This document shows positions 1 through 41,564 of a DNA stretch of 41,564 bases, piece by piece. A program made the position numbers and the translations under genes. A model generated the notes under the pieces. That model did no database searches, had not been told where the DNA came from, and was given only the letters and a program-made list of their open reading frames with translations. This DNA is from Promethearchaeota archaeon (GTDB taxonomy: Archaea > Asgardarchaeota > Lokiarchaeia > Sigyniarchaeales > SOKP01): contig JBHLPW010000047.1 of the NCBI GenBank assembly GCA_048939015.1, positions 1-41,564 on the forward strand, read 5' to 3'. Position 1 is the stretch's first letter, and each line of letters starts with the position of its first letter.

Positions 1-15
1 TAATATGTGTTTTTT

Positions 16-47
16 AAAATCAGTAAAGCCAAATAAGTACTGATTTT
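16..47. other. Inverted repeat (possible terminator or protein-binding site)
   Basis: AAAATCAGTA (16-25) / TACTGATTTT (38-47), 12-nt loop, downstream of the 165..1280 gene. Confidence 0.35.
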
Positions 48-164
48 TTAATTTTTATATTTTAATAATAGAACCTGTCTATACACAAAATAATGAACCT
101 AAAAAATACTTAAAAAACAGTTATACCAAAAGTAAATCCTAACAATTCTATAATAAAAAATCAA

Positions 165-1280
165 TCAAAGCTTACTTTTTAGGATATAAAAAATAAGTTT
201 ATGACTCTTACCAACTCTTTTGGATTTTAATCCTTTTTCTTTTTCAAATTTTTTCAATCTGGTCATTGCAACTTTATAAGTGTTGTTGATTAGTGTTGCG
301 TATTCTGGTATTGTTATTTCATTATTATTGTTAATAAGGTATTTTCTTAAATGACCAAATGGAGTTAATTCCATTGATTTGTTTATTTGTATAAATTTCT
401 CTATATCTTCTTTTATGAGTTCAAGATCAAAGTGATTACTATATATATCAATATCATATTCTCTACATGGATGGTTTTTAATTTTACGATGTGGATTGTT
501 AGGATCAGTAGAAAGTTCATCAATTATCTCATTACTTAGTCTATTTGAAAAAAATGCTATTTGTCGTGTAATTAGATACTTCTTACTCAGATATTTCTGG
601 AGTATTTCTATATGTTTTAACGTATATTTATTAAAATCAGAATCTCGTAAATTAATTAATATATTTGCGATTTCCTTACATCTGTCCAAAAATTTTTGAT
701 TCATTTCAGGAGTATCTGCTAACTCATATCGCTCTGGATTTTGTTTTGTAATAGAATCATCCCCATACCAATAACCTTGGTCATTTTTTATTCTTTTAGG
801 TGTTCCAGTTTCTTCAAAATATGTATCATATTCTATTTCTATTTTTAAATAATATTCATCATCATAGTTTAGTGGAGAATCATCTTTCATGTGCAATTCC
901 TCATAAAAACTCATTGGTTTTATGTTTGTATATCCCTTTCTTCTCCTATTAAGCTTGGTTAATCTTTCTTCAATATTTTTCTTTTCTTTATCCTCTTTCA
1001 GCCAAATTTCAAATTGATTTTTTCTGTATTCATTTTTAACTTTTAATTTTTCTAATTCTTCTTGAAATTTTACTTTAAATTGAGTTTTTTCAAACCTCGA
1101 TAATTCATTTTGCCTATGCACATACTCATTAATTTCTTTATACTTATCTTCTTTACAAAATTCATCATATTTAATTTTAGTAAAATTCTCTAACATCTCC
1201 ATACATTCAAACATATTTAAAAAAAAGTTGCGAATGTCTTCATCTGTTAGAAAACTCAATTCACTTAATTCTTTGAACAT
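165..1280 (-). CDS. Hypothetical protein, coiled-coil N-half, C-terminal winged-helix-like DNA-binding domain
   Basis: 371-aa ORF with GGGAGTGA RBS. C-terminus ITIPEYATLINNTYKVAMTRLKKFEKEKGL..KLIFYI has a wHTH pattern. Confidence 0.7.
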   Translation of the reverse strand: MFKELSELSFLTDEDIRNFFLNMFECMEMLENFTKIKYDEFCKEDKYKEINEYVHRQNELSRFEKTQFKVKFQEELEKLKVKNEYRKNQFEIWLKEDKEKKNIEERLTKLNRRRKGYTNIKPMSFYEELHMKDDSPLNYDDEYYLKIEIEYDTYFEETGTPKRIKNDQGYWYGDDSITKQNPERYELADTPEMNQKFLDRCKEIANILINLRDSDFNKYTLKHIEILQKYLSKKYLITRQIAFFSNRLSNEIIDELSTDPNNPHRKIKNHPCREYDIDIYSNHFDLELIKEDIEKFIQINKSMELTPFGHLRKYLINNNNEITIPEYATLINNTYKVAMTRLKKFEKEKGLKSKRVGKSHKLIFYILKSKL

Positions 1281-1316
1281 TTTGAATCACTCCCGAAAAC
1301 TCTTTTAAACCTCTAA

Positions 1317-1829
1317 TTAAAATTTTGATCCTATAAACCATCGAACCAAATAGAAAGTTCCTATTTTTAACCCAATATAAACAGCGATTAATGTCAGTAA
1401 TGTATTCTCATTAAATATTGCATACTGTAAAATACCGACGAGACCAAGTGAATAGATGATTGAGGTTATTAATGCGGTTAATATAAAAACCAATCCCAAC
1501 TTGTTTATTCCTTTATTATATTCACTCCATTTCTTAGATGTTCTTTTTACTCTTTTATTACGATCTTTTACTTTAATAAATCCATTAATTGCAATTAATG
1601 CTATAATTCTTCCACCAATACTACTCAAAATCAAAATAGGAAATACCTTAAGTAATACTAACTCAGAAAACTCTCTACTAAAAATCTCTGAAAGCAATAC
1701 TTTATTACCAGAATAAATCTTGAGAGATGTTGTCGCAAAAAAGAATATGAAAATAGATATTAGATTGTGTATACAAAAGTACCAGAACTGATCACCTGAA
1801 GCACGTTCGGATTTTCTATTTTCCCTCAT
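1317..1829 (-). CDS. Hypothetical integral membrane protein (~4 TM)
   Basis: 170-aa ORF with four hydrophobic segments and a basic central loop, co-oriented in the operon. Confidence 0.75.
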   Translation of the reverse strand: MRENRKSERASGDQFWYFCIHNLISIFIFFFATTSLKIYSGNKVLLSEIFSREFSELVLLKVFPILILSSIGGRIIALIAINGFIKVKDRNKRVKRTSKKWSEYNKGINKLGLVFILTALITSIIYSLGLVGILQYAIFNENTLLTLIAVYIGLKIGTFYLVRWFIGSKF

Positions 1830-1870
1830 AGTTGATTCATCTTACTGATTTTTCCACTTCTTATATTATA

Positions 1871-4800
1871 TTAACGTAGGATAATAAAAATCACTAATGC
1901 AACAGCAACCATAACCAAAATAGCTACTCCGATTGCAAATTTTGTGTCTGATGACAATCTAATCCTAAATTTTCGATATGCTCTATATCTACCATTTGAA
2001 GCTATCTCAGAAGTTCTATTAGTGGCACTTCGAATCTTTATATATAGCACAACACCGACTATGGCGATAATTATTGCTAAAATCCAAAATGCTATAACAG
2101 TAGCAGTATCATTTATTATAGGTTTAGGTATATCTGGAACTTCTGCTTCAAAAAAACCAAAATCTACTGTTTTTGTCTCAGGTAAATCTTCCCAATCCGA
2201 TAAATATTCACCTGTTTCTACAGATTTTAATCTATATTCTACATCCTCTTTTGGTAAATACTGTTCAATTGTATTCTGAGCTGAAACGGTTAAATAATCT
2301 ATTTTATCCTTATATTTTAATAAGACCTGAACTGATTCATTTCTATAATTGTTAATAAATTCCCATGCATCAATCTGACTCGTTAATAATGATGTATTTA
2401 ATCCAACATTAGTCCAATTAAGCAATTCACTAAACATCGTCATCTTATATAATTCAGTAAGGAAATCATTTTGTTGTAAGACAATTGAAAGATTTCCTGA
2501 AATTGTATTATTTATTAAGCTTAAAGAAGTGCCTAAATCTAATACAGCATTATAGATACTATTATTGATTAAATATACTGATGAATATACCTGTGAAACT
2601 AAATCACATATTGTATTATTTACTAATACCAAATTGTTCAAAATAGCAATTCTGGAATCATTTATATTAGTATTTGTAAGGGTGATTGAGTTATTTAACA
2701 AAATATAGTTATTTGTAATATTACTTCCAATCTCATCTATTGTTGTATCTAAATCGAATAATGCAGTATCAATTGAAATGTTCATTAATAATAGATTTGT
2801 TTCAAGCTGAGAAATCATTGTAGAAATCGTTCCATTTATCAAATATACATCATTACTTACTCCTATAACCAAATTCGAAATACTTTGATTTATTGAAATA
2901 AGATTATTCTCGATATAGACAAAAGAGGTATTCATAATATTATTGATATTAATAAATGAGGTGTTTGTAAACATATACAATGTAGAGATGTTATTTGCGA
3001 TGTTTTCTATATCTACATCTAAATTTAATAATAAATCTCCTAATGTAGAATTTACATTCGATAAATCTATATTAATATTTATTATGCTATTGTTAATTGC
3101 TGAATTCTGGTTTGTTAAATCTATTTGAACATTAGTAATCTGATTTCCTATTGTAGCATTTACATTGGCTATATTGTAAATTACCTGAGATAATACATTA
3201 TCTGAGTTAATAAGGAGAATATCATCACCACTTAAAGTATATGAATAATAGCTATAACTTCCCCCTTCATTATCAGTCAAATTGATTTTGTAGTATCCTG
3301 CAAACAGATTGAACTTGATAATTTCATTAGGAGCAATCCATTCACTCCAACTATAAGGAGATTCATAGTAGTTTGGATCTCTGGTTATATTAATATGATT
3401 AAATAGCTCTTGTTGGTTCATTATTTTTAAACTATATTCAGTTAGAATAATAGGAACATAATTATCTTCAGCTTGGACTATAAAAGAGTAATTTTTAATG
3501 CTAATATCAAATAAATCTTTAATCTCTACTGATATATTTTCACCTACATCTCTATAAAATACATTACTATAAATTAAATTGCCATCTACATAGGTTTTAT
3601 AGTTATTAAAGAAAAGATATTCTCCCTTTTGATTAGTATAAGTTAAAAAACACAATTTGGAACTATTTATCACTAAGATTTGATGACTTGAAAAAACAAA
3701 TTCGATTGACTCCTCTTTTCCATCTTTAGTATAATTAAATTTGTACGTTCCAGTGGTTAATGAAAATTTGATGATTTCTTCTGAAAAGATATTACCTGAT
3801 TTAATAATTTCAGTGTCTATGTTATTTAACTCATAATATACTGGATTATGATACTCATTTTTTATTTTTAACTTATAGACATTTAGTGTGATATCTATGA
3901 AAGTTTCCTCATATGTTTCATAGGTTTTTACTAATGCATTAAAAGAGTCATAAATCTTTAATTGTATTGAAGTGTCTATATCAACATATAAGATATTACT
4001 TGACAATCGTTTATTTGAATAAGTAAAATTCTCTAATGTGTAATTCACATAGGTAATGTAATCATTAAAATCTAAATGTTCGTTATTAGCATCAAAATAA
4101 TTCACATAGACAATATTATCATCAATACGTTTATATATTAGTGTTTGTAATGTTGCTGAGGTTTCTAATTGTTTAATTTCTTTTAAAATATCATTTTCAT
4201 AGATTTCTATGGTATAATTATTAGGATAGGAAAGAGTTAATTCTCTTCTTTCATATGGAGCTAAATAATAAGAATCTATTTCTGTATATGGTCTTGAAAT
4301 TTTTATAGAATCAATTACCAAATTCTTAGTATCATCAAACGTTCCAGTAAACTCTAATTGGTCAATAGTCATATTAGAATTAATTGTAAACATTTGAGTT
4401 CTTGTTTCAAAATTTCCATTCCCTTGACTTGAAAGGATATACGATTTCTGTTGTACACCATTATTTCGTAAATTAAAATCTATTCGGTTTGGTGATGATG
4501 TATTAAAAATTATTTCTACTTTATCATTAATATGTAAATCTAAGTTAAGATCGTCTGGATTTCTTAATGTTAATGTTTCAGTAGTATCTGTTTGACTATA
4601 TAATACTCCAGACCCTTGATATATTTTAGAGAGATAATAATAAAGTCGTGGTCTAAAATTTGGATTATAATATTCAGTATACAAGAAATCTACTTCAACA
4701 GGATCAACAGTATCTGAAATTAAATTATAATAAAAAATATTAGGATCTCCAGCATCCCATTCATACCAAGTAGCTCCAGATGATATATAAGTTTGAGAGA

Positions 4801-5356
4801 GATATGTTATTTCCGATGGTTGATTATTCCATGTTATCGTATCTTGATCAAAATCACTTGTAGTATATAGTTTAACATAACCAGTATCTGGAACAGTGGT
4901 AATAGCATAAAGTTTCAATATGGTATTAGAAGTATAATTATCAAGAAGATATGGAAGCTCTTCTTTAATAAAAGTCTCCCATTCATTATGCCAAACATGA
5001 TTACCACCAGCACCATATTCAGTATCTGGATCAGATGCTCTTACAGGTGCATCATCAGTAGGATTAACATAGAAGTCCATTACAAGATTAGAAACATCTA
5101 TTAATTTCCAACGATTTGAAATATTATTAAATGGCTGAAAATAAAGAGTGTTATATCCAGCAGATTCATCTATAAAATCCCATTTAGTAGTAATTCCTGA
5201 TTCTGATATTAGTTCTACATTAGGATCTGCTGAAAGATGTAATCCTGTTAAATCACGAGTAAAATAAGAATATTTTGGAGTAGAATTAATAAAAAATAAA
5301 GAAGGTAAACAAAAAAACACCAAAATCAATAGTATTTGAAATTTTTTATCTTTCAT
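1871..5356 (-). CDS. Large surface (glyco)protein / adhesin-spike: signal peptide, DNRLRE/CBM96-like domain, beta domains, 18-residue-repeat helical stalk, two C-terminal TM segments
   Basis: N-terminal hydrophobic signal. DDAPVRASDPDTEYG..LKLY..ITWNNQP..RPRL resembles DNRLRE domains. Asn/Ile-rich repeat stalk, many N-x-S/T sequons, two C-terminal hydrophobic helices. Confidence 0.75.
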   Translation of the reverse strand: MKDKKFQILLILVFFCLPSLFFINSTPKYSYFTRDLTGLHLSADPNVELISESGITTKWDFIDESAGYNTLYFQPFNNISNRWKLIDVSNLVMDFYVNPTDDAPVRASDPDTEYGAGGNHVWHNEWETFIKEELPYLLDNYTSNTILKLYAITTVPDTGYVKLYTTSDFDQDTITWNNQPSEITYLSQTYISSGATWYEWDAGDPNIFYYNLISDTVDPVEVDFLYTEYYNPNFRPRLYYYLSKIYQGSGVLYSQTDTTETLTLRNPDDLNLDLHINDKVEIIFNTSSPNRIDFNLRNNGVQQKSYILSSQGNGNFETRTQMFTINSNMTIDQLEFTGTFDDTKNLVIDSIKISRPYTEIDSYYLAPYERRELTLSYPNNYTIEIYENDILKEIKQLETSATLQTLIYKRIDDNIVYVNYFDANNEHLDFNDYITYVNYTLENFTYSNKRLSSNILYVDIDTSIQLKIYDSFNALVKTYETYEETFIDITLNVYKLKIKNEYHNPVYYELNNIDTEIIKSGNIFSEEIIKFSLTTGTYKFNYTKDGKEESIEFVFSSHQILVINSSKLCFLTYTNQKGEYLFFNNYKTYVDGNLIYSNVFYRDVGENISVEIKDLFDISIKNYSFIVQAEDNYVPIILTEYSLKIMNQQELFNHINITRDPNYYESPYSWSEWIAPNEIIKFNLFAGYYKINLTDNEGGSYSYYSYTLSGDDILLINSDNVLSQVIYNIANVNATIGNQITNVQIDLTNQNSAINNSIININIDLSNVNSTLGDLLLNLDVDIENIANNISTLYMFTNTSFININNIMNTSFVYIENNLISINQSISNLVIGVSNDVYLINGTISTMISQLETNLLLMNISIDTALFDLDTTIDEIGSNITNNYILLNNSITLTNTNINDSRIAILNNLVLVNNTICDLVSQVYSSVYLINNSIYNAVLDLGTSLSLINNTISGNLSIVLQQNDFLTELYKMTMFSELLNWTNVGLNTSLLTSQIDAWEFINNYRNESVQVLLKYKDKIDYLTVSAQNTIEQYLPKEDVEYRLKSVETGEYLSDWEDLPETKTVDFGFFEAEVPDIPKPIINDTATVIAFWILAIIIAIVGVVLYIKIRSATNRTSEIASNGRYRAYRKFRIRLSSDTKFAIGVAILVMVAVALVIFIILR
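2465..3166 (-). repeat. 13 tandem 18-aa protein repeats (helical stalk)
   Basis: Gap-free register NVNATIGNQITNVQIDLT / NQNSAINNSIININIDLS / NVNSTLGDLLLNLDVDIE ... LINNSIYNAVLDLGTSLS / LINNTISGNLSIVLQQND. Confidence 0.8.
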
Positions 5357-5359
5357 TTT

Positions 5360-5698
5360 TTAAACCACACTAATTATTGTATAATAATTTTCCATTAATA
5401 CCCAAATTCCAACAATATTTATGAAGATTATTCCAATCAAGAACAGTTCTTGAATACAATTGTAATTTATCTTGAAATAGATTAAAGAATTAAACATGAA
5501 AAGAGAGATAATAAGCCCAATAAATAAAATTATTAATAATATTGGATTCTGAATTATTTGAGTAGCGAATGGATTTAATTCTTGAAAATTATTTTTGCTT
5601 ATCCAATAAAAAGTAGTTATAACATCTGTTATTTTTAAGAAAATATAGCTTATTACAAAGAAATTATTAATTAAAAACACGAGTTTTTCATTTTTCAT
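5360..5698 (-). CDS. DUF5658-like small membrane protein
   Basis: 112 aa, 3 TM, motif DVITT....ELNP typical of DUF5658. GGAGTGA RBS. Confidence 0.7.
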   Translation of the reverse strand: MKNEKLVFLINNFFVISYIFLKITDVITTFYWISKNNFQELNPFATQIIQNPILLIILFIGLIISLFMFNSLIYFKINYNCIQELFLIGIIFINIVGIWVLMENYYTIISVV

Positions 5699-5703
5699 CT
5701 ACT

Positions 5704-5862
5704 TCACTCCTTTACATTTAGTTCTTTCCTTAAAATCTCATCTACAACATTCTCTATTGTATTACCTTCATCTACAGCTCTCTTCTTTAGTATTCCATGT
5801 ACTTCTTCATCCAGATGAACTGATTTCTTATTATACGGAGATGATCTTTCTTTAGATGACAT
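5704..5862 (-). CDS. Ribbon-helix-helix (CopG/Arc-like) regulator, not in the ORF track
   Basis: Manual translation MSSKERSSPYNKKSVHLDEEVHGILKKRAVDEGNTIENVVDEILRKELNVKE (52 aa) shows the RHH strand-helix-G-helix pattern. Its stop codon overlaps the RBS of the next gene. Confidence 0.85.
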   Translation of the reverse strand: MSSKERSSPYNKKSVHLDEEVHGILKKRAVDEGNTIENVVDEILRKELNVKE

Positions 5863-5901
5863 TTTTTGAAAATTTTATAATTTTATAATTTTATAAAATA
5901 A

Positions 5902-6013
5902 ATTTCTATGAGTACATATAAATATATGTCTTTAAAATAAGCTCTACTAAACCAATTTCTCACTTCTATGAAACTTTATAAATATAAATAGTCTAATGAT
6001 AAGTATATTAATA
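5902..6013. promoter_or_regulatory. Duplicated promoter cassette, copy 1
   Basis: Aligns with 7662-7782. Contains a minus-strand TTTATATG box upstream of the RHH gene and a plus-strand GAAACTTTATAA box. Confidence 0.65.
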
Positions 6014-6097
6014 AATTCTTAATATTAGTAATTTAGTTCTACAATCATACAATTTCAATAATTAAATTTTTCAAAAAATAGATATAATATAAAAAAA

Positions 6098-7585
6098 CTA
6101 TTTTCTTCTTCTTAATATTGTTTCAATTTCCTTTCTTCGTTGTCTTCCTTTTATAATTGGAACACCAACATAAATGAATAAAACAATTCCACCTACAACT
6201 ATCAATATTACAATTATCCATGTTATTATATCAAAATCACCAAATAAACCTCCTGCCTCAGTTGTATGGGTTTCGCCACCTCCAAATCCATCAACAGTAG
6301 TTAGCCATAATAATAGATCGTAATATTCAGCTGGAAAACTAAGATCATAATCCTCAATATCATCAGAACCAACATCTATTTTGTATGAACAGAAAACATC
6401 AAAAACCACCTTGATCTTCGTTTGAATATACCGATTTGTACAATGTAATGCTACTGGTTTTGTATAAGACTGATCGTTTTGAGTATTACTATGCTCTTTT
6501 ATACCTATATGTAAAAACGCATCCCAATAATCTATTGAACGATAAAAAATGTATCTGAAAGATAATGTCCCATAGTATTCCATGACAAGTGGACTTAATG
6601 AACCAATATGATAAATGAACTTACAGTCTTTCATTGATGTTTGCTTCACTTCTGGATTCCAAATAGGATCTCCATTTTTAGTAGTTGGATTCATAGAACT
6701 TCCTGCAGTTTGTGGTAATATACCACCATCCCAACTGTTTTGTGGAGTAGTAGGAATATTTAACTGTATATTTGGATTATAATATGCATCAAAAGTTCTG
6801 GTTTTGCTTCTAATATTATTCATTATTGATGAAGTGGGATTTTGCATACTACTATATTCTTCTTCATAGTCTCGTGGTGTTATTCCAACAACAGTAGGAA
6901 CAGAATTGTCTAATTTACCATATACATTATCTACAACTGCAACTGAAGAAACAGCGATATAATCAAAATTCTTAGTAAGAGAATCTCCAGAAACAGTATT
7001 AAAATTAGGAAGTAAATTCTGTGCAATATCAAAAGACATAACTAAATCACCACCAAAATCACTGTGGAGAGAGTTCCACTGTTTTATATTCCCGAAATCA
7101 TAATGATTCCATGTGACATATTCTTCCCAGCCATGCATTACATCTCCCATAAGTCCAAGATGTTGATATTTTGCTACCAGATACTCCTCTTTTACTTGTT
7201 CTAACTTATTATTTTCAGCACAATCTACAACATCCAATGTAGTATACATATTAACTTTGCTTGTCATAGCAACCTTATATCTTATATAAGCATTATCTCC
7301 ATCTGTATAAATGTCTAATAATTCTATATCATCAGGATAAATATTCCAAGAAGCTTGAGACTCGAACTGGAGTTTTTGATTAATTGCCTGTCCTGATAAA
7401 CTTACTGAACTTCCATCGAATGTTTCAAATTTAAAATTCTTTATTAAATCATTCGAAACAATATATGTATCTCCTTCAGCAAATGGACTGAATCCTGTAA
7501 TCGATATACCAGCTATAAGTATTAAAGAAACGACAAAAATTGAAATGAATAGAACTTTTTTGGATTTAGATTTTTTCGATTTCAC
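6098..7585 (-). CDS. Membrane-anchored beta-rich protein (signal peptide + C-terminal TM); candidate spike/fusogen
   Basis: 495 aa, GTG start with GAGGAG RBS. N-terminal signal, ~410-aa ectodomain with 4 Cys, C-terminal TM plus basic tail. Function is inference only. Confidence 0.7.
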   Translation of the reverse strand: MKSKKSKSKKVLFISIFVVSLILIAGISITGFSPFAEGDTYIVSNDLIKNFKFETFDGSSVSLSGQAINQKLQFESQASWNIYPDDIELLDIYTDGDNAYIRYKVAMTSKVNMYTTLDVVDCAENNKLEQVKEEYLVAKYQHLGLMGDVMHGWEEYVTWNHYDFGNIKQWNSLHSDFGGDLVMSFDIAQNLLPNFNTVSGDSLTKNFDYIAVSSVAVVDNVYGKLDNSVPTVVGITPRDYEEEYSSMQNPTSSIMNNIRSKTRTFDAYYNPNIQLNIPTTPQNSWDGGILPQTAGSSMNPTTKNGDPIWNPEVKQTSMKDCKFIYHIGSLSPLVMEYYGTLSFRYIFYRSIDYWDAFLHIGIKEHSNTQNDQSYTKPVALHCTNRYIQTKIKVVFDVFCSYKIDVGSDDIEDYDLSFPAEYYDLLLWLTTVDGFGGGETHTTEAGGLFGDFDIITWIIVILIVVGGIVLFIYVGVPIIKGRQRRKEIETILRRRK

Positions 7586-7661
7586 TATGAGTTCTCCTCT
7601 CTTTTAAGTATTATTTTTACTATTTACTTTTCCTTTAAATTATTATAATATTATAAAAGAG

Positions 7662-7782
7662 ATTTCTATAAAAACATTTAAATATTTGTACTTATGATAT
7701 ATAAAATAGAACCCATTAATCCACTTTCTTATTTTTGTGAAACTTTATAAGCATAATTAGTCTAAGAATAATTAAATTAATA
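7662..7782. promoter_or_regulatory. Duplicated promoter cassette, copy 2
   Basis: 7715-7782 aligns ungapped to 5946-6013 (54/68 identical by hand count). Minus-strand TTTAAATG box upstream of the 495-aa gene. Confidence 0.65.
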
Positions 7783-7971
7783 TAATTTTAAAAATAATTA
7801 TTCAGCTTTCTATTTACCAAATTTTAGTACTGAATTTCATTGAAAATAGGTTCTTTTTTTAAAAAGGTGAATATTATATCATTTTTTTAAAAAAACGAGC
7901 TAAAACAGGCTAAAAACAGGTATAAATGGATGTAATAAAAATAGAGCTAATACGTTTTTATAATAAAAGAA

Positions 7972-8356
7972 TATAAAATAGGAGTAGAAAGCTGGAAACT
8001 ATTATAAAATATCTTTTTGAAAAAAGATATAAAATAAAAAAATAAAATATGATTTTAATAATTATATTTTATATGTTTTTTTAAAGCGGAATTTTCTAAG
8101 TCAAAATATTTAAAGAATAAAAATTTTTTTCTGAAAAATATATCTCATCATATATAATACACAAATTTATGTTGCGAGCTTATTGACTACATGGTTATTT
8201 AATTTCTTTTTTGATTTATGGTATTATTTTTCAAAAAAGTTAAAAAATGATTAAACTTTATAAAATAGGAGTAGAAAGCTTATAAGGAGTTTTTTGAAAA
8301 AAGATATAAAATATAATGGGATATATTCTTTATTATATTTTATATGTTTTTTTAAA
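7972..8356. repeat. Three-block direct repeat in a non-coding region (candidate origin/iterons)
   Basis: TATAAAATAGGAGTAGAAAGCT (7972-7993, 8259-8280), TTTTTGAAAAAAGATATAAAATA (8014-8036, 8291-8313), ATTATATTTTATATGTTTTTTTAAA (8061-8085, 8332-8356). Confidence 0.85.
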
Positions 8357-8403
8357 TAACCCGTAGGATTAAGATGGAGTAAAAAAGAATAAATCTATTT
8401 GCT

Positions 8404-10563
8404 TTATAGATAATATATAGATTTAGGCTTTCCTCCTTTCTTAGATGGAATGATTGTTTTAATCTTTAAATTTTTATTTCTAACATAGTTATCTAATTTC
8501 TTTTTCGCGATGTAATAAGATATATTATATAACTCCATACAGTCATCTATGGTAATCTGATGATGTTCGGTTAAAAAATCTTTAAGTCTTTTATCGAGTT
8601 CTTTTGTTATACCTCGTTTTTTATCACCGATTTCCTTAAAATAAGATTGTAATTCTCTATGATTCCTAAATGTAATAACCTTTACATTTTCAACATTATT
8701 ATAACCAAGATCCAATCCAGATAATTCTAAACAGAATTTATCATTAATACCACGCATCATACGTCCCATTGCTTGACTCATTTCTGTTTGAGCTTTTTCT
8801 TCCCGATATTCATCTGGATTTATACTAAAAAAAGTAGATTCACGATTGATATGACCACTTGGAATATCAGGAGTTCCAAAAAGTATTGTAGAATTAAAGT
8901 TTTCATATTCATTAGTACCAGCTAATGGATATCTTACACATGTTAGGTTATCATTAGTTTTTTTTATGTATTTCCATAAACGAGTATTAGGTTGTTCATC
9001 ACTCGGTTTAGTTCGTACTTTCATATCTCTTGATACAAATAAATGTTGTCCAATTTCTGGAAAAGCATATATATATGCTTCCATATCTTCTTTTAATCTT
9101 TTCAGTGTTGAATATCGTTGTATTGATGCTTTTGGATAATATGCAAATTTCCTGTTAAAGCCACCCTTTCGTTTGTGTGGATATTCCAGTTTATATATTG
9201 TAAGATTATTCGAAACCATATTTTTCTTGTAAATCTGTAATCGATCACCAAATATCTTTTGTAATTTTAATATACTGGCAGTAGCATCATTTATAATAAG
9301 TTTAATGATTTTTTCAGTATCTAACATCTCAACTATACTGTGAAAATCATAATATAACATTCCTATACGATATTGAGGTGTATTATCATCAGGATTTTTG
9401 TTTTTAAATTTAACTCTTAAGATGACTTTTTCCAGCCAGTTATCTATATTTGTAGGATCTGTTTTTTTCATATAAAAATAGTTTCTAATAAATGAAAGGA
9501 TGTGATAAAAATAAAATCGTTTAAATGGGAAACTATTTGGTCTTATATTTTTATTTTCTAATTGTCTATTTCTCTTTTCATTTTTTTCCAGTATCTTCCA
9601 TGCTTGTGTGTTTAGGATATTAATACTCTCACCATCAACATCAAAACAATCTTCCATGCAATCTAATATATCTTTAATCTTCTTGTAATCAAGCTCATTA
9701 ATAATTCCTTCTTTTAACAGGTTTAAAAATTCTAAAAGCATTTCAAAATCAGCTAAATAGAATATAGTTTTTGAGGTCTTTTTCAACTCCAAATCCATTA
9801 TAACTTTTTCTAAAAATGTAATGTTCTTGTTAAGAGTAGAAAGATAAATTTTATTATTTGTTTTAATAGCATTCTCGAAATCTTCATCTATGACTAAAAC
9901 CATCCTGTCTAATCTTGTTAGCCAAATCGGAATGAATTTGTTTATTTGATGAGATACAGTTAAACATAAACTTACATAGGATGGTGGAAATAATTCACGT
10001 ATTTTACAAAAGTAAGGACACATATTATCTCGATGTTCACATTTACGACATAAATAATCAATGGATAATCCTATTTTTTCCGCACACTCTACTAATGGAT
10101 CAATTCTACGCAAACAAGTACGTCCTTTACCTTCAAAAATAAGATAATTTAATGGAACTTGTGCAAACTTCTCTATTTGACGTTCAAATTCTTTTACTCC
10201 TTGTTCATATTGTTGTCCAAGCAATACTATTGCTGTTCGTTCTTTTTCCACCATGAAATCAATTGTATAACGTATGATATTTAATATCCATTGTATAATA
10301 TTCGCTGTTTTCCCTGCTCCAGTAGATAATTTCACGAGATTTATTATTTTATCATTTAAGAAAATGTCTTTATAGATGAAATTCACTTCCATCCATTGTT
10401 TTTTCAGTCTTTCAGGTACATCAAGAGATTTTTGTTCATTTAAAATTTTTTTATGGATTTTATTTATTAAATCATCATTGTAGTGATATGCAACACCATC
10501 ATACAATTCTTCATGTTTCTTTTTATTATTTTTTAAATTTTCAAAAAAAGTTGGTTCAGTCAT
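8404..10563 (-). CDS. SF2 helicase, DinG/XPD-like with Cys cluster and C-terminal wHTH; probable replication protein of the element
   Basis: Walker A STGAGKT, Cys cluster GRTC..C..CRKC..CPYFC, Walker B LVIDED, motif III DAT, motif VI QAMGRMMR. GGGAG RBS. Confidence 0.75.
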   Translation of the reverse strand: MTEPTFFENLKNNKKKHEELYDGVAYHYNDDLINKIHKKILNEQKSLDVPERLKKQWMEVNFIYKDIFLNDKIINLVKLSTGAGKTANIIQWILNIIRYTIDFMVEKERTAIVLLGQQYEQGVKEFERQIEKFAQVPLNYLIFEGKGRTCLRRIDPLVECAEKIGLSIDYLCRKCEHRDNMCPYFCKIRELFPPSYVSLCLTVSHQINKFIPIWLTRLDRMVLVIDEDFENAIKTNNKIYLSTLNKNITFLEKVIMDLELKKTSKTIFYLADFEMLLEFLNLLKEGIINELDYKKIKDILDCMEDCFDVDGESINILNTQAWKILEKNEKRNRQLENKNIRPNSFPFKRFYFYHILSFIRNYFYMKKTDPTNIDNWLEKVILRVKFKNKNPDDNTPQYRIGMLYYDFHSIVEMLDTEKIIKLIINDATASILKLQKIFGDRLQIYKKNMVSNNLTIYKLEYPHKRKGGFNRKFAYYPKASIQRYSTLKRLKEDMEAYIYAFPEIGQHLFVSRDMKVRTKPSDEQPNTRLWKYIKKTNDNLTCVRYPLAGTNEYENFNSTILFGTPDIPSGHINRESTFFSINPDEYREEKAQTEMSQAMGRMMRGINDKFCLELSGLDLGYNNVENVKVITFRNHRELQSYFKEIGDKKRGITKELDKRLKDFLTEHHQITIDDCMELYNISYYIAKKKLDNYVRNKNLKIKTIIPSKKGGKPKSIYYL

Positions 10564-10588
10564 TTTTAACTCCCTTGTTATTAATAAT

Positions 10589-10615
10589 ACCGATGTCGGT
10601 TATTTATAAACTTTT
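10589..10615 (-). promoter_or_regulatory. Helicase promoter (BRE/TATA) with operator-like palindrome
   Basis: Minus strand reads CAAAAGTTTATAAATA, immediately followed by the palindrome ACCGA-N2-TCGGT (10589-10600), then the RBS and ATG. Confidence 0.55.
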
Positions 10616-10716
10616 GTCCTATTCACTGAAATATAAACCTCGTTTAATAAAATAAATTAATTTATAAAATCGGCTAATAAAGTTAGTGTGAGACTAATTA
10701 TACATATAAACTTTTT

Positions 10717-10810
10717 TTATTATCTACTCAGTTTCGAGTAGATACTAACTGATTGTGATCTTAGAATATTATTCTCGTATATGATCTACCCAGTTTTGAG
10801 TAGATATTAA
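10717..10810. other. Two dif/lox-like palindromic sites (arms + 6-bp spacer)
   Basis: TTATTATCTACTC-AGTTTC-GAGTAGATACTAA (10717-10748) and ATATGATCTACCC-AGTTTT-GAGTAGATATTAA (10779-10810). Confidence 0.6.
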
Positions 10811-10876
10811 AAATTTACTAAAAAACCAAAACATTTAAATTCAACCTATAACTATTATGCTTGGTGGTTTTTTCAC

Positions 10877-10941
10877 TTCATTGTTTTCTCTTAGATGTGT
10901 ATTTTCTCCCTTGTTAGTACATGTCTGAGAAAAACAATGAA
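10877..10941 (+). ncRNA. Putative hairpin small RNA with an anti-RBS loop
   Basis: 24-bp stem with one bulge and three G-U pairs that form only on the plus strand. The 16-nt loop contains CUCCCUUGUUA, complementary to the helicase mRNA RBS region. Confidence 0.5.
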
Positions 10942-11352
10942 CTTCTTTAATAAGAATTACTAAAATAAAGTATTTTTAAAATAAATTACTTAATTTACTT
11001 CATTTTTGAATATCCATTTTAATTTACACTCATAAGAGCAAAAATAATGAGCTATACTAATTTTCTAAACTTATAAACCTCGTTTATATAAACCTCGTTT
11101 ATAATCCTAAAAATCGGTTTAAAATCTTTAATCCTGAATTATATATATATTTTCAAAAATAAAAAAATCGTTCCTAAAAAAGCCTGAAAATAGAGGTTTA
11201 TGAAAAATTTAAAAAAATTATTTTATTTTTAGGTAATTTTCAAATATTAAAACCATTAAAAATATGGTGCATTTCTTTATAATAGATTTTTTTAATAGAT
11301 AAAATATAAAAAATAAACCTATATTTTTAATAAATTAAATTGGTTTAAAACC

Positions 11353-12621
11353 TTAGATTTCATCTTTTTTGATACCATGGTATTCTAATCGTGCTTCTGC
11401 TTCGGTTATTTCTCCTTTCTTTATTCTTTTTTCTAAATCATCCCGATAATAAAGATCGTCAAATAAAGATTTCATTTCTTCTCTCATATTATTCATTTCC
11501 TCTTTGTACAAGTCTTTCATAGCTTCTAACTCATCTTTAAGTTCTTTATTTTCTTCTTTTAGTCTTTGGATATCTTCTTTTTCTTCTAACCTATCAATCA
11601 CTATTCTTTCCTTATTAACAACATGACCACATTTATAACAAAAAGCATTTTGTTGGTTGTTTTCAGTTTTACAGACTTCACAAATAATCTTTTTAAAGGT
11701 TTTAGCTTTTGTTTTTTTTGGTTTTTGTCCATTCTGCTCTAACAAAATGTTCCTTATATCAGTATCATCTATATGAAAATAAATGGATGCCATTTGAGAT
11801 TCTTTTGTCCATCCTGCAAATTTTCTTAATTGTGGTTCATTTAGTTTGGTTAATGCAAGCTCAGTCAAGCGACTGTGTCTAAATAAATGAGGATGCAAAT
11901 CCTTATTCCAATCAGGATATCTTTTTTTTAATTTTTCAGTTAGTCTGCTGTAATATGTTGTGATCCATTGGGGATGATAATCAAATATCTTATCTTCTGG
12001 TTTAAAATCATTCTGATTAAAATATTCTCTTAGATATGGCACAGATTCAATTAAAGTAATGTTTCTCGATACTGTCTTTGATTTTCCAATATAGATATCA
12101 AGAAATTCTTCATCTTTTTCAGGAAATTTCACATCTCTAAATAATATATTAACTAACTCATCTCTTCGCAGTGCTCCCTCATAATTCACCATAATCATGG
12201 CTCTTTTTTTCATACCAACATTTTTAAGAATTAAATCTAATTCTTTTCTGGAAATCAAATCAGTTTTATTTAATTCCTTGCTTTTCATACTATAAGTTGG
12301 AAATATTTCAATTAAGTCCTTTCTCTCAAAATAATCAAAATACTTCTTTAATTCAGATAAATAGGTGTTTTTAGTTCTATTGGATAATTTTTTAAATTTC
12401 TCGTTATTTATGAGATCTTTAATATCATCTTTAGTTAAGTTTTTTGGAACAAATTTACCTGTTAAATCATAGAATCTACTGAGAGCATTTAAATTGGTTT
12501 GTTGTGAATGATATGATAACTGTTCTAATTTAAATGTAAAATAATCATCAAAAACAGGGTTTAAAAGAATTAATTCATTCTTTTTATCATTTACATATGA
12601 ACCTTTATTAGCTTGAGTCAT
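11353..12621 (-). CDS. Tyrosine recombinase/integrase with C-terminal Zn ribbon and coiled coil
   Basis: Catalytic residues R (GALRRDE), K (KSKT), HxxR (HLFRH), GW, Y (IYFH). CEVC..CYKC ribbon. TTTAAATG box ~24 nt upstream, suggesting a leaderless mRNA. Confidence 0.92.
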   Translation of the reverse strand: MTQANKGSYVNDKKNELILLNPVFDDYFTFKLEQLSYHSQQTNLNALSRFYDLTGKFVPKNLTKDDIKDLINNEKFKKLSNRTKNTYLSELKKYFDYFERKDLIEIFPTYSMKSKELNKTDLISRKELDLILKNVGMKKRAMIMVNYEGALRRDELVNILFRDVKFPEKDEEFLDIYIGKSKTVSRNITLIESVPYLREYFNQNDFKPEDKIFDYHPQWITTYYSRLTEKLKKRYPDWNKDLHPHLFRHSRLTELALTKLNEPQLRKFAGWTKESQMASIYFHIDDTDIRNILLEQNGQKPKKTKAKTFKKIICEVCKTENNQQNAFCYKCGHVVNKERIVIDRLEEKEDIQRLKEENKELKDELEAMKDLYKEEMNNMREEMKSLFDDLYYRDDLEKRIKKGEITEAEARLEYHGIKKDEI

Positions 12622-12900
12622 AATTAAATAATGAAAATTTTAACATTTAAATTTAACTATAAACTCTTTTCATTATTTATATTATAACTATAAATACAAA
12701 TTTATAATTTTATTTATCAAACGAAATTACGTTATTCTACTTAAAACAAAGAAATTGATCATAAATAAATTGTTTTAAATTACCATTGTTTAGTAAAAAT
12801 GCGAAATTTCCAAAAGTTAAATTATAATTAAATTTACAATTTGTGTTATTAGAAGTAAAATGCTTGATCTTCTATTGAAAATCTGAAAAAATTGTGGTTT

Positions 12901-13785
12901 CTAAGTTAGTCTATGAGCTTCTTCACAGATATCAGCATTTTCAAACCATTTATTGAGTTTACCTAATTCTTGCTGAGGAAATTCATATGAATATTCCCGA
13001 TTAGGATAAATTCCATTTATAACTTCATCCTTATAATCATTTAAAGCATGACGAATGGATTCACCTAAATTACTAAAATATTTAAGAAATTTTGGTTTAA
13101 AATCAGTGAATATTCCCAACATATCATGTATAACTAAAATTTGACCGTCACAATAAGGTCCAGCACCAATTCCTATAGTAGGGATTTCAACACTATTTGT
13201 GATTAATTTAGCTAATTGCCAAGGTATACTTTCTAAAACAATCGAAAAAACTCCTGCTTCTTCTAGATTTTTTGCATCAAGTATTAATTTCTTTGCAGCT
13301 TCTACAGTTTTGCCTTGGACTAAAAAACCTCCAAACTCATAAATTGCTTGTGGAGTTAAGCCAATATGACCCATAACTTGAATATCTGCATTAATCATTG
13401 CTTTAATTGTGGAGCAAATTTCAGTACCTCCTTCAACTTTAACAGCTTCTGCACCCCCTTCTTGGATAAATCTCCCTGCATTTTTAACGGCTTCCACTTT
13501 ATCAACTTTATATGAAAGAAAGGGCATATCCCCTATGATTAATGCATTTGACACACCTCGACTCACTGCTTTTGTATGATGAATCATTTCATCCATAGTA
13601 ACTGAAAGTGTGTTAGTATAACCAAGCATAACCATCGAAAGTGAATCTCCTACTAAGATCAAATCAATCCCACTTTCGTCAACTATTTTTGCAAAGGAAT
13701 AATCATAGGAGGTGATGGTAACTATTTTTTCGCCTTTTTTTTTCTTTTCGATGATATTATTTATAGTGACTTTTTGTAATGACAT
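12901..13785 (-). CDS. panB: 3-methyl-2-oxobutanoate hydroxymethyltransferase
   Basis: [35 protein letters not shown] and DGQILV motifs. Confidence 0.97.
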
Positions 13786-14021
13786 ATGTTCAAATAACTA
13801 ATCCGTTTTCAAAAATTTTATGGTAGATTGATTGTTATTTTGTGAAAATCTTTCAAATTATTTCTTCTCTATTATGTTTTTTTTAGATTTTGATAAATTA
13901 AAGCTCTCAAAAAATATGTTTGAAATATAACTTTGATTTAAATTCAATTTAATCAAACTTTTTTGATAAGACTTTTTAACAAAAGCTTCATATATTATTC
14001 CTACTAACTAATTAAAAGAGA

Positions 14022-15059
14022 TTGAGACATATGGTAGAACCAAAAGATATAGATTTCTATTCATTGGGTTTTAACTTTATTGAAACAAAAACAATGTTTA
14101 TAGCTACTCATAAAGATGGTAAATGGGATAGTGGTCAATTAGTGCCATTTGGAAATTTTGAAATATCACCAGCATCTTGTGTCTTAAATTATGGTCAAGG
14201 CATCTTTGAAGGAATGAAAGCATTAAGAACAAAAAATGGAGAAATAACATTATTTCGTCCTGAAGAAAATGCGAAGAGATTTAATTTTAGCGCTAAGAGA
14301 ATGCTGATGCCAGAATATGAGACTGATAGATTTATTGATGCTGTGAAAAAAGTAGTAAAAGAAAATGAAGAATACATTCCTCCATATGATAGTGGAGGAG
14401 CTTTATATATTCGCCCAATTTTATTTGGTTATGGACCGATCCTAGGTGTACACTCAGCAAAAGAATTTAAGTTTATGGTTTTTACAGTACCTGTCGGTCC
14501 TTACTTTCCAGAAGGTTTTCAAGGAATCAAATTAGAAATCTCAAAACAATATACTAGAGCAGCTCCAGGTGGGACAGGGTCAGCAAAAACAATATGTAAC
14601 TATGCTGGAACAATGCTACCAGCAAAAGAAGCCAAAGCAAGAGGGTTTGCTCAAATCATATATTTGGATGCCGTTCATATGGAATATATCGAAGAAGTTG
14701 GTGCAGCTAATTTTTTCGCGATGATTAATGGTAAATTAGCAACTCCAAGAAAGAGCGGAACAATATTAGAAGGTATTACAAGAGAATCCATTTTGGAACT
14801 TACTTCAAAACAATTAGGGATAGAAGTTGAGGAAAGAGATATTTCATACAAAGAATTATTTGATTCTTCATGTACTGAAGCATTTTGCAGTGGAACTGCT
14901 GCCGTAATAACACCGATTGCATCAGTAAATTTAGAAGGGAAAGAGAGGATCTTCAATGATGGAGCTCCAGGAGAAATAACTAAAAAAGTATATGAATTAT
15001 TAACAGGTATACAAAGGTTAGATCTTGAAGATCTGTATGGATGGATGATGAAATTTTGA
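14022..15059 (+). CDS. ilvE: Branched-chain amino acid aminotransferase (true start may be ATG 14031)
   Basis: LNYGQGIFEGMKA, LFRP, LYIRP, AKTICNY, EEVGAAN, ILEGITR and GTAAVITP motifs. Confidence 0.95.
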   Translation: MRHMVEPKDIDFYSLGFNFIETKTMFIATHKDGKWDSGQLVPFGNFEISPASCVLNYGQGIFEGMKALRTKNGEITLFRPEENAKRFNFSAKRMLMPEYETDRFIDAVKKVVKENEEYIPPYDSGGALYIRPILFGYGPILGVHSAKEFKFMVFTVPVGPYFPEGFQGIKLEISKQYTRAAPGGTGSAKTICNYAGTMLPAKEAKARGFAQIIYLDAVHMEYIEEVGAANFFAMINGKLATPRKSGTILEGITRESILELTSKQLGIEVEERDISYKELFDSSCTEAFCSGTAAVITPIASVNLEGKERIFNDGAPGEITKKVYELLTGIQRLDLEDLYGWMMKF

Positions 15060-15067
15060 CTTTTTTT

Positions 15068-15571
15068 TTAAATTCTTTCTATGAGAGATAAAAATGCTTG
15101 CTTAACATTTTCTCCAGTTTTAGAGGATATTTTTAAATATCCAATAATATTATTGTATCTTTTTATTATATCTATTATACTATCATCAAAAGCTTTACAC
15201 TCATAAACATCAATAGTGTCAGATTTGTTTCCTAGTATGAAAATAGGTATATTACCATTTTCATTTAATTTTTTTATCCATTCTTCAACACCTGAAAGAG
15301 TATTAAAACGAGATAAGTCAAATAATACAAATGCAGCAATAGAACCATCAACAAAGTCATCTAAAATTTTTTTGAATTGAATTTGCCCCGCAAAATCCCA
15401 CATTACAAAATTATATTCTTGACCATTTATTAAAAGATTTTTTGAGAAAAAGTCGATACCTTTAGTTAACTCATTATTAACGTTGAAGTTATCATGAATT
15501 AATCGATTGAGAAATGAAGTTTTCCCTACACCACCATCTCCAGAAACAATGACTTTTACTGTTTTTCTCAT
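15068..15571 (-). CDS. Small Rab/Ras-like GTPase
   Basis: G1 GDGGVGKT, G3 WDFAGQ, G4 NKSD, G5 SSK. Confidence 0.92.
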   Translation of the reverse strand: MRKTVKVIVSGDGGVGKTSFLNRLIHDNFNVNNELTKGIDFFSKNLLINGQEYNFVMWDFAGQIQFKKILDDFVDGSIAAFVLFDLSRFNTLSGVEEWIKKLNENGNIPIFILGNKSDTIDVYECKAFDDSIIDIIKRYNNIIGYLKISSKTGENVKQAFLSLIERI

Positions 15572-15752
15572 AATAATATAGATTGTTTTGGTTTTAATTT
15601 AAAAAAGTACAATAAAATATGATTTCCGTAATAGTATAACATAAAAAAAATTTTCTATGGTTGGTTTTTTCCTTACTTAAATGTAAAGAGGAATATTTTG
15701 GATCGTTTAAAAGAGAAAAAAAAAGAATATTCCAGGGAGTATACTCTGTTTA

Positions 15753-16154
15753 TCATATTCTGAGAAGTTGTGAACTTCCAGTACATATAAGTTCTCCCTT
15801 TTCATTCCACACTTTTGCCTTACAAAAGAAAATATTTTTCCCACTCTTAAGACATTTAGCTTTTGCTATCAAACGTCCCTCTGTCACTGATTTTAGAAAT
15901 TCAACTTGTAAATCTATTGTCGTGATATACCCATCGGGTAGAATTAAAGACAATGCAGCACATCCACATGTAGAATCGACAAGAGAAGCTAACACCCCCC
16001 CATGGATCATTCCGTTCTGAGTAAGTTCCTCTCTTATTTCAATCTCGAATATAGCTTTTCCATCCGCAATTTCTTGTAGTTCAAAACCTAATGTTGAGTA
16101 ATACGGGATTTTTTCATAGAGAAATTTTATTAAATTGTTCATAGTAAATAACAC
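15753..16154 (-). CDS. PaaI family thioesterase (hotdog fold)
   Basis: QNGMIHGGVLASLVDSTCGCA motif. Confidence 0.9.
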   Translation of the reverse strand: MLFTMNNLIKFLYEKIPYYSTLGFELQEIADGKAIFEIEIREELTQNGMIHGGVLASLVDSTCGCAALSLILPDGYITTIDLQVEFLKSVTEGRLIAKAKCLKSGKNIFFCKAKVWNEKGELICTGSSQLLRI

Positions 16155-16246
16155 TCCACTTTAGAATTTAATAATTTTTATTATATGTAAAAAAGTTGGA
16201 TTTCGACAGACAAAAAAATAAAACCTAAGAAACCCAATTAAGTATT

Positions 16247-17131
16247 GTGCTAAAATTTAGAATAAATAACCTGCTCGATCTCAGATTTGAAGATGGAAAG
16301 ACTAATATTTATGTAAAGAATCAATTATTTAACCATTGTAAGTACATCCTTTTGAATAATGATTTATTTAGAGATACTAATTTAGCTGATATCAATTCGA
16401 TAGATGATGCTGTAGAAACTTTAAGCGACTCTCTTGAATATTTAGGAGAAAATCCGTACAATATCAATCCTAAAACTATTTTTTGGGCTCATTGTTCAAA
16501 TCTTCAAACATGGTATGAAAATAATTATAATACAAATCTGATCCATAGGAATCTAGCATTTCCTTTGCTTAAGAGCCTTAGTATAGCTGGAGACTTGAAA
16601 GCAAAAAGAGTATTCAAAGAGGAGATTGCTAAAAGATTTGAGACCAATAATCTGAATGTGATTCAATACTTACTATATAATAACTATTTAGATTGTTTAA
16701 ATAGTACGGAATTAGAAGTTGTATTAGAACACCTTATTAGTAATGTGACTAGCACTATTATTAGAAAACTTGAAAAATTATTAAAAAATTTGTTTGCTAA
16801 CTATAGAGAAATAAAAGATCTTATCGACATTCTTCTCTTTATTGATTTGAATTATAATCAATATTTAGTTAAACACATTCTTGAACAAATCAATTTAAAA
16901 AAAGATTTTCATTTTACCAAATTGTTGTTATTACATCTGAATTATAAAGAATTTAATGACTATAAAATTCCTTATGGTAAATTTTTAAATTACTTTGAAG
17001 ATATCCTTAATTGGATTTATGAAAAATATCCTGAGGTCGATAGTTTTATTAAAATTATCGATTCAGGGTTTATTAGTGGAGTTTTTTCTTTAGATGAGAA
17101 ACGAGCCTATGGTTATGTCTCATATCCTTGA
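16247..17131 (+). CDS. Hypothetical protein with a Lokiarchaeia-type N-terminal domain
   Basis: FWAHCSNLQTWYENNYNT.L.H.NLAFPLLK.L...GD..A..VFKEEIAKR, a motif I recall from lokiarchaeal LRR-associated proteins. Confidence 0.6.
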   Translation: MLKFRINNLLDLRFEDGKTNIYVKNQLFNHCKYILLNNDLFRDTNLADINSIDDAVETLSDSLEYLGENPYNINPKTIFWAHCSNLQTWYENNYNTNLIHRNLAFPLLKSLSIAGDLKAKRVFKEEIAKRFETNNLNVIQYLLYNNYLDCLNSTELEVVLEHLISNVTSTIIRKLEKLLKNLFANYREIKDLIDILLFIDLNYNQYLVKHILEQINLKKDFHFTKLLLLHLNYKEFNDYKIPYGKFLNYFEDILNWIYEKYPEVDSFIKIIDSGFISGVFSLDEKRAYGYVSYP

Positions 17132-17176
17132 ATAATTTGATATATAAGGAATAATTCAAATCTTTATGCATTAAGC

Positions 17177-17965
17177 TTATTTTCCTAGATAATAATAACT
17201 ATAAGCATTCTCGAATCCTAATTTTGTGTATAGGTTCATTGCTTCGATATTTTCAATTTCTACTTGCAGCCAGATTTTTTTTGCCCCATTTGGAATTGCC
17301 CATTCGTTTATAATTTTGAAGAACATTGATACTGCAATCTTTTTTCGTCTAAAATCGGGATTTACTAATAGATCCGCTATATACAAGAATCCATGAGGAT
17401 CAAGTATTCCCATAAGTGTTCCCACAATTTTTTGATTGTATTGAGCTATAATAAATCGTTTTTGTGGAAAAATTATTCGATTCACTAAGGCATCTAGAAT
17501 TTTTTGTGAGTTTTGATCTCTTTTCGAATATGTTCCTAAAAAATCCGCTATTTCTCTCCTTCGCTCAGAAATGATTAGATATGTAAATTCTTCATTTATG
17601 AACTCATTTCTCAAGTCTTGAGGAGAAGCAATTAGTGTATGAGTAATACATCCAAGTTGTTGATATCCATCTTCTAAAAGTTTATCAGCTAAATTGGATG
17701 GTTCAAAATACTCAGATATAGTAAAGATTGTAGGTAATTCATATGCGTGGTATGCTTTTTCAGTGAGGGCGATATCTTTATCCAGTTCCTTTAAATCACC
17801 AGTATAATGTAAAGGAAATACAGAATTGGCGCGAGAGGTTACTCCCTCAGTAAAACGCAAGATCCAACCATTTATAAAGTAATAATGGTTTGCTGGCCAT
17901 GAATTCATCAATAATTCTTGCAGAAATTTAATATCTTCTTTCTCAAACATTTCTATATAACTCAC
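17177..17965 (-). CDS. GNAT family N-acetyltransferase
   Basis: GWILR..G.TSRANSV N-domain. VNPDFRRKKIA, WLQVE..N..AMNLY.KLGF. Confidence 0.9.
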   Translation of the reverse strand: MSYIEMFEKEDIKFLQELLMNSWPANHYYFINGWILRFTEGVTSRANSVFPLHYTGDLKELDKDIALTEKAYHAYELPTIFTISEYFEPSNLADKLLEDGYQQLGCITHTLIASPQDLRNEFINEEFTYLIISERRREIADFLGTYSKRDQNSQKILDALVNRIIFPQKRFIIAQYNQKIVGTLMGILDPHGFLYIADLLVNPDFRRKKIAVSMFFKIINEWAIPNGAKKIWLQVEIENIEAMNLYTKLGFENAYSYYYLGK

Positions 17966-18150
17966 TTTTTTTAGATTTTAACTTAATTTTCTTTCTTTTC
18001 CGCAGTTTTGACTGTACTTTGGTCCTGATATGCTATTATCTTTAAGTTAAAACCACTTATTTTGAAAGTATCTTAATTATTAAAAAAAATTTAATTATAT
18101 TTACCGATTTTGTATTTTAAAATAGTCCAATACTTTTTTGATATAGAATT

Positions 18151-18756
18151 GTGATAAGGAACATAATCTTTGATTTAGGCAATGTCATATTTAATTTTAA
18201 ACCAGGAGACTTTTTACATAAATTTACTACAGATGATGATTATATTAGGTATTTTATCTCAAATGTGATAAGAAGCAAAATATGGTTAGAATTAGATCGT
18301 GGAACGATATCTATAAAAAAAGCTGAGGAAGAATTTATTAGTAAATTTCCAGAAGATCGCGAATTCATTGAAACGTTTTTTATATATTGGATGGAGATGC
18401 TCACTCCGATCCAAGAAAATGTTGAAATTCTATATGATTTGAAATCTAATGGCTATAATATATATATCCTTTCTAATTTTATTATCGAGGCATATGAGTT
18501 TGTAAAAAATAAATATGAATTTCTTTCTCTATTTGATGGTAAAATCATTTCAGGACAAGTGAAATTGATTAAACCTGAACTTGAAATTTACCGAAAACTA
18601 GTCAATAAATATGGTTTAATACCAGAAGAGTGTATTTTTATTGATGATGTGCGTAGCTTTTTATCTCGAGCGAAAAAACTGAATATGAAAACTATCTTAT
18701 TTCTCCAAAACACGAATTTACGAAAAGAATTAAGAAATTTGAAAGTGAAAATATGA
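18151..18756 (+). CDS. HAD family phosphatase
   Basis: IIFDLGNV, LSN, KP, FIDD motifs. Confidence 0.92.
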   Translation: MIRNIIFDLGNVIFNFKPGDFLHKFTTDDDYIRYFISNVIRSKIWLELDRGTISIKKAEEEFISKFPEDREFIETFFIYWMEMLTPIQENVEILYDLKSNGYNIYILSNFIIEAYEFVKNKYEFLSLFDGKIISGQVKLIKPELEIYRKLVNKYGLIPEECIFIDDVRSFLSRAKKLNMKTILFLQNTNLRKELRNLKVKI

Positions 18757-18773
18757 TATTGAGATTAAATAGT

Positions 18774-19604
18774 CTAGCGATACTTCTCAAACCAATCTAT
18801 GGCAAAATCCACCATTTCTCGCTGCGATAATAATCTAGCTTTTGCTAATCCAATTTTACCGGGAATATATTTAATTTTTGATTCATAGTCTTTTCCTATT
18901 TGCTCAAAATCATCAATATTAAGATTAAGTTCTTTCCATTCCACCCATTTTCTTTTTTGATTTATTAAAACAGCTGAGCCATTTAGTTTATAATGTTTGC
19001 CAGGATAATGACTTCGATATTCAGCAAGATGAAGAGAACTATTATTTTCATGGGAAACTCCTACCAATAATATCTTTCCATTCAGTTGATAAATACGAGC
19101 TAAAGGAGATGTTTCACCTAAATCAGCTTCTAATTCGTGGTTTTTAGTTATATATTCAGCATGTTTTCCCCATGCGGCAAAAGAGGATACAGGATGGTTA
19201 CTGCGTATTACGTCGGGCCATTTTCTAAATGTATCTACTATAATCCCCATTCCTCGTGTAGGAGTAATGCTAGGATGATAAGGAGGCATTTCATTTCGAA
19301 TGGTATCCCACCACTTTTCAGGTACAGGAGGATTTTCCCAATTGGATGGATCTGTATTATCGCCAGAGAATGTAGGCATTATTAATGTTCCTTCTGATGT
19401 AATAAGTTGCATTACAGCTTTTATTACTGAAACTGGACCTCCAACAATCCATCCTATGGCACTTAATGAGCTATGCATTATTATAACTTGTCCCGATCTG
19501 ATACCAAGTGCTTCAAAATCGTTTTTTAATGAACTTAATGTATTAGGATATTTGGTTGCGTTGATAACATCCTTCTCAGTTTTTTTTATATTCTCGGCAC
19601 CCAT
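18774..19604 (-). CDS. AAC(3)/YokD family N-acetyltransferase
   Basis: MHSSLS.IGW..GG, GTLIMPT, RSNHP..SFAAWG, SSLHLAE motifs. Confidence 0.92.
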   Translation of the reverse strand: MGAENIKKTEKDVINATKYPNTLSSLKNDFEALGIRSGQVIIMHSSLSAIGWIVGGPVSVIKAVMQLITSEGTLIMPTFSGDNTDPSNWENPPVPEKWWDTIRNEMPPYHPSITPTRGMGIIVDTFRKWPDVIRSNHPVSSFAAWGKHAEYITKNHELEADLGETSPLARIYQLNGKILLVGVSHENNSSLHLAEYRSHYPGKHYKLNGSAVLINQKRKWVEWKELNLNIDDFEQIGKDYESKIKYIPGKIGLAKARLLSQREMVDFAIDWFEKYR

Positions 19605-19724
19605 AATAGGAAGAAATATTAAGAATTTAAAAAAATCTTTGTAAAGATCACCGTTTGTATTTCGACAAAAATACTAAATTCATACTCTGTTTTTCTTTAA
19701 AAATATACAAATAATGATAGAAGT

Positions 19725-20441
19725 ATGGTTGATAATCATAGTTATAGTTTTTTTGGTCAGAAAGTAGGATTGATTATTCAAAGTTCTTCTAAAAATGAGC
19801 CACATATATTTTTTAGACTCATTAAAAGCAAAAATGATGGATCTTGGGAAAAACCTAGCGTTGGAGAAGGCAAAGTTATAAAATTTTCATTAGAAGAAAT
19901 AGTTTGGATTATACGAGTTTTAGATAAAGAAACAAATTCATGGTCGAGTTATCATACATTCAAAGATTCAAAAACTCAAATTTCATTTAAGTGGGAAAAT
20001 GGAGAATACAATAAGTTATGGATTCACATTGGAAAATATTCTAAAGTATTAGAATATGCTCAAATTAAAATATTAGAATTACTTATGAAACATTTATTAA
20101 AAGAAAAGATAGAATTTGCTACTACTCCGAATATTTCGAAAAAAAGCAATTCAGAATTTATATCAAACACGATAGTGCAAGAGGAAATAATAACTACTCG
20201 AGAAAATGTATATAATAATAAAAAGTACAGTGAAAACAAAAACAATTCGAGTAAGGTACAAAGTGTTAATGGAATTATCAAGGGTGAAACTAATAAAGCT
20301 TTACTTATTCAATTCGATAATGGAACTGAAATCTGGATCCCTAAATCCAGAATTCACTCAAGCTTTGATAAAAACAAAAATGAGAATCAGGAATTTATGA
20401 TCGATGATTGGATTTTAGAAAAAAATAAAGTAGTTTCATAA
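19725..20441 (+). CDS. Hypothetical two-domain protein (possible nucleic-acid binding)
   Basis: 238 aa. C-terminal ETNKALLI.F.....WIPKS.I domain is shared with 34162..34392. Confidence 0.65.
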   Translation: MVDNHSYSFFGQKVGLIIQSSSKNEPHIFFRLIKSKNDGSWEKPSVGEGKVIKFSLEEIVWIIRVLDKETNSWSSYHTFKDSKTQISFKWENGEYNKLWIHIGKYSKVLEYAQIKILELLMKHLLKEKIEFATTPNISKKSNSEFISNTIVQEEIITTRENVYNNKKYSENKNNSSKVQSVNGIIKGETNKALLIQFDNGTEIWIPKSRIHSSFDKNKNENQEFMIDDWILEKNKVVS

Positions 20442-20453
20442 TACCCTAGAATT

Positions 20454-20588
20454 ATGCTTAACTCTGAGGAAGAAGGTAATGAGAATTATAGAATCATAAT
20501 TTATCATGGACATATTCACATTATTTCGGAAAATGATGAAAATCAAAATTCTGAGAATCGAATTAATATCAATATATCTAAATTATAA
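20454..20588 (+). CDS. Possible 44-aa small protein (not in the ORF track)
   Basis: Manual translation MLNSEEEGNENYRIIIYHGHIHIISENDENQNSENRININISKL; starts 12 nt after the upstream stop codon. Confidence 0.3.
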   Translation: MLNSEEEGNENYRIIIYHGHIHIISENDENQNSENRININISKL

Positions 20589-20734
20589 TCATTTTTATCA
20601 ATAGAAGCGTTTTCATCTCTTTAAAATAATACTATTATAATCAACGTAAATCAATTAAAACATAGACTATTTTTCTCAATATAATAACATGAAATATTAT
20701 TAAAAATGATTACATCATTTAAGAAAAGGGGATA

Positions 20735-22129
20735 TTGAGTTTGCAAAACTCCATAGATATTATTATAGTTGGTGCTGGACCGGTTGGTATTTATCTAGGC
20801 TGGCAATTAGCAAAAAAAGGACATTCAGTTATAATTATTGAAAAAGACTCAAAAGAAAAAACAGGTTCAAAAATGGATCAGTTTCACTTAGAGACCATGG
20901 TTTTTAATAAGTATGGTATTGATCCACCTTTAGAGGGAACAGATGAGTTTATTACTAGTTTTAAGTGGACTTCCTATTATGGTCCCTATGGCAAATATCA
21001 AAAAGTAATGGAATATCCGGTGACTGCCATGAGGTTTCAATATTTCATACGAAGGTTAATTAAACTAGCTGAAGGAGATGGAGTTCAATTCATATTTTCA
21101 GCTTTTTATAAAGAGCCGATAATTAAGGAAAATACCGTAATTGGAGTCAAATTTGAAAATAATAATAAGGTTCATGAACTTCTAGGAAAACTTGTTGTAG
21201 ATTCTACAGGTTCTTCAGCAATAGTACGAAGTTCTTTACCTCAAGATTTTGGCGTAGAAACCTTCAAAATTGAAGATGATGAAAAAATGTATGTAATTCA
21301 GAGAGTTATAGAATGGGAGAATCCAGATGAGCCACATCCCGGGACAGGTAAATATGAAGAATCAATTTCATATATATATTATAAAACATGGGTTGCTCCT
21401 CATTTTCTACCTAATGCAAATATTTTTGGTGGAGGTCAACCGGGAGGATATGAAAATCAAGAAAAAGCTACCGAAATCTTCCTACAGGAAGTTCCTTTTC
21501 CTCCCTATAAAGTTTTAGAAGTACATAAAGCCACTACAGCTTACCGTAGAATGCCATTTTCTCTTGTTGGTAATGGTTTCTTTTGCATAGGTGATAGTGC
21601 GTGTATGTCAAAATCTTTTAGTGGTGAAGCAATCGAATCCTCATGGAATGTGAGTCTTATAGCAACTGATGTGATTCACGAAACTCTAGAGAATAATTTA
21701 GAGTTAAATAGGGAAAATTTATGGCCTATTAATGTACAGTTTTTTAGAAATCGAGGAGCTAAGCTTGCTGCTTTATTAGCTCAGATTCCGGGAGCTGCAA
21801 ATACGACTAAAAAAGATGTTATTTATCTCTTTAAGAAAAATTTTATATTTAGTGGACGAGATTTCACTTCAATGTGGGAAAGTCTTGAATTAGAAATTAG
21901 TTTCAGAAGAATGTTAAAAATAATTGGCTTATTTCTTTGGGGTCTTATTTCTCGTCAATTTTCTAAAAAAGCATTAGGAACGATGTTAAAATATATGAAA
22001 ATTTCTGGAAAAATTAGAGCACATTATGAAGATTTTCCTGAGGATACAAATGATTTTGACGACTGGGCAAAGAAAGCAAATGAATTATGGAGTCCCGTTG
22101 AAAAAATGAAGTTTACTCTTGCAAAGTAG
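20735..22129 (+). CDS. FAD-dependent oxidoreductase, geranylgeranyl reductase-like
   Basis: IIIVGAGPVG Rossmann motif, VVDSTG, IGDSA..S.SFSGE. Confidence 0.8.
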   Translation: MSLQNSIDIIIVGAGPVGIYLGWQLAKKGHSVIIIEKDSKEKTGSKMDQFHLETMVFNKYGIDPPLEGTDEFITSFKWTSYYGPYGKYQKVMEYPVTAMRFQYFIRRLIKLAEGDGVQFIFSAFYKEPIIKENTVIGVKFENNNKVHELLGKLVVDSTGSSAIVRSSLPQDFGVETFKIEDDEKMYVIQRVIEWENPDEPHPGTGKYEESISYIYYKTWVAPHFLPNANIFGGGQPGGYENQEKATEIFLQEVPFPPYKVLEVHKATTAYRRMPFSLVGNGFFCIGDSACMSKSFSGEAIESSWNVSLIATDVIHETLENNLELNRENLWPINVQFFRNRGAKLAALLAQIPGAANTTKKDVIYLFKKNFIFSGRDFTSMWESLELEISFRRMLKIIGLFLWGLISRQFSKKALGTMLKYMKISGKIRAHYEDFPEDTNDFDDWAKKANELWSPVEKMKFTLAK

Positions 22130-22135
22130 ATAATT

Positions 22136-22366
22136 TCAATTATAATCGCTATAGCAATATTTTTGATGAGGAGTTATACAATTCGCACAAAATGTCTCTC
22201 CACATAAAACACATACAATTTCTTCATTGCTATAAATATCTAAACTCTTCATACACCGATTACAACGTCGGTATCTCACAGCAAAAGAATCTCTGGCTTT
22301 TTGGAACTTTCGCTTTTTTATTTTATACATTAAATCTGACATTATTAATGTATCTGTAAAAAACAA
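22136..22366 (-). CDS. Small Cys/His zinc-finger protein
   Basis: CxxC..CxxC..FCxxC...H...C. True start probably a downstream ATG. Confidence 0.65.
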   Translation of the reverse strand: MFFTDTLIMSDLMYKIKKRKFQKARDSFAVRYRRCNRCMKSLDIYSNEEIVCVLCGETFCANCITPHQKYCYSDYN

Positions 22367-22442
22367 TTTAAAGTCAAATAAAAAGATCTAATATCATTAA
22401 TTTATGTTAATTCACAATAAATTTTGCATTAACAATGATATT

Positions 22443-22736
22443 TTACTTTAATTGCTCAACTAGATCAAGAAATCCTGCATATGGAATAGCAGTCCAACTT
22501 TCTGCAAATATAGCTCCTGCTGATCGAGACAGTAGTGAAACTTTTGCTGCCTCCTTTTCATCTTTTACTTCAAATATATCAATAAAATCATACCGACCTA
22601 AAATGGCGTAATGCGCGATCCATTTGATATCCGGAACTTTTTCTCTAACCAAATTTAGCCAATTTTCTCCTTGTTCTTTTCTCTTTTCTACCAAATCAGG
22701 ATTTTGAAGTTTAGTCGCTAATATATATATTGGCAT
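22443..22736 (-). CDS. GYD domain protein
   Basis: YAILGRYDFIDIFE motif, 97 aa. Confidence 0.85.
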   Translation of the reverse strand: MPIYILATKLQNPDLVEKRKEQGENWLNLVREKVPDIKWIAHYAILGRYDFIDIFEVKDEKEAAKVSLLSRSAGAIFAESWTAIPYAGFLDLVEQLK

Positions 22737-22826
22737 GAAAATAAGTATTATTCTTGAAAATTTAAATCTTATTTTAGTAAATAAATTTTAAACCTTGATT
22801 TTTAATTTATAGAAATTAATAAAGTT

Positions 22827-23363
22827 CTACTCTCCTGCTTTTTTCATCATAGATCTCGTTATTGATTCAAATATTTTCTCAACATTTTGACCTGTTTTTG
22901 ATGAGCACTCAAAATATCCATCTAAATTATGTAATTGTGCTAAATCAATAGCTTGTTCCATATCTATTGTTCTCAAATTCTCGAGATCTATTTTACCTCC
23001 AACAATAATAATTGGAACAGATAAAATACCCATTTTATCTTTAAAAAATGATAGCCAAGTATCAATATTTTCTAAACTGTTCTCTCTAGTTATATCATAC
23101 ATAAAAATTCCGCCATGTGCTCCTTTAACAAAACTAGGAAAAAGAATTTGATATCTTTCTTCTCCAGCAAAATCCCATATCTGAAGTACCACATTCTTTC
23201 CATCAACTTCAAGTGATTTTTTGGTGATATCTGTACCTATTGTCATTTTCAAGTCTTCTTTAAAGGTCTTTGTGACAAATCTTCGAGTTAAAGAAGTTTT
23301 TCCAACACTTTGATCACCGAATACACATAATTTATATTTTAATTGTTCTGAGATAATATACAC
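22827..23363 (-). CDS. Small Rab-like GTPase
   Basis: GDQSVGKT, TIG.D, LQIWDFAGE, GKID, ECSSKTG. Confidence 0.92.
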   Translation of the reverse strand: MYIISEQLKYKLCVFGDQSVGKTSLTRRFVTKTFKEDLKMTIGTDITKKSLEVDGKNVVLQIWDFAGEERYQILFPSFVKGAHGGIFMYDITRENSLENIDTWLSFFKDKMGILSVPIIIVGGKIDLENLRTIDMEQAIDLAQLHNLDGYFECSSKTGQNVEKIFESITRSMMKKAGE

Positions 23364-23473
23364 CCTATACTAGATTTATCAGGAAAATTACGTATAATTA
23401 AATACAGTTTTATTCTATAAAAAGATTTTTTATTAGAGATATTTCTTTATCTTTGTTCGTGAAAATTCTCTAG

Positions 23474-24334
23474 TTATTCTGGAAATAAAGGTTGTAACTC
23501 ATTTTTTATGGCGATATCAATTATCTTTTTCTGTTGATCATCGCTAAGTTTCTTAAATTTTTCGGCAGCATCTAATACTAAATCCCAGAGTTTCACATCA
23601 CATGGTAAAGAATATGTTGTGACACCTTCTTGAGATAATGTAAACCAAACTGCTTGTTCGACAAATTCTCGATCATCAAAGGGTTCATACCAAGTACTAT
23701 ATATAGGTTCTTTTATCCATCGACCCTTAGAAATCGCTTTAATAGCAGTAACTCCTATATTTTTTTCTTGTGCAATTTGAAGAATATTCCTGTAATCATT
23801 TTCTGGAGAAGGATTTACTAAAGCTGCAACATAAACTGGTAATAAAATTGTATCTATTTCGTCTGAACTTTCCAGTGCTTTTTGTAGTAGCCTTACATCA
23901 TTATGAACCGTAATACCTATGTATTTTATTAACCCCGTCTCTTTTGCTTCTTTAAATGTTTCCATTGCACCATTAGGGCCTAATATTTGATTTAATTCAT
24001 CTATGGATGAAACAGCATGGAATTGATATAAATCAAAATATTTCGTACCAAGCCTTTCAAGGGATCGATTTAATTGTCTCCATGCCCCTCTCTTTGTTCT
24101 TTTTAATGTTTTTACCGCAAGAAAAAATTTATTTCTATACTTTTGAATCCAGGGATTAAGCCTAATTTCTGCATTCCCATATGTTGGAGCGACATCAATC
24201 ATGTTAATACCGTGATCTAATGCAAGCTGAATAGCTTTATCAGCTTCATTTTGTTGAACGTAACCAAGACCACATCCTCCCATTGCTATTATAGTAACCC
24301 TAACTCCGGTTTTTCCAAAAACTCGAGTTTCCAT
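23474..24334 (-). CDS. Aldo/keto reductase
   Basis: R.FGKTG, GIN.IDVAPTYG.AE, SLERLG..YFDLYQFH. Confidence 0.93.
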   Translation of the reverse strand: METRVFGKTGVRVTIIAMGGCGLGYVQQNEADKAIQLALDHGINMIDVAPTYGNAEIRLNPWIQKYRNKFFLAVKTLKRTKRGAWRQLNRSLERLGTKYFDLYQFHAVSSIDELNQILGPNGAMETFKEAKETGLIKYIGITVHNDVRLLQKALESSDEIDTILLPVYVAALVNPSPENDYRNILQIAQEKNIGVTAIKAISKGRWIKEPIYSTWYEPFDDREFVEQAVWFTLSQEGVTTYSLPCDVKLWDLVLDAAEKFKKLSDDQQKKIIDIAIKNELQPLFPE

Positions 24335-24408
24335 ATCTCACCTCTACAGTCAAAAATATCATTCTAAAAAAGAGAATAATTTAAAATATCAATATACAGA
24401 GGAAAATA

Positions 24409-25527
24409 TTAATTATTTTTTTCAGCTCGCGCTAACTCTGCCTTTTTATCCATTATAGCCATATAAGTCTCTTTAGTACTCCTTGGAGGGATAATTTCCT
24501 CTTCCTTCTTATGAAGTTGAATAGCTTCAGATGTACAAGTTGGAACACACACACCACATCCTATGCATCTTCCCTTATCAACGTGAGCTATGTTATCTTC
24601 GACATGGATAGCATCCATATTGCATCGATCTTCACAAATTCCACATGCTACACATAAGTCTTCATCAACAGTAGCATAAAAGTTAGTTGCAAAGAATTGA
24701 GCTGGTTCTGACAATTTGTTTTGGTTTACAAGTATTCCACAACAGCATCCACAACATGTACATATGCTCATTGGTCTGATGGAATTACCAGGCTGTAGAA
24801 CTAATCCGTCTTCTTCCGCTTTTCTCAGAATTTTAAGTGCCTCTTCTTTAGAAATTTGTCTACCTAATCCTTTTTTGATATATGTTTCTGCAAATGTGCG
24901 AAAAGCAAAACATGACTCCCTAAGATCTGTTTTTTTACAAGGATCTCCGACAAGATCTTTTGCTTGCCGGCAAATACATTCTTGAATTGATATTGGTTCT
25001 CCGATATTTTCAATCATCGTTCTTAACTCATCATATGTTGATATATTTTGCTCATATGGAATGCTTTCTTCTATAGGAATTGTACGCACTTGGGGAATTC
25101 CTGTTCTATTAAACTCATGAACAAAGGCTTCTTCAAAGTATTGCATAAAATCATTATATAGATCTTCTGTAAGACGATTTAATTGAAACTCATAAAAGCC
25201 AATTACTAATGGAGCATTTGCATAATACTTAATTACCTCATCTCCTTCTGTAGTTGAACCGAAATGTATAAGCCCTTCTTCCTCCATTTTATCTAATTCT
25301 TGTTCTAATTCTTCAATGGTTACTCCAGTTTTTTCGACCTTTCGATAAATTTTTTTCAAAACTATAGGTTGGAACCCTAAATTCAATGCTAATTCTGCCT
25401 GTCTCGGAGTAAATAGATGCTTTAAAAGTCGCAGCTCAACACCCGATTCCGTTGCGGGGAATCCAATTGGTAATTTATCTAAATGTTTCTGTAACTCTCG
25501 ATAGATATCTAAATCATCATCATTCAT
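24409..25527 (-). CDS. 4Fe-4S dicluster-binding protein
   Basis: CICR, ICTCCGCCC and two CxxCxxCxxxC ferredoxin motifs. Confidence 0.88.
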   Translation of the reverse strand: MNDDDLDIYRELQKHLDKLPIGFPATESGVELRLLKHLFTPRQAELALNLGFQPIVLKKIYRKVEKTGVTIEELEQELDKMEEEGLIHFGSTTEGDEVIKYYANAPLVIGFYEFQLNRLTEDLYNDFMQYFEEAFVHEFNRTGIPQVRTIPIEESIPYEQNISTYDELRTMIENIGEPISIQECICRQAKDLVGDPCKKTDLRESCFAFRTFAETYIKKGLGRQISKEEALKILRKAEEDGLVLQPGNSIRPMSICTCCGCCCGILVNQNKLSEPAQFFATNFYATVDEDLCVACGICEDRCNMDAIHVEDNIAHVDKGRCIGCGVCVPTCTSEAIQLHKKEEEIIPPRSTKETYMAIMDKKAELARAEKNN

Positions 25528-25749
25528 ACTAAGTTATTATATTCAAATCTTTTTGAAATTAATTATTATATCAGATAATCCTTATATTTTCAGTTTACAC
25601 TTTGTTTTTACCTTATAAATTTACTCTTTTCTTACAATATTAATAGAAGGATTGTGATTATTTCCTCAGTATAAGGATACATAGTAATTTTTTTCTTTAA
25701 ATAGACATAACAGGATTTCAAGGTAAAGCACTTTAAAATAATTAGAATA

Positions 25750-26199
25750 ATGAATTGTCAAGAGATTGTGTGTATTGAGAAGATTGTAGATCTACAAGCC
25801 ACTTATTCAGTTCTAAACTTAAGCCTGTCTAATCTTATAGAAGAGATTCTTGGAGATTTAAAGGATAGATTCATTCCTATCTTAGAAATTCAGGTACTTT
25901 TGCACTCATTAAAATCTGTACCATTTACAGATGAGCTGAAGGGAAAGTTAATATTAAGTAAATTAACAAGTTGTATGAAGAACCTATTGAATCTTACAAA
26001 ATCAAAGTGGACATCTACTATAATCATGCATTATATTCTAAAACTACAGAAGTTAATATTAAGAGATTACGATATAAATGGATCTCTCGTTATATACAAT
26101 GACAATGATATTAGATGGGATATAGATGTTTCTTTCTTACTCAATAAAGGAGAAATCGAAAATTATAATTTAAATAATAAGAATGAAGTAAAAACTTGA
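25750..26199 (+). CDS. Hypothetical protein
   Basis: 149-aa ORF occupying an otherwise empty gap; no motif recognised. Confidence 0.55.
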   Translation: MNCQEIVCIEKIVDLQATYSVLNLSLSNLIEEILGDLKDRFIPILEIQVLLHSLKSVPFTDELKGKLILSKLTSCMKNLLNLTKSKWTSTIIMHYILKLQKLILRDYDINGSLVIYNDNDIRWDIDVSFLLNKGEIENYNLNNKNEVKT

Positions 26200-26257
26200 A
26201 ATATTTTCAAACCTTTTTATTTAAATTTATTAATTAAGAGTTTAGTTACCAATAAGA

Positions 26258-26941
26258 TTATTTTATTAGAAAACCCTTCAATAGTGCAACTGTCCCAATA
26301 TCAATTACCAGTAAAGCAATAATTTCAATTATAATTGAGCTCAGAAAGCCTCCAATTACATTGATGAACATCCCAACAATGGCGAAAATTATTCCAATGA
26401 AAAACCACTGTACTCTCTTTTTAGTTTCACCTTCAATTTTTCTGGTCATCATAGCATACTTATATACGACATAAATCGATAATAAAGTTCTGACCACATT
26501 TATGAAAACAAACCATTCTATAGGAGTATTAGTATCAACTATTCCTTGTGCATATCTAGTCATATTTAATTCTGGTGTCCAAATAAAGTATCCAATATTC
26601 ATTATGATGAATAATGCCATCATTGATCCGAAGTATTTTAAACTCATTGCAACTTTTTTGAATTTTTCTAAGACAAAGACTGTCATCATTAATGAAATAA
26701 AGATAAAATTGAAAAAGATATGAGCGGTTATCATTAATGGGATAATTATTTGTGAATTATTCAAAATTAAATGATAAAGTGTGTATATTAGAAATCCAAG
26801 AGAAGAGGAAATGAAAAATATAGTAAACCATATGTTTAACAGTTCTTTCGGATTTAGACGTATCACATGAAATCCAACCGCAAAAGCAATTATGACTGTT
26901 ATAACTGCCATAATTATTTTAAATAAGTTAATAGGATCCAT
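26258..26941 (-). CDS. Stand-alone 7-TM sensor-like protein (HisKA_7TM-like)
   Basis: Seven hydrophobic segments, NP..LLN..F first loop, basic loop before TM6; no kinase domain. Confidence 0.65.
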   Translation of the reverse strand: MDPINLFKIIMAVITVIIAFAVGFHVIRLNPKELLNIWFTIFFISSSLGFLIYTLYHLILNNSQIIIPLMITAHIFFNFIFISLMMTVFVLEKFKKVAMSLKYFGSMMALFIIMNIGYFIWTPELNMTRYAQGIVDTNTPIEWFVFINVVRTLLSIYVVYKYAMMTRKIEGETKKRVQWFFIGIIFAIVGMFINVIGGFLSSIIIEIIALLVIDIGTVALLKGFLIK

Positions 26942-27160
26942 ACTATATTCTTTTGATACCCATTTATAAAAATTTTTTTGAAACTTTAATTAAGATATAT
27001 TAAAAAAATTACCTATAAAAATACTTAATCTACCGGTAAATTCTTAATTTTTACAAATAAAAACTAATATTACTCTTTTAAAACTCAAAACTTATATATA
27101 ATATTAAGTTCTATTCAGATTCGTTATAAAATAAAATATAGTTTCTTTGGTTGAGTATTA

Positions 27161-29716
27161 ATGAAATCTAAACTTAAAACTATCATCCTGCTTTTTTTTG
27201 GAGTTGTCTTCGCATTCTCATTTAGTATTATTATTAATCTCAATTTTTATGAATGGAATTATGATATCAATTTGGACGACACTCAAGAAAAAGATAACCA
27301 AAGAACTTCAAAAGTATCAGAAAGAATCGAGATTTTTGATAATTCAAACTGGATAGATGCTAAATCTGAAGGAGTTTGTACAGGTTCAGGTACCTCTTCT
27401 GATCCATATGTCATTGAAGAGCTTGAAATAGATGGCGAAGGCTCGAACTGTATCTTGATATCAGGTACCGATATGTACTTTAGGATTGAAAATTGTACAT
27501 TATTTAATTCGGTAATTAAAGCGGGAATTTATTTAAGTAATGTAGAGAACGGCCAAATTACTAATAATGATTGTTCGTCTGATCGTTGGGGAATATTACT
27601 TGAAGAGTGTAATGATATTAAAGTTGTTGGTAACACTGCACACAACAATGTGGGGGATGGAATACTTTTGAGACGCAGTTTTAATATCAATGTATCTGAT
27701 AATATCGCAAACAATAATGATAATATTGGAATAAATTTAGAAGATCACTGTCATAATAATGTTATTACTGGAAATATTGTAGACTACAGTGGAGATACTG
27801 GAATATGTTTAACACAACACTGTTATAATAATGATATTATAGGAAACACCGCAGGATATAGCGGTGATACAGGTATACGTATAGATCTTAGTAGCAATAA
27901 CATTGTTTCAGAAAATACAGTTAATAACAACGAACATGGGATAAATTCATGGATAATGGTTAATAACAAATTCACAGACAATAATATTATAGATAATAAT
28001 GTTGGCATTAATATTGGTGAAAAATCTAAATGCAATGATTTTTCAAATAATATATTTAGTGATAATAATCAGGATATTGTTGGTACCCAAGAATTTTGTT
28101 TGGATGATATTTTAATCCCTCTCATTATTGGAATAATTATCGGGATCGCTGGATTTGTAATACTCATAGGTTTTCTCATTAGAAGAAGGAGATCTTCCAA
28201 ATCAAAGATAAAAATAGAAGAATTACCTGTAGAGGAACAAGTCACAGTGAAAGAAATTAAGGTGTCTATAGAAGAAATACCCGTAGAAGAGGAAATCATT
28301 GAACGAGAGTTAATAAGTTCTCCTGAAATTGCGCCAGTCGAAGAAAAAGTTTTAAAAGAAGAAATTGAGATCCCTTTAGAGGAAATACCCGTTGAGGAGG
28401 AAATCATTGAACGAGAGTTAATAAGTTCTCCTGAAATTGTACCAGTCGAAGAAAAAGGTTTAGAAGAAGAAATTGAGACTCTTCCAGAGGAAATACCTAT
28501 TGAGGAGGAAACCAATGAACAACAGGTAGTTAGTCCTCCCGAAATGGTACAAGTAGAAGAAACAGTTAAAGAAGTAGAAATAGAGGATGGTTCGAAAGAA
28601 GAAACAGTAATAGAAGAAGTAAAAGAAGATGTAGCAAGACATGTTGAAGAAGTGACAATAGAAGAAACAGTTATCAAAGAAGAAAGTGAGACACCTCCAA
28701 AAAAAGCACCAATAGTAGAGGAAGTCAAAGAAGAAATAGTAAGTACTTCCGAAGAAATGCCTATAATGGAAGAACCTATTGAAGAAGAAATGGTCTTCAA
28801 AGCTCCTGAAGTTTTAAATGAAATCATCCCTATTAGAACAATTAAAGGGCATACGCTGGGTGTGACCTCATTGGCGGTCTCTCCTGATGGTGAATATATT
28901 GTAAGTAGTTCGAAAGACAAGACAATTAAAATCTGGGAATTAACTACAGGTAGACTTCTGAGAACTCTCTTAGGACATGAAAAATACATCACTTCGGTTG
29001 CTGTTTCTTCCGATGGAAATTATGTTATCAGTGGTTCCAACGATAAAACGGCGAAAATCTGGGAACTTTCCTCAGGAAAACTAATTCAAACTCTTAAAGG
29101 ACATATATTTTATGTTTTATCTGTGGCAGTTTCTCCGAATGGTCAATTTGTCGTAAGCAGTTCATTTGATAAAGATATTAAAATATGGAACTTAGAAACG
29201 GGAGATCTAATAAACACACTCAAAGGGCACAGAAAAGAAGTAAGTTCAGTGGCTATCTCACCAGATAATGAATATATTGTTAGTGGGTCAAGTGATAAGA
29301 CTATAAAAATTTGGAATCTTTCTTCAGGTGAGCTCATAAGAACAATAGAAGGCATTAAAAAATTTATTAATTCAGTCGCTTTTACTCCTGATGGAAAGTG
29401 TATTATCAGTGGATCCAATGAAAAAACCATTAAAATCTGGCAAATGAATACTGGAAAACTCATAACAACACTTAAAGGCCATAATATGTATGTTTCGTCA
29501 ATATCAGTTTCTCCTGACAGCAATTATGTAGTAAGTGGTTCATATGATAAAAACGTTAAAGTGTGGTACTTAGCGACTGGAGAACTTATAAGTACACTTG
29601 AGGGGCATGAAAAAGAAGTAGTGACAGTAGCAATTTCTCCTGATAGTAAATATATTATTAGTGGATCAAGTGATACGACAATTAAAATTTGGGAATGTGT
29701 TAAGGAAAGTTCATAA
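27161..29716 (+). CDS. Membrane protein: NosD/right-handed beta-helix ectodomain, TM, Glu-rich linker, 7 WD40 repeats
   Basis: GSGT.SDPYVIE plus GI.L...N.I..N repeats. TM ILIPLIIGIIIGIAGFVILIGFLI followed by RRRR. Seven 42-aa GH..V.SVA.SPD...SGS.DKTIKIW repeats. Confidence 0.9.
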   Translation: MKSKLKTIILLFFGVVFAFSFSIIINLNFYEWNYDINLDDTQEKDNQRTSKVSERIEIFDNSNWIDAKSEGVCTGSGTSSDPYVIEELEIDGEGSNCILISGTDMYFRIENCTLFNSVIKAGIYLSNVENGQITNNDCSSDRWGILLEECNDIKVVGNTAHNNVGDGILLRRSFNINVSDNIANNNDNIGINLEDHCHNNVITGNIVDYSGDTGICLTQHCYNNDIIGNTAGYSGDTGIRIDLSSNNIVSENTVNNNEHGINSWIMVNNKFTDNNIIDNNVGINIGEKSKCNDFSNNIFSDNNQDIVGTQEFCLDDILIPLIIGIIIGIAGFVILIGFLIRRRRSSKSKIKIEELPVEEQVTVKEIKVSIEEIPVEEEIIERELISSPEIAPVEEKVLKEEIEIPLEEIPVEEEIIERELISSPEIVPVEEKGLEEEIETLPEEIPIEEETNEQQVVSPPEMVQVEETVKEVEIEDGSKEETVIEEVKEDVARHVEEVTIEETVIKEESETPPKKAPIVEEVKEEIVSTSEEMPIMEEPIEEEMVFKAPEVLNEIIPIRTIKGHTLGVTSLAVSPDGEYIVSSSKDKTIKIWELTTGRLLRTLLGHEKYITSVAVSSDGNYVISGSNDKTAKIWELSSGKLIQTLKGHIFYVLSVAVSPNGQFVVSSSFDKDIKIWNLETGDLINTLKGHRKEVSSVAISPDNEYIVSGSSDKTIKIWNLSSGELIRTIEGIKKFINSVAFTPDGKCIISGSNEKTIKIWQMNTGKLITTLKGHNMYVSSISVSPDSNYVVSGSYDKNVKVWYLATGELISTLEGHEKEVVTVAISPDSKYIISGSSDTTIKIWECVKESS
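28271..28560 (+). repeat. 108-bp (36-aa) intragenic tandem repeat
   Basis: Units start at 28271, 28379 and 28487 (third degenerate): EEIPVEEEIIERELISSPEI.PVEEK.L.EEIE. Confidence 0.85.
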
Positions 29717-29792
29717 GTGAAGATAAAATACTAGTCATTTAATTTTAAACAACCTTTTTCATCTAATATTCCTATTTAAAGTTGGATTTCAA

Positions 29793-31283
29793 ATGATTGA
29801 ATATACTATTTCTGAACTCCGGAAGTCAATAGAATCAGGGAAACTTACAGCAAAATACCTAGTTCAAAATTATTTAAAAAGAATTAGGAAAGTTGATAAA
29901 GCTGGACCAAAAATAAATTCTATAATTGAATTAAATCCCGATGCATTACAAATTGCAGAAAAACTTGATGAGGAAATAAAAAATAATTATATACGTGGCC
30001 CATTACATGGTATTCCTATTTTGGTTAAAGATAATATCTCTACAGCAGATAAAATGATGACTTCTGCTGGATCTTTAGCTCTTGAAGGCTATAAAGCCTC
30101 TCGAGATGCCTTTATTGTTAGTAAGTTAAGAGAAGCTGGAGCTATAATCTTAGGCAAAACAAACCTAAGTGAATGGGCTAATTTTAGATCCACTCGTTCT
30201 ACGAGTGGTTGGAGTAGTCGTGGAGGTCAAACATTAAATCCTTATGTACTTGATCGCAATCCATGCGGTTCTAGTTCTGGTTCAGCAGTAGCAGTAGCCG
30301 CAAACCTATGTGCAGGAGCAATTGGAACTGAAACCGACGGTTCGATAATTTGCCCTTCACAGATAAATTCAATAGTTGGAATAAAGCCCTCAATTGGGTT
30401 GGTTAGTCGAACCGGAATTATACCAATTTCACATAACCAAGATACTGCTGGTCCAATGGCAAGAACCGTTGAGGATGCTGCTGTTATATTAAGTGTTATA
30501 GTTGGAATTGATACTGAAGATCCAAGTACCATTAAGGATATTGAAATTCCATCTGATTATACTGAATTTCTAGATATTAATGGATTGGTTGAAGCTAGAA
30601 TTGGTATTGCTCGAAATTTTTTTGGTAGAAATGAGTACGTAGATCAACTAATGGAAAAAGCTATCAAGAAAATGAAAGAGTTGGGGGCTACAATCATAGA
30701 TCCGACAAATATCACTATAGTAAATGATCTAAATGAGCCAGAATATGAAGTTCTCCTTTATGATTTTAAACATGATATGAATGAATTTCTAAGGAGTAAT
30801 GTCCCAGATGATTTTCCTCAAACATTAAACGAGTTAATCCAGTATAATAATCAATTTAAAGATAAAATTATGCCTTATTTTGGGCAAGAGATATTCAAAA
30901 TGTCAGAAGAAAAAGGACCTCTCTCAAGCGAAGAATATAAAGCTGCTTTAGAAAAATGTCAAAGACTTTCTCGTGATGAAGGTGTAGATAAAATTATCCA
31001 AGAAAATCAACTTGATGCTATTATTGCTCCAAGTGGTGGTCCTGCATGGATTATTGATTATGTTAATGGAGATCATTCTACAGGAGGAAGCTCTTCCCCT
31101 TCTGCTGTTTCAGGGTATTCAAATATAACTGTTCCAGCGGGTTATGTCTTTGGTCTTCCAATTGGTATTTCATTTATTGGTGGATTATTTCAAGAACCTA
31201 TTCTTCTCAAATTGGCGTATGCCTTTGAGCAAGCAACTAAAGTAAGACAACCACCAAAATTTCTGAAAACCATTAACATCTAA
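29793..31283 (+). CDS. Amidase (amidase signature family)
   Basis: GPLHGIPILVKDN, GKTNLSEW, GSSSGS, GTETDGSI. Confidence 0.95.
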   Translation: MIEYTISELRKSIESGKLTAKYLVQNYLKRIRKVDKAGPKINSIIELNPDALQIAEKLDEEIKNNYIRGPLHGIPILVKDNISTADKMMTSAGSLALEGYKASRDAFIVSKLREAGAIILGKTNLSEWANFRSTRSTSGWSSRGGQTLNPYVLDRNPCGSSSGSAVAVAANLCAGAIGTETDGSIICPSQINSIVGIKPSIGLVSRTGIIPISHNQDTAGPMARTVEDAAVILSVIVGIDTEDPSTIKDIEIPSDYTEFLDINGLVEARIGIARNFFGRNEYVDQLMEKAIKKMKELGATIIDPTNITIVNDLNEPEYEVLLYDFKHDMNEFLRSNVPDDFPQTLNELIQYNNQFKDKIMPYFGQEIFKMSEEKGPLSSEEYKAALEKCQRLSRDEGVDKIIQENQLDAIIAPSGGPAWIIDYVNGDHSTGGSSSPSAVSGYSNITVPAGYVFGLPIGISFIGGLFQEPILLKLAYAFEQATKVRQPPKFLKTINI

Positions 31284-31309
31284 TTATAAAAATTCTAAAT
31301 TGAGTAATT

Positions 31310-31801
31310 ATGGAAGATTCACTGAAGGAATGGTTAGAAAAAAATAAGATTCAATATATACTACATACACATCCAGCGGTTTTTACTGTTCCTGAAGCTA
31401 AAATTCATTGTGGACACATCCCTGGAACTCACTGTAAAAATTTAGTTCTTAAGAATAAGAAATCTGGCCAATTATATTTAGTAACAATTCCTCATGAAAA
31501 ACGATTGGATTTAAATCAATTTCGTAAAATTATTGGTGCTCCAAAGATTCGTTTTGCGGGACCGGAAGAACTTTCGGAGACATTAGGCATTACTCCCGGT
31601 GCAGTTTCTCCAATCGGATTAGTTAATGACACTAGCGATCAAGTGATATTCATAATAGACGAAACTGTGTGGAATGCGAAAGAAATATGCTGTCATCCTA
31701 ACGTAAATATAGAAACCTTGCAGATTCCTGGAGAAGAATTTCGAAAATTAATTAAATGTACTGGAACAACAATGGAAATTAAAAGACTTCCTTATTCATA
31801 A
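31310..31801 (+). CDS. YbaK/ProX prolyl-tRNA editing domain protein
   Basis: HPAVFTV, KNLVLK, LGITPGAVSPIG, HPNVN. Confidence 0.9.
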   Translation: MEDSLKEWLEKNKIQYILHTHPAVFTVPEAKIHCGHIPGTHCKNLVLKNKKSGQLYLVTIPHEKRLDLNQFRKIIGAPKIRFAGPEELSETLGITPGAVSPIGLVNDTSDQVIFIIDETVWNAKEICCHPNVNIETLQIPGEEFRKLIKCTGTTMEIKRLPYS

Positions 31802-31881
31802 TCCATTCACTTTCATAAATTTTATAAAAAAAATAAGAAAATTTTTATTTTTAAACATCCTGTAGTTCATTCTCGTCATTA

Positions 31882-32259
31882 TCACTCTAAAGCTGTTCGA
31901 GCTTTTTCTAAGTTATCAACTCCAAGAACGATTCTATTATTTTCAGCTAAATAAATTAAGTCAATATTAACTCCTGCATTACCAATTTTTCTAGCCAGCT
32001 TTCCCCCTGTACCAGGTTTTCCTACCACGGTACCGATATCTATAACGAGTACATCACGTATAGCCCGTACTTCAAAACCTGCATCTTCGAGGACCCATTG
32101 AGTTGTAGTCTCATCTTCCACTAAAATATGAACGACACCTTCACCTTTTTGAGGAAAGGCACATAGTCCTTCCATATTAATACCACTTTTCCCTAAAGTT
32201 TCACCCATGTCAGCTAGAGCTCCTGGTTTATTTTTTAAAATAACAGTTAAATCTTTCAT
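31882..32259 (-). CDS. Tandem ACT domain protein
   Basis: L.NKPGALA...LG..GIN and KPG......IGNAGVNIDLIY. Confidence 0.88.
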   Translation of the reverse strand: MKDLTVILKNKPGALADMGETLGKSGINMEGLCAFPQKGEGVVHILVEDETTTQWVLEDAGFEVRAIRDVLVIDIGTVVGKPGTGGKLARKIGNAGVNIDLIYLAENNRIVLGVDNLEKARTALE

Positions 32260-32456
32260 TATTGTATTTCCCTTATATTTTAATTGATTTTGTTTAGAAA
32301 TTTGATTTTTAAAATATTTTCTCGAGATTTCTTTCCAATGTTTTATTATGTCTTTTCCCTATTTAAGCTTTCTTTTTCAATTTATCTTAAGGTTTTAAGA
32401 AATTAACTAAAAATCCTTTCTAATTAAAATTTATAAAAAAGAAAAATGATAAGAGA

Positions 32457-33074
32457 TTAATTCGCTTCGGAATAGAGATATGCAATAACTCCAATTATTA
32501 TTCCAATAACAACTAAAACCTGCCAAAAACTTATCAATAGTATAATACTTCCTAAGAAGAGGCTTAAAATAGCGAGTCCAGGTCTAGAGTCCTTCTCATA
32601 ATAAAAGCCTCCTAAAGCGCAACCTATTGCTATAAAACCAAGTGGAGCTGCTGATAGATTGCTCCAGATGGAGAATGACATTAATCCTTGTACATCACAG
32701 TATATTATCACTATCGTTCCTAGGATATCAAAAATTAATGCGATGAGACCATAAGTTGGAACTTTATAGTGTACATTAGGTTTAGATCTTCTGCTTATTG
32801 AAACTAATTCTCCAATAAATAGTATTGTAATGAAAATTACATTTATTGCTATTAATAGTCCAATTCTATTTGCCGATAATAATATTCCAATACCTATCAA
32901 TATTCCAACTATAGAGGCAAATCCTCCAACAAATTTAGGATACTCCGACACAAATTCTTTAAATGAATTTGAAGTTTCTAATTGTTCAGATTCTACCACC
33001 TTTTCTAGGGTGAGTTCCTCAGCGTTCATTTCCATTACATCCACATTCTTTACTTCTTCATAATATTCTTTCAT
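32457..33074 (-). CDS. Hypothetical membrane protein
   Basis: Acidic N-terminus followed by 5-6 TM segments; AGGTGA RBS. Confidence 0.7.
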   Translation of the reverse strand: MKEYYEEVKNVDVMEMNAEELTLEKVVESEQLETSNSFKEFVSEYPKFVGGFASIVGILIGIGILLSANRIGLLIAINVIFITILFIGELVSISRRSKPNVHYKVPTYGLIALIFDILGTIVIIYCDVQGLMSFSIWSNLSAAPLGFIAIGCALGGFYYEKDSRPGLAILSLFLGSIILLISFWQVLVVIGIIIGVIAYLYSEAN

Positions 33075-33237
33075 AAAATCACCTTTAAGTGTCTAAAAAT
33101 AATTACGTTATAATTATATTTTTAGTTTTATAACCAGAATTTTAATTGGACTTTCGGATAATTATTGGATTATCTTATACTCCAGCTTAATTTTTATAAA
33201 GACAAATTTTATTTTTGTAATTCAAGTTTTATAATTA

Positions 33238-34131
33238 TTGTATGGTGATTATATGTCCAAAATTGCTGTTATATCTACTATAGATCGCGTTTATGGTGTG
33301 AATAAATCTTTAGAGTTATTAGCTATTAATCCTGTTAAAGATAAGCATGTGATTTTCAAACCTAATTTCAATACTGCTGATCCTCCTCCTGCTTCAAGTT
33401 CAATAGAGACTATTAGGCAGCTCATTATAAAGTTGAAAGATATGGGTGCTAAATCAATTACAGTTGCTGAACGTAGTGGTCCTGCAAATACATCTAAAAC
33501 TTTTAAGAAAAAGGGATTATATGAATTAGCAGAGGAATTAGAATTTAAGATTGTTGATTTAACTCAAATACCAAGGGACGAATATGTACTTAAAAATTCG
33601 GAAGGTTTTCATTGGAAGGAAGGATTTCTGTTTGCTAAAATCTATGATGATGCCGAATGTATTGTGGAAACATGTTGTTTGAAAACTCATATGTATGGAG
33701 GTCATTTTACTTTATCGCTAAAGAATGCAGTAGGAATGGTATCTAAGAGTAATATGGGAGAATTGCATTCTTCTAGACATCAGAGGAAAATGATTGCTGA
33801 AATAAATTCTGTATATAAACCTGATTTAATTATCATGGATGGTGTCATTAGTTTTGTAGACCGTGGACCAATGGAGGGTACCCGAAAGGAAGCAAATGTC
33901 TTTGTTGCTGGTAATGATAAGGTTGCTCTTGATGCGGTTGGTGTAGCAATACTACGTTTTTTGGGGACTACTCCAGAAGTGTCAAAAGGATCGATTTTTG
34001 AACAAGAACAAATTAAAAGAGCAGTAGAACTAGGTTTAGGAATAGCATCACCAGATGATATTGAATTTTTAACTGATTCTGAAGAATCTGAAAAACTAGT
34101 AGAAAAAATAAAAGAAGAATTAGCTAATTAA
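33238..34131 (+). CDS. DUF362 domain protein (true start likely ATG 33253)
   Basis: VIFKPNFN, LKTH..G.FTLSLKNAVG, PDLIIMDG, D.VALD. Confidence 0.88.
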   Translation: MYGDYMSKIAVISTIDRVYGVNKSLELLAINPVKDKHVIFKPNFNTADPPPASSSIETIRQLIIKLKDMGAKSITVAERSGPANTSKTFKKKGLYELAEELEFKIVDLTQIPRDEYVLKNSEGFHWKEGFLFAKIYDDAECIVETCCLKTHMYGGHFTLSLKNAVGMVSKSNMGELHSSRHQRKMIAEINSVYKPDLIIMDGVISFVDRGPMEGTRKEANVFVAGNDKVALDAVGVAILRFLGTTPEVSKGSIFEQEQIKRAVELGLGIASPDDIEFLTDSEESEKLVEKIKEELAN

Positions 34132-34161
34132 TTTCTTAGGTCCTCCGAAAAGTCACTATAA

Positions 34162-34392
34162 TCACATCAGTAAGCCAAACTTTCTCAAAATCCAATCATC
34201 AATAATTATGTCTTGTAAGAGACTATTTTCTCTTGAGAATTCAGATTGAATCGTTGATTTAGGAACGCAAATCACTTTTCCATCGGGTAACCTGATGAAT
34301 ATTGTTTTTTTATTATCTTTTATATAATAACATTTTACTACACTTACAGGTTCATATGAATCCTGATCCTTAATTATAAAATTGGATGTCAT
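34162..34392 (-). CDS. Small hypothetical protein
   Basis: 76 aa, similar to the C-terminal domain of 19725..20441 (PKS.I.S.F......Q...IDDWIL.K). Confidence 0.7.
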   Translation of the reverse strand: MTSNFIIKDQDSYEPVSVVKCYYIKDNKKTIFIRLPDGKVICVPKSTIQSEFSRENSLLQDIIIDDWILRKFGLLM

Positions 34393-34582
34393 TAATTTCC
34401 TGAAACTTGTCTAGTATTTAAATTAAAATAGTGTGCGAAATTAGTCATATTAGGGTGTTCTTTATATAGTCTATTTATAGTCCAAGAATCCAATTATTAT
34501 TCTGGATATGAAACTAATAATATAATATTAGTTTATTTTTATTTAATAAAAACAAAATAAAATATAACAAGTAGAGAGAAAA

Positions 34583-34939
34583 ATGGTGGTTAAATTGGTT
34601 GATTTAGAACAGCAAGTTTTAGAATTTGAAGAACAAAAGTACGAATCGGATGCAAAAGCAAAAATAAAGAGCAAGAAAACCTCTATTGGTAAATATTATG
34701 CTTTTTTTTTGCGTTATGAACCAATTAAGTGTTTATTAATAATTGGGGCAATATTAGGTGGTATAGTATCCATTTATTTTACTATAGGAGGAGGACTTTC
34801 ACCAGTATGGATTCCCTTGAGTATAATGTTTATTGGACCAATAGGGTTAGTAGTTTTTATCCTAATTCTTCCATTTCTCGTTATCATCCTTTATGTTACT
34901 ATTAGAATAGTAGGAGCTATATTGGAAGTTGTTAGTTAA
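34583..34939 (+). CDS. Hypothetical membrane protein
   Basis: 118 aa, hydrophobic C-terminal half. Confidence 0.6.
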   Translation: MVVKLVDLEQQVLEFEEQKYESDAKAKIKSKKTSIGKYYAFFLRYEPIKCLLIIGAILGGIVSIYFTIGGGLSPVWIPLSIMFIGPIGLVVFILILPFLVIILYVTIRIVGAILEVVS

Positions 34940-35033
34940 AGAAAGTAATACCTTCCTCTTCTTTTTCTATTTTTTTATTTATAAAAACAAAAATTTTGAC
35001 TTTATTATTTAAAAAATGATTTTGGAAGTTAAA

Positions 35034-35564
35034 TTAGGCTTTATACTTATTGTATAATTCATTAATAATGCGATGGAACGCTTTTTCAACATTTTGACCA
35101 GTCTTGGCAGATGTTCGGAAATAATCAATATAAATTCCTTTATCTATGAATTTTGAGATCTTATTATCATTTAAATTGTTTTCATCAACTAAATCAACTT
35201 TATTTCCGAAAAGAATTACAGGTATATCCCCACAAAATTTCTTAATTTCTTTATTCCATTTTTCAATATGTTTTAGGCTCTTTCTCCCAAAATCATTTTC
35301 CTCAAGAGAAAACACAACAATTGACGCAAGACTAGACTTATAAAATGCAGGTCGCAGAAAGTTAAATTCATCTTGCCCTGCAATATCCCAAAAAAATAAT
35401 TCACACTGATCATCTTTTATCTCTTCGATATACTCAGAAAATTGAGCTCCTATAGTCTGAATATAATCTTCTTGAAAATTTCCTTGAGTAAATTTACTTA
35501 TTAAGGAAGTTTTACCTACAAAACCATCACCAATAACAGTAATTTTGAATTTGTATTTACTCAT
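35034..35564 (-). CDS. Small Rab/Ras-like GTPase
   Basis: GDGFVGKT, TIG, WDIAGQ, NKVD, SAK. Confidence 0.93.
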   Translation of the reverse strand: MSKYKFKITVIGDGFVGKTSLISKFTQGNFQEDYIQTIGAQFSEYIEEIKDDQCELFFWDIAGQDEFNFLRPAFYKSSLASIVVFSLEENDFGRKSLKHIEKWNKEIKKFCGDIPVILFGNKVDLVDENNLNDNKISKFIDKGIYIDYFRTSAKTGQNVEKAFHRIINELYNKYKA

Positions 35565-35668
35565 TAAATCACTTTTTAAATAGAAAAGTCACCTAGATAT
35601 AAATATCAACTGTATTTTAATATAAACTTTTCATTGTAGAGGTTATTAATTAATAGCAAATATTTATT

Positions 35669-36478
35669 TTGTTAAAAAGAGGAATAATTATGGTAGCAAT
35701 TAGAGAAAGTAGGATGGAAGTATTATTTGGATTTTTTGGTGCCTTATTTGTTTTAATAGGTCTTCTAACGACAGCATTTCTTACACCTGGCTTTACTCCC
35801 TTAATTTATACTATAAGTTCATTGGGGGAAGGAAATGCAAGATCATTGTTCAGTATCAGTTTCGTAGTTGCTGGTTGTTTATTAATCCCATTCTACATTT
35901 ACTTGAAAAAAGAGTTAGTCGCTATTGAAGAACATATTAGAAAACTCGCTACGGGGATTGCTATTTTTTCTAATATGTGTATTGCTCTTGTTGGAATAAT
36001 TCCAAATGAAACTTTTGATCCTGTAGCTTTTTACACATTTCATGGTGTTGTCGCAGCAGTGAGTTTTATTGGTACTTCAATCTATATAGTTTTGTATAGT
36101 ATTTTAATGTACAAAGGTCCGCAGTCCTTAATGTATAAAGGACCCTCTTTTAAACGATATTTAGCATATCTTGGTTTTATAGTAGGATTTATGTTAGTGA
36201 TATTTCTTGTAACGTTTAAACCATTAATTGAATGGATTTTAGCTTTTCTCACAGTTTCTTGGATAATAATTACAGCATTTCAGTGTATTTCATTTAAATT
36301 TTCGAAAATTCCTGGAGTGTACTATAAACGGTCTCAATATCCTAAAGCATTAAAATTATTTGAAGATGCAGTTCAGATATTGGATAATCTAAAAATGGGA
36401 GATGAGTCGATAACAGAAACTCTTAGAGAAAATATTGAATTCATTAAAGATGAAATGGAGAAAAAACCAGGTTTATAG
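35669..36478 (+). CDS. DUF998-like membrane protein with a C-terminal TPR-like helical tail
   Basis: PG.......ISSLG, LVGIIP, FH..VA pattern, ~6 TM; soluble C-terminal tail. Confidence 0.7.
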   Translation: MLKRGIIMVAIRESRMEVLFGFFGALFVLIGLLTTAFLTPGFTPLIYTISSLGEGNARSLFSISFVVAGCLLIPFYIYLKKELVAIEEHIRKLATGIAIFSNMCIALVGIIPNETFDPVAFYTFHGVVAAVSFIGTSIYIVLYSILMYKGPQSLMYKGPSFKRYLAYLGFIVGFMLVIFLVTFKPLIEWILAFLTVSWIIITAFQCISFKFSKIPGVYYKRSQYPKALKLFEDAVQILDNLKMGDESITETLRENIEFIKDEMEKKPGL

Positions 36479-36622
36479 GTTGAAACACAATTTTTTGTGA
36501 ATATTCTGCATCTTATTACATTTTCTTAGTTGTAATTACAGAAATGTAAAATTAATATTATATACAACAAAAACATACTATTTTATCACCGTTCTAGTTA
36601 CTTAAACAGAGTGTAAATAAAT

Positions 36623-38341
36623 ATGCAAACCCAACAAACCCCATATGATGCAAAAATATGGTTGAAATCATATGATAAACATGTTAAGCCAACTTTAGAA
36701 TATCCTAAAGAAGGATTAGGGAAACTATTTGATGCTGCAATGGCTAAATTTCCTGATCGAATTGGTTGTTATTTTATGGAAAATGAAATGACTTTTAGAG
36801 AATTGAGAGAAAAAATACATCGATTCGCAACCTTCTTACAGCAAAACGGTTTAGGAAAAGGGGAGCGTGTGGCTATTAATTTGCCAAATTGTCCTCAATA
36901 TTTAATTGCTCATTTTGGAACTTTATTAGCAGGTGGTGTAGCTTCAGGGTGTTCACCACTAATGAGTGCCTCAGAAATCGCTTACCAGATAAATGACAGT
37001 GAAGCGAAGTTTTTTGTGACATTAGATGCTTTTTATGAAAAGGTCTTATATCAGGTTCTTGGAAAGATGCCAGGATTGAATACTATTATTACTACAAATA
37101 TATCAGAATATATGGATCTTTCTAAAATCCTTGTTTTTCTTGGAAAATTATTAGGAAAAATTCCAAAGGGAAAAGTTAAGCCTTTTCCTGACAAAAATGT
37201 TATGGACTTTATGCAAGTCATGGATACGGAAATAAATTTAACAGAAGTAAATATAAATGTTGATAATGATTTAGCTTTACTTCAATATACTGGTGGTACA
37301 ACAGGCCTCCCTAAAGGTACTGAGCTCACTCATTCTAATATAATATCAAATATAATCCAAGTTATGACTTGGCTTGATAAACAAGAAACAAATGAAGGAG
37401 ATGTAAATTTATCTGCATTTCCTTTATTTCATTTAGCAGGGCTAGCTATGAGTATGATAACATTATATACTTCTACGGGTCAAATCTTAATAGCAAATCC
37501 GAGAGATACAAATCATATTATAAAGGAGATAAAAGAGAATAATCCAAAGATCATAGTGAATGTACCAACATTATACTTAGCTATTAAAAATAATCCTAAA
37601 GTAAAGGATATTACTAAATCTACATTAGAAAATATTGATATTTACGTTTCTGGTGCGGCTCCTTTTCCCGCCGAAGCGATAAATGATTTTGAACAATCAA
37701 TGGACGCACTGAATAAGGTATTAGAAGTATATGGTATGACAGAAACCTCGCCAATACTTACAATGAACCCTTATTATGGTAAGAAAAAGATTGGTACTGT
37801 TGGCATTCCCGTACCAGATACTGAAATACGACTTGTTGATGTGGAAACTGGAGAACAAGTAGAGCTTGGTAAACCTGGAGAAGTTATATGTAGAGGACCT
37901 CAAGTTACAAGAGGATATTATAATAAACCTGAAGCTAATTCAAAGACAATAATCGATGGGTGGTTCCATACAGGGGATGTAGGTGTCATGGATGAGGATG
38001 GATTTATAACAATTGTAGATAGAACTAAGGACATGTTAATTGTAAGTGGTTTTAAAGTATATAGTGTTCATGTAGAAGATATCCTAACAAAACATCCGGA
38101 TATAGAAATGGTCGCGATTATTGGTCTTAAAGACTCTGATCGCCCTGGAAGCGAAATTGTAAAGGCTATTGTGCAACTAAAGGAAGGAATTCAACCATCA
38201 GAAAATATTAAAGAAAAATTAAAAAAATACGCAACTGAACATCTTTCAAAATATGAAAATCCAAAAATTTGGGAATTTAGAGAAAGTTTACCGTTAACTA
38301 CTGTTGGAAAAGTATTAAAGCGAGCACTAAGAGAAGACTAA
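36623..38341 (+). CDS. Long-chain fatty acid--CoA ligase (AMP-binding enzyme)
   Basis: QYTGGTTGLPKG, YGMTETSP, GWFHTGDVG, DRTKD, LPLTTVGKVLKR. Confidence 0.93.
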   Translation: MQTQQTPYDAKIWLKSYDKHVKPTLEYPKEGLGKLFDAAMAKFPDRIGCYFMENEMTFRELREKIHRFATFLQQNGLGKGERVAINLPNCPQYLIAHFGTLLAGGVASGCSPLMSASEIAYQINDSEAKFFVTLDAFYEKVLYQVLGKMPGLNTIITTNISEYMDLSKILVFLGKLLGKIPKGKVKPFPDKNVMDFMQVMDTEINLTEVNINVDNDLALLQYTGGTTGLPKGTELTHSNIISNIIQVMTWLDKQETNEGDVNLSAFPLFHLAGLAMSMITLYTSTGQILIANPRDTNHIIKEIKENNPKIIVNVPTLYLAIKNNPKVKDITKSTLENIDIYVSGAAPFPAEAINDFEQSMDALNKVLEVYGMTETSPILTMNPYYGKKKIGTVGIPVPDTEIRLVDVETGEQVELGKPGEVICRGPQVTRGYYNKPEANSKTIIDGWFHTGDVGVMDEDGFITIVDRTKDMLIVSGFKVYSVHVEDILTKHPDIEMVAIIGLKDSDRPGSEIVKAIVQLKEGIQPSENIKEKLKKYATEHLSKYENPKIWEFRESLPLTTVGKVLKRALRED

Positions 38342-38343
38342 CC

Positions 38344-38362
38344 TTTTTTTTTTCTTTTTTTT
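38344..38362 (+). terminator. Archaeal oligo(T) terminator
   Basis: Long T tract directly after the stop codon of the acyl-CoA ligase. Confidence 0.55.
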
Positions 38363-38460
38363 ATGATTTAATTTATCACTACAATTCTAAGATATTGGAT
38401 ATTAACTTATTATATGTAGAGATAATTGAAGGATTGGTATCATGTAACGAGTGAAAATAA

Positions 38461-39861
38461 TTATTTTACGAGCATATCTTTTAGATCATGAATCAATTTA
38501 TTATAGAATTGATCCTCCACCATTTCATGTTTTAAAATTCCCTGCACTCTTCGAATTCGCATCTTTAAACCAGGGCTTAGTTCAGTATCCCTTAAGTATA
38601 TTGCTAAATATGGTTTCTTCTCATTCATGGCAAGGTGAATTTCATCTTGAGTGTTATCTGACTCCATTACATAGGGAGATATAAATGATAGAAATAAACT
38701 GCTTTGCAATAATTTTTCTGCTATAGTATTACACCAATCAGTACTTAAGGGAATTCCTTCGTCATACCAGATTTTAAATCCTTTATGATTTAATTTTTGA
38801 AGAATAGGATATACCTCTCCTTTATCTTTATGAGTATAACTTACAAAAATAAACGGTTGCTCCCCCATGTATGCTGAAAATGGCGGTTCTATCGAAAATT
38901 CTGCGGATGATTCTTTTAGATTACTTTTTAGATAATTTTCTAACTCTTTTTCATCTTTAGGAAAACTTGGATCATTGAGAGCAGAAAATCTTTTTAACAA
39001 TTTATTAACAAGTTTAGGATTGTTCACAATATTGGAAATAACATTATAATTATCTAATAGTAATTTTGGTGGTTTTCCCGTCCCAGAACTTCTTGAAATT
39101 TTTGTTGCTAATTCGGCTACCTTATTTGTTACCCAAGACTCAACATCAGTTTCTTTATTAGAAAAATCTTTTGTCGTTTTCCCAGCATATTTTCCTCCCC
39201 AATCCAAAGTGACTAGCTCATCATTAATATATATTTTATAATCACCCTCTAACATTATAGCTGGATCCTCTTTAAACAAACTCTGAGTAGCTACTAGGTC
39301 TAATCTCTTTTGGATTGAGTCAAAAAATTCTCGTTCAACCTTAAATGGTAAATTATCTGAACTAATTATTTTTTTTCCTATTAACATCAGATATATTGCC
39401 ATTTGGTGAAGACATAATCCTTCAGTTTTCCCAATAATACAACTACATTCTCTTTCAACAGAGTTGTTAATTATCTGAAGAGAAGCTTTTTGAGAGCCAT
39501 ATTTACTTGAAAACCATACGTTATATCCCTTCCCACCCGCTATAATAACAGCATTCTGTATTTTTTCTACCTTATGTTCCCCACTAATTAGTGAAAGTCC
39601 ATTTAATAATAAAGTCTCAATGAAATCCTCTTTAAAATCAATAAATAACTTATTTTTTTCACTAGGATTCAAGGAAGTGTCAATAAAGGTAACTAATTCA
39701 TCCTTCTTCAGTGTTGAATACCCTTTTAATTTCTTTTCTTTTTCGACGGTTTGATTATAACTGGTTATTATTTCTTTGATTTTTTGGATAGTAGTTGATT
39801 TCAAGAATGTCTTAAATGTGAATGGTTCTAATCCCTTTTGTAGAGACTTTTTTTTTCCCAT
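38461..39861 (-). CDS. SWIM zinc finger + TIR domain protein with an N-terminal Rho-N/HEH-like motif
   Basis: KLKGYSTLKKDELV; CSC-x8-CLH; FIFVSYTHKD..IWYDEGI...W..ISP....S....DEI. Confidence 0.85.
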   Translation of the reverse strand: MGKKKSLQKGLEPFTFKTFLKSTTIQKIKEIITSYNQTVEKEKKLKGYSTLKKDELVTFIDTSLNPSEKNKLFIDFKEDFIETLLLNGLSLISGEHKVEKIQNAVIIAGGKGYNVWFSSKYGSQKASLQIINNSVERECSCIIGKTEGLCLHQMAIYLMLIGKKIISSDNLPFKVEREFFDSIQKRLDLVATQSLFKEDPAIMLEGDYKIYINDELVTLDWGGKYAGKTTKDFSNKETDVESWVTNKVAELATKISRSSGTGKPPKLLLDNYNVISNIVNNPKLVNKLLKRFSALNDPSFPKDEKELENYLKSNLKESSAEFSIEPPFSAYMGEQPFIFVSYTHKDKGEVYPILQKLNHKGFKIWYDEGIPLSTDWCNTIAEKLLQSSLFLSFISPYVMESDNTQDEIHLAMNEKKPYLAIYLRDTELSPGLKMRIRRVQGILKHEMVEDQFYNKLIHDLKDMLVK

Positions 39862-40077
39862 ATTATTACAAATTTACTCTCTATAAAAAAATCTTCTTTT
39901 GAATATAATTGAAAAAAGAATGCTATCGATTCATAATGAATAAAAAGAAAAGGTACTTTCACTAATGTTATAATAAAAAAAAATTTTGATAAAAATGTAA
40001 AAATTTAAATTTGTAGATATCAATTTGTGGTGTGCTAATCATACAAGATTTTATTAAATAATAGAGAGTGAAAAATC

Positions 40078-40398
40078 GTGTATATTTTATTAACTGTATG
40101 GTTCCCCGCAAGTAAATCCCTTGAGGTTGGAAAAAAAGCGATTGAAGTTAACGAAAAGTTTCCAGATGATGAGTCCATAATGAAAACCATTCTACCTGGG
40201 GGTTTGATGAGAACCAAAGACGGAATAAAAGGAATTTCTGTATTTGAAGTTGTGGAAGGGAAATTTGAGCAAGCTTATAATCAGGCTACTGATATTTTAG
40301 CTGCATATGCAGAAGTTGAAGGATTAAACTGTAGAATAGACACTATGGCAACAGCTACAGAAGCTATGGAATCAATTGGACTCGCAATACCTGCATAA
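40078..40398 (+). CDS. Hypothetical small alpha/beta protein
   Basis: 106-aa ORF with host-like composition and a downstream T tract. Confidence 0.7.
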   Translation: MYILLTVWFPASKSLEVGKKAIEVNEKFPDDESIMKTILPGGLMRTKDGIKGISVFEVVEGKFEQAYNQATDILAAYAEVEGLNCRIDTMATATEAMESIGLAIPA

Positions 40399-40563
40399 TT
40401 CTAAAAAATTTCTTTTTTTTTCTAATAATTCTAGTAAAAAGTAAAATTTATTGGTTTTAAGAGTATTCTTAATCCCGTATCGTCTCAATTCGATAATAAT
40501 CTTTAAATATTAATTTATTTGCCTTTTATTTAAAAATACAAAATATTACTGCCAGGTTAAAAA

Positions 40564-40773
40564 ATGAGTGAAAAATATTCCCCAGGTGTAATGGTATGTG
40601 TCGTCGGTTTATTAATCTTTATCGGTGGCTTGATAGTTATATGGTCATTGCATAACCCCCTTGTTGGATTATTTCTACTGATTTTTATTATAATCTGTGC
40701 AATAATAATACTAATCAAAAAAGTCCCAGAATATAAAAAAAGAATGAAATTTCTAAAACAAAAGCAAAGCTAG
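40564..40773 (+). CDS. Small 2-TM membrane protein
   Basis: 69 aa, two hydrophobic helices, basic tail. Confidence 0.6.
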   Translation: MSEKYSPGVMVCVVGLLIFIGGLIVIWSLHNPLVGLFLLIFIIICAIIILIKKVPEYKKRMKFLKQKQS

Positions 40774-40992
40774 TTTCTCAAAAATATGTTTTTTGATAAT
40801 CAATAGTGCTATTCCCTTAACATTTACCCCGATGTGTGACAGAAAACTAAGAAGCGCTATTGATTATCGACATAATAATGAAAATTAGAGTATTTAATTA
40901 GACTAAGGGTACGAATTTTGTCGATACAATTATATGAATTTTGTCCTTACACTTAAACAAATTTTAAATCTTTAATAGGTTAATATCTCCTT

Positions 40993-41448
40993 ATGGCAGT
41001 GAAAAAAGTAGTTGCATTAGATGAAGAAATATTAGAGAAGCTTCAGGAAGTAATTGAGAAAGAAAATGCAAAAAAACCAAAAGGTGAAAAGCTAACTATT
41101 CGTATGCTTCCTGAAGAGATTTCATTATACCAGCATTATGTAGATTCGAGTGAGTATAAAAACATTTCAGATTTGGTACGACAAGCTGTGCGTGAGAAAA
41201 TAAAAAAGATAATTATTCCCCATAATCCCATAGAACAGCGATTCTTGGGAACGTGGGGGATCCATCGAAAAATAGGAAAGGCAATTGAGAAACATGTATT
41301 TGATGTCGAAAATGAGATTGAAAAAATAGCAGAAGATATTGATGTAAGCACCATTGATAAGGAACTTTTAATTGATTTTATACAAAAACAGCAAGTTAGT
41401 AGTGCTATTGCCATCTCATTACTTAGAAAGAAGATTTCTAATGATTAG
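40993..41448 (+). CDS. RHH/CopG-domain transcriptional regulator
   Basis: KLTIRM.PEE....YKNISDLVRQAVREKI. Confidence 0.7.
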   Translation: MAVKKVVALDEEILEKLQEVIEKENAKKPKGEKLTIRMLPEEISLYQHYVDSSEYKNISDLVRQAVREKIKKIIIPHNPIEQRFLGTWGIHRKIGKAIEKHVFDVENEIEKIAEDIDVSTIDKELLIDFIQKQQVSSAIAISLLRKKISND

Positions 41449-41564
41449 AGCTTATTTATCAAAATATAATTATTGAAAATATTATCTTTCTCCCAGTCCC
41501 TTTTCTTTTTAATATTTAAGAATGATTATTAGACTAAAATAGTGGATATTACTATCCAAAATTA

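Follow-up and report, generated by a model that had tools for sequence, protein, structure and literature searches.

The stretch of DNA next to panB at one end of a Promethearchaeota archaeon contig raises the question of whether it belongs to a virus, to a plasmid-like element or to the chromosome itself. The window (the whole stretch analyzed, 41,564 nt) is the entire contig C28 of the source genome G000, and its host is Lokiarchaeial (panB 88% identical to that of Promethearchaeota Loki_b32). The original prediction held that it carries an integrated element of an Asgard archaeon, cut at the left edge and perhaps a pleolipovirus-like enveloped provirus. The first two claims were borne out: the window contains a mobile genetic element integrated site-specifically in a Lokiarchaeial chromosome, and the insertion point is the conserved intergenic promoter region that separates panB from a Ras-like GTPase gene.

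The Ras-like GTPase gene lies within approximately 200-450 bp after panB in at least 17 related genomes, and the gene directly after panB in 17 of 20 related Lokiarchaeial loci is the ortholog of the G000 GTPase gene, which in G000 is located on a separate contig (C23, 8835-7219). The panB-GTPase site is free of insertions in all related genomes examined. An exact 15-bp direct repeat is present in the window and on C23 (Table 1), and the outer arms of the two contigs, when joined, form an empty site that aligns base for base with the single-copy site of L006, L007, L009, L010 and L011. One of the same study's runs yielded a contig that represents the empty site of an L016-like relative and diverges from the window exactly at 12678. 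The empty site in relatives, the repeat at both junctions and the rebuilt site together demonstrate integration. The absence of the insertion from every other genome examined, including the 53 same-genus genomes searched for orf495, points to a recent event.

The repeat at both junctions and the arms that rebuild the empty site also set the limits of the element, which consists of window positions 1-12692, an unassembled gap and approximately 1.2 kb of C23, and is therefore at least 14 kb in length. Truncated at the left edge of the window, it resumes on C23 with a DNA methyltransferase (N4/N6 type, PHROG match 1.2e-41) and attR. Its GC content is approximately 0.25-0.27, compared with approximately 0.30 for the genome. 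The eight ORFs of the element in the window are co-oriented on the minus strand, as had been noted, and the predicted lack of capsid, terminase, packaging ATPase and conjugation genes agrees with the absence of Pfam or PHROG matches to such families in the visible part; the recovered C23 flank likewise contains no tailed-virus or conjugation module. Since most of the element proteins are orphans, the lack of a recognizable capsid is weak evidence, and structural or packaging genes could lie in the C28-C23 gap.

Table 1. Features of the integrated element and its flank (window coordinates unless a contig is named).
Feature	Position	Strand	Remarks
orf371	165..1280	-	No family match; last gene before contig break
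orf170, 4-TM, family F4	1317..1829	-	
Giant surface protein, 1161 aa	1871..5356	-	N-terminal hydrophobic leader, CBM96 (aa 95-202), beta-rich repeats
orf112, 3-TM, Pfam DUF5658	5360..5698	-	Directly upstream of giant gene
orf52, probable RHH, 52 aa	5704..5862	-	FitA-like RHH 5e-4 (under Pfam cut-off); Arc-like PHROG 0.006
Region upstream of RHH-DUF5658-giant unit	5863..6097	-	Copy 1 of ~150-nt promoter/operator-like cassette
orf495	6098..7585	-	Type-I-like membrane protein
Region upstream of orf495	7586..7830	-	Copy 2 of ~150-nt promoter/operator-like cassette
AT-rich non-coding region	7831..8403	.	~130-nt repeat pair ~280 bp apart; several palindromes
orf719, SF2 helicase, 719 aa	8404..10563	-	XPD/DinG/RTEL1-like fold
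789-bp non-coding region, integrase gene to helicase gene	10564..11352	.	Short hairpin twice (10714-10743, 10784-10813); palindrome 11062-11113
Tyrosine integrase, 422 aa	11353..12621	-	Pfam Phage_integrase 6.5e-13; PHROG integrase 1e-20
attL core, 15-bp direct repeat	12678..12692	.	TATAGTTATAATATA (panB sense); 56 nt upstream of integrase ATG
panB (ketopantoate hydroxymethyltransferase)	12901..13785	-	Host flank, outside element
attR, second copy of 15-bp repeat	G000 contig C23, 8904-8918		

The integrase, correctly recognized in the original prediction, comprises a SAM-like N-domain, a catalytic domain (candidate catalytic residues R152/K180/H245-R248/W271/Y281), a C-terminal Zn-ribbon and a charged coiled-coil tail, and its gene is uninterrupted in the integrated state. 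Homologs are present in only 11 of 135 genomes of the family, several of them as pseudogenes, and are located, together with other cargo, at a second hot spot, pyrD-Nop5. The helicase orf719 shares with the XPD/DinG/RTEL1 Fe-S helicases (DEAD_2 + Helicase_C_2) the overall fold, two RecA-like domains, Walker A, Walker B and motif VI (GAGKT, DEDFE, QxxGRxxRG), and a four-Cys insertion between Walker A and Walker B, in which the four invariant Cys are a candidate for the proposed Fe-S site. VIA-align gave Z 9.2 over 340 aa for DinG and Z 8.8 and 8.4 for XPD, and the ESM Atlas helicase model gave TM 0.66 to RTEL1 and approximately 0.6-0.7 to archaeal XPD clusters. Unlike these helicases, orf719 has no Pfam match (DEAD_2 and Helicase_C_2 included) and no PDB sequence match, carries DEDF rather than DEAH in Walker B, ends in an added winged-helix-like domain (C-terminal helix-helix-hairpin), and belongs to a family confined to mobile-element-like contigs; comparing its profile with that of the host XPD gave no significant match. 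Relatives of orf719 are found in replication-type neighborhoods, adjoining FEN1, integrase and ribonucleotide reductase, and it is presumed to be the replication helicase of the element. The C-terminal ~60 aa of orf371 are paralogous to the C-terminal domain of the helicase (BLASTP 9e-7 against the L092 helicase C-terminus), matching the winged-helix protein that had been proposed, and judging from its sequence orf371 is probably a DNA-binding regulator or origin-binding protein. The ribbon-helix-helix assignment of orf52 as a DNA-binding protein is probable, but its matches are weak (Table 1).

The remaining four ORFs of the element in the window encode membrane proteins, as anticipated. Orf495 consists of an N-terminal TM helix or signal, a ~420-aa beta-rich ectodomain, a C-terminal TM helix and a basic tail; its family is found only in Loki-type metagenomes, occurring in 3 of 400 genomes of the phylum and in none of the 53 other same-genus genomes. 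Its model (pLDDT 76) has no fold relative in PDB, BFVD or ESM Atlas, and no double-jelly-roll protein is among the matches listed in the PDB-wide search. The giant surface protein contains an Asn/Ile/Leu-rich region dense in N-x-S/T sequons (aa ~700-1000; 35 sequons in the whole protein), ends in two TM helices, and has homologs in L004, L092 and L094 (41-53% identity). A homolog of orf112 is found at the equivalent position in the C76 copy; DUF5658 is listed in Pfam as a domain of unknown function. Orf170 represents the most widespread small gene of the element group (family F4), present in L092, L095, L099, L150, the G000 C43 island and the G227 element. The gene order (F5)-orf495-small TM-giant-(Rce1-like)-F6-F4 is found in the window, G000 C76, L097, L099, L150, L092, L094 and the G227 element. 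Other Loki elements thus carry the module too, beside unrelated integrases and replication genes. Immediately upstream of the giant gene, the relatives encode proteins of 76-91 aa, each having two hydrophobic helices. Such a recurring module could be a popular cargo, or it could be the apparatus by which the element is transferred, and its association with unrelated integrases lends indirect support to possible spread by a membrane-borne or contact-borne route.

On balance, the evidence leans toward a previously undescribed family of capsid-less, plasmid-like integrative elements in the Lokiarchaeial chromosome. A circular form would recombine through the 15-bp core, and replication would be assisted by the XPD/DinG-fold helicase, the winged-helix tail of which, perhaps along with orf371, may recognize an origin within the non-coding, repeat-rich DNA on either side of the helicase gene, where the adjoining region 7831..8403 is the candidate origin on sequence grounds. 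The duplicated ~150-nt cassette that precedes the two membrane-protein transcription units would be the target of the RHH and winged-helix proteins, and the methyltransferase may shield element DNA against host restriction. The host cell would display on its surface the membrane module (orf495, the DUF5658 protein, the giant glycosylated protein and the 4-TM protein), as selected cargo (adhesion or surface variation) or as a route into new cells. Counting against a capsid-less element are its incompleteness, the lack of DEAD_2, Helicase_C_2 and host XPD similarity in the helicase, the absence of a circular or excised form among the contigs (with a depth equal to that of the host strain), and the retention of the module beside unrelated integrases and replication genes, a pattern known from the morphogenetic modules of archaeal viruses, by family, more than from plasmid cargo.

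Elements of such kind are usually classed as ‘cryptic integrated elements’. The nearest known systems are archaeal elements of this class and integrative plasmids whose tyrosine integrase (pNOB8-type) is intact. Asgard mobile elements containing an integrase but no capsid have also been described (PMC13700489). The element shares with these systems a tyrosine integrase at one end that integration leaves intact, short direct border repeats, an abundance of orphans, helicase and methyltransferase genes, and the lack of a recognizable capsid. It differs from them in its target (an intergenic promoter rather than a tRNA gene), its replication protein (a Pfam-orphan helicase of XPD/DinG fold that ends in a winged-helix domain) and its conserved multi-gene membrane and surface module.

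A possible but considerably less probable explanation is that the element is the provirus of a novel Asgard virus lacking an icosahedral capsid (pleomorphic enveloped or spindle-shaped) or, as a variant, a plasmid spreading in specialized membrane vesicles. The virion would be made up of the module's membrane proteins: the giant glycoprotein and/or orf495 would serve as spike or adhesin, and the small 2-4-TM proteins would be its membrane or capsid components. The plasmid pR1SE of Halorubrum lacusprofundi is reportedly vesicle-borne. The element is like it in concept only, as a replicon with several membrane proteins and no capsid genes that can integrate. The preserved module order beside unrelated integrases and replication genes matches the published pattern of pleolipoviruses and wyrdviruses, in which variable replication genes accompany a conserved structural block (bioRxiv 10.1101/2021.07.29.453957), and the module is rare and patchy among genomes. 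Pleolipoviridae (HRPV-1, FJ685651) further resemble the element in their small genome, a ~500-aa protein with a leader and C-terminal anchor beside small multi-TM proteins, and, in some members, a tyrosine integrase. By contrast, pleolipoviruses infect haloarchaea and have no counterpart of the giant glycoprotein, while the element contains no VP8-type NTPase in its visible part and no detectable similarity to VP3, VP4, VP8 or ORF6/7 (hhalign, PHROGs). Similarly, the ~80-aa two-helix hydrophobic protein before the large adhesin gene and the small membrane protein block after it, both seen in the element's relatives, recall His1 (Halspiviridae) and the Asgard wyrdviruses, the former protein having the reported size and shape of His1-type capsid proteins; wyrdviruses, compared by description only, also share the Lokiarchaeial host range (bioRxiv 10.1101/2021.07.29.453957). 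However, no similarity to His1 VP21 or its neighbors was found by hhalign, the element has no pI-like AAA+ ATPase, and the window has the DUF5658 protein in place of the 2-TM protein. Fylgjavirus 1, a 16.1-kb provirus of the cultured Ca. Lokiarchaeum ossiferum B36, provides a precedent for integration, by a tyrosine-recombinase-like protein, into a non-tRNA intergenic locus whose surroundings are conserved, with a similar host and a size of roughly 16 kb, but has a double-jelly-roll capsid protein and packaging NTPase (bioRxiv 10.64898/2026.02.13.705702), neither of which was recognized in the element.

The searches for virus proteins also argue against a provirus, and they gave no support to the pleolipovirus-like identity originally proposed: neither sequence nor fold connected the element to pleolipovirus, spindle-virus, double-jelly-roll or tailed-virus proteins. 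The membrane proteins gave nothing in hmmscan against PHROGs, the module families reached at most 3% probability in hhalign against HRPV-1 VP3/VP4/VP8 and 12 His1 structural proteins, and neither tblastn against 50,697 GenBank phage and archaeal-virus records nor IMG/VR scans produced a match. The visible 13.9 kb contains no morphogenesis or packaging NTPase, and the G000 C43 island, with an integrase of the same family, contains defense genes and F4 but no giant protein. Furthermore, the sequencing depth of the element equals that of the host strain, and no circular or excised form was seen among the contigs.

The same depth and contig observations are compatible with a fixed genomic island, an immobile integration remnant in which the surface-protein genes now serve the host (partner adhesion or surface variation), as are the integrase pseudogenes in related genomes and the giant Laminin_G/CBM-type surface proteins common across Promethearchaeota chromosomes. 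We regard such an island as unlikely, given that all nine visible ORFs are intact (the integrase with its full candidate catalytic set), both att cores are identical, the insertion appears recent from its distribution, and the helicase and methyltransferase have no obvious host use. Ordinary core chromosome, or an assembly chimera wrongly joining foreign DNA to the panB contig, is close to refuted: the window and C23 are MAG contigs from a genome with 6.5% estimated contamination, and the 15-mer match by itself is only modestly improbable (19 of 1000 shuffles), but the element genes, contrary to core synteny, are missing beside panB in relatives, two independent contigs provide reciprocal junctions, each with half of the relatives' site, and a Logan unitig of the source run extends from the integrase gene across the core (11133-12717).

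The element on the left part of contig C28 is integrated next to panB, and its borders were located by synteny with related loci. On one flank of panB the gene order of the window (aminotransferase and onward) is the same in relatives, and on the other flank a 540-590-aa gene comes next in 17 of 20 related loci, after about 200-450 bp; these are the empty sites that the original prediction had proposed to look for. The ORFs around panB from the 20 loci were searched against the whole source genome (G000), which placed the orthologue of this gene, encoding a Ras-like GTPase whose C-terminus carries a Zn ribbon, on another contig, C23, where further genes after the GTPase match those of the relatives' panB-GTPase loci. 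Past the start of the GTPase gene, C23 contains 420 bp of non-coding DNA, followed by a DNA methyltransferase gene. The two junctions have an exact 15-mer in common, which is reached by chance alone in 19 of 1000 shuffles, and it is not the 15-mer by itself that is decisive for integration, but the alignment with relatives: the panB-side arm of the window, the 15-bp core and the GTPase-side arm of C23 together correspond to the intergenic region of the related loci L006, L007, L009, L010 and L011, each of which contains the core exactly. Because the outer arms rebuild the relatives' single-copy site, the element runs leftward through the window, across a gap, and onto C23, with a length of at least 13.9 kb, and is integrated in the GTPase promoter region, at the 15-bp core. 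The prediction of an integrated element is thus borne out by the empty sites, the direct repeat and the rebuilt site, with att sites located at both ends, and the suspected cut at the left edge of the window is real, since the element resumes on C23 with a ninth gene.

This ninth gene encodes an N4/N6 DNA methyltransferase (SPPY motif; PHROG 1.2e-41), which is co-oriented and is cut by the contig end. It is short of only a few N-terminal residues, suggesting that the gap between C28 and C23 may be small. No bridge between the two contigs was found by contig-end overlap, directly or through a third contig, and exact look-up of orf371 for a longer contig found no record. A short BLAST for the att partner within the genome returned AT-rich noise only, the partner being located through synteny with relatives instead. 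The core lies within a ~45-nt block (tataaataaaattataaatttgtatt followed by the core) that relatives conserve ahead of the GTPase gene and that is probably the promoter of this gene. Insertion places the conserved upstream half 56 nt before the integrase gene, suggesting that a host promoter may drive the integrase in the integrated state, and the GTPase gene is left with the core and the downstream part only. In L007 (JBHLLP010000023.1, about 11100-11170), a ~28-bp tandem duplication contains the core, which is therefore present twice, and could be a relic of a previous cycle of integration and excision here.

Public sequencing runs were examined as Logan contigs only, in which depth, starts and junctions cannot reveal excision, and uncovered stretches in runs X2-X4 carry no meaning. 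In the source run, the element is covered throughout by contigs at a depth of about 7, equal to that of the host strain, and one unitig (11133-12717) extends from the integrase gene to beyond the core. Another run from this study has a contig that agrees with the window to the right, starting at 12678; to the left it shows, in reverse complement, the 15 bases found after the core in the related locus L016, and it is thus an empty site of a related, L016-like species. No attP or attB junctions were seen in these contig-only data, the two att sites lying on separate contigs. The source run, X1, also contains a second, closely related strain (depth about 8.6 vs 7.1), which differs at several panB positions. 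The doubling of X1 depth to the right of about 13350 (13351-13360 and rightward) is thus attributed to this strain, and not to a copy-number step at the att site.

The window is the whole of contig C28, from a 4.86-Mb genome (125 contigs, about 30% GC). Its panB has 88% identity to that of Promethearchaeota archaeon Loki_b32, and the best 20 matches are all from Loki-type Asgard MAGs, in agreement with the Asgard-like host suggested earlier. The eight co-oriented ORFs described for 1-12700 are likewise confirmed, every one on the minus strand, in DNA with a GC content of 0.23-0.30 compared to about 0.30 genome-wide. The table lists them in the order of transcription, integrase first and orf371 last. 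Among the eight, PHROGs recognised only the integrase and, weakly, the ribbon-helix-helix (RHH) protein, and scans of the window found no tRNA gene or Rfam family.

Features of the element and its insertion site, and elements compared with it (window coordinates unless a contig or locus is named)
Feature	Position	Strand	Remarks
Integrase	11353-12621	-	Phage_integrase, with SAM-like and Zn-ribbon traces
orf719	8404-10563	-	SF2 helicase motifs; no Pfam match
orf495	6098-7585	-	Beta-rich membrane protein; no Pfam match
orf52	5704-5862	-	Weak ribbon-helix-helix signal, under Pfam cut-off
orf112	5360-5698	-	DUF5658; three hydrophobic helices
orf1161	1871-5356	-	Giant surface protein; CBM96
orf170	1317-1829	-	No Pfam match; four hydrophobic helices
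orf371	165-1280	-	No Pfam match
Element, C28 part	12692 to 1		
Element, C23 part	C23 10142-8904		
att core, panB side	12678-12692		TATAGTTATAATATA
att core, GTPase side	C23 8904-8918		TATAGTTATAATATA
Region of the conserved block, panB side	12693-12740		
Region of the conserved block, GTPase side	C23 8836-8903		
GTPase gene	C23 8835 to 7219		
Region with upstream cassette, first copy	5863-6097		Upstream of RHH-DUF5658-giant unit
Region with upstream cassette, second copy	7586-7830		Upstream of orf495
Partial, weaker likeness	7740-7799 vs 10655-10714		Inverted, 72%
Repeat-rich non-coding DNA	7831-8403		One side of helicase gene
Repeat-rich non-coding DNA	10564-11352		Other side of helicase gene
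Hairpin, first copy	10714-10743		ATCTACTCAGTTTCGAGTAGAT
Hairpin, second copy	10784-10813		ATCTACCCAGTTTTGAGTAGAT
G000 C43 island	L005, about 2300-17700		AAA_15/Schlafen, DUF4145, DpnII-like REase, TIR-AbiTii, orf170 homologue
G227 element	G227:C1 about 445000-472200 (L147, L144)		976-aa giant protein, F4/orf170 homologue, ParB-like, DUF3800
G185 island	G185:C46 (L143)		C43-like, at a different chromosomal place
G000 C76 locus	L004 8212-19137		310-aa integrase, same non-window family as L097/L150; NikA-like RHH (172 aa); orf495 80% identical; DUF5658; giant >2247 aa, cut by contig end

The 422-aa integrase is intact (Pfam Phage_integrase 6.5e-13, 49 bits against a cut-off of 27; PHROG integrase 1e-20) and ends in a Zn ribbon and a charged coiled-coil tail, with R152, K180, H245, R248, W271 and Y281 as candidate catalytic residues, located by motif and inspection. 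Homologues are present in 11 of the 135 genomes of the family, several of them with stop codons. Within G000, a 40% identical integrase on C43 stands at the head of a 15-kb defence island, which lies between pyrD and Nop5, and the same site in genome G227 is occupied by a 27-kb element, headed by an integrase 65% identical to that of C43. The window integrase family has a second insertion hot spot in this pyrD-Nop5 interval.

The helicase orf719 has few relatives: just four homologues in 5.8 billion clustered proteins, and 72 when 1.84 billion representatives were searched with a profile, of which about 20 are full length. Its motifs include GAGKT at 82, DEDFE at 226 and GRMMRG at 600, and the family-invariant features are GAGKT, DE(D/N)FE, four Cys between those two, and QxxGRxxRG, the Cys (C150, C172, C175 and C182) being invariant across the five closest homologues. 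XPD/DinG Fe-S helicases have the same combination of SF2 motifs and four Cys between Walker A and Walker B, and from this sequence pattern orf719 plausibly carries an Fe-S cluster. It escapes the sequence models of that family: neither orf719 nor any of ten distant relatives has a Pfam match, to DEAD_2 and Helicase_C_2 or otherwise, PDB sequences give no match even with a profile, and the hhalign comparison of the orf719 profile with the host's own XPD is non-significant (7% probability). The AlphaFold model is poor (pLDDT 57), and the longest structural matches of this low-confidence model by VIA-align are DinG (9ii8, Z 9.2 over 340 aa) and XPD (2vl7, Z 8.8 over 375 aa; 3crv, Z 8.4 over 407 aa). 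The ESM Atlas model (pTM 0.71) is closest to RTEL1 (TM 0.66) and to archaeal DEAD_2/Helicase_C_2 clusters (TM 0.53-0.60 by query and 0.67-0.74 by target). The overall fold predicted by these models is that of XPD/DinG. orf719 is read as the replication helicase of the element, and would represent a replication helicase family outside every curated model. Its C-terminal 60 residues form a predicted helix-helix-hairpin, which recurs at the C-terminus of orf371. Comparisons of the orf719 profile with a 692-aa protein of C43 (hhalign) and of orf371 with a 335-aa protein of C43 (BLASTP) were non-significant. Distant orf719 relatives adjoin a FEN1/XPG nuclease, a short integrase and a GHKL-type ATPase in L149 (Logan SRR3715733_199798), and a class-I/II ribonucleotide reductase in L148 (JGI Ga0180430_10005161), both co-oriented, orphan-rich contigs of about 10-11 kb.

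The remainder of the element is dominated by membrane and surface proteins. The 36 homologues of orf495 are all from Loki-type MAGs or sediment metagenomes. Of 400 genomes of the phylum, 3 have the gene, and all 53 other genomes of the genus lack it. The orf495 model (pLDDT 76) contains a long beta-rich ectodomain flanked by an N-terminal and a C-terminal helix, for which Foldseek gave no match in PDB or BFVD at E <= 0.001, PDB-wide VIA-align a best Z of 6.1 (glycosidase beta-sandwich domains), and the ESM Atlas TM <= 0.22, negatives that do not establish a new fold. The giant protein contains a hydrophobic leader, CBM96 and beta-rich repeats, with two TM helices at the C-terminus; most of its 35 N-glycosylation sequons fall in an Asn-rich segment of 300 aa. 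An Atlas feature search with this protein gave scores below 0.8 and no usable match.

All-against-all comparison of the retrieved loci revealed a recurring gene order, (F5, ~340 aa)-orf495-(Ig-like and other anchored proteins)-small TM protein-giant protein-(Rce1-like protease)-F6 (4 TM)-x-F4, where F4 is the orf170 family. This membrane block follows a ~190-aa integrase of a family other than the window's in L097 and L150, is mostly present in L099, and is represented by the F5-orf495 part in L098, with no giant gene seen; L092/L129, L094 and L095 contain the helicase together with giant, F6, F4 or F5. G000 contains the membrane module a second time, on C76; the window orf495 and the C76 copy have 78-80% identity, and the two giant proteins 53% across 539 aligned residues; C16 may carry the remainder of the C76 giant gene. 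Found beside differing integrases and replication genes, the module thus accompanies no fewer than three unrelated sets of integration or replication genes, and the window element looks like one such combination. The closest relative contig (JAHLWN010000018.1, 28.9 kb) was included in the comparison except for about 3.2 kb. Pfam searches found no capsid or packaging family among the larger proteins encoded by L092, L094, L095 and the G227 element, the only matches being NosD/beta-helix, ParB-like, DUF3800 and weak HTH or Zn-ribbon matches. In L097, L099 and L150 an Rce1-like (CPBP) intramembrane protease gene comes after the giant gene, and in L099 a weak M50B-like protease also precedes it; the window element has neither. 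The position of these protease genes hints at membrane processing of the surface proteins in the relatives.

The best reading, held with modest confidence, is that the element belongs to a new, plasmid-like family of integrative elements in Lokiarchaeia. No description of this family, its helicase or its module was found in a literature search. The main rival, a new capsid-less virus or vesicle-borne agent, is doubtful. It draws on the constancy of the membrane-protein block while replication and integration genes vary, a signature of pleolipoviruses and wyrdviruses (bioRxiv 10.1101/2021.07.29.453957), and on the 76-91-aa two-helix proteins adjoining the giant gene in relatives, which resemble His1-type capsid proteins in size and shape. 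Against it, all comparisons with virus proteins were negative. The kinship with pleolipoviruses originally proposed was not recovered by hhalign, PHROGs, GenBank, IMG/VR or fold searches, and the noted lack of capsid, terminase, packaging ATPase and conjugation genes holds for the visible part (Pfam, PHROGs). Hhalign of 17 proteins of the pleolipovirus HRPV-1 and the spindle virus His1 against eight profiles of the module gave a best probability of 3%, and the orf495, DUF5658, F4, F6 and F7 profiles reached at most 1% against HRPV-1 VP3/VP4, a comparison of low power (single-sequence templates, orphan folds). No pleolipovirus spike is present among the fold matches of orf495, where power is again low for an orphan fold. 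A VP8-type NTPase is absent from the visible 13.9 kb (no AAA-type match in Pfam or PHROGs; hhalign against VP8 0.5%), the sole P-loop protein of which is the SF2 helicase. The window contains no ORF for a ~80-aa two-helix protein of the His1 VP21 type, and the relatives' 76-87-aa two-helix proteins have a probability of 0.7% against VP21 (hhalign).

Pfam and PHROGs also gave no match in the visible part to a pI-like or B251-like morphogenesis ATPase, a double-jelly-roll or HK97 capsid, a packaging ATPase or a terminase, and the orf495 model, the only one compared for capsid folds, has no double-jelly-roll or HK97 match among the matches listed. The nine visible proteins have no Pfam match to a VirB4/TraG-type ATPase, coupling protein or relaxase, and no AAA+ or FtsK-type ATPase is visible in the seen part of the element. 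GenBank phage and archaeal-virus records (tblastn with the giant protein, orf495 and helicase) and IMG/VR (scans with orf495 and helicase) yielded nothing, and a simple repeat finder detected no CRISPR arrays in G000. By contrast, the cultured Lokiarchaeum provirus FylV1 contains a double-jelly-roll capsid and a packaging NTPase (bioRxiv 10.64898/2026.02.13.705702), neither of which has a recognised counterpart in the visible part of the element. Because the proteins are orphans and the element is incomplete, these negatives only lower the probability of a virus. A dead island is less likely still.

As a plasmid-like integrative element, with an intact integrase 56 nt from attL and the methyltransferase at the opposite end, it would form a circle by recombining through the 15-bp core. 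The helicase with its own winged-helix domain, perhaps joined by orf371, would act at the repeat-rich non-coding DNA on both sides of the helicase gene, the methyltransferase would guard the element DNA against restriction, and the membrane proteins would be exported to the cell surface. A speculative extension is that the module (orf495, a small TM protein, the giant, putatively stalked glycoprotein and the 4-TM protein, with F5, F6 and the Rce1-like protease added in relatives) is the transmission apparatus of new Lokiarchaeia-specific capsid-less agents; these might, equally tentatively, be pleomorphic viruses with an envelope or plasmids carried by vesicles or cell contact, which swap integrases and replication genes freely and keep the module. 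A conserved surface-protein module that rides on several unrelated Loki elements would, as a transfer device, constitute a new way of gene movement between Lokiarchaeial cells, and, if the transmission reading is true, an Asgard membrane-based gene-transfer route unrelated to known virus families; as cargo only, it would demonstrate horizontal exchange of large adhesins among Lokiarchaeia. To date a single virus has been brought into culture, and genetic tools for Lokiarchaeia are being sought (bioRxiv 10.64898/2026.02.13.705702); the exact 15-bp att site and the intact integrase could become an integration tool for these archaea.

Upstream of the two membrane-protein units lies a common ~150-nt cassette, through which RHH or winged-helix proteins may regulate both. 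DNA in front of the helicase gene resembles it in part and less strongly, in inverted orientation, and a short hairpin is present twice, 70 nt apart, in the 789 bp of non-coding DNA that separate the integrase gene from the helicase gene.

Follow-up and report, generated by a model that had tools for sequence, protein, structure and literature searches.

The window, i.e., the whole 41,564-nt stretch of DNA that was analysed, is the start of contig C28 in a 4.86-Mb MAG with a completeness of 95%. Positions 1 to ~12678 belong to an integrated element that is truncated by the contig end and whose protein genes are all located on the minus strand. The right edge of the element was placed near position 12678, beside panB, where reads from a sister sample diverge, and host genes are found from position 12901 on (panB, a class IV aminotransferase and Ras-family GTPases). 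The tyrosine integrase gene (11353..12621, minus strand), which is supported by Pfam and PHROG matches and is apparently leaderless, is separated from a gene for a 719-aa protein by a spacer of 789 bp with a GC content of 26%, while the remaining genes of the element code for a 495-aa protein, a DUF5658 protein, a 1161-aa CBM96 protein and others. Relatives of the integrase carry Lokiarchaeota or Promethearchaeota as source labels, and one of them, encoded at locus L065 of another assembly, is 74% identical and belongs to an element with the identical panB-adjacent insertion site.

No sequence match was found for the 719-aa protein (P0001; 8404..10563, minus strand) in Pfam, PHROG or PDB. Its AlphaFold (AF2) model, with a pLDDT of 84, matched DinG (8zef) and XPD (8rev) in Foldseek with E ~1e-13, and the motifs GxGKT, DE, DAT and Q..GR..R were conserved among 29 relatives, along with three invariant cysteines; Walker A, the DE motif and the three invariant cysteines were likewise present in 14 homologues. 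Based on these conserved motifs and cysteines and on the match of the model to DinG and XPD, the designation as an XPD/DinG-like Fe-S SF2 helicase is justified. In a related element (L075), an XPD-type helicase gene is followed by that of a primase-polymerase, an order which is compatible with a replicative role.

Upstream of the helicase gene, a promoter is predicted that consists of the TATA box TTTATAAATA (10601..10610, minus strand) preceded by CAAAAG (10616-10601 as a whole). Applying the −30 TATA-to-start spacing borrowed from leaderless host genes, the helicase mRNA is predicted to start at ~10580-10582, with a leader of 17–19 nt (10564-10582) which includes a Shine–Dalgarno (SD) sequence, GGGAG, 6 nt before the AUG (10563-10561). 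The use of SD sequences was deduced from the enrichment of the motif upstream of genes, as the 3' end of the 16S rRNA is absent from the assembly. The palindrome ACCGA-TG-TCGGT (10589..10600), located between the TATA box and the ribosome-binding site (RBS), may be operator-like. Further palindromes were found in the spacer, namely the 15-mer TATAAACCTCGTTTA, which is present in two tandem copies (11072..11101) and in a third exact copy just upstream of the helicase promoter (10632-10646), and twin palindromes of 22 bp.

The most conspicuous feature of the spacer is a hairpin on the plus strand at 10877..10941. A stem biased to the plus strand and interrupted by a single bulged C had been proposed in an earlier note on this DNA, and refolding of both strands agreed with it: the minimum free energy (MFE) of 10877-10941 was −28.9 kcal/mol for the plus strand (z = −9.1; none of 200 shuffled sequences folded as well), compared to only −14.7 kcal/mol for the minus strand, where the fold is weaker because four G-U pairs turn into A-C mismatches. 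The MFE structure has a stem of 25 bp (10878-10940) with a bulged C at 10888, four G-U pairs specific to the plus strand (U16-G51, U20-G47, G21-U46 and U26-G41 in hairpin numbering) and an apical loop of 12 nt, UUCUCCCUUGUU (10904..10915), with a predicted unpaired probability of ~1.0 at 10 of the 12 bases. The values of the earlier note (24 bp, three G-U pairs and a 16-nt loop) thus differ from the MFE structure, although they describe the same hairpin with its two weak top pairs open. The hairpin was the strongest 70-nt fold of the 41.5-kb window and ranked ~20th among 9368 strand-specific folds of inverted-repeat candidates from the 4.86-Mb genome. A real, exceptional and strand-biased hairpin structure is therefore supported. 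When three DNA runs were mapped, neither variants nor joints were observed at the hairpin, with two raw-read runs barely covering the locus.

The hairpin did not match any Rfam family at the gathering score, C4 included, and the only matches were at chance level (E 0.17–0.64); accordingly, a C/D-box reading (weak SNORD match on the minus strand, E 0.17) and matches to miRNA precursors were judged to be due to chance. A sigma-70/terminator scan, of a type irrelevant to archaea, yielded nothing above shuffled sequences and no sites resembling a bacterial-type intrinsic terminator within 10500-11400; the nearest T5 run lies 32 nt past the stem.

The loop contains most of the 11-mer CUCCCUUGUUA (10906-10916). 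At the DNA level, this word (CTCCCTTGTTA) was found at 10570-10580 and 10906-10916 only, in a search of both strands of the whole 4.86-Mb genome, which confirmed the two positions reported in the earlier note. The copy at 10570-10580 corresponds, on the minus strand, to the candidate target UAACAAGGGAG in the helicase leader, which includes the SD. When the flanks are taken into account, the match comprises 13 of 14 positions (shared 14-mer CTCCCTTGTTAnTA), and both copies have direct orientation at a distance of 336 bp. The intervening segment (10581-10905) was also considered as an insertion with an 11-bp target duplication, a possibility that was rejected as terminal inverted repeats are absent and the segment contains the helicase promoter.

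Given that RNAcofold cannot model a kissing contact between a loop and a linear RNA (the resulting ddG of 0 is uninformative), duplex energies were used to evaluate this complementarity. The best duplex of the loop in the 12.7-kb element was that with the helicase start region (−17.7 kcal/mol; 5016 windows, both strands), with a small margin over internal sites of the gene for the 1161-aa protein (−17.0 kcal/mol). Of the start regions tested in the window, that of the helicase reached −17.5 kcal/mol, whereas the other 33 were at −11.2 kcal/mol or weaker. The suggestion that other genes led by GGGAG might also be targeted did not hold: gene 165..1280 pairs at only −9.1 kcal/mol, which is inside the background of unrelated genes. 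We also compared 537 clean hairpins of the genome with the start regions within 1.5 kb of each of them, and obtained three matches of at least 11 nt, one of which was AT-only, versus 0.23 per genome with shuffled loops. Allowing for multiple hairpins and genes, we estimate the probability of a match by chance at roughly 1e-3 to 1e-2, and complementarity over the SD, which lies at the very 5' end of the leader as predicted, is unlikely to be fortuitous. In the closed 12-nt loop, the formation of 11 continuous pairs needs the weak top of the stem to be opened.

With regard to a putative transcript, the BRE/TATA-like sequence AAAACATTTAAAT (10828..10840, plus strand) is present as previously noted, including its ambiguous orientation, since the box is palindromic and could function in either direction; if read rightward, transcription would start near 10863-10864. 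A T6 run (10868..10873, plus strand), which has T7 as its counterpart in the two homologous elements described below (L066 and L071), is located between this candidate promoter and the stem and might act as an early terminator. A T7 run is, however, also found inside the helicase ORF, which indicates that T-runs are not absolute stops here. Downstream of the stem, a T5 run (10973..10977, plus strand) is the candidate 3' end of an RNA of ~114 nt. The motif TATTTTTAAAATAA at this T5 run is also present in L066, there directly after the stem; the T/U-run downstream of the stem is a U5 two bases on in L066 and only a T4 in L071. A promoter weight matrix built from 545 presumed leaderless host genes was discarded, as it was dominated by A and T, missed even the helicase promoter and did not discriminate within the 26%-GC spacer.

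In order to place the hairpin in an evolutionary context, we compared it with related elements. Homologues, recognized by stem, flank and position, were found in L066 (6547-6612, minus strand), a 6.9-kb element whose integrase is 74% identical to that of the window, and in L071 (574-638, minus strand), and the integrases of all three elements are related. In L066, the hairpin has the same relative position as in the window, next to a common segment of 91 nt (window 10961..11050, minus strand, homologous to L066 6454-6541; blastn, 72.5% identity over 91 nt), which in L066 forms the 3' end of the gene that precedes the hairpin. In the homologues, the hairpin sits just after this small gene, which codes for a 110-aa zinc-ribbon-like protein, of which L071 carries a 69%-identical copy, while the window retains a relic of its last 15 codons only (11002-11046, minus strand; tblastn, 80% over 15 aa, E 5e-4). 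Two further loci, L069 and L070, were identical to L066 in the 110-aa gene and the hairpin region, whereas L066 and L071 are independent of each other.

The three hairpins share the 5' flank TTTTTCAYTTCATTKTTTTCWYTTAGAT and a TTTAAAT box located 43–60 nt upstream on the same strand (51–60 nt in L066 and L071). Their stems have 25 bp in the window and 20–21 bp in L066 and L071, and the distal sequences differ yet stay paired. In all three, the better-folding strand is the one that corresponds to the plus strand of the window, by 14.2, 2.8 and 4.8 kcal/mol in the window, L066 and L071, respectively, and the G-U pairs, when summed over the three hairpins, amount to six on the favoured strand versus one on the other, where L066 closes its loop with an additional U-G; in L066, U-A takes the place of two U-G pairs of the window. 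The loops are pyrimidine-rich throughout, i.e., UUCUCCCUUGUU in the window, CUUUUUCUUUCUUUUA in L066 and a 19-nt loop with the core CUUUUUUCUUUUUUUC in L071. Hence, of the expectation that homologous elements would keep both the stem and the loop-RBS complementarity, the first part was borne out, as stem and strand preference were kept in all three, but the loop sequences differ among them. Neither L066 nor L071 has a helicase, and the best partner of the L066 loop among start regions was a low-complexity purine tract in front of the gene for a 50-aa protein. Based on these comparisons, the hairpin is a selected, strand-specific structure that is older than its place beside the helicase. Moreover, the window loop differs from that of L066 mostly by U/C transitions, so that it looks retuned rather than inserted.

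Outside these elements, searches for the hairpin were negative. Neither the spacer nor an equivalent hairpin was present at any of ~20 loci of helicase homologues (five close ones, 16 metagenomic and one viral contig), and no hairpin homologue was found at the integrase-homologue loci L065, L067, L068 and L072–L076. In L003–L008 and L017–L033, complementarity of loops to start regions of at least 9 nt consisted only of AT-only or low-complexity purine words. In close relatives of the helicase, the gene is part of an operon in which it is preceded by small ORFs with other SDs, and distant relatives are leaderless. A DNA search of the 789-bp spacer against 134 genomes of the family returned AT-rich noise only and nothing over the hairpin. 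Similarly, viral contigs matched neither in a search for exact 25-mers nor in one for the iteron of L066, and the end of L066 had no match in the genomes of the family.

The genome-wide hairpin screen revealed a further candidate among the host genes (G000 contig C123; L034 ~3967-4066, minus strand), whose loop, UACUCACCUCA, is complementary to 11–13 nt around the SD, UUGAGGUGAGUA, of a 92-aa ORF just upstream. This hairpin did not match Rfam either. The locus was present in 20 congeners with 69–87% identity, and loop and SD were almost invariant, whereas the stem variants include G-C to G-U changes and form G-U pairs on the minus strand only. In one congener, a U-to-C change in the SD is matched by an A-to-G change in the loop, which represents one compensatory change. 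The statement that no such system had been described for Asgard elements therefore needs to be qualified, given that the same genome contains a conserved hairpin of the host whose loop is complementary to an SD, and its existence raises the prior for loop-to-SD pairing in this lineage.

Taking these results together, the best single reading of the hairpin, which we hold only tentatively, is that of an anti-SD small RNA that masks the SD of the helicase. The hairpin would be the central part of a gene for a small non-coding RNA on the plus strand, opposite to all protein genes of the element, and the RNA (~10864-10977, ~114 nt) would begin after the TTTAAAT box and end at the T5 run. Its exposed pyrimidine-rich loop would pair with the first ~13 nt of the helicase mRNA (+1 to +13), over the SD GGGAG, and would thereby block binding of the 30S subunit, such that the XPD/DinG-like helicase would remain untranslated while the element is integrated. 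The hairpin module probably came with an integrase-linked module common to small elements at the same insertion site, and its loop appears to have been retuned to its new neighbour, the helicase. Plus-strand transcription, the ends of the RNA, pairing in vivo and repression are steps that we infer. The antisense control put forward in the earlier note is in line with the stable, strand-biased hairpin, its open loop and its complementarity to the SD, but not with the ~20 loci of helicase homologues, none of which carries an equivalent hairpin. Further observations that speak against a small RNA are the T6/T7 runs that separate the candidate TATA box from the stem in each of the three hairpins, the palindromic nature of this box, the differing loop sequences of the homologues, the closed 12-nt loop and the nearly equal duplex energy of the internal sites (−17.0 vs. 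−17.7 kcal/mol).

The main rival, and a serious one albeit on the unlikely side, is a function at the level of DNA. Here, the hairpin would be a cruciform or single-stranded DNA hairpin in a replication origin or in the region where the helicase is loaded, or else a site bound by protein, and the 14-mer CTCCCTTGTTAnTA would be recognized by one protein, e.g., the C-terminal winged helix of the helicase, both at the origin hairpin and at the start of helicase transcription, thus leading to autoregulation of the initiator, as known from iteron plasmids. In favour of such a function, in all three elements the hairpin is found in the main non-coding stretch beside repeated motifs that resemble binding sites: the TATAAAC-CTC-GTTTATA palindrome (three exact copies), the twin palindromes and ACCGA-TG-TCGGT in the window spacer, and three to five iterons, AAAGTGAACATTATTTAG, beside the att site in L066 and L071. 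The T-runs that flank the hairpin on both strands could exclude transcription, the 11-mers are direct repeats, as expected of binding sites, and the strand bias could reflect a hairpin extruded on one DNA strand with tolerated G-T pairs, G-T being the best tolerated mismatch in DNA. However, the two strands differ by 14 kcal/mol, a large value for a binding site in double-stranded DNA, the 11-mer has only two copies, one of them buried in the loop, and the loop is completely different in L066 and L071 though the flanks are conserved. In addition, a better candidate origin is located downstream of the helicase, where repeated blocks and a hairpin are conserved in L003 and L006; GC skew was uninformative for a fragment of 12 kb. 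Somewhat less probable, and in our view unlikely, is a structural RNA or DNA element without any antisense role, such as a 3' end, an insulator or a roadblock of a small-gene operon, in which the 11-nt match would be fortuitous. The L066 hairpin does lie ~30 nt past the stop codon of the gene that closes an operon of ten genes, and the reduction of that gene to a relic in the window could make the hairpin a leftover. It is flanked by T-runs, and archaeal termination needs T-runs only. A pyrimidine-rich loop facing a purine-rich RBS would also favour fortuitous identity, and for the loops of L066 and L071, numerous purine tracts gave duplexes of −13 to −18 kcal/mol. This must be set against an exact match over 11 nt, G and A positions included, for which the chance expectation given the composition of the loop is ~1e-3 or less, and against the orientation, as the gene-sense strand gives the weaker fold in all three hairpins and is then followed by A-runs instead of U-runs. 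Furthermore, the stem in the window is longer and stronger than those of its homologues despite the loss of the upstream gene, which argues for a maintained function independent of that gene.

The null hypothesis that accompanied the original proposal, i.e., a relic duplication of the start of the helicase gene with a palindrome formed around the decayed copy of the leader, would account for the direct 13-of-14 identity at 336 bp and for the A-rich run that follows GGGAG in both copies. The similarity, however, ends at the 14-mer, and local alignment of the 160-nt neighbourhoods picks an unrelated AT-rich match. What is more, elements without the helicase already have the hairpin, its flank and a pyrimidine-rich loop of about the same length, which makes the loop homologous to those of L066 and L071 and not to the gene start, so that this explanation is largely refuted and appears very improbable. 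Even fainter is the chance that the hairpin is a structure in the mRNA for a small hydrophobic peptide encoded at 10857-10928 (23 aa) or 10895-10963 (22 aa), in the manner of type I toxin loci. Both ORFs, short and on the plus strand, overlap with the hairpin, and the product of one is hydrophobic, but an SD is absent, the ATG at 10857 precedes the predicted transcription start and is too near the TATA box for a leaderless mRNA, and neither ORF is conserved in L066 or L071, where the stems differ.

While the hairpin belongs to no Rfam family, its nearest functional counterparts would be the c4 RNA, sRNA162 and plasmid countertranscripts. The c4 antisense RNA of phages P1 and P7 (immI) is a structured, non-overlapping small RNA of a temperate element whose loops pair with the RBS of a nearby gene and thereby keep a lytic or replication function silent. 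Non-overlapping loop-to-RBS pairing in a mobile element is the feature shared with the window, where it is a candidate only. Unlike c4, which has two loops and is cut from the transcript of its own target, the candidate RNA would come from the opposite strand, with a single loop and in an archaeal host. In plasmid countertranscripts (CopA of R1, RNAI of ColE1/pT181), stable stem-loops make their first contact with the leader of a replication gene through their loops, in a negative feedback on replication. These RNAs are encoded antisense to the leader of their target and are fully complementary to it, whereas the window hairpin (10877-10941) does not overlap the predicted leader (10564-10582), lies ~300 nt upstream and has only 11–14 nt in common with it. 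In archaea, sRNA162 of Methanosarcina mazei pairs with its target such that RBS and start codon are masked, as verified in vitro and in vivo (PMC4152357). It differs from the window hairpin, to which it has no homology, in that it acts through an unstructured linker, is chromosomal, targets a regulator gene and overlaps another gene.

If the hairpin acts at the DNA level, the origins of iteron plasmids are the relevant comparison. Both combine a spacer rich in A and T with repeated binding sites and with a long inverted repeat next to a replication gene, and the placement of the inverted repeat agrees with the three copies of the palindromic 15-mer in the spacer and with the iterons of L066 and L071; inverted repeats of such origins, however, are without the strong single-strand bias and the RBS complementarity seen in the window hairpin. 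An origin hairpin would mark a possible loading site of an unusual XPD-like helicase, while an anti-SD RNA would offer a concrete and mutable pair of an 11-nt seed and its target. The mechanism is of a familiar kind under either reading, and the case rests on three sequences.

To our knowledge, nothing is known experimentally about the control of replication or latency in mobile elements of Asgard archaea, and very little about RNA-based regulation in these organisms. Together with the conserved host example, an anti-SD RNA in the element, if true, would point to recurrent gene-specific translational control in the archaeal lineage closest to eukaryotes. The wider proposition is that Asgard archaea of the Loki and Heimdall type and their elements use gene-adjacent hairpin RNAs with loops tuned to an RBS, and that here an inherited module was retargeted by a few substitutions in the loop in order to silence a newly acquired XPD-like helicase, as an archaeal, independently evolved counterpart of phage c4 immunity; we consider this doubtful at present. 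The element and host hairpins resemble each other in that each adjoins its presumed target and has an apical loop complementary to the region around the SD. They differ in that the host hairpin lies downstream of its target on the same strand, adopts another fold that contains internal loops and is well conserved, whereas the hairpin of the element lies upstream on the opposite strand and has a variable loop.

Within the genome that carries the window, a hairpin whose loop (UACUCACCUCA) shows 11–13 nt of complementarity around the Shine-Dalgarno (SD) sequence of a neighbouring gene was found at a host locus on contig C123 (L034:3967-4066, minus strand). It adjoins a 92-aa ORF (L034 4111-4389, minus strand), whose SD, the presumed target of the loop, lies at L034:4397-4409, and a second copy of the hairpin is located near L034:2372-2470. 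This host hairpin was found in 20 same-genus genomes with a nearly invariant loop and SD, the single compensatory SD/loop change being present in one of them (G068). G-U variants in the stem were confined to the minus strand; furthermore, a T-rich box lies ~25 nt upstream, and a T-run follows the stem. An Rfam search with the host hairpin gave no match, and it looks like an undescribed sRNA family.

With regard to the integrated element itself, two paralogous hairpins built on TATAAAATATA...TATATTTTATA are located just 3´ of the helicase gene (window 8291-8360 and 8014-8086), with counterparts at two other loci that harbor helicase homologues (L006:2846-2915 and L003:~12295-12360). Their outer arms diverge while complementarity is kept, although helicase identity between the elements is no more than 46-63%. 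The helicase-downstream hairpins are a conserved non-coding structure and represent a candidate origin or another RNA.

Operator-like palindromes were also observed between the integrase and helicase genes. In particular, three exact copies of TATAAACCTCGTTTA, each within the palindrome TATAAAC-CTC-GTTTATA, are present at window 10632-10646, 11072-11086 and 11087-11101; they occur only in the integrase–helicase spacer, one of them just upstream of the predicted helicase promoter, and look like an operator for a dimeric regulator. A perfect palindrome, ACCGA-TG-TCGGT (window 10589-10600), is placed between the predicted TATA box and the ribosome-binding site of the helicase gene, which is the classic position of an archaeal repressor site. 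In addition, a ~30-nt regulatory motif from the divergent promoter region of the related 6.9-kb element (L066:3358-3522) recurs three times in the window element (10691-10723, 5971-5995 and 6062-6121), which suggests that both elements share regulators.

A zinc-ribbon-like gene of 110 aa, intact in L066, is represented in the spacer by its decayed 3´ end (window 10961-11050; relic 11002-11046, minus strand). The window element hence looks like a composite, in which a module that comprises the integrase, the gene relic and the hairpin would have come from a small element of 6.9 kb and been joined to a helicase/membrane-protein module. An att-like sequence, TTTATTTATAG..TTA.AATATTTAA, was located upstream of the integrase gene, and the L066/L071 element carries it a second time at its far end (regions concerned: window ~12650-12762; L066:37-178; L071:863-950; L065:5800-6000). 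The window element and L065, an integrase relative, share a panB-adjacent insertion site, and reads from a sister sample showed an empty or alternative junction at window 12678.

Among integrase relatives, L073/L074 encode a 47% identical integrase and share a DUF5658 gene and a ~1160-aa giant-protein module with the window element, without an XPD-like helicase. In L075/L076, an XPD-type helicase that Pfam recognises is found together with a Prim-Pol protein. Close relatives of the window helicase gene lie inside operons and are SD-led. Distant homologues (L017, L019-L022, L025 and L032) are apparently leaderless, since a TTTAAA box directly precedes their start, at a distance of 25-30 nt.
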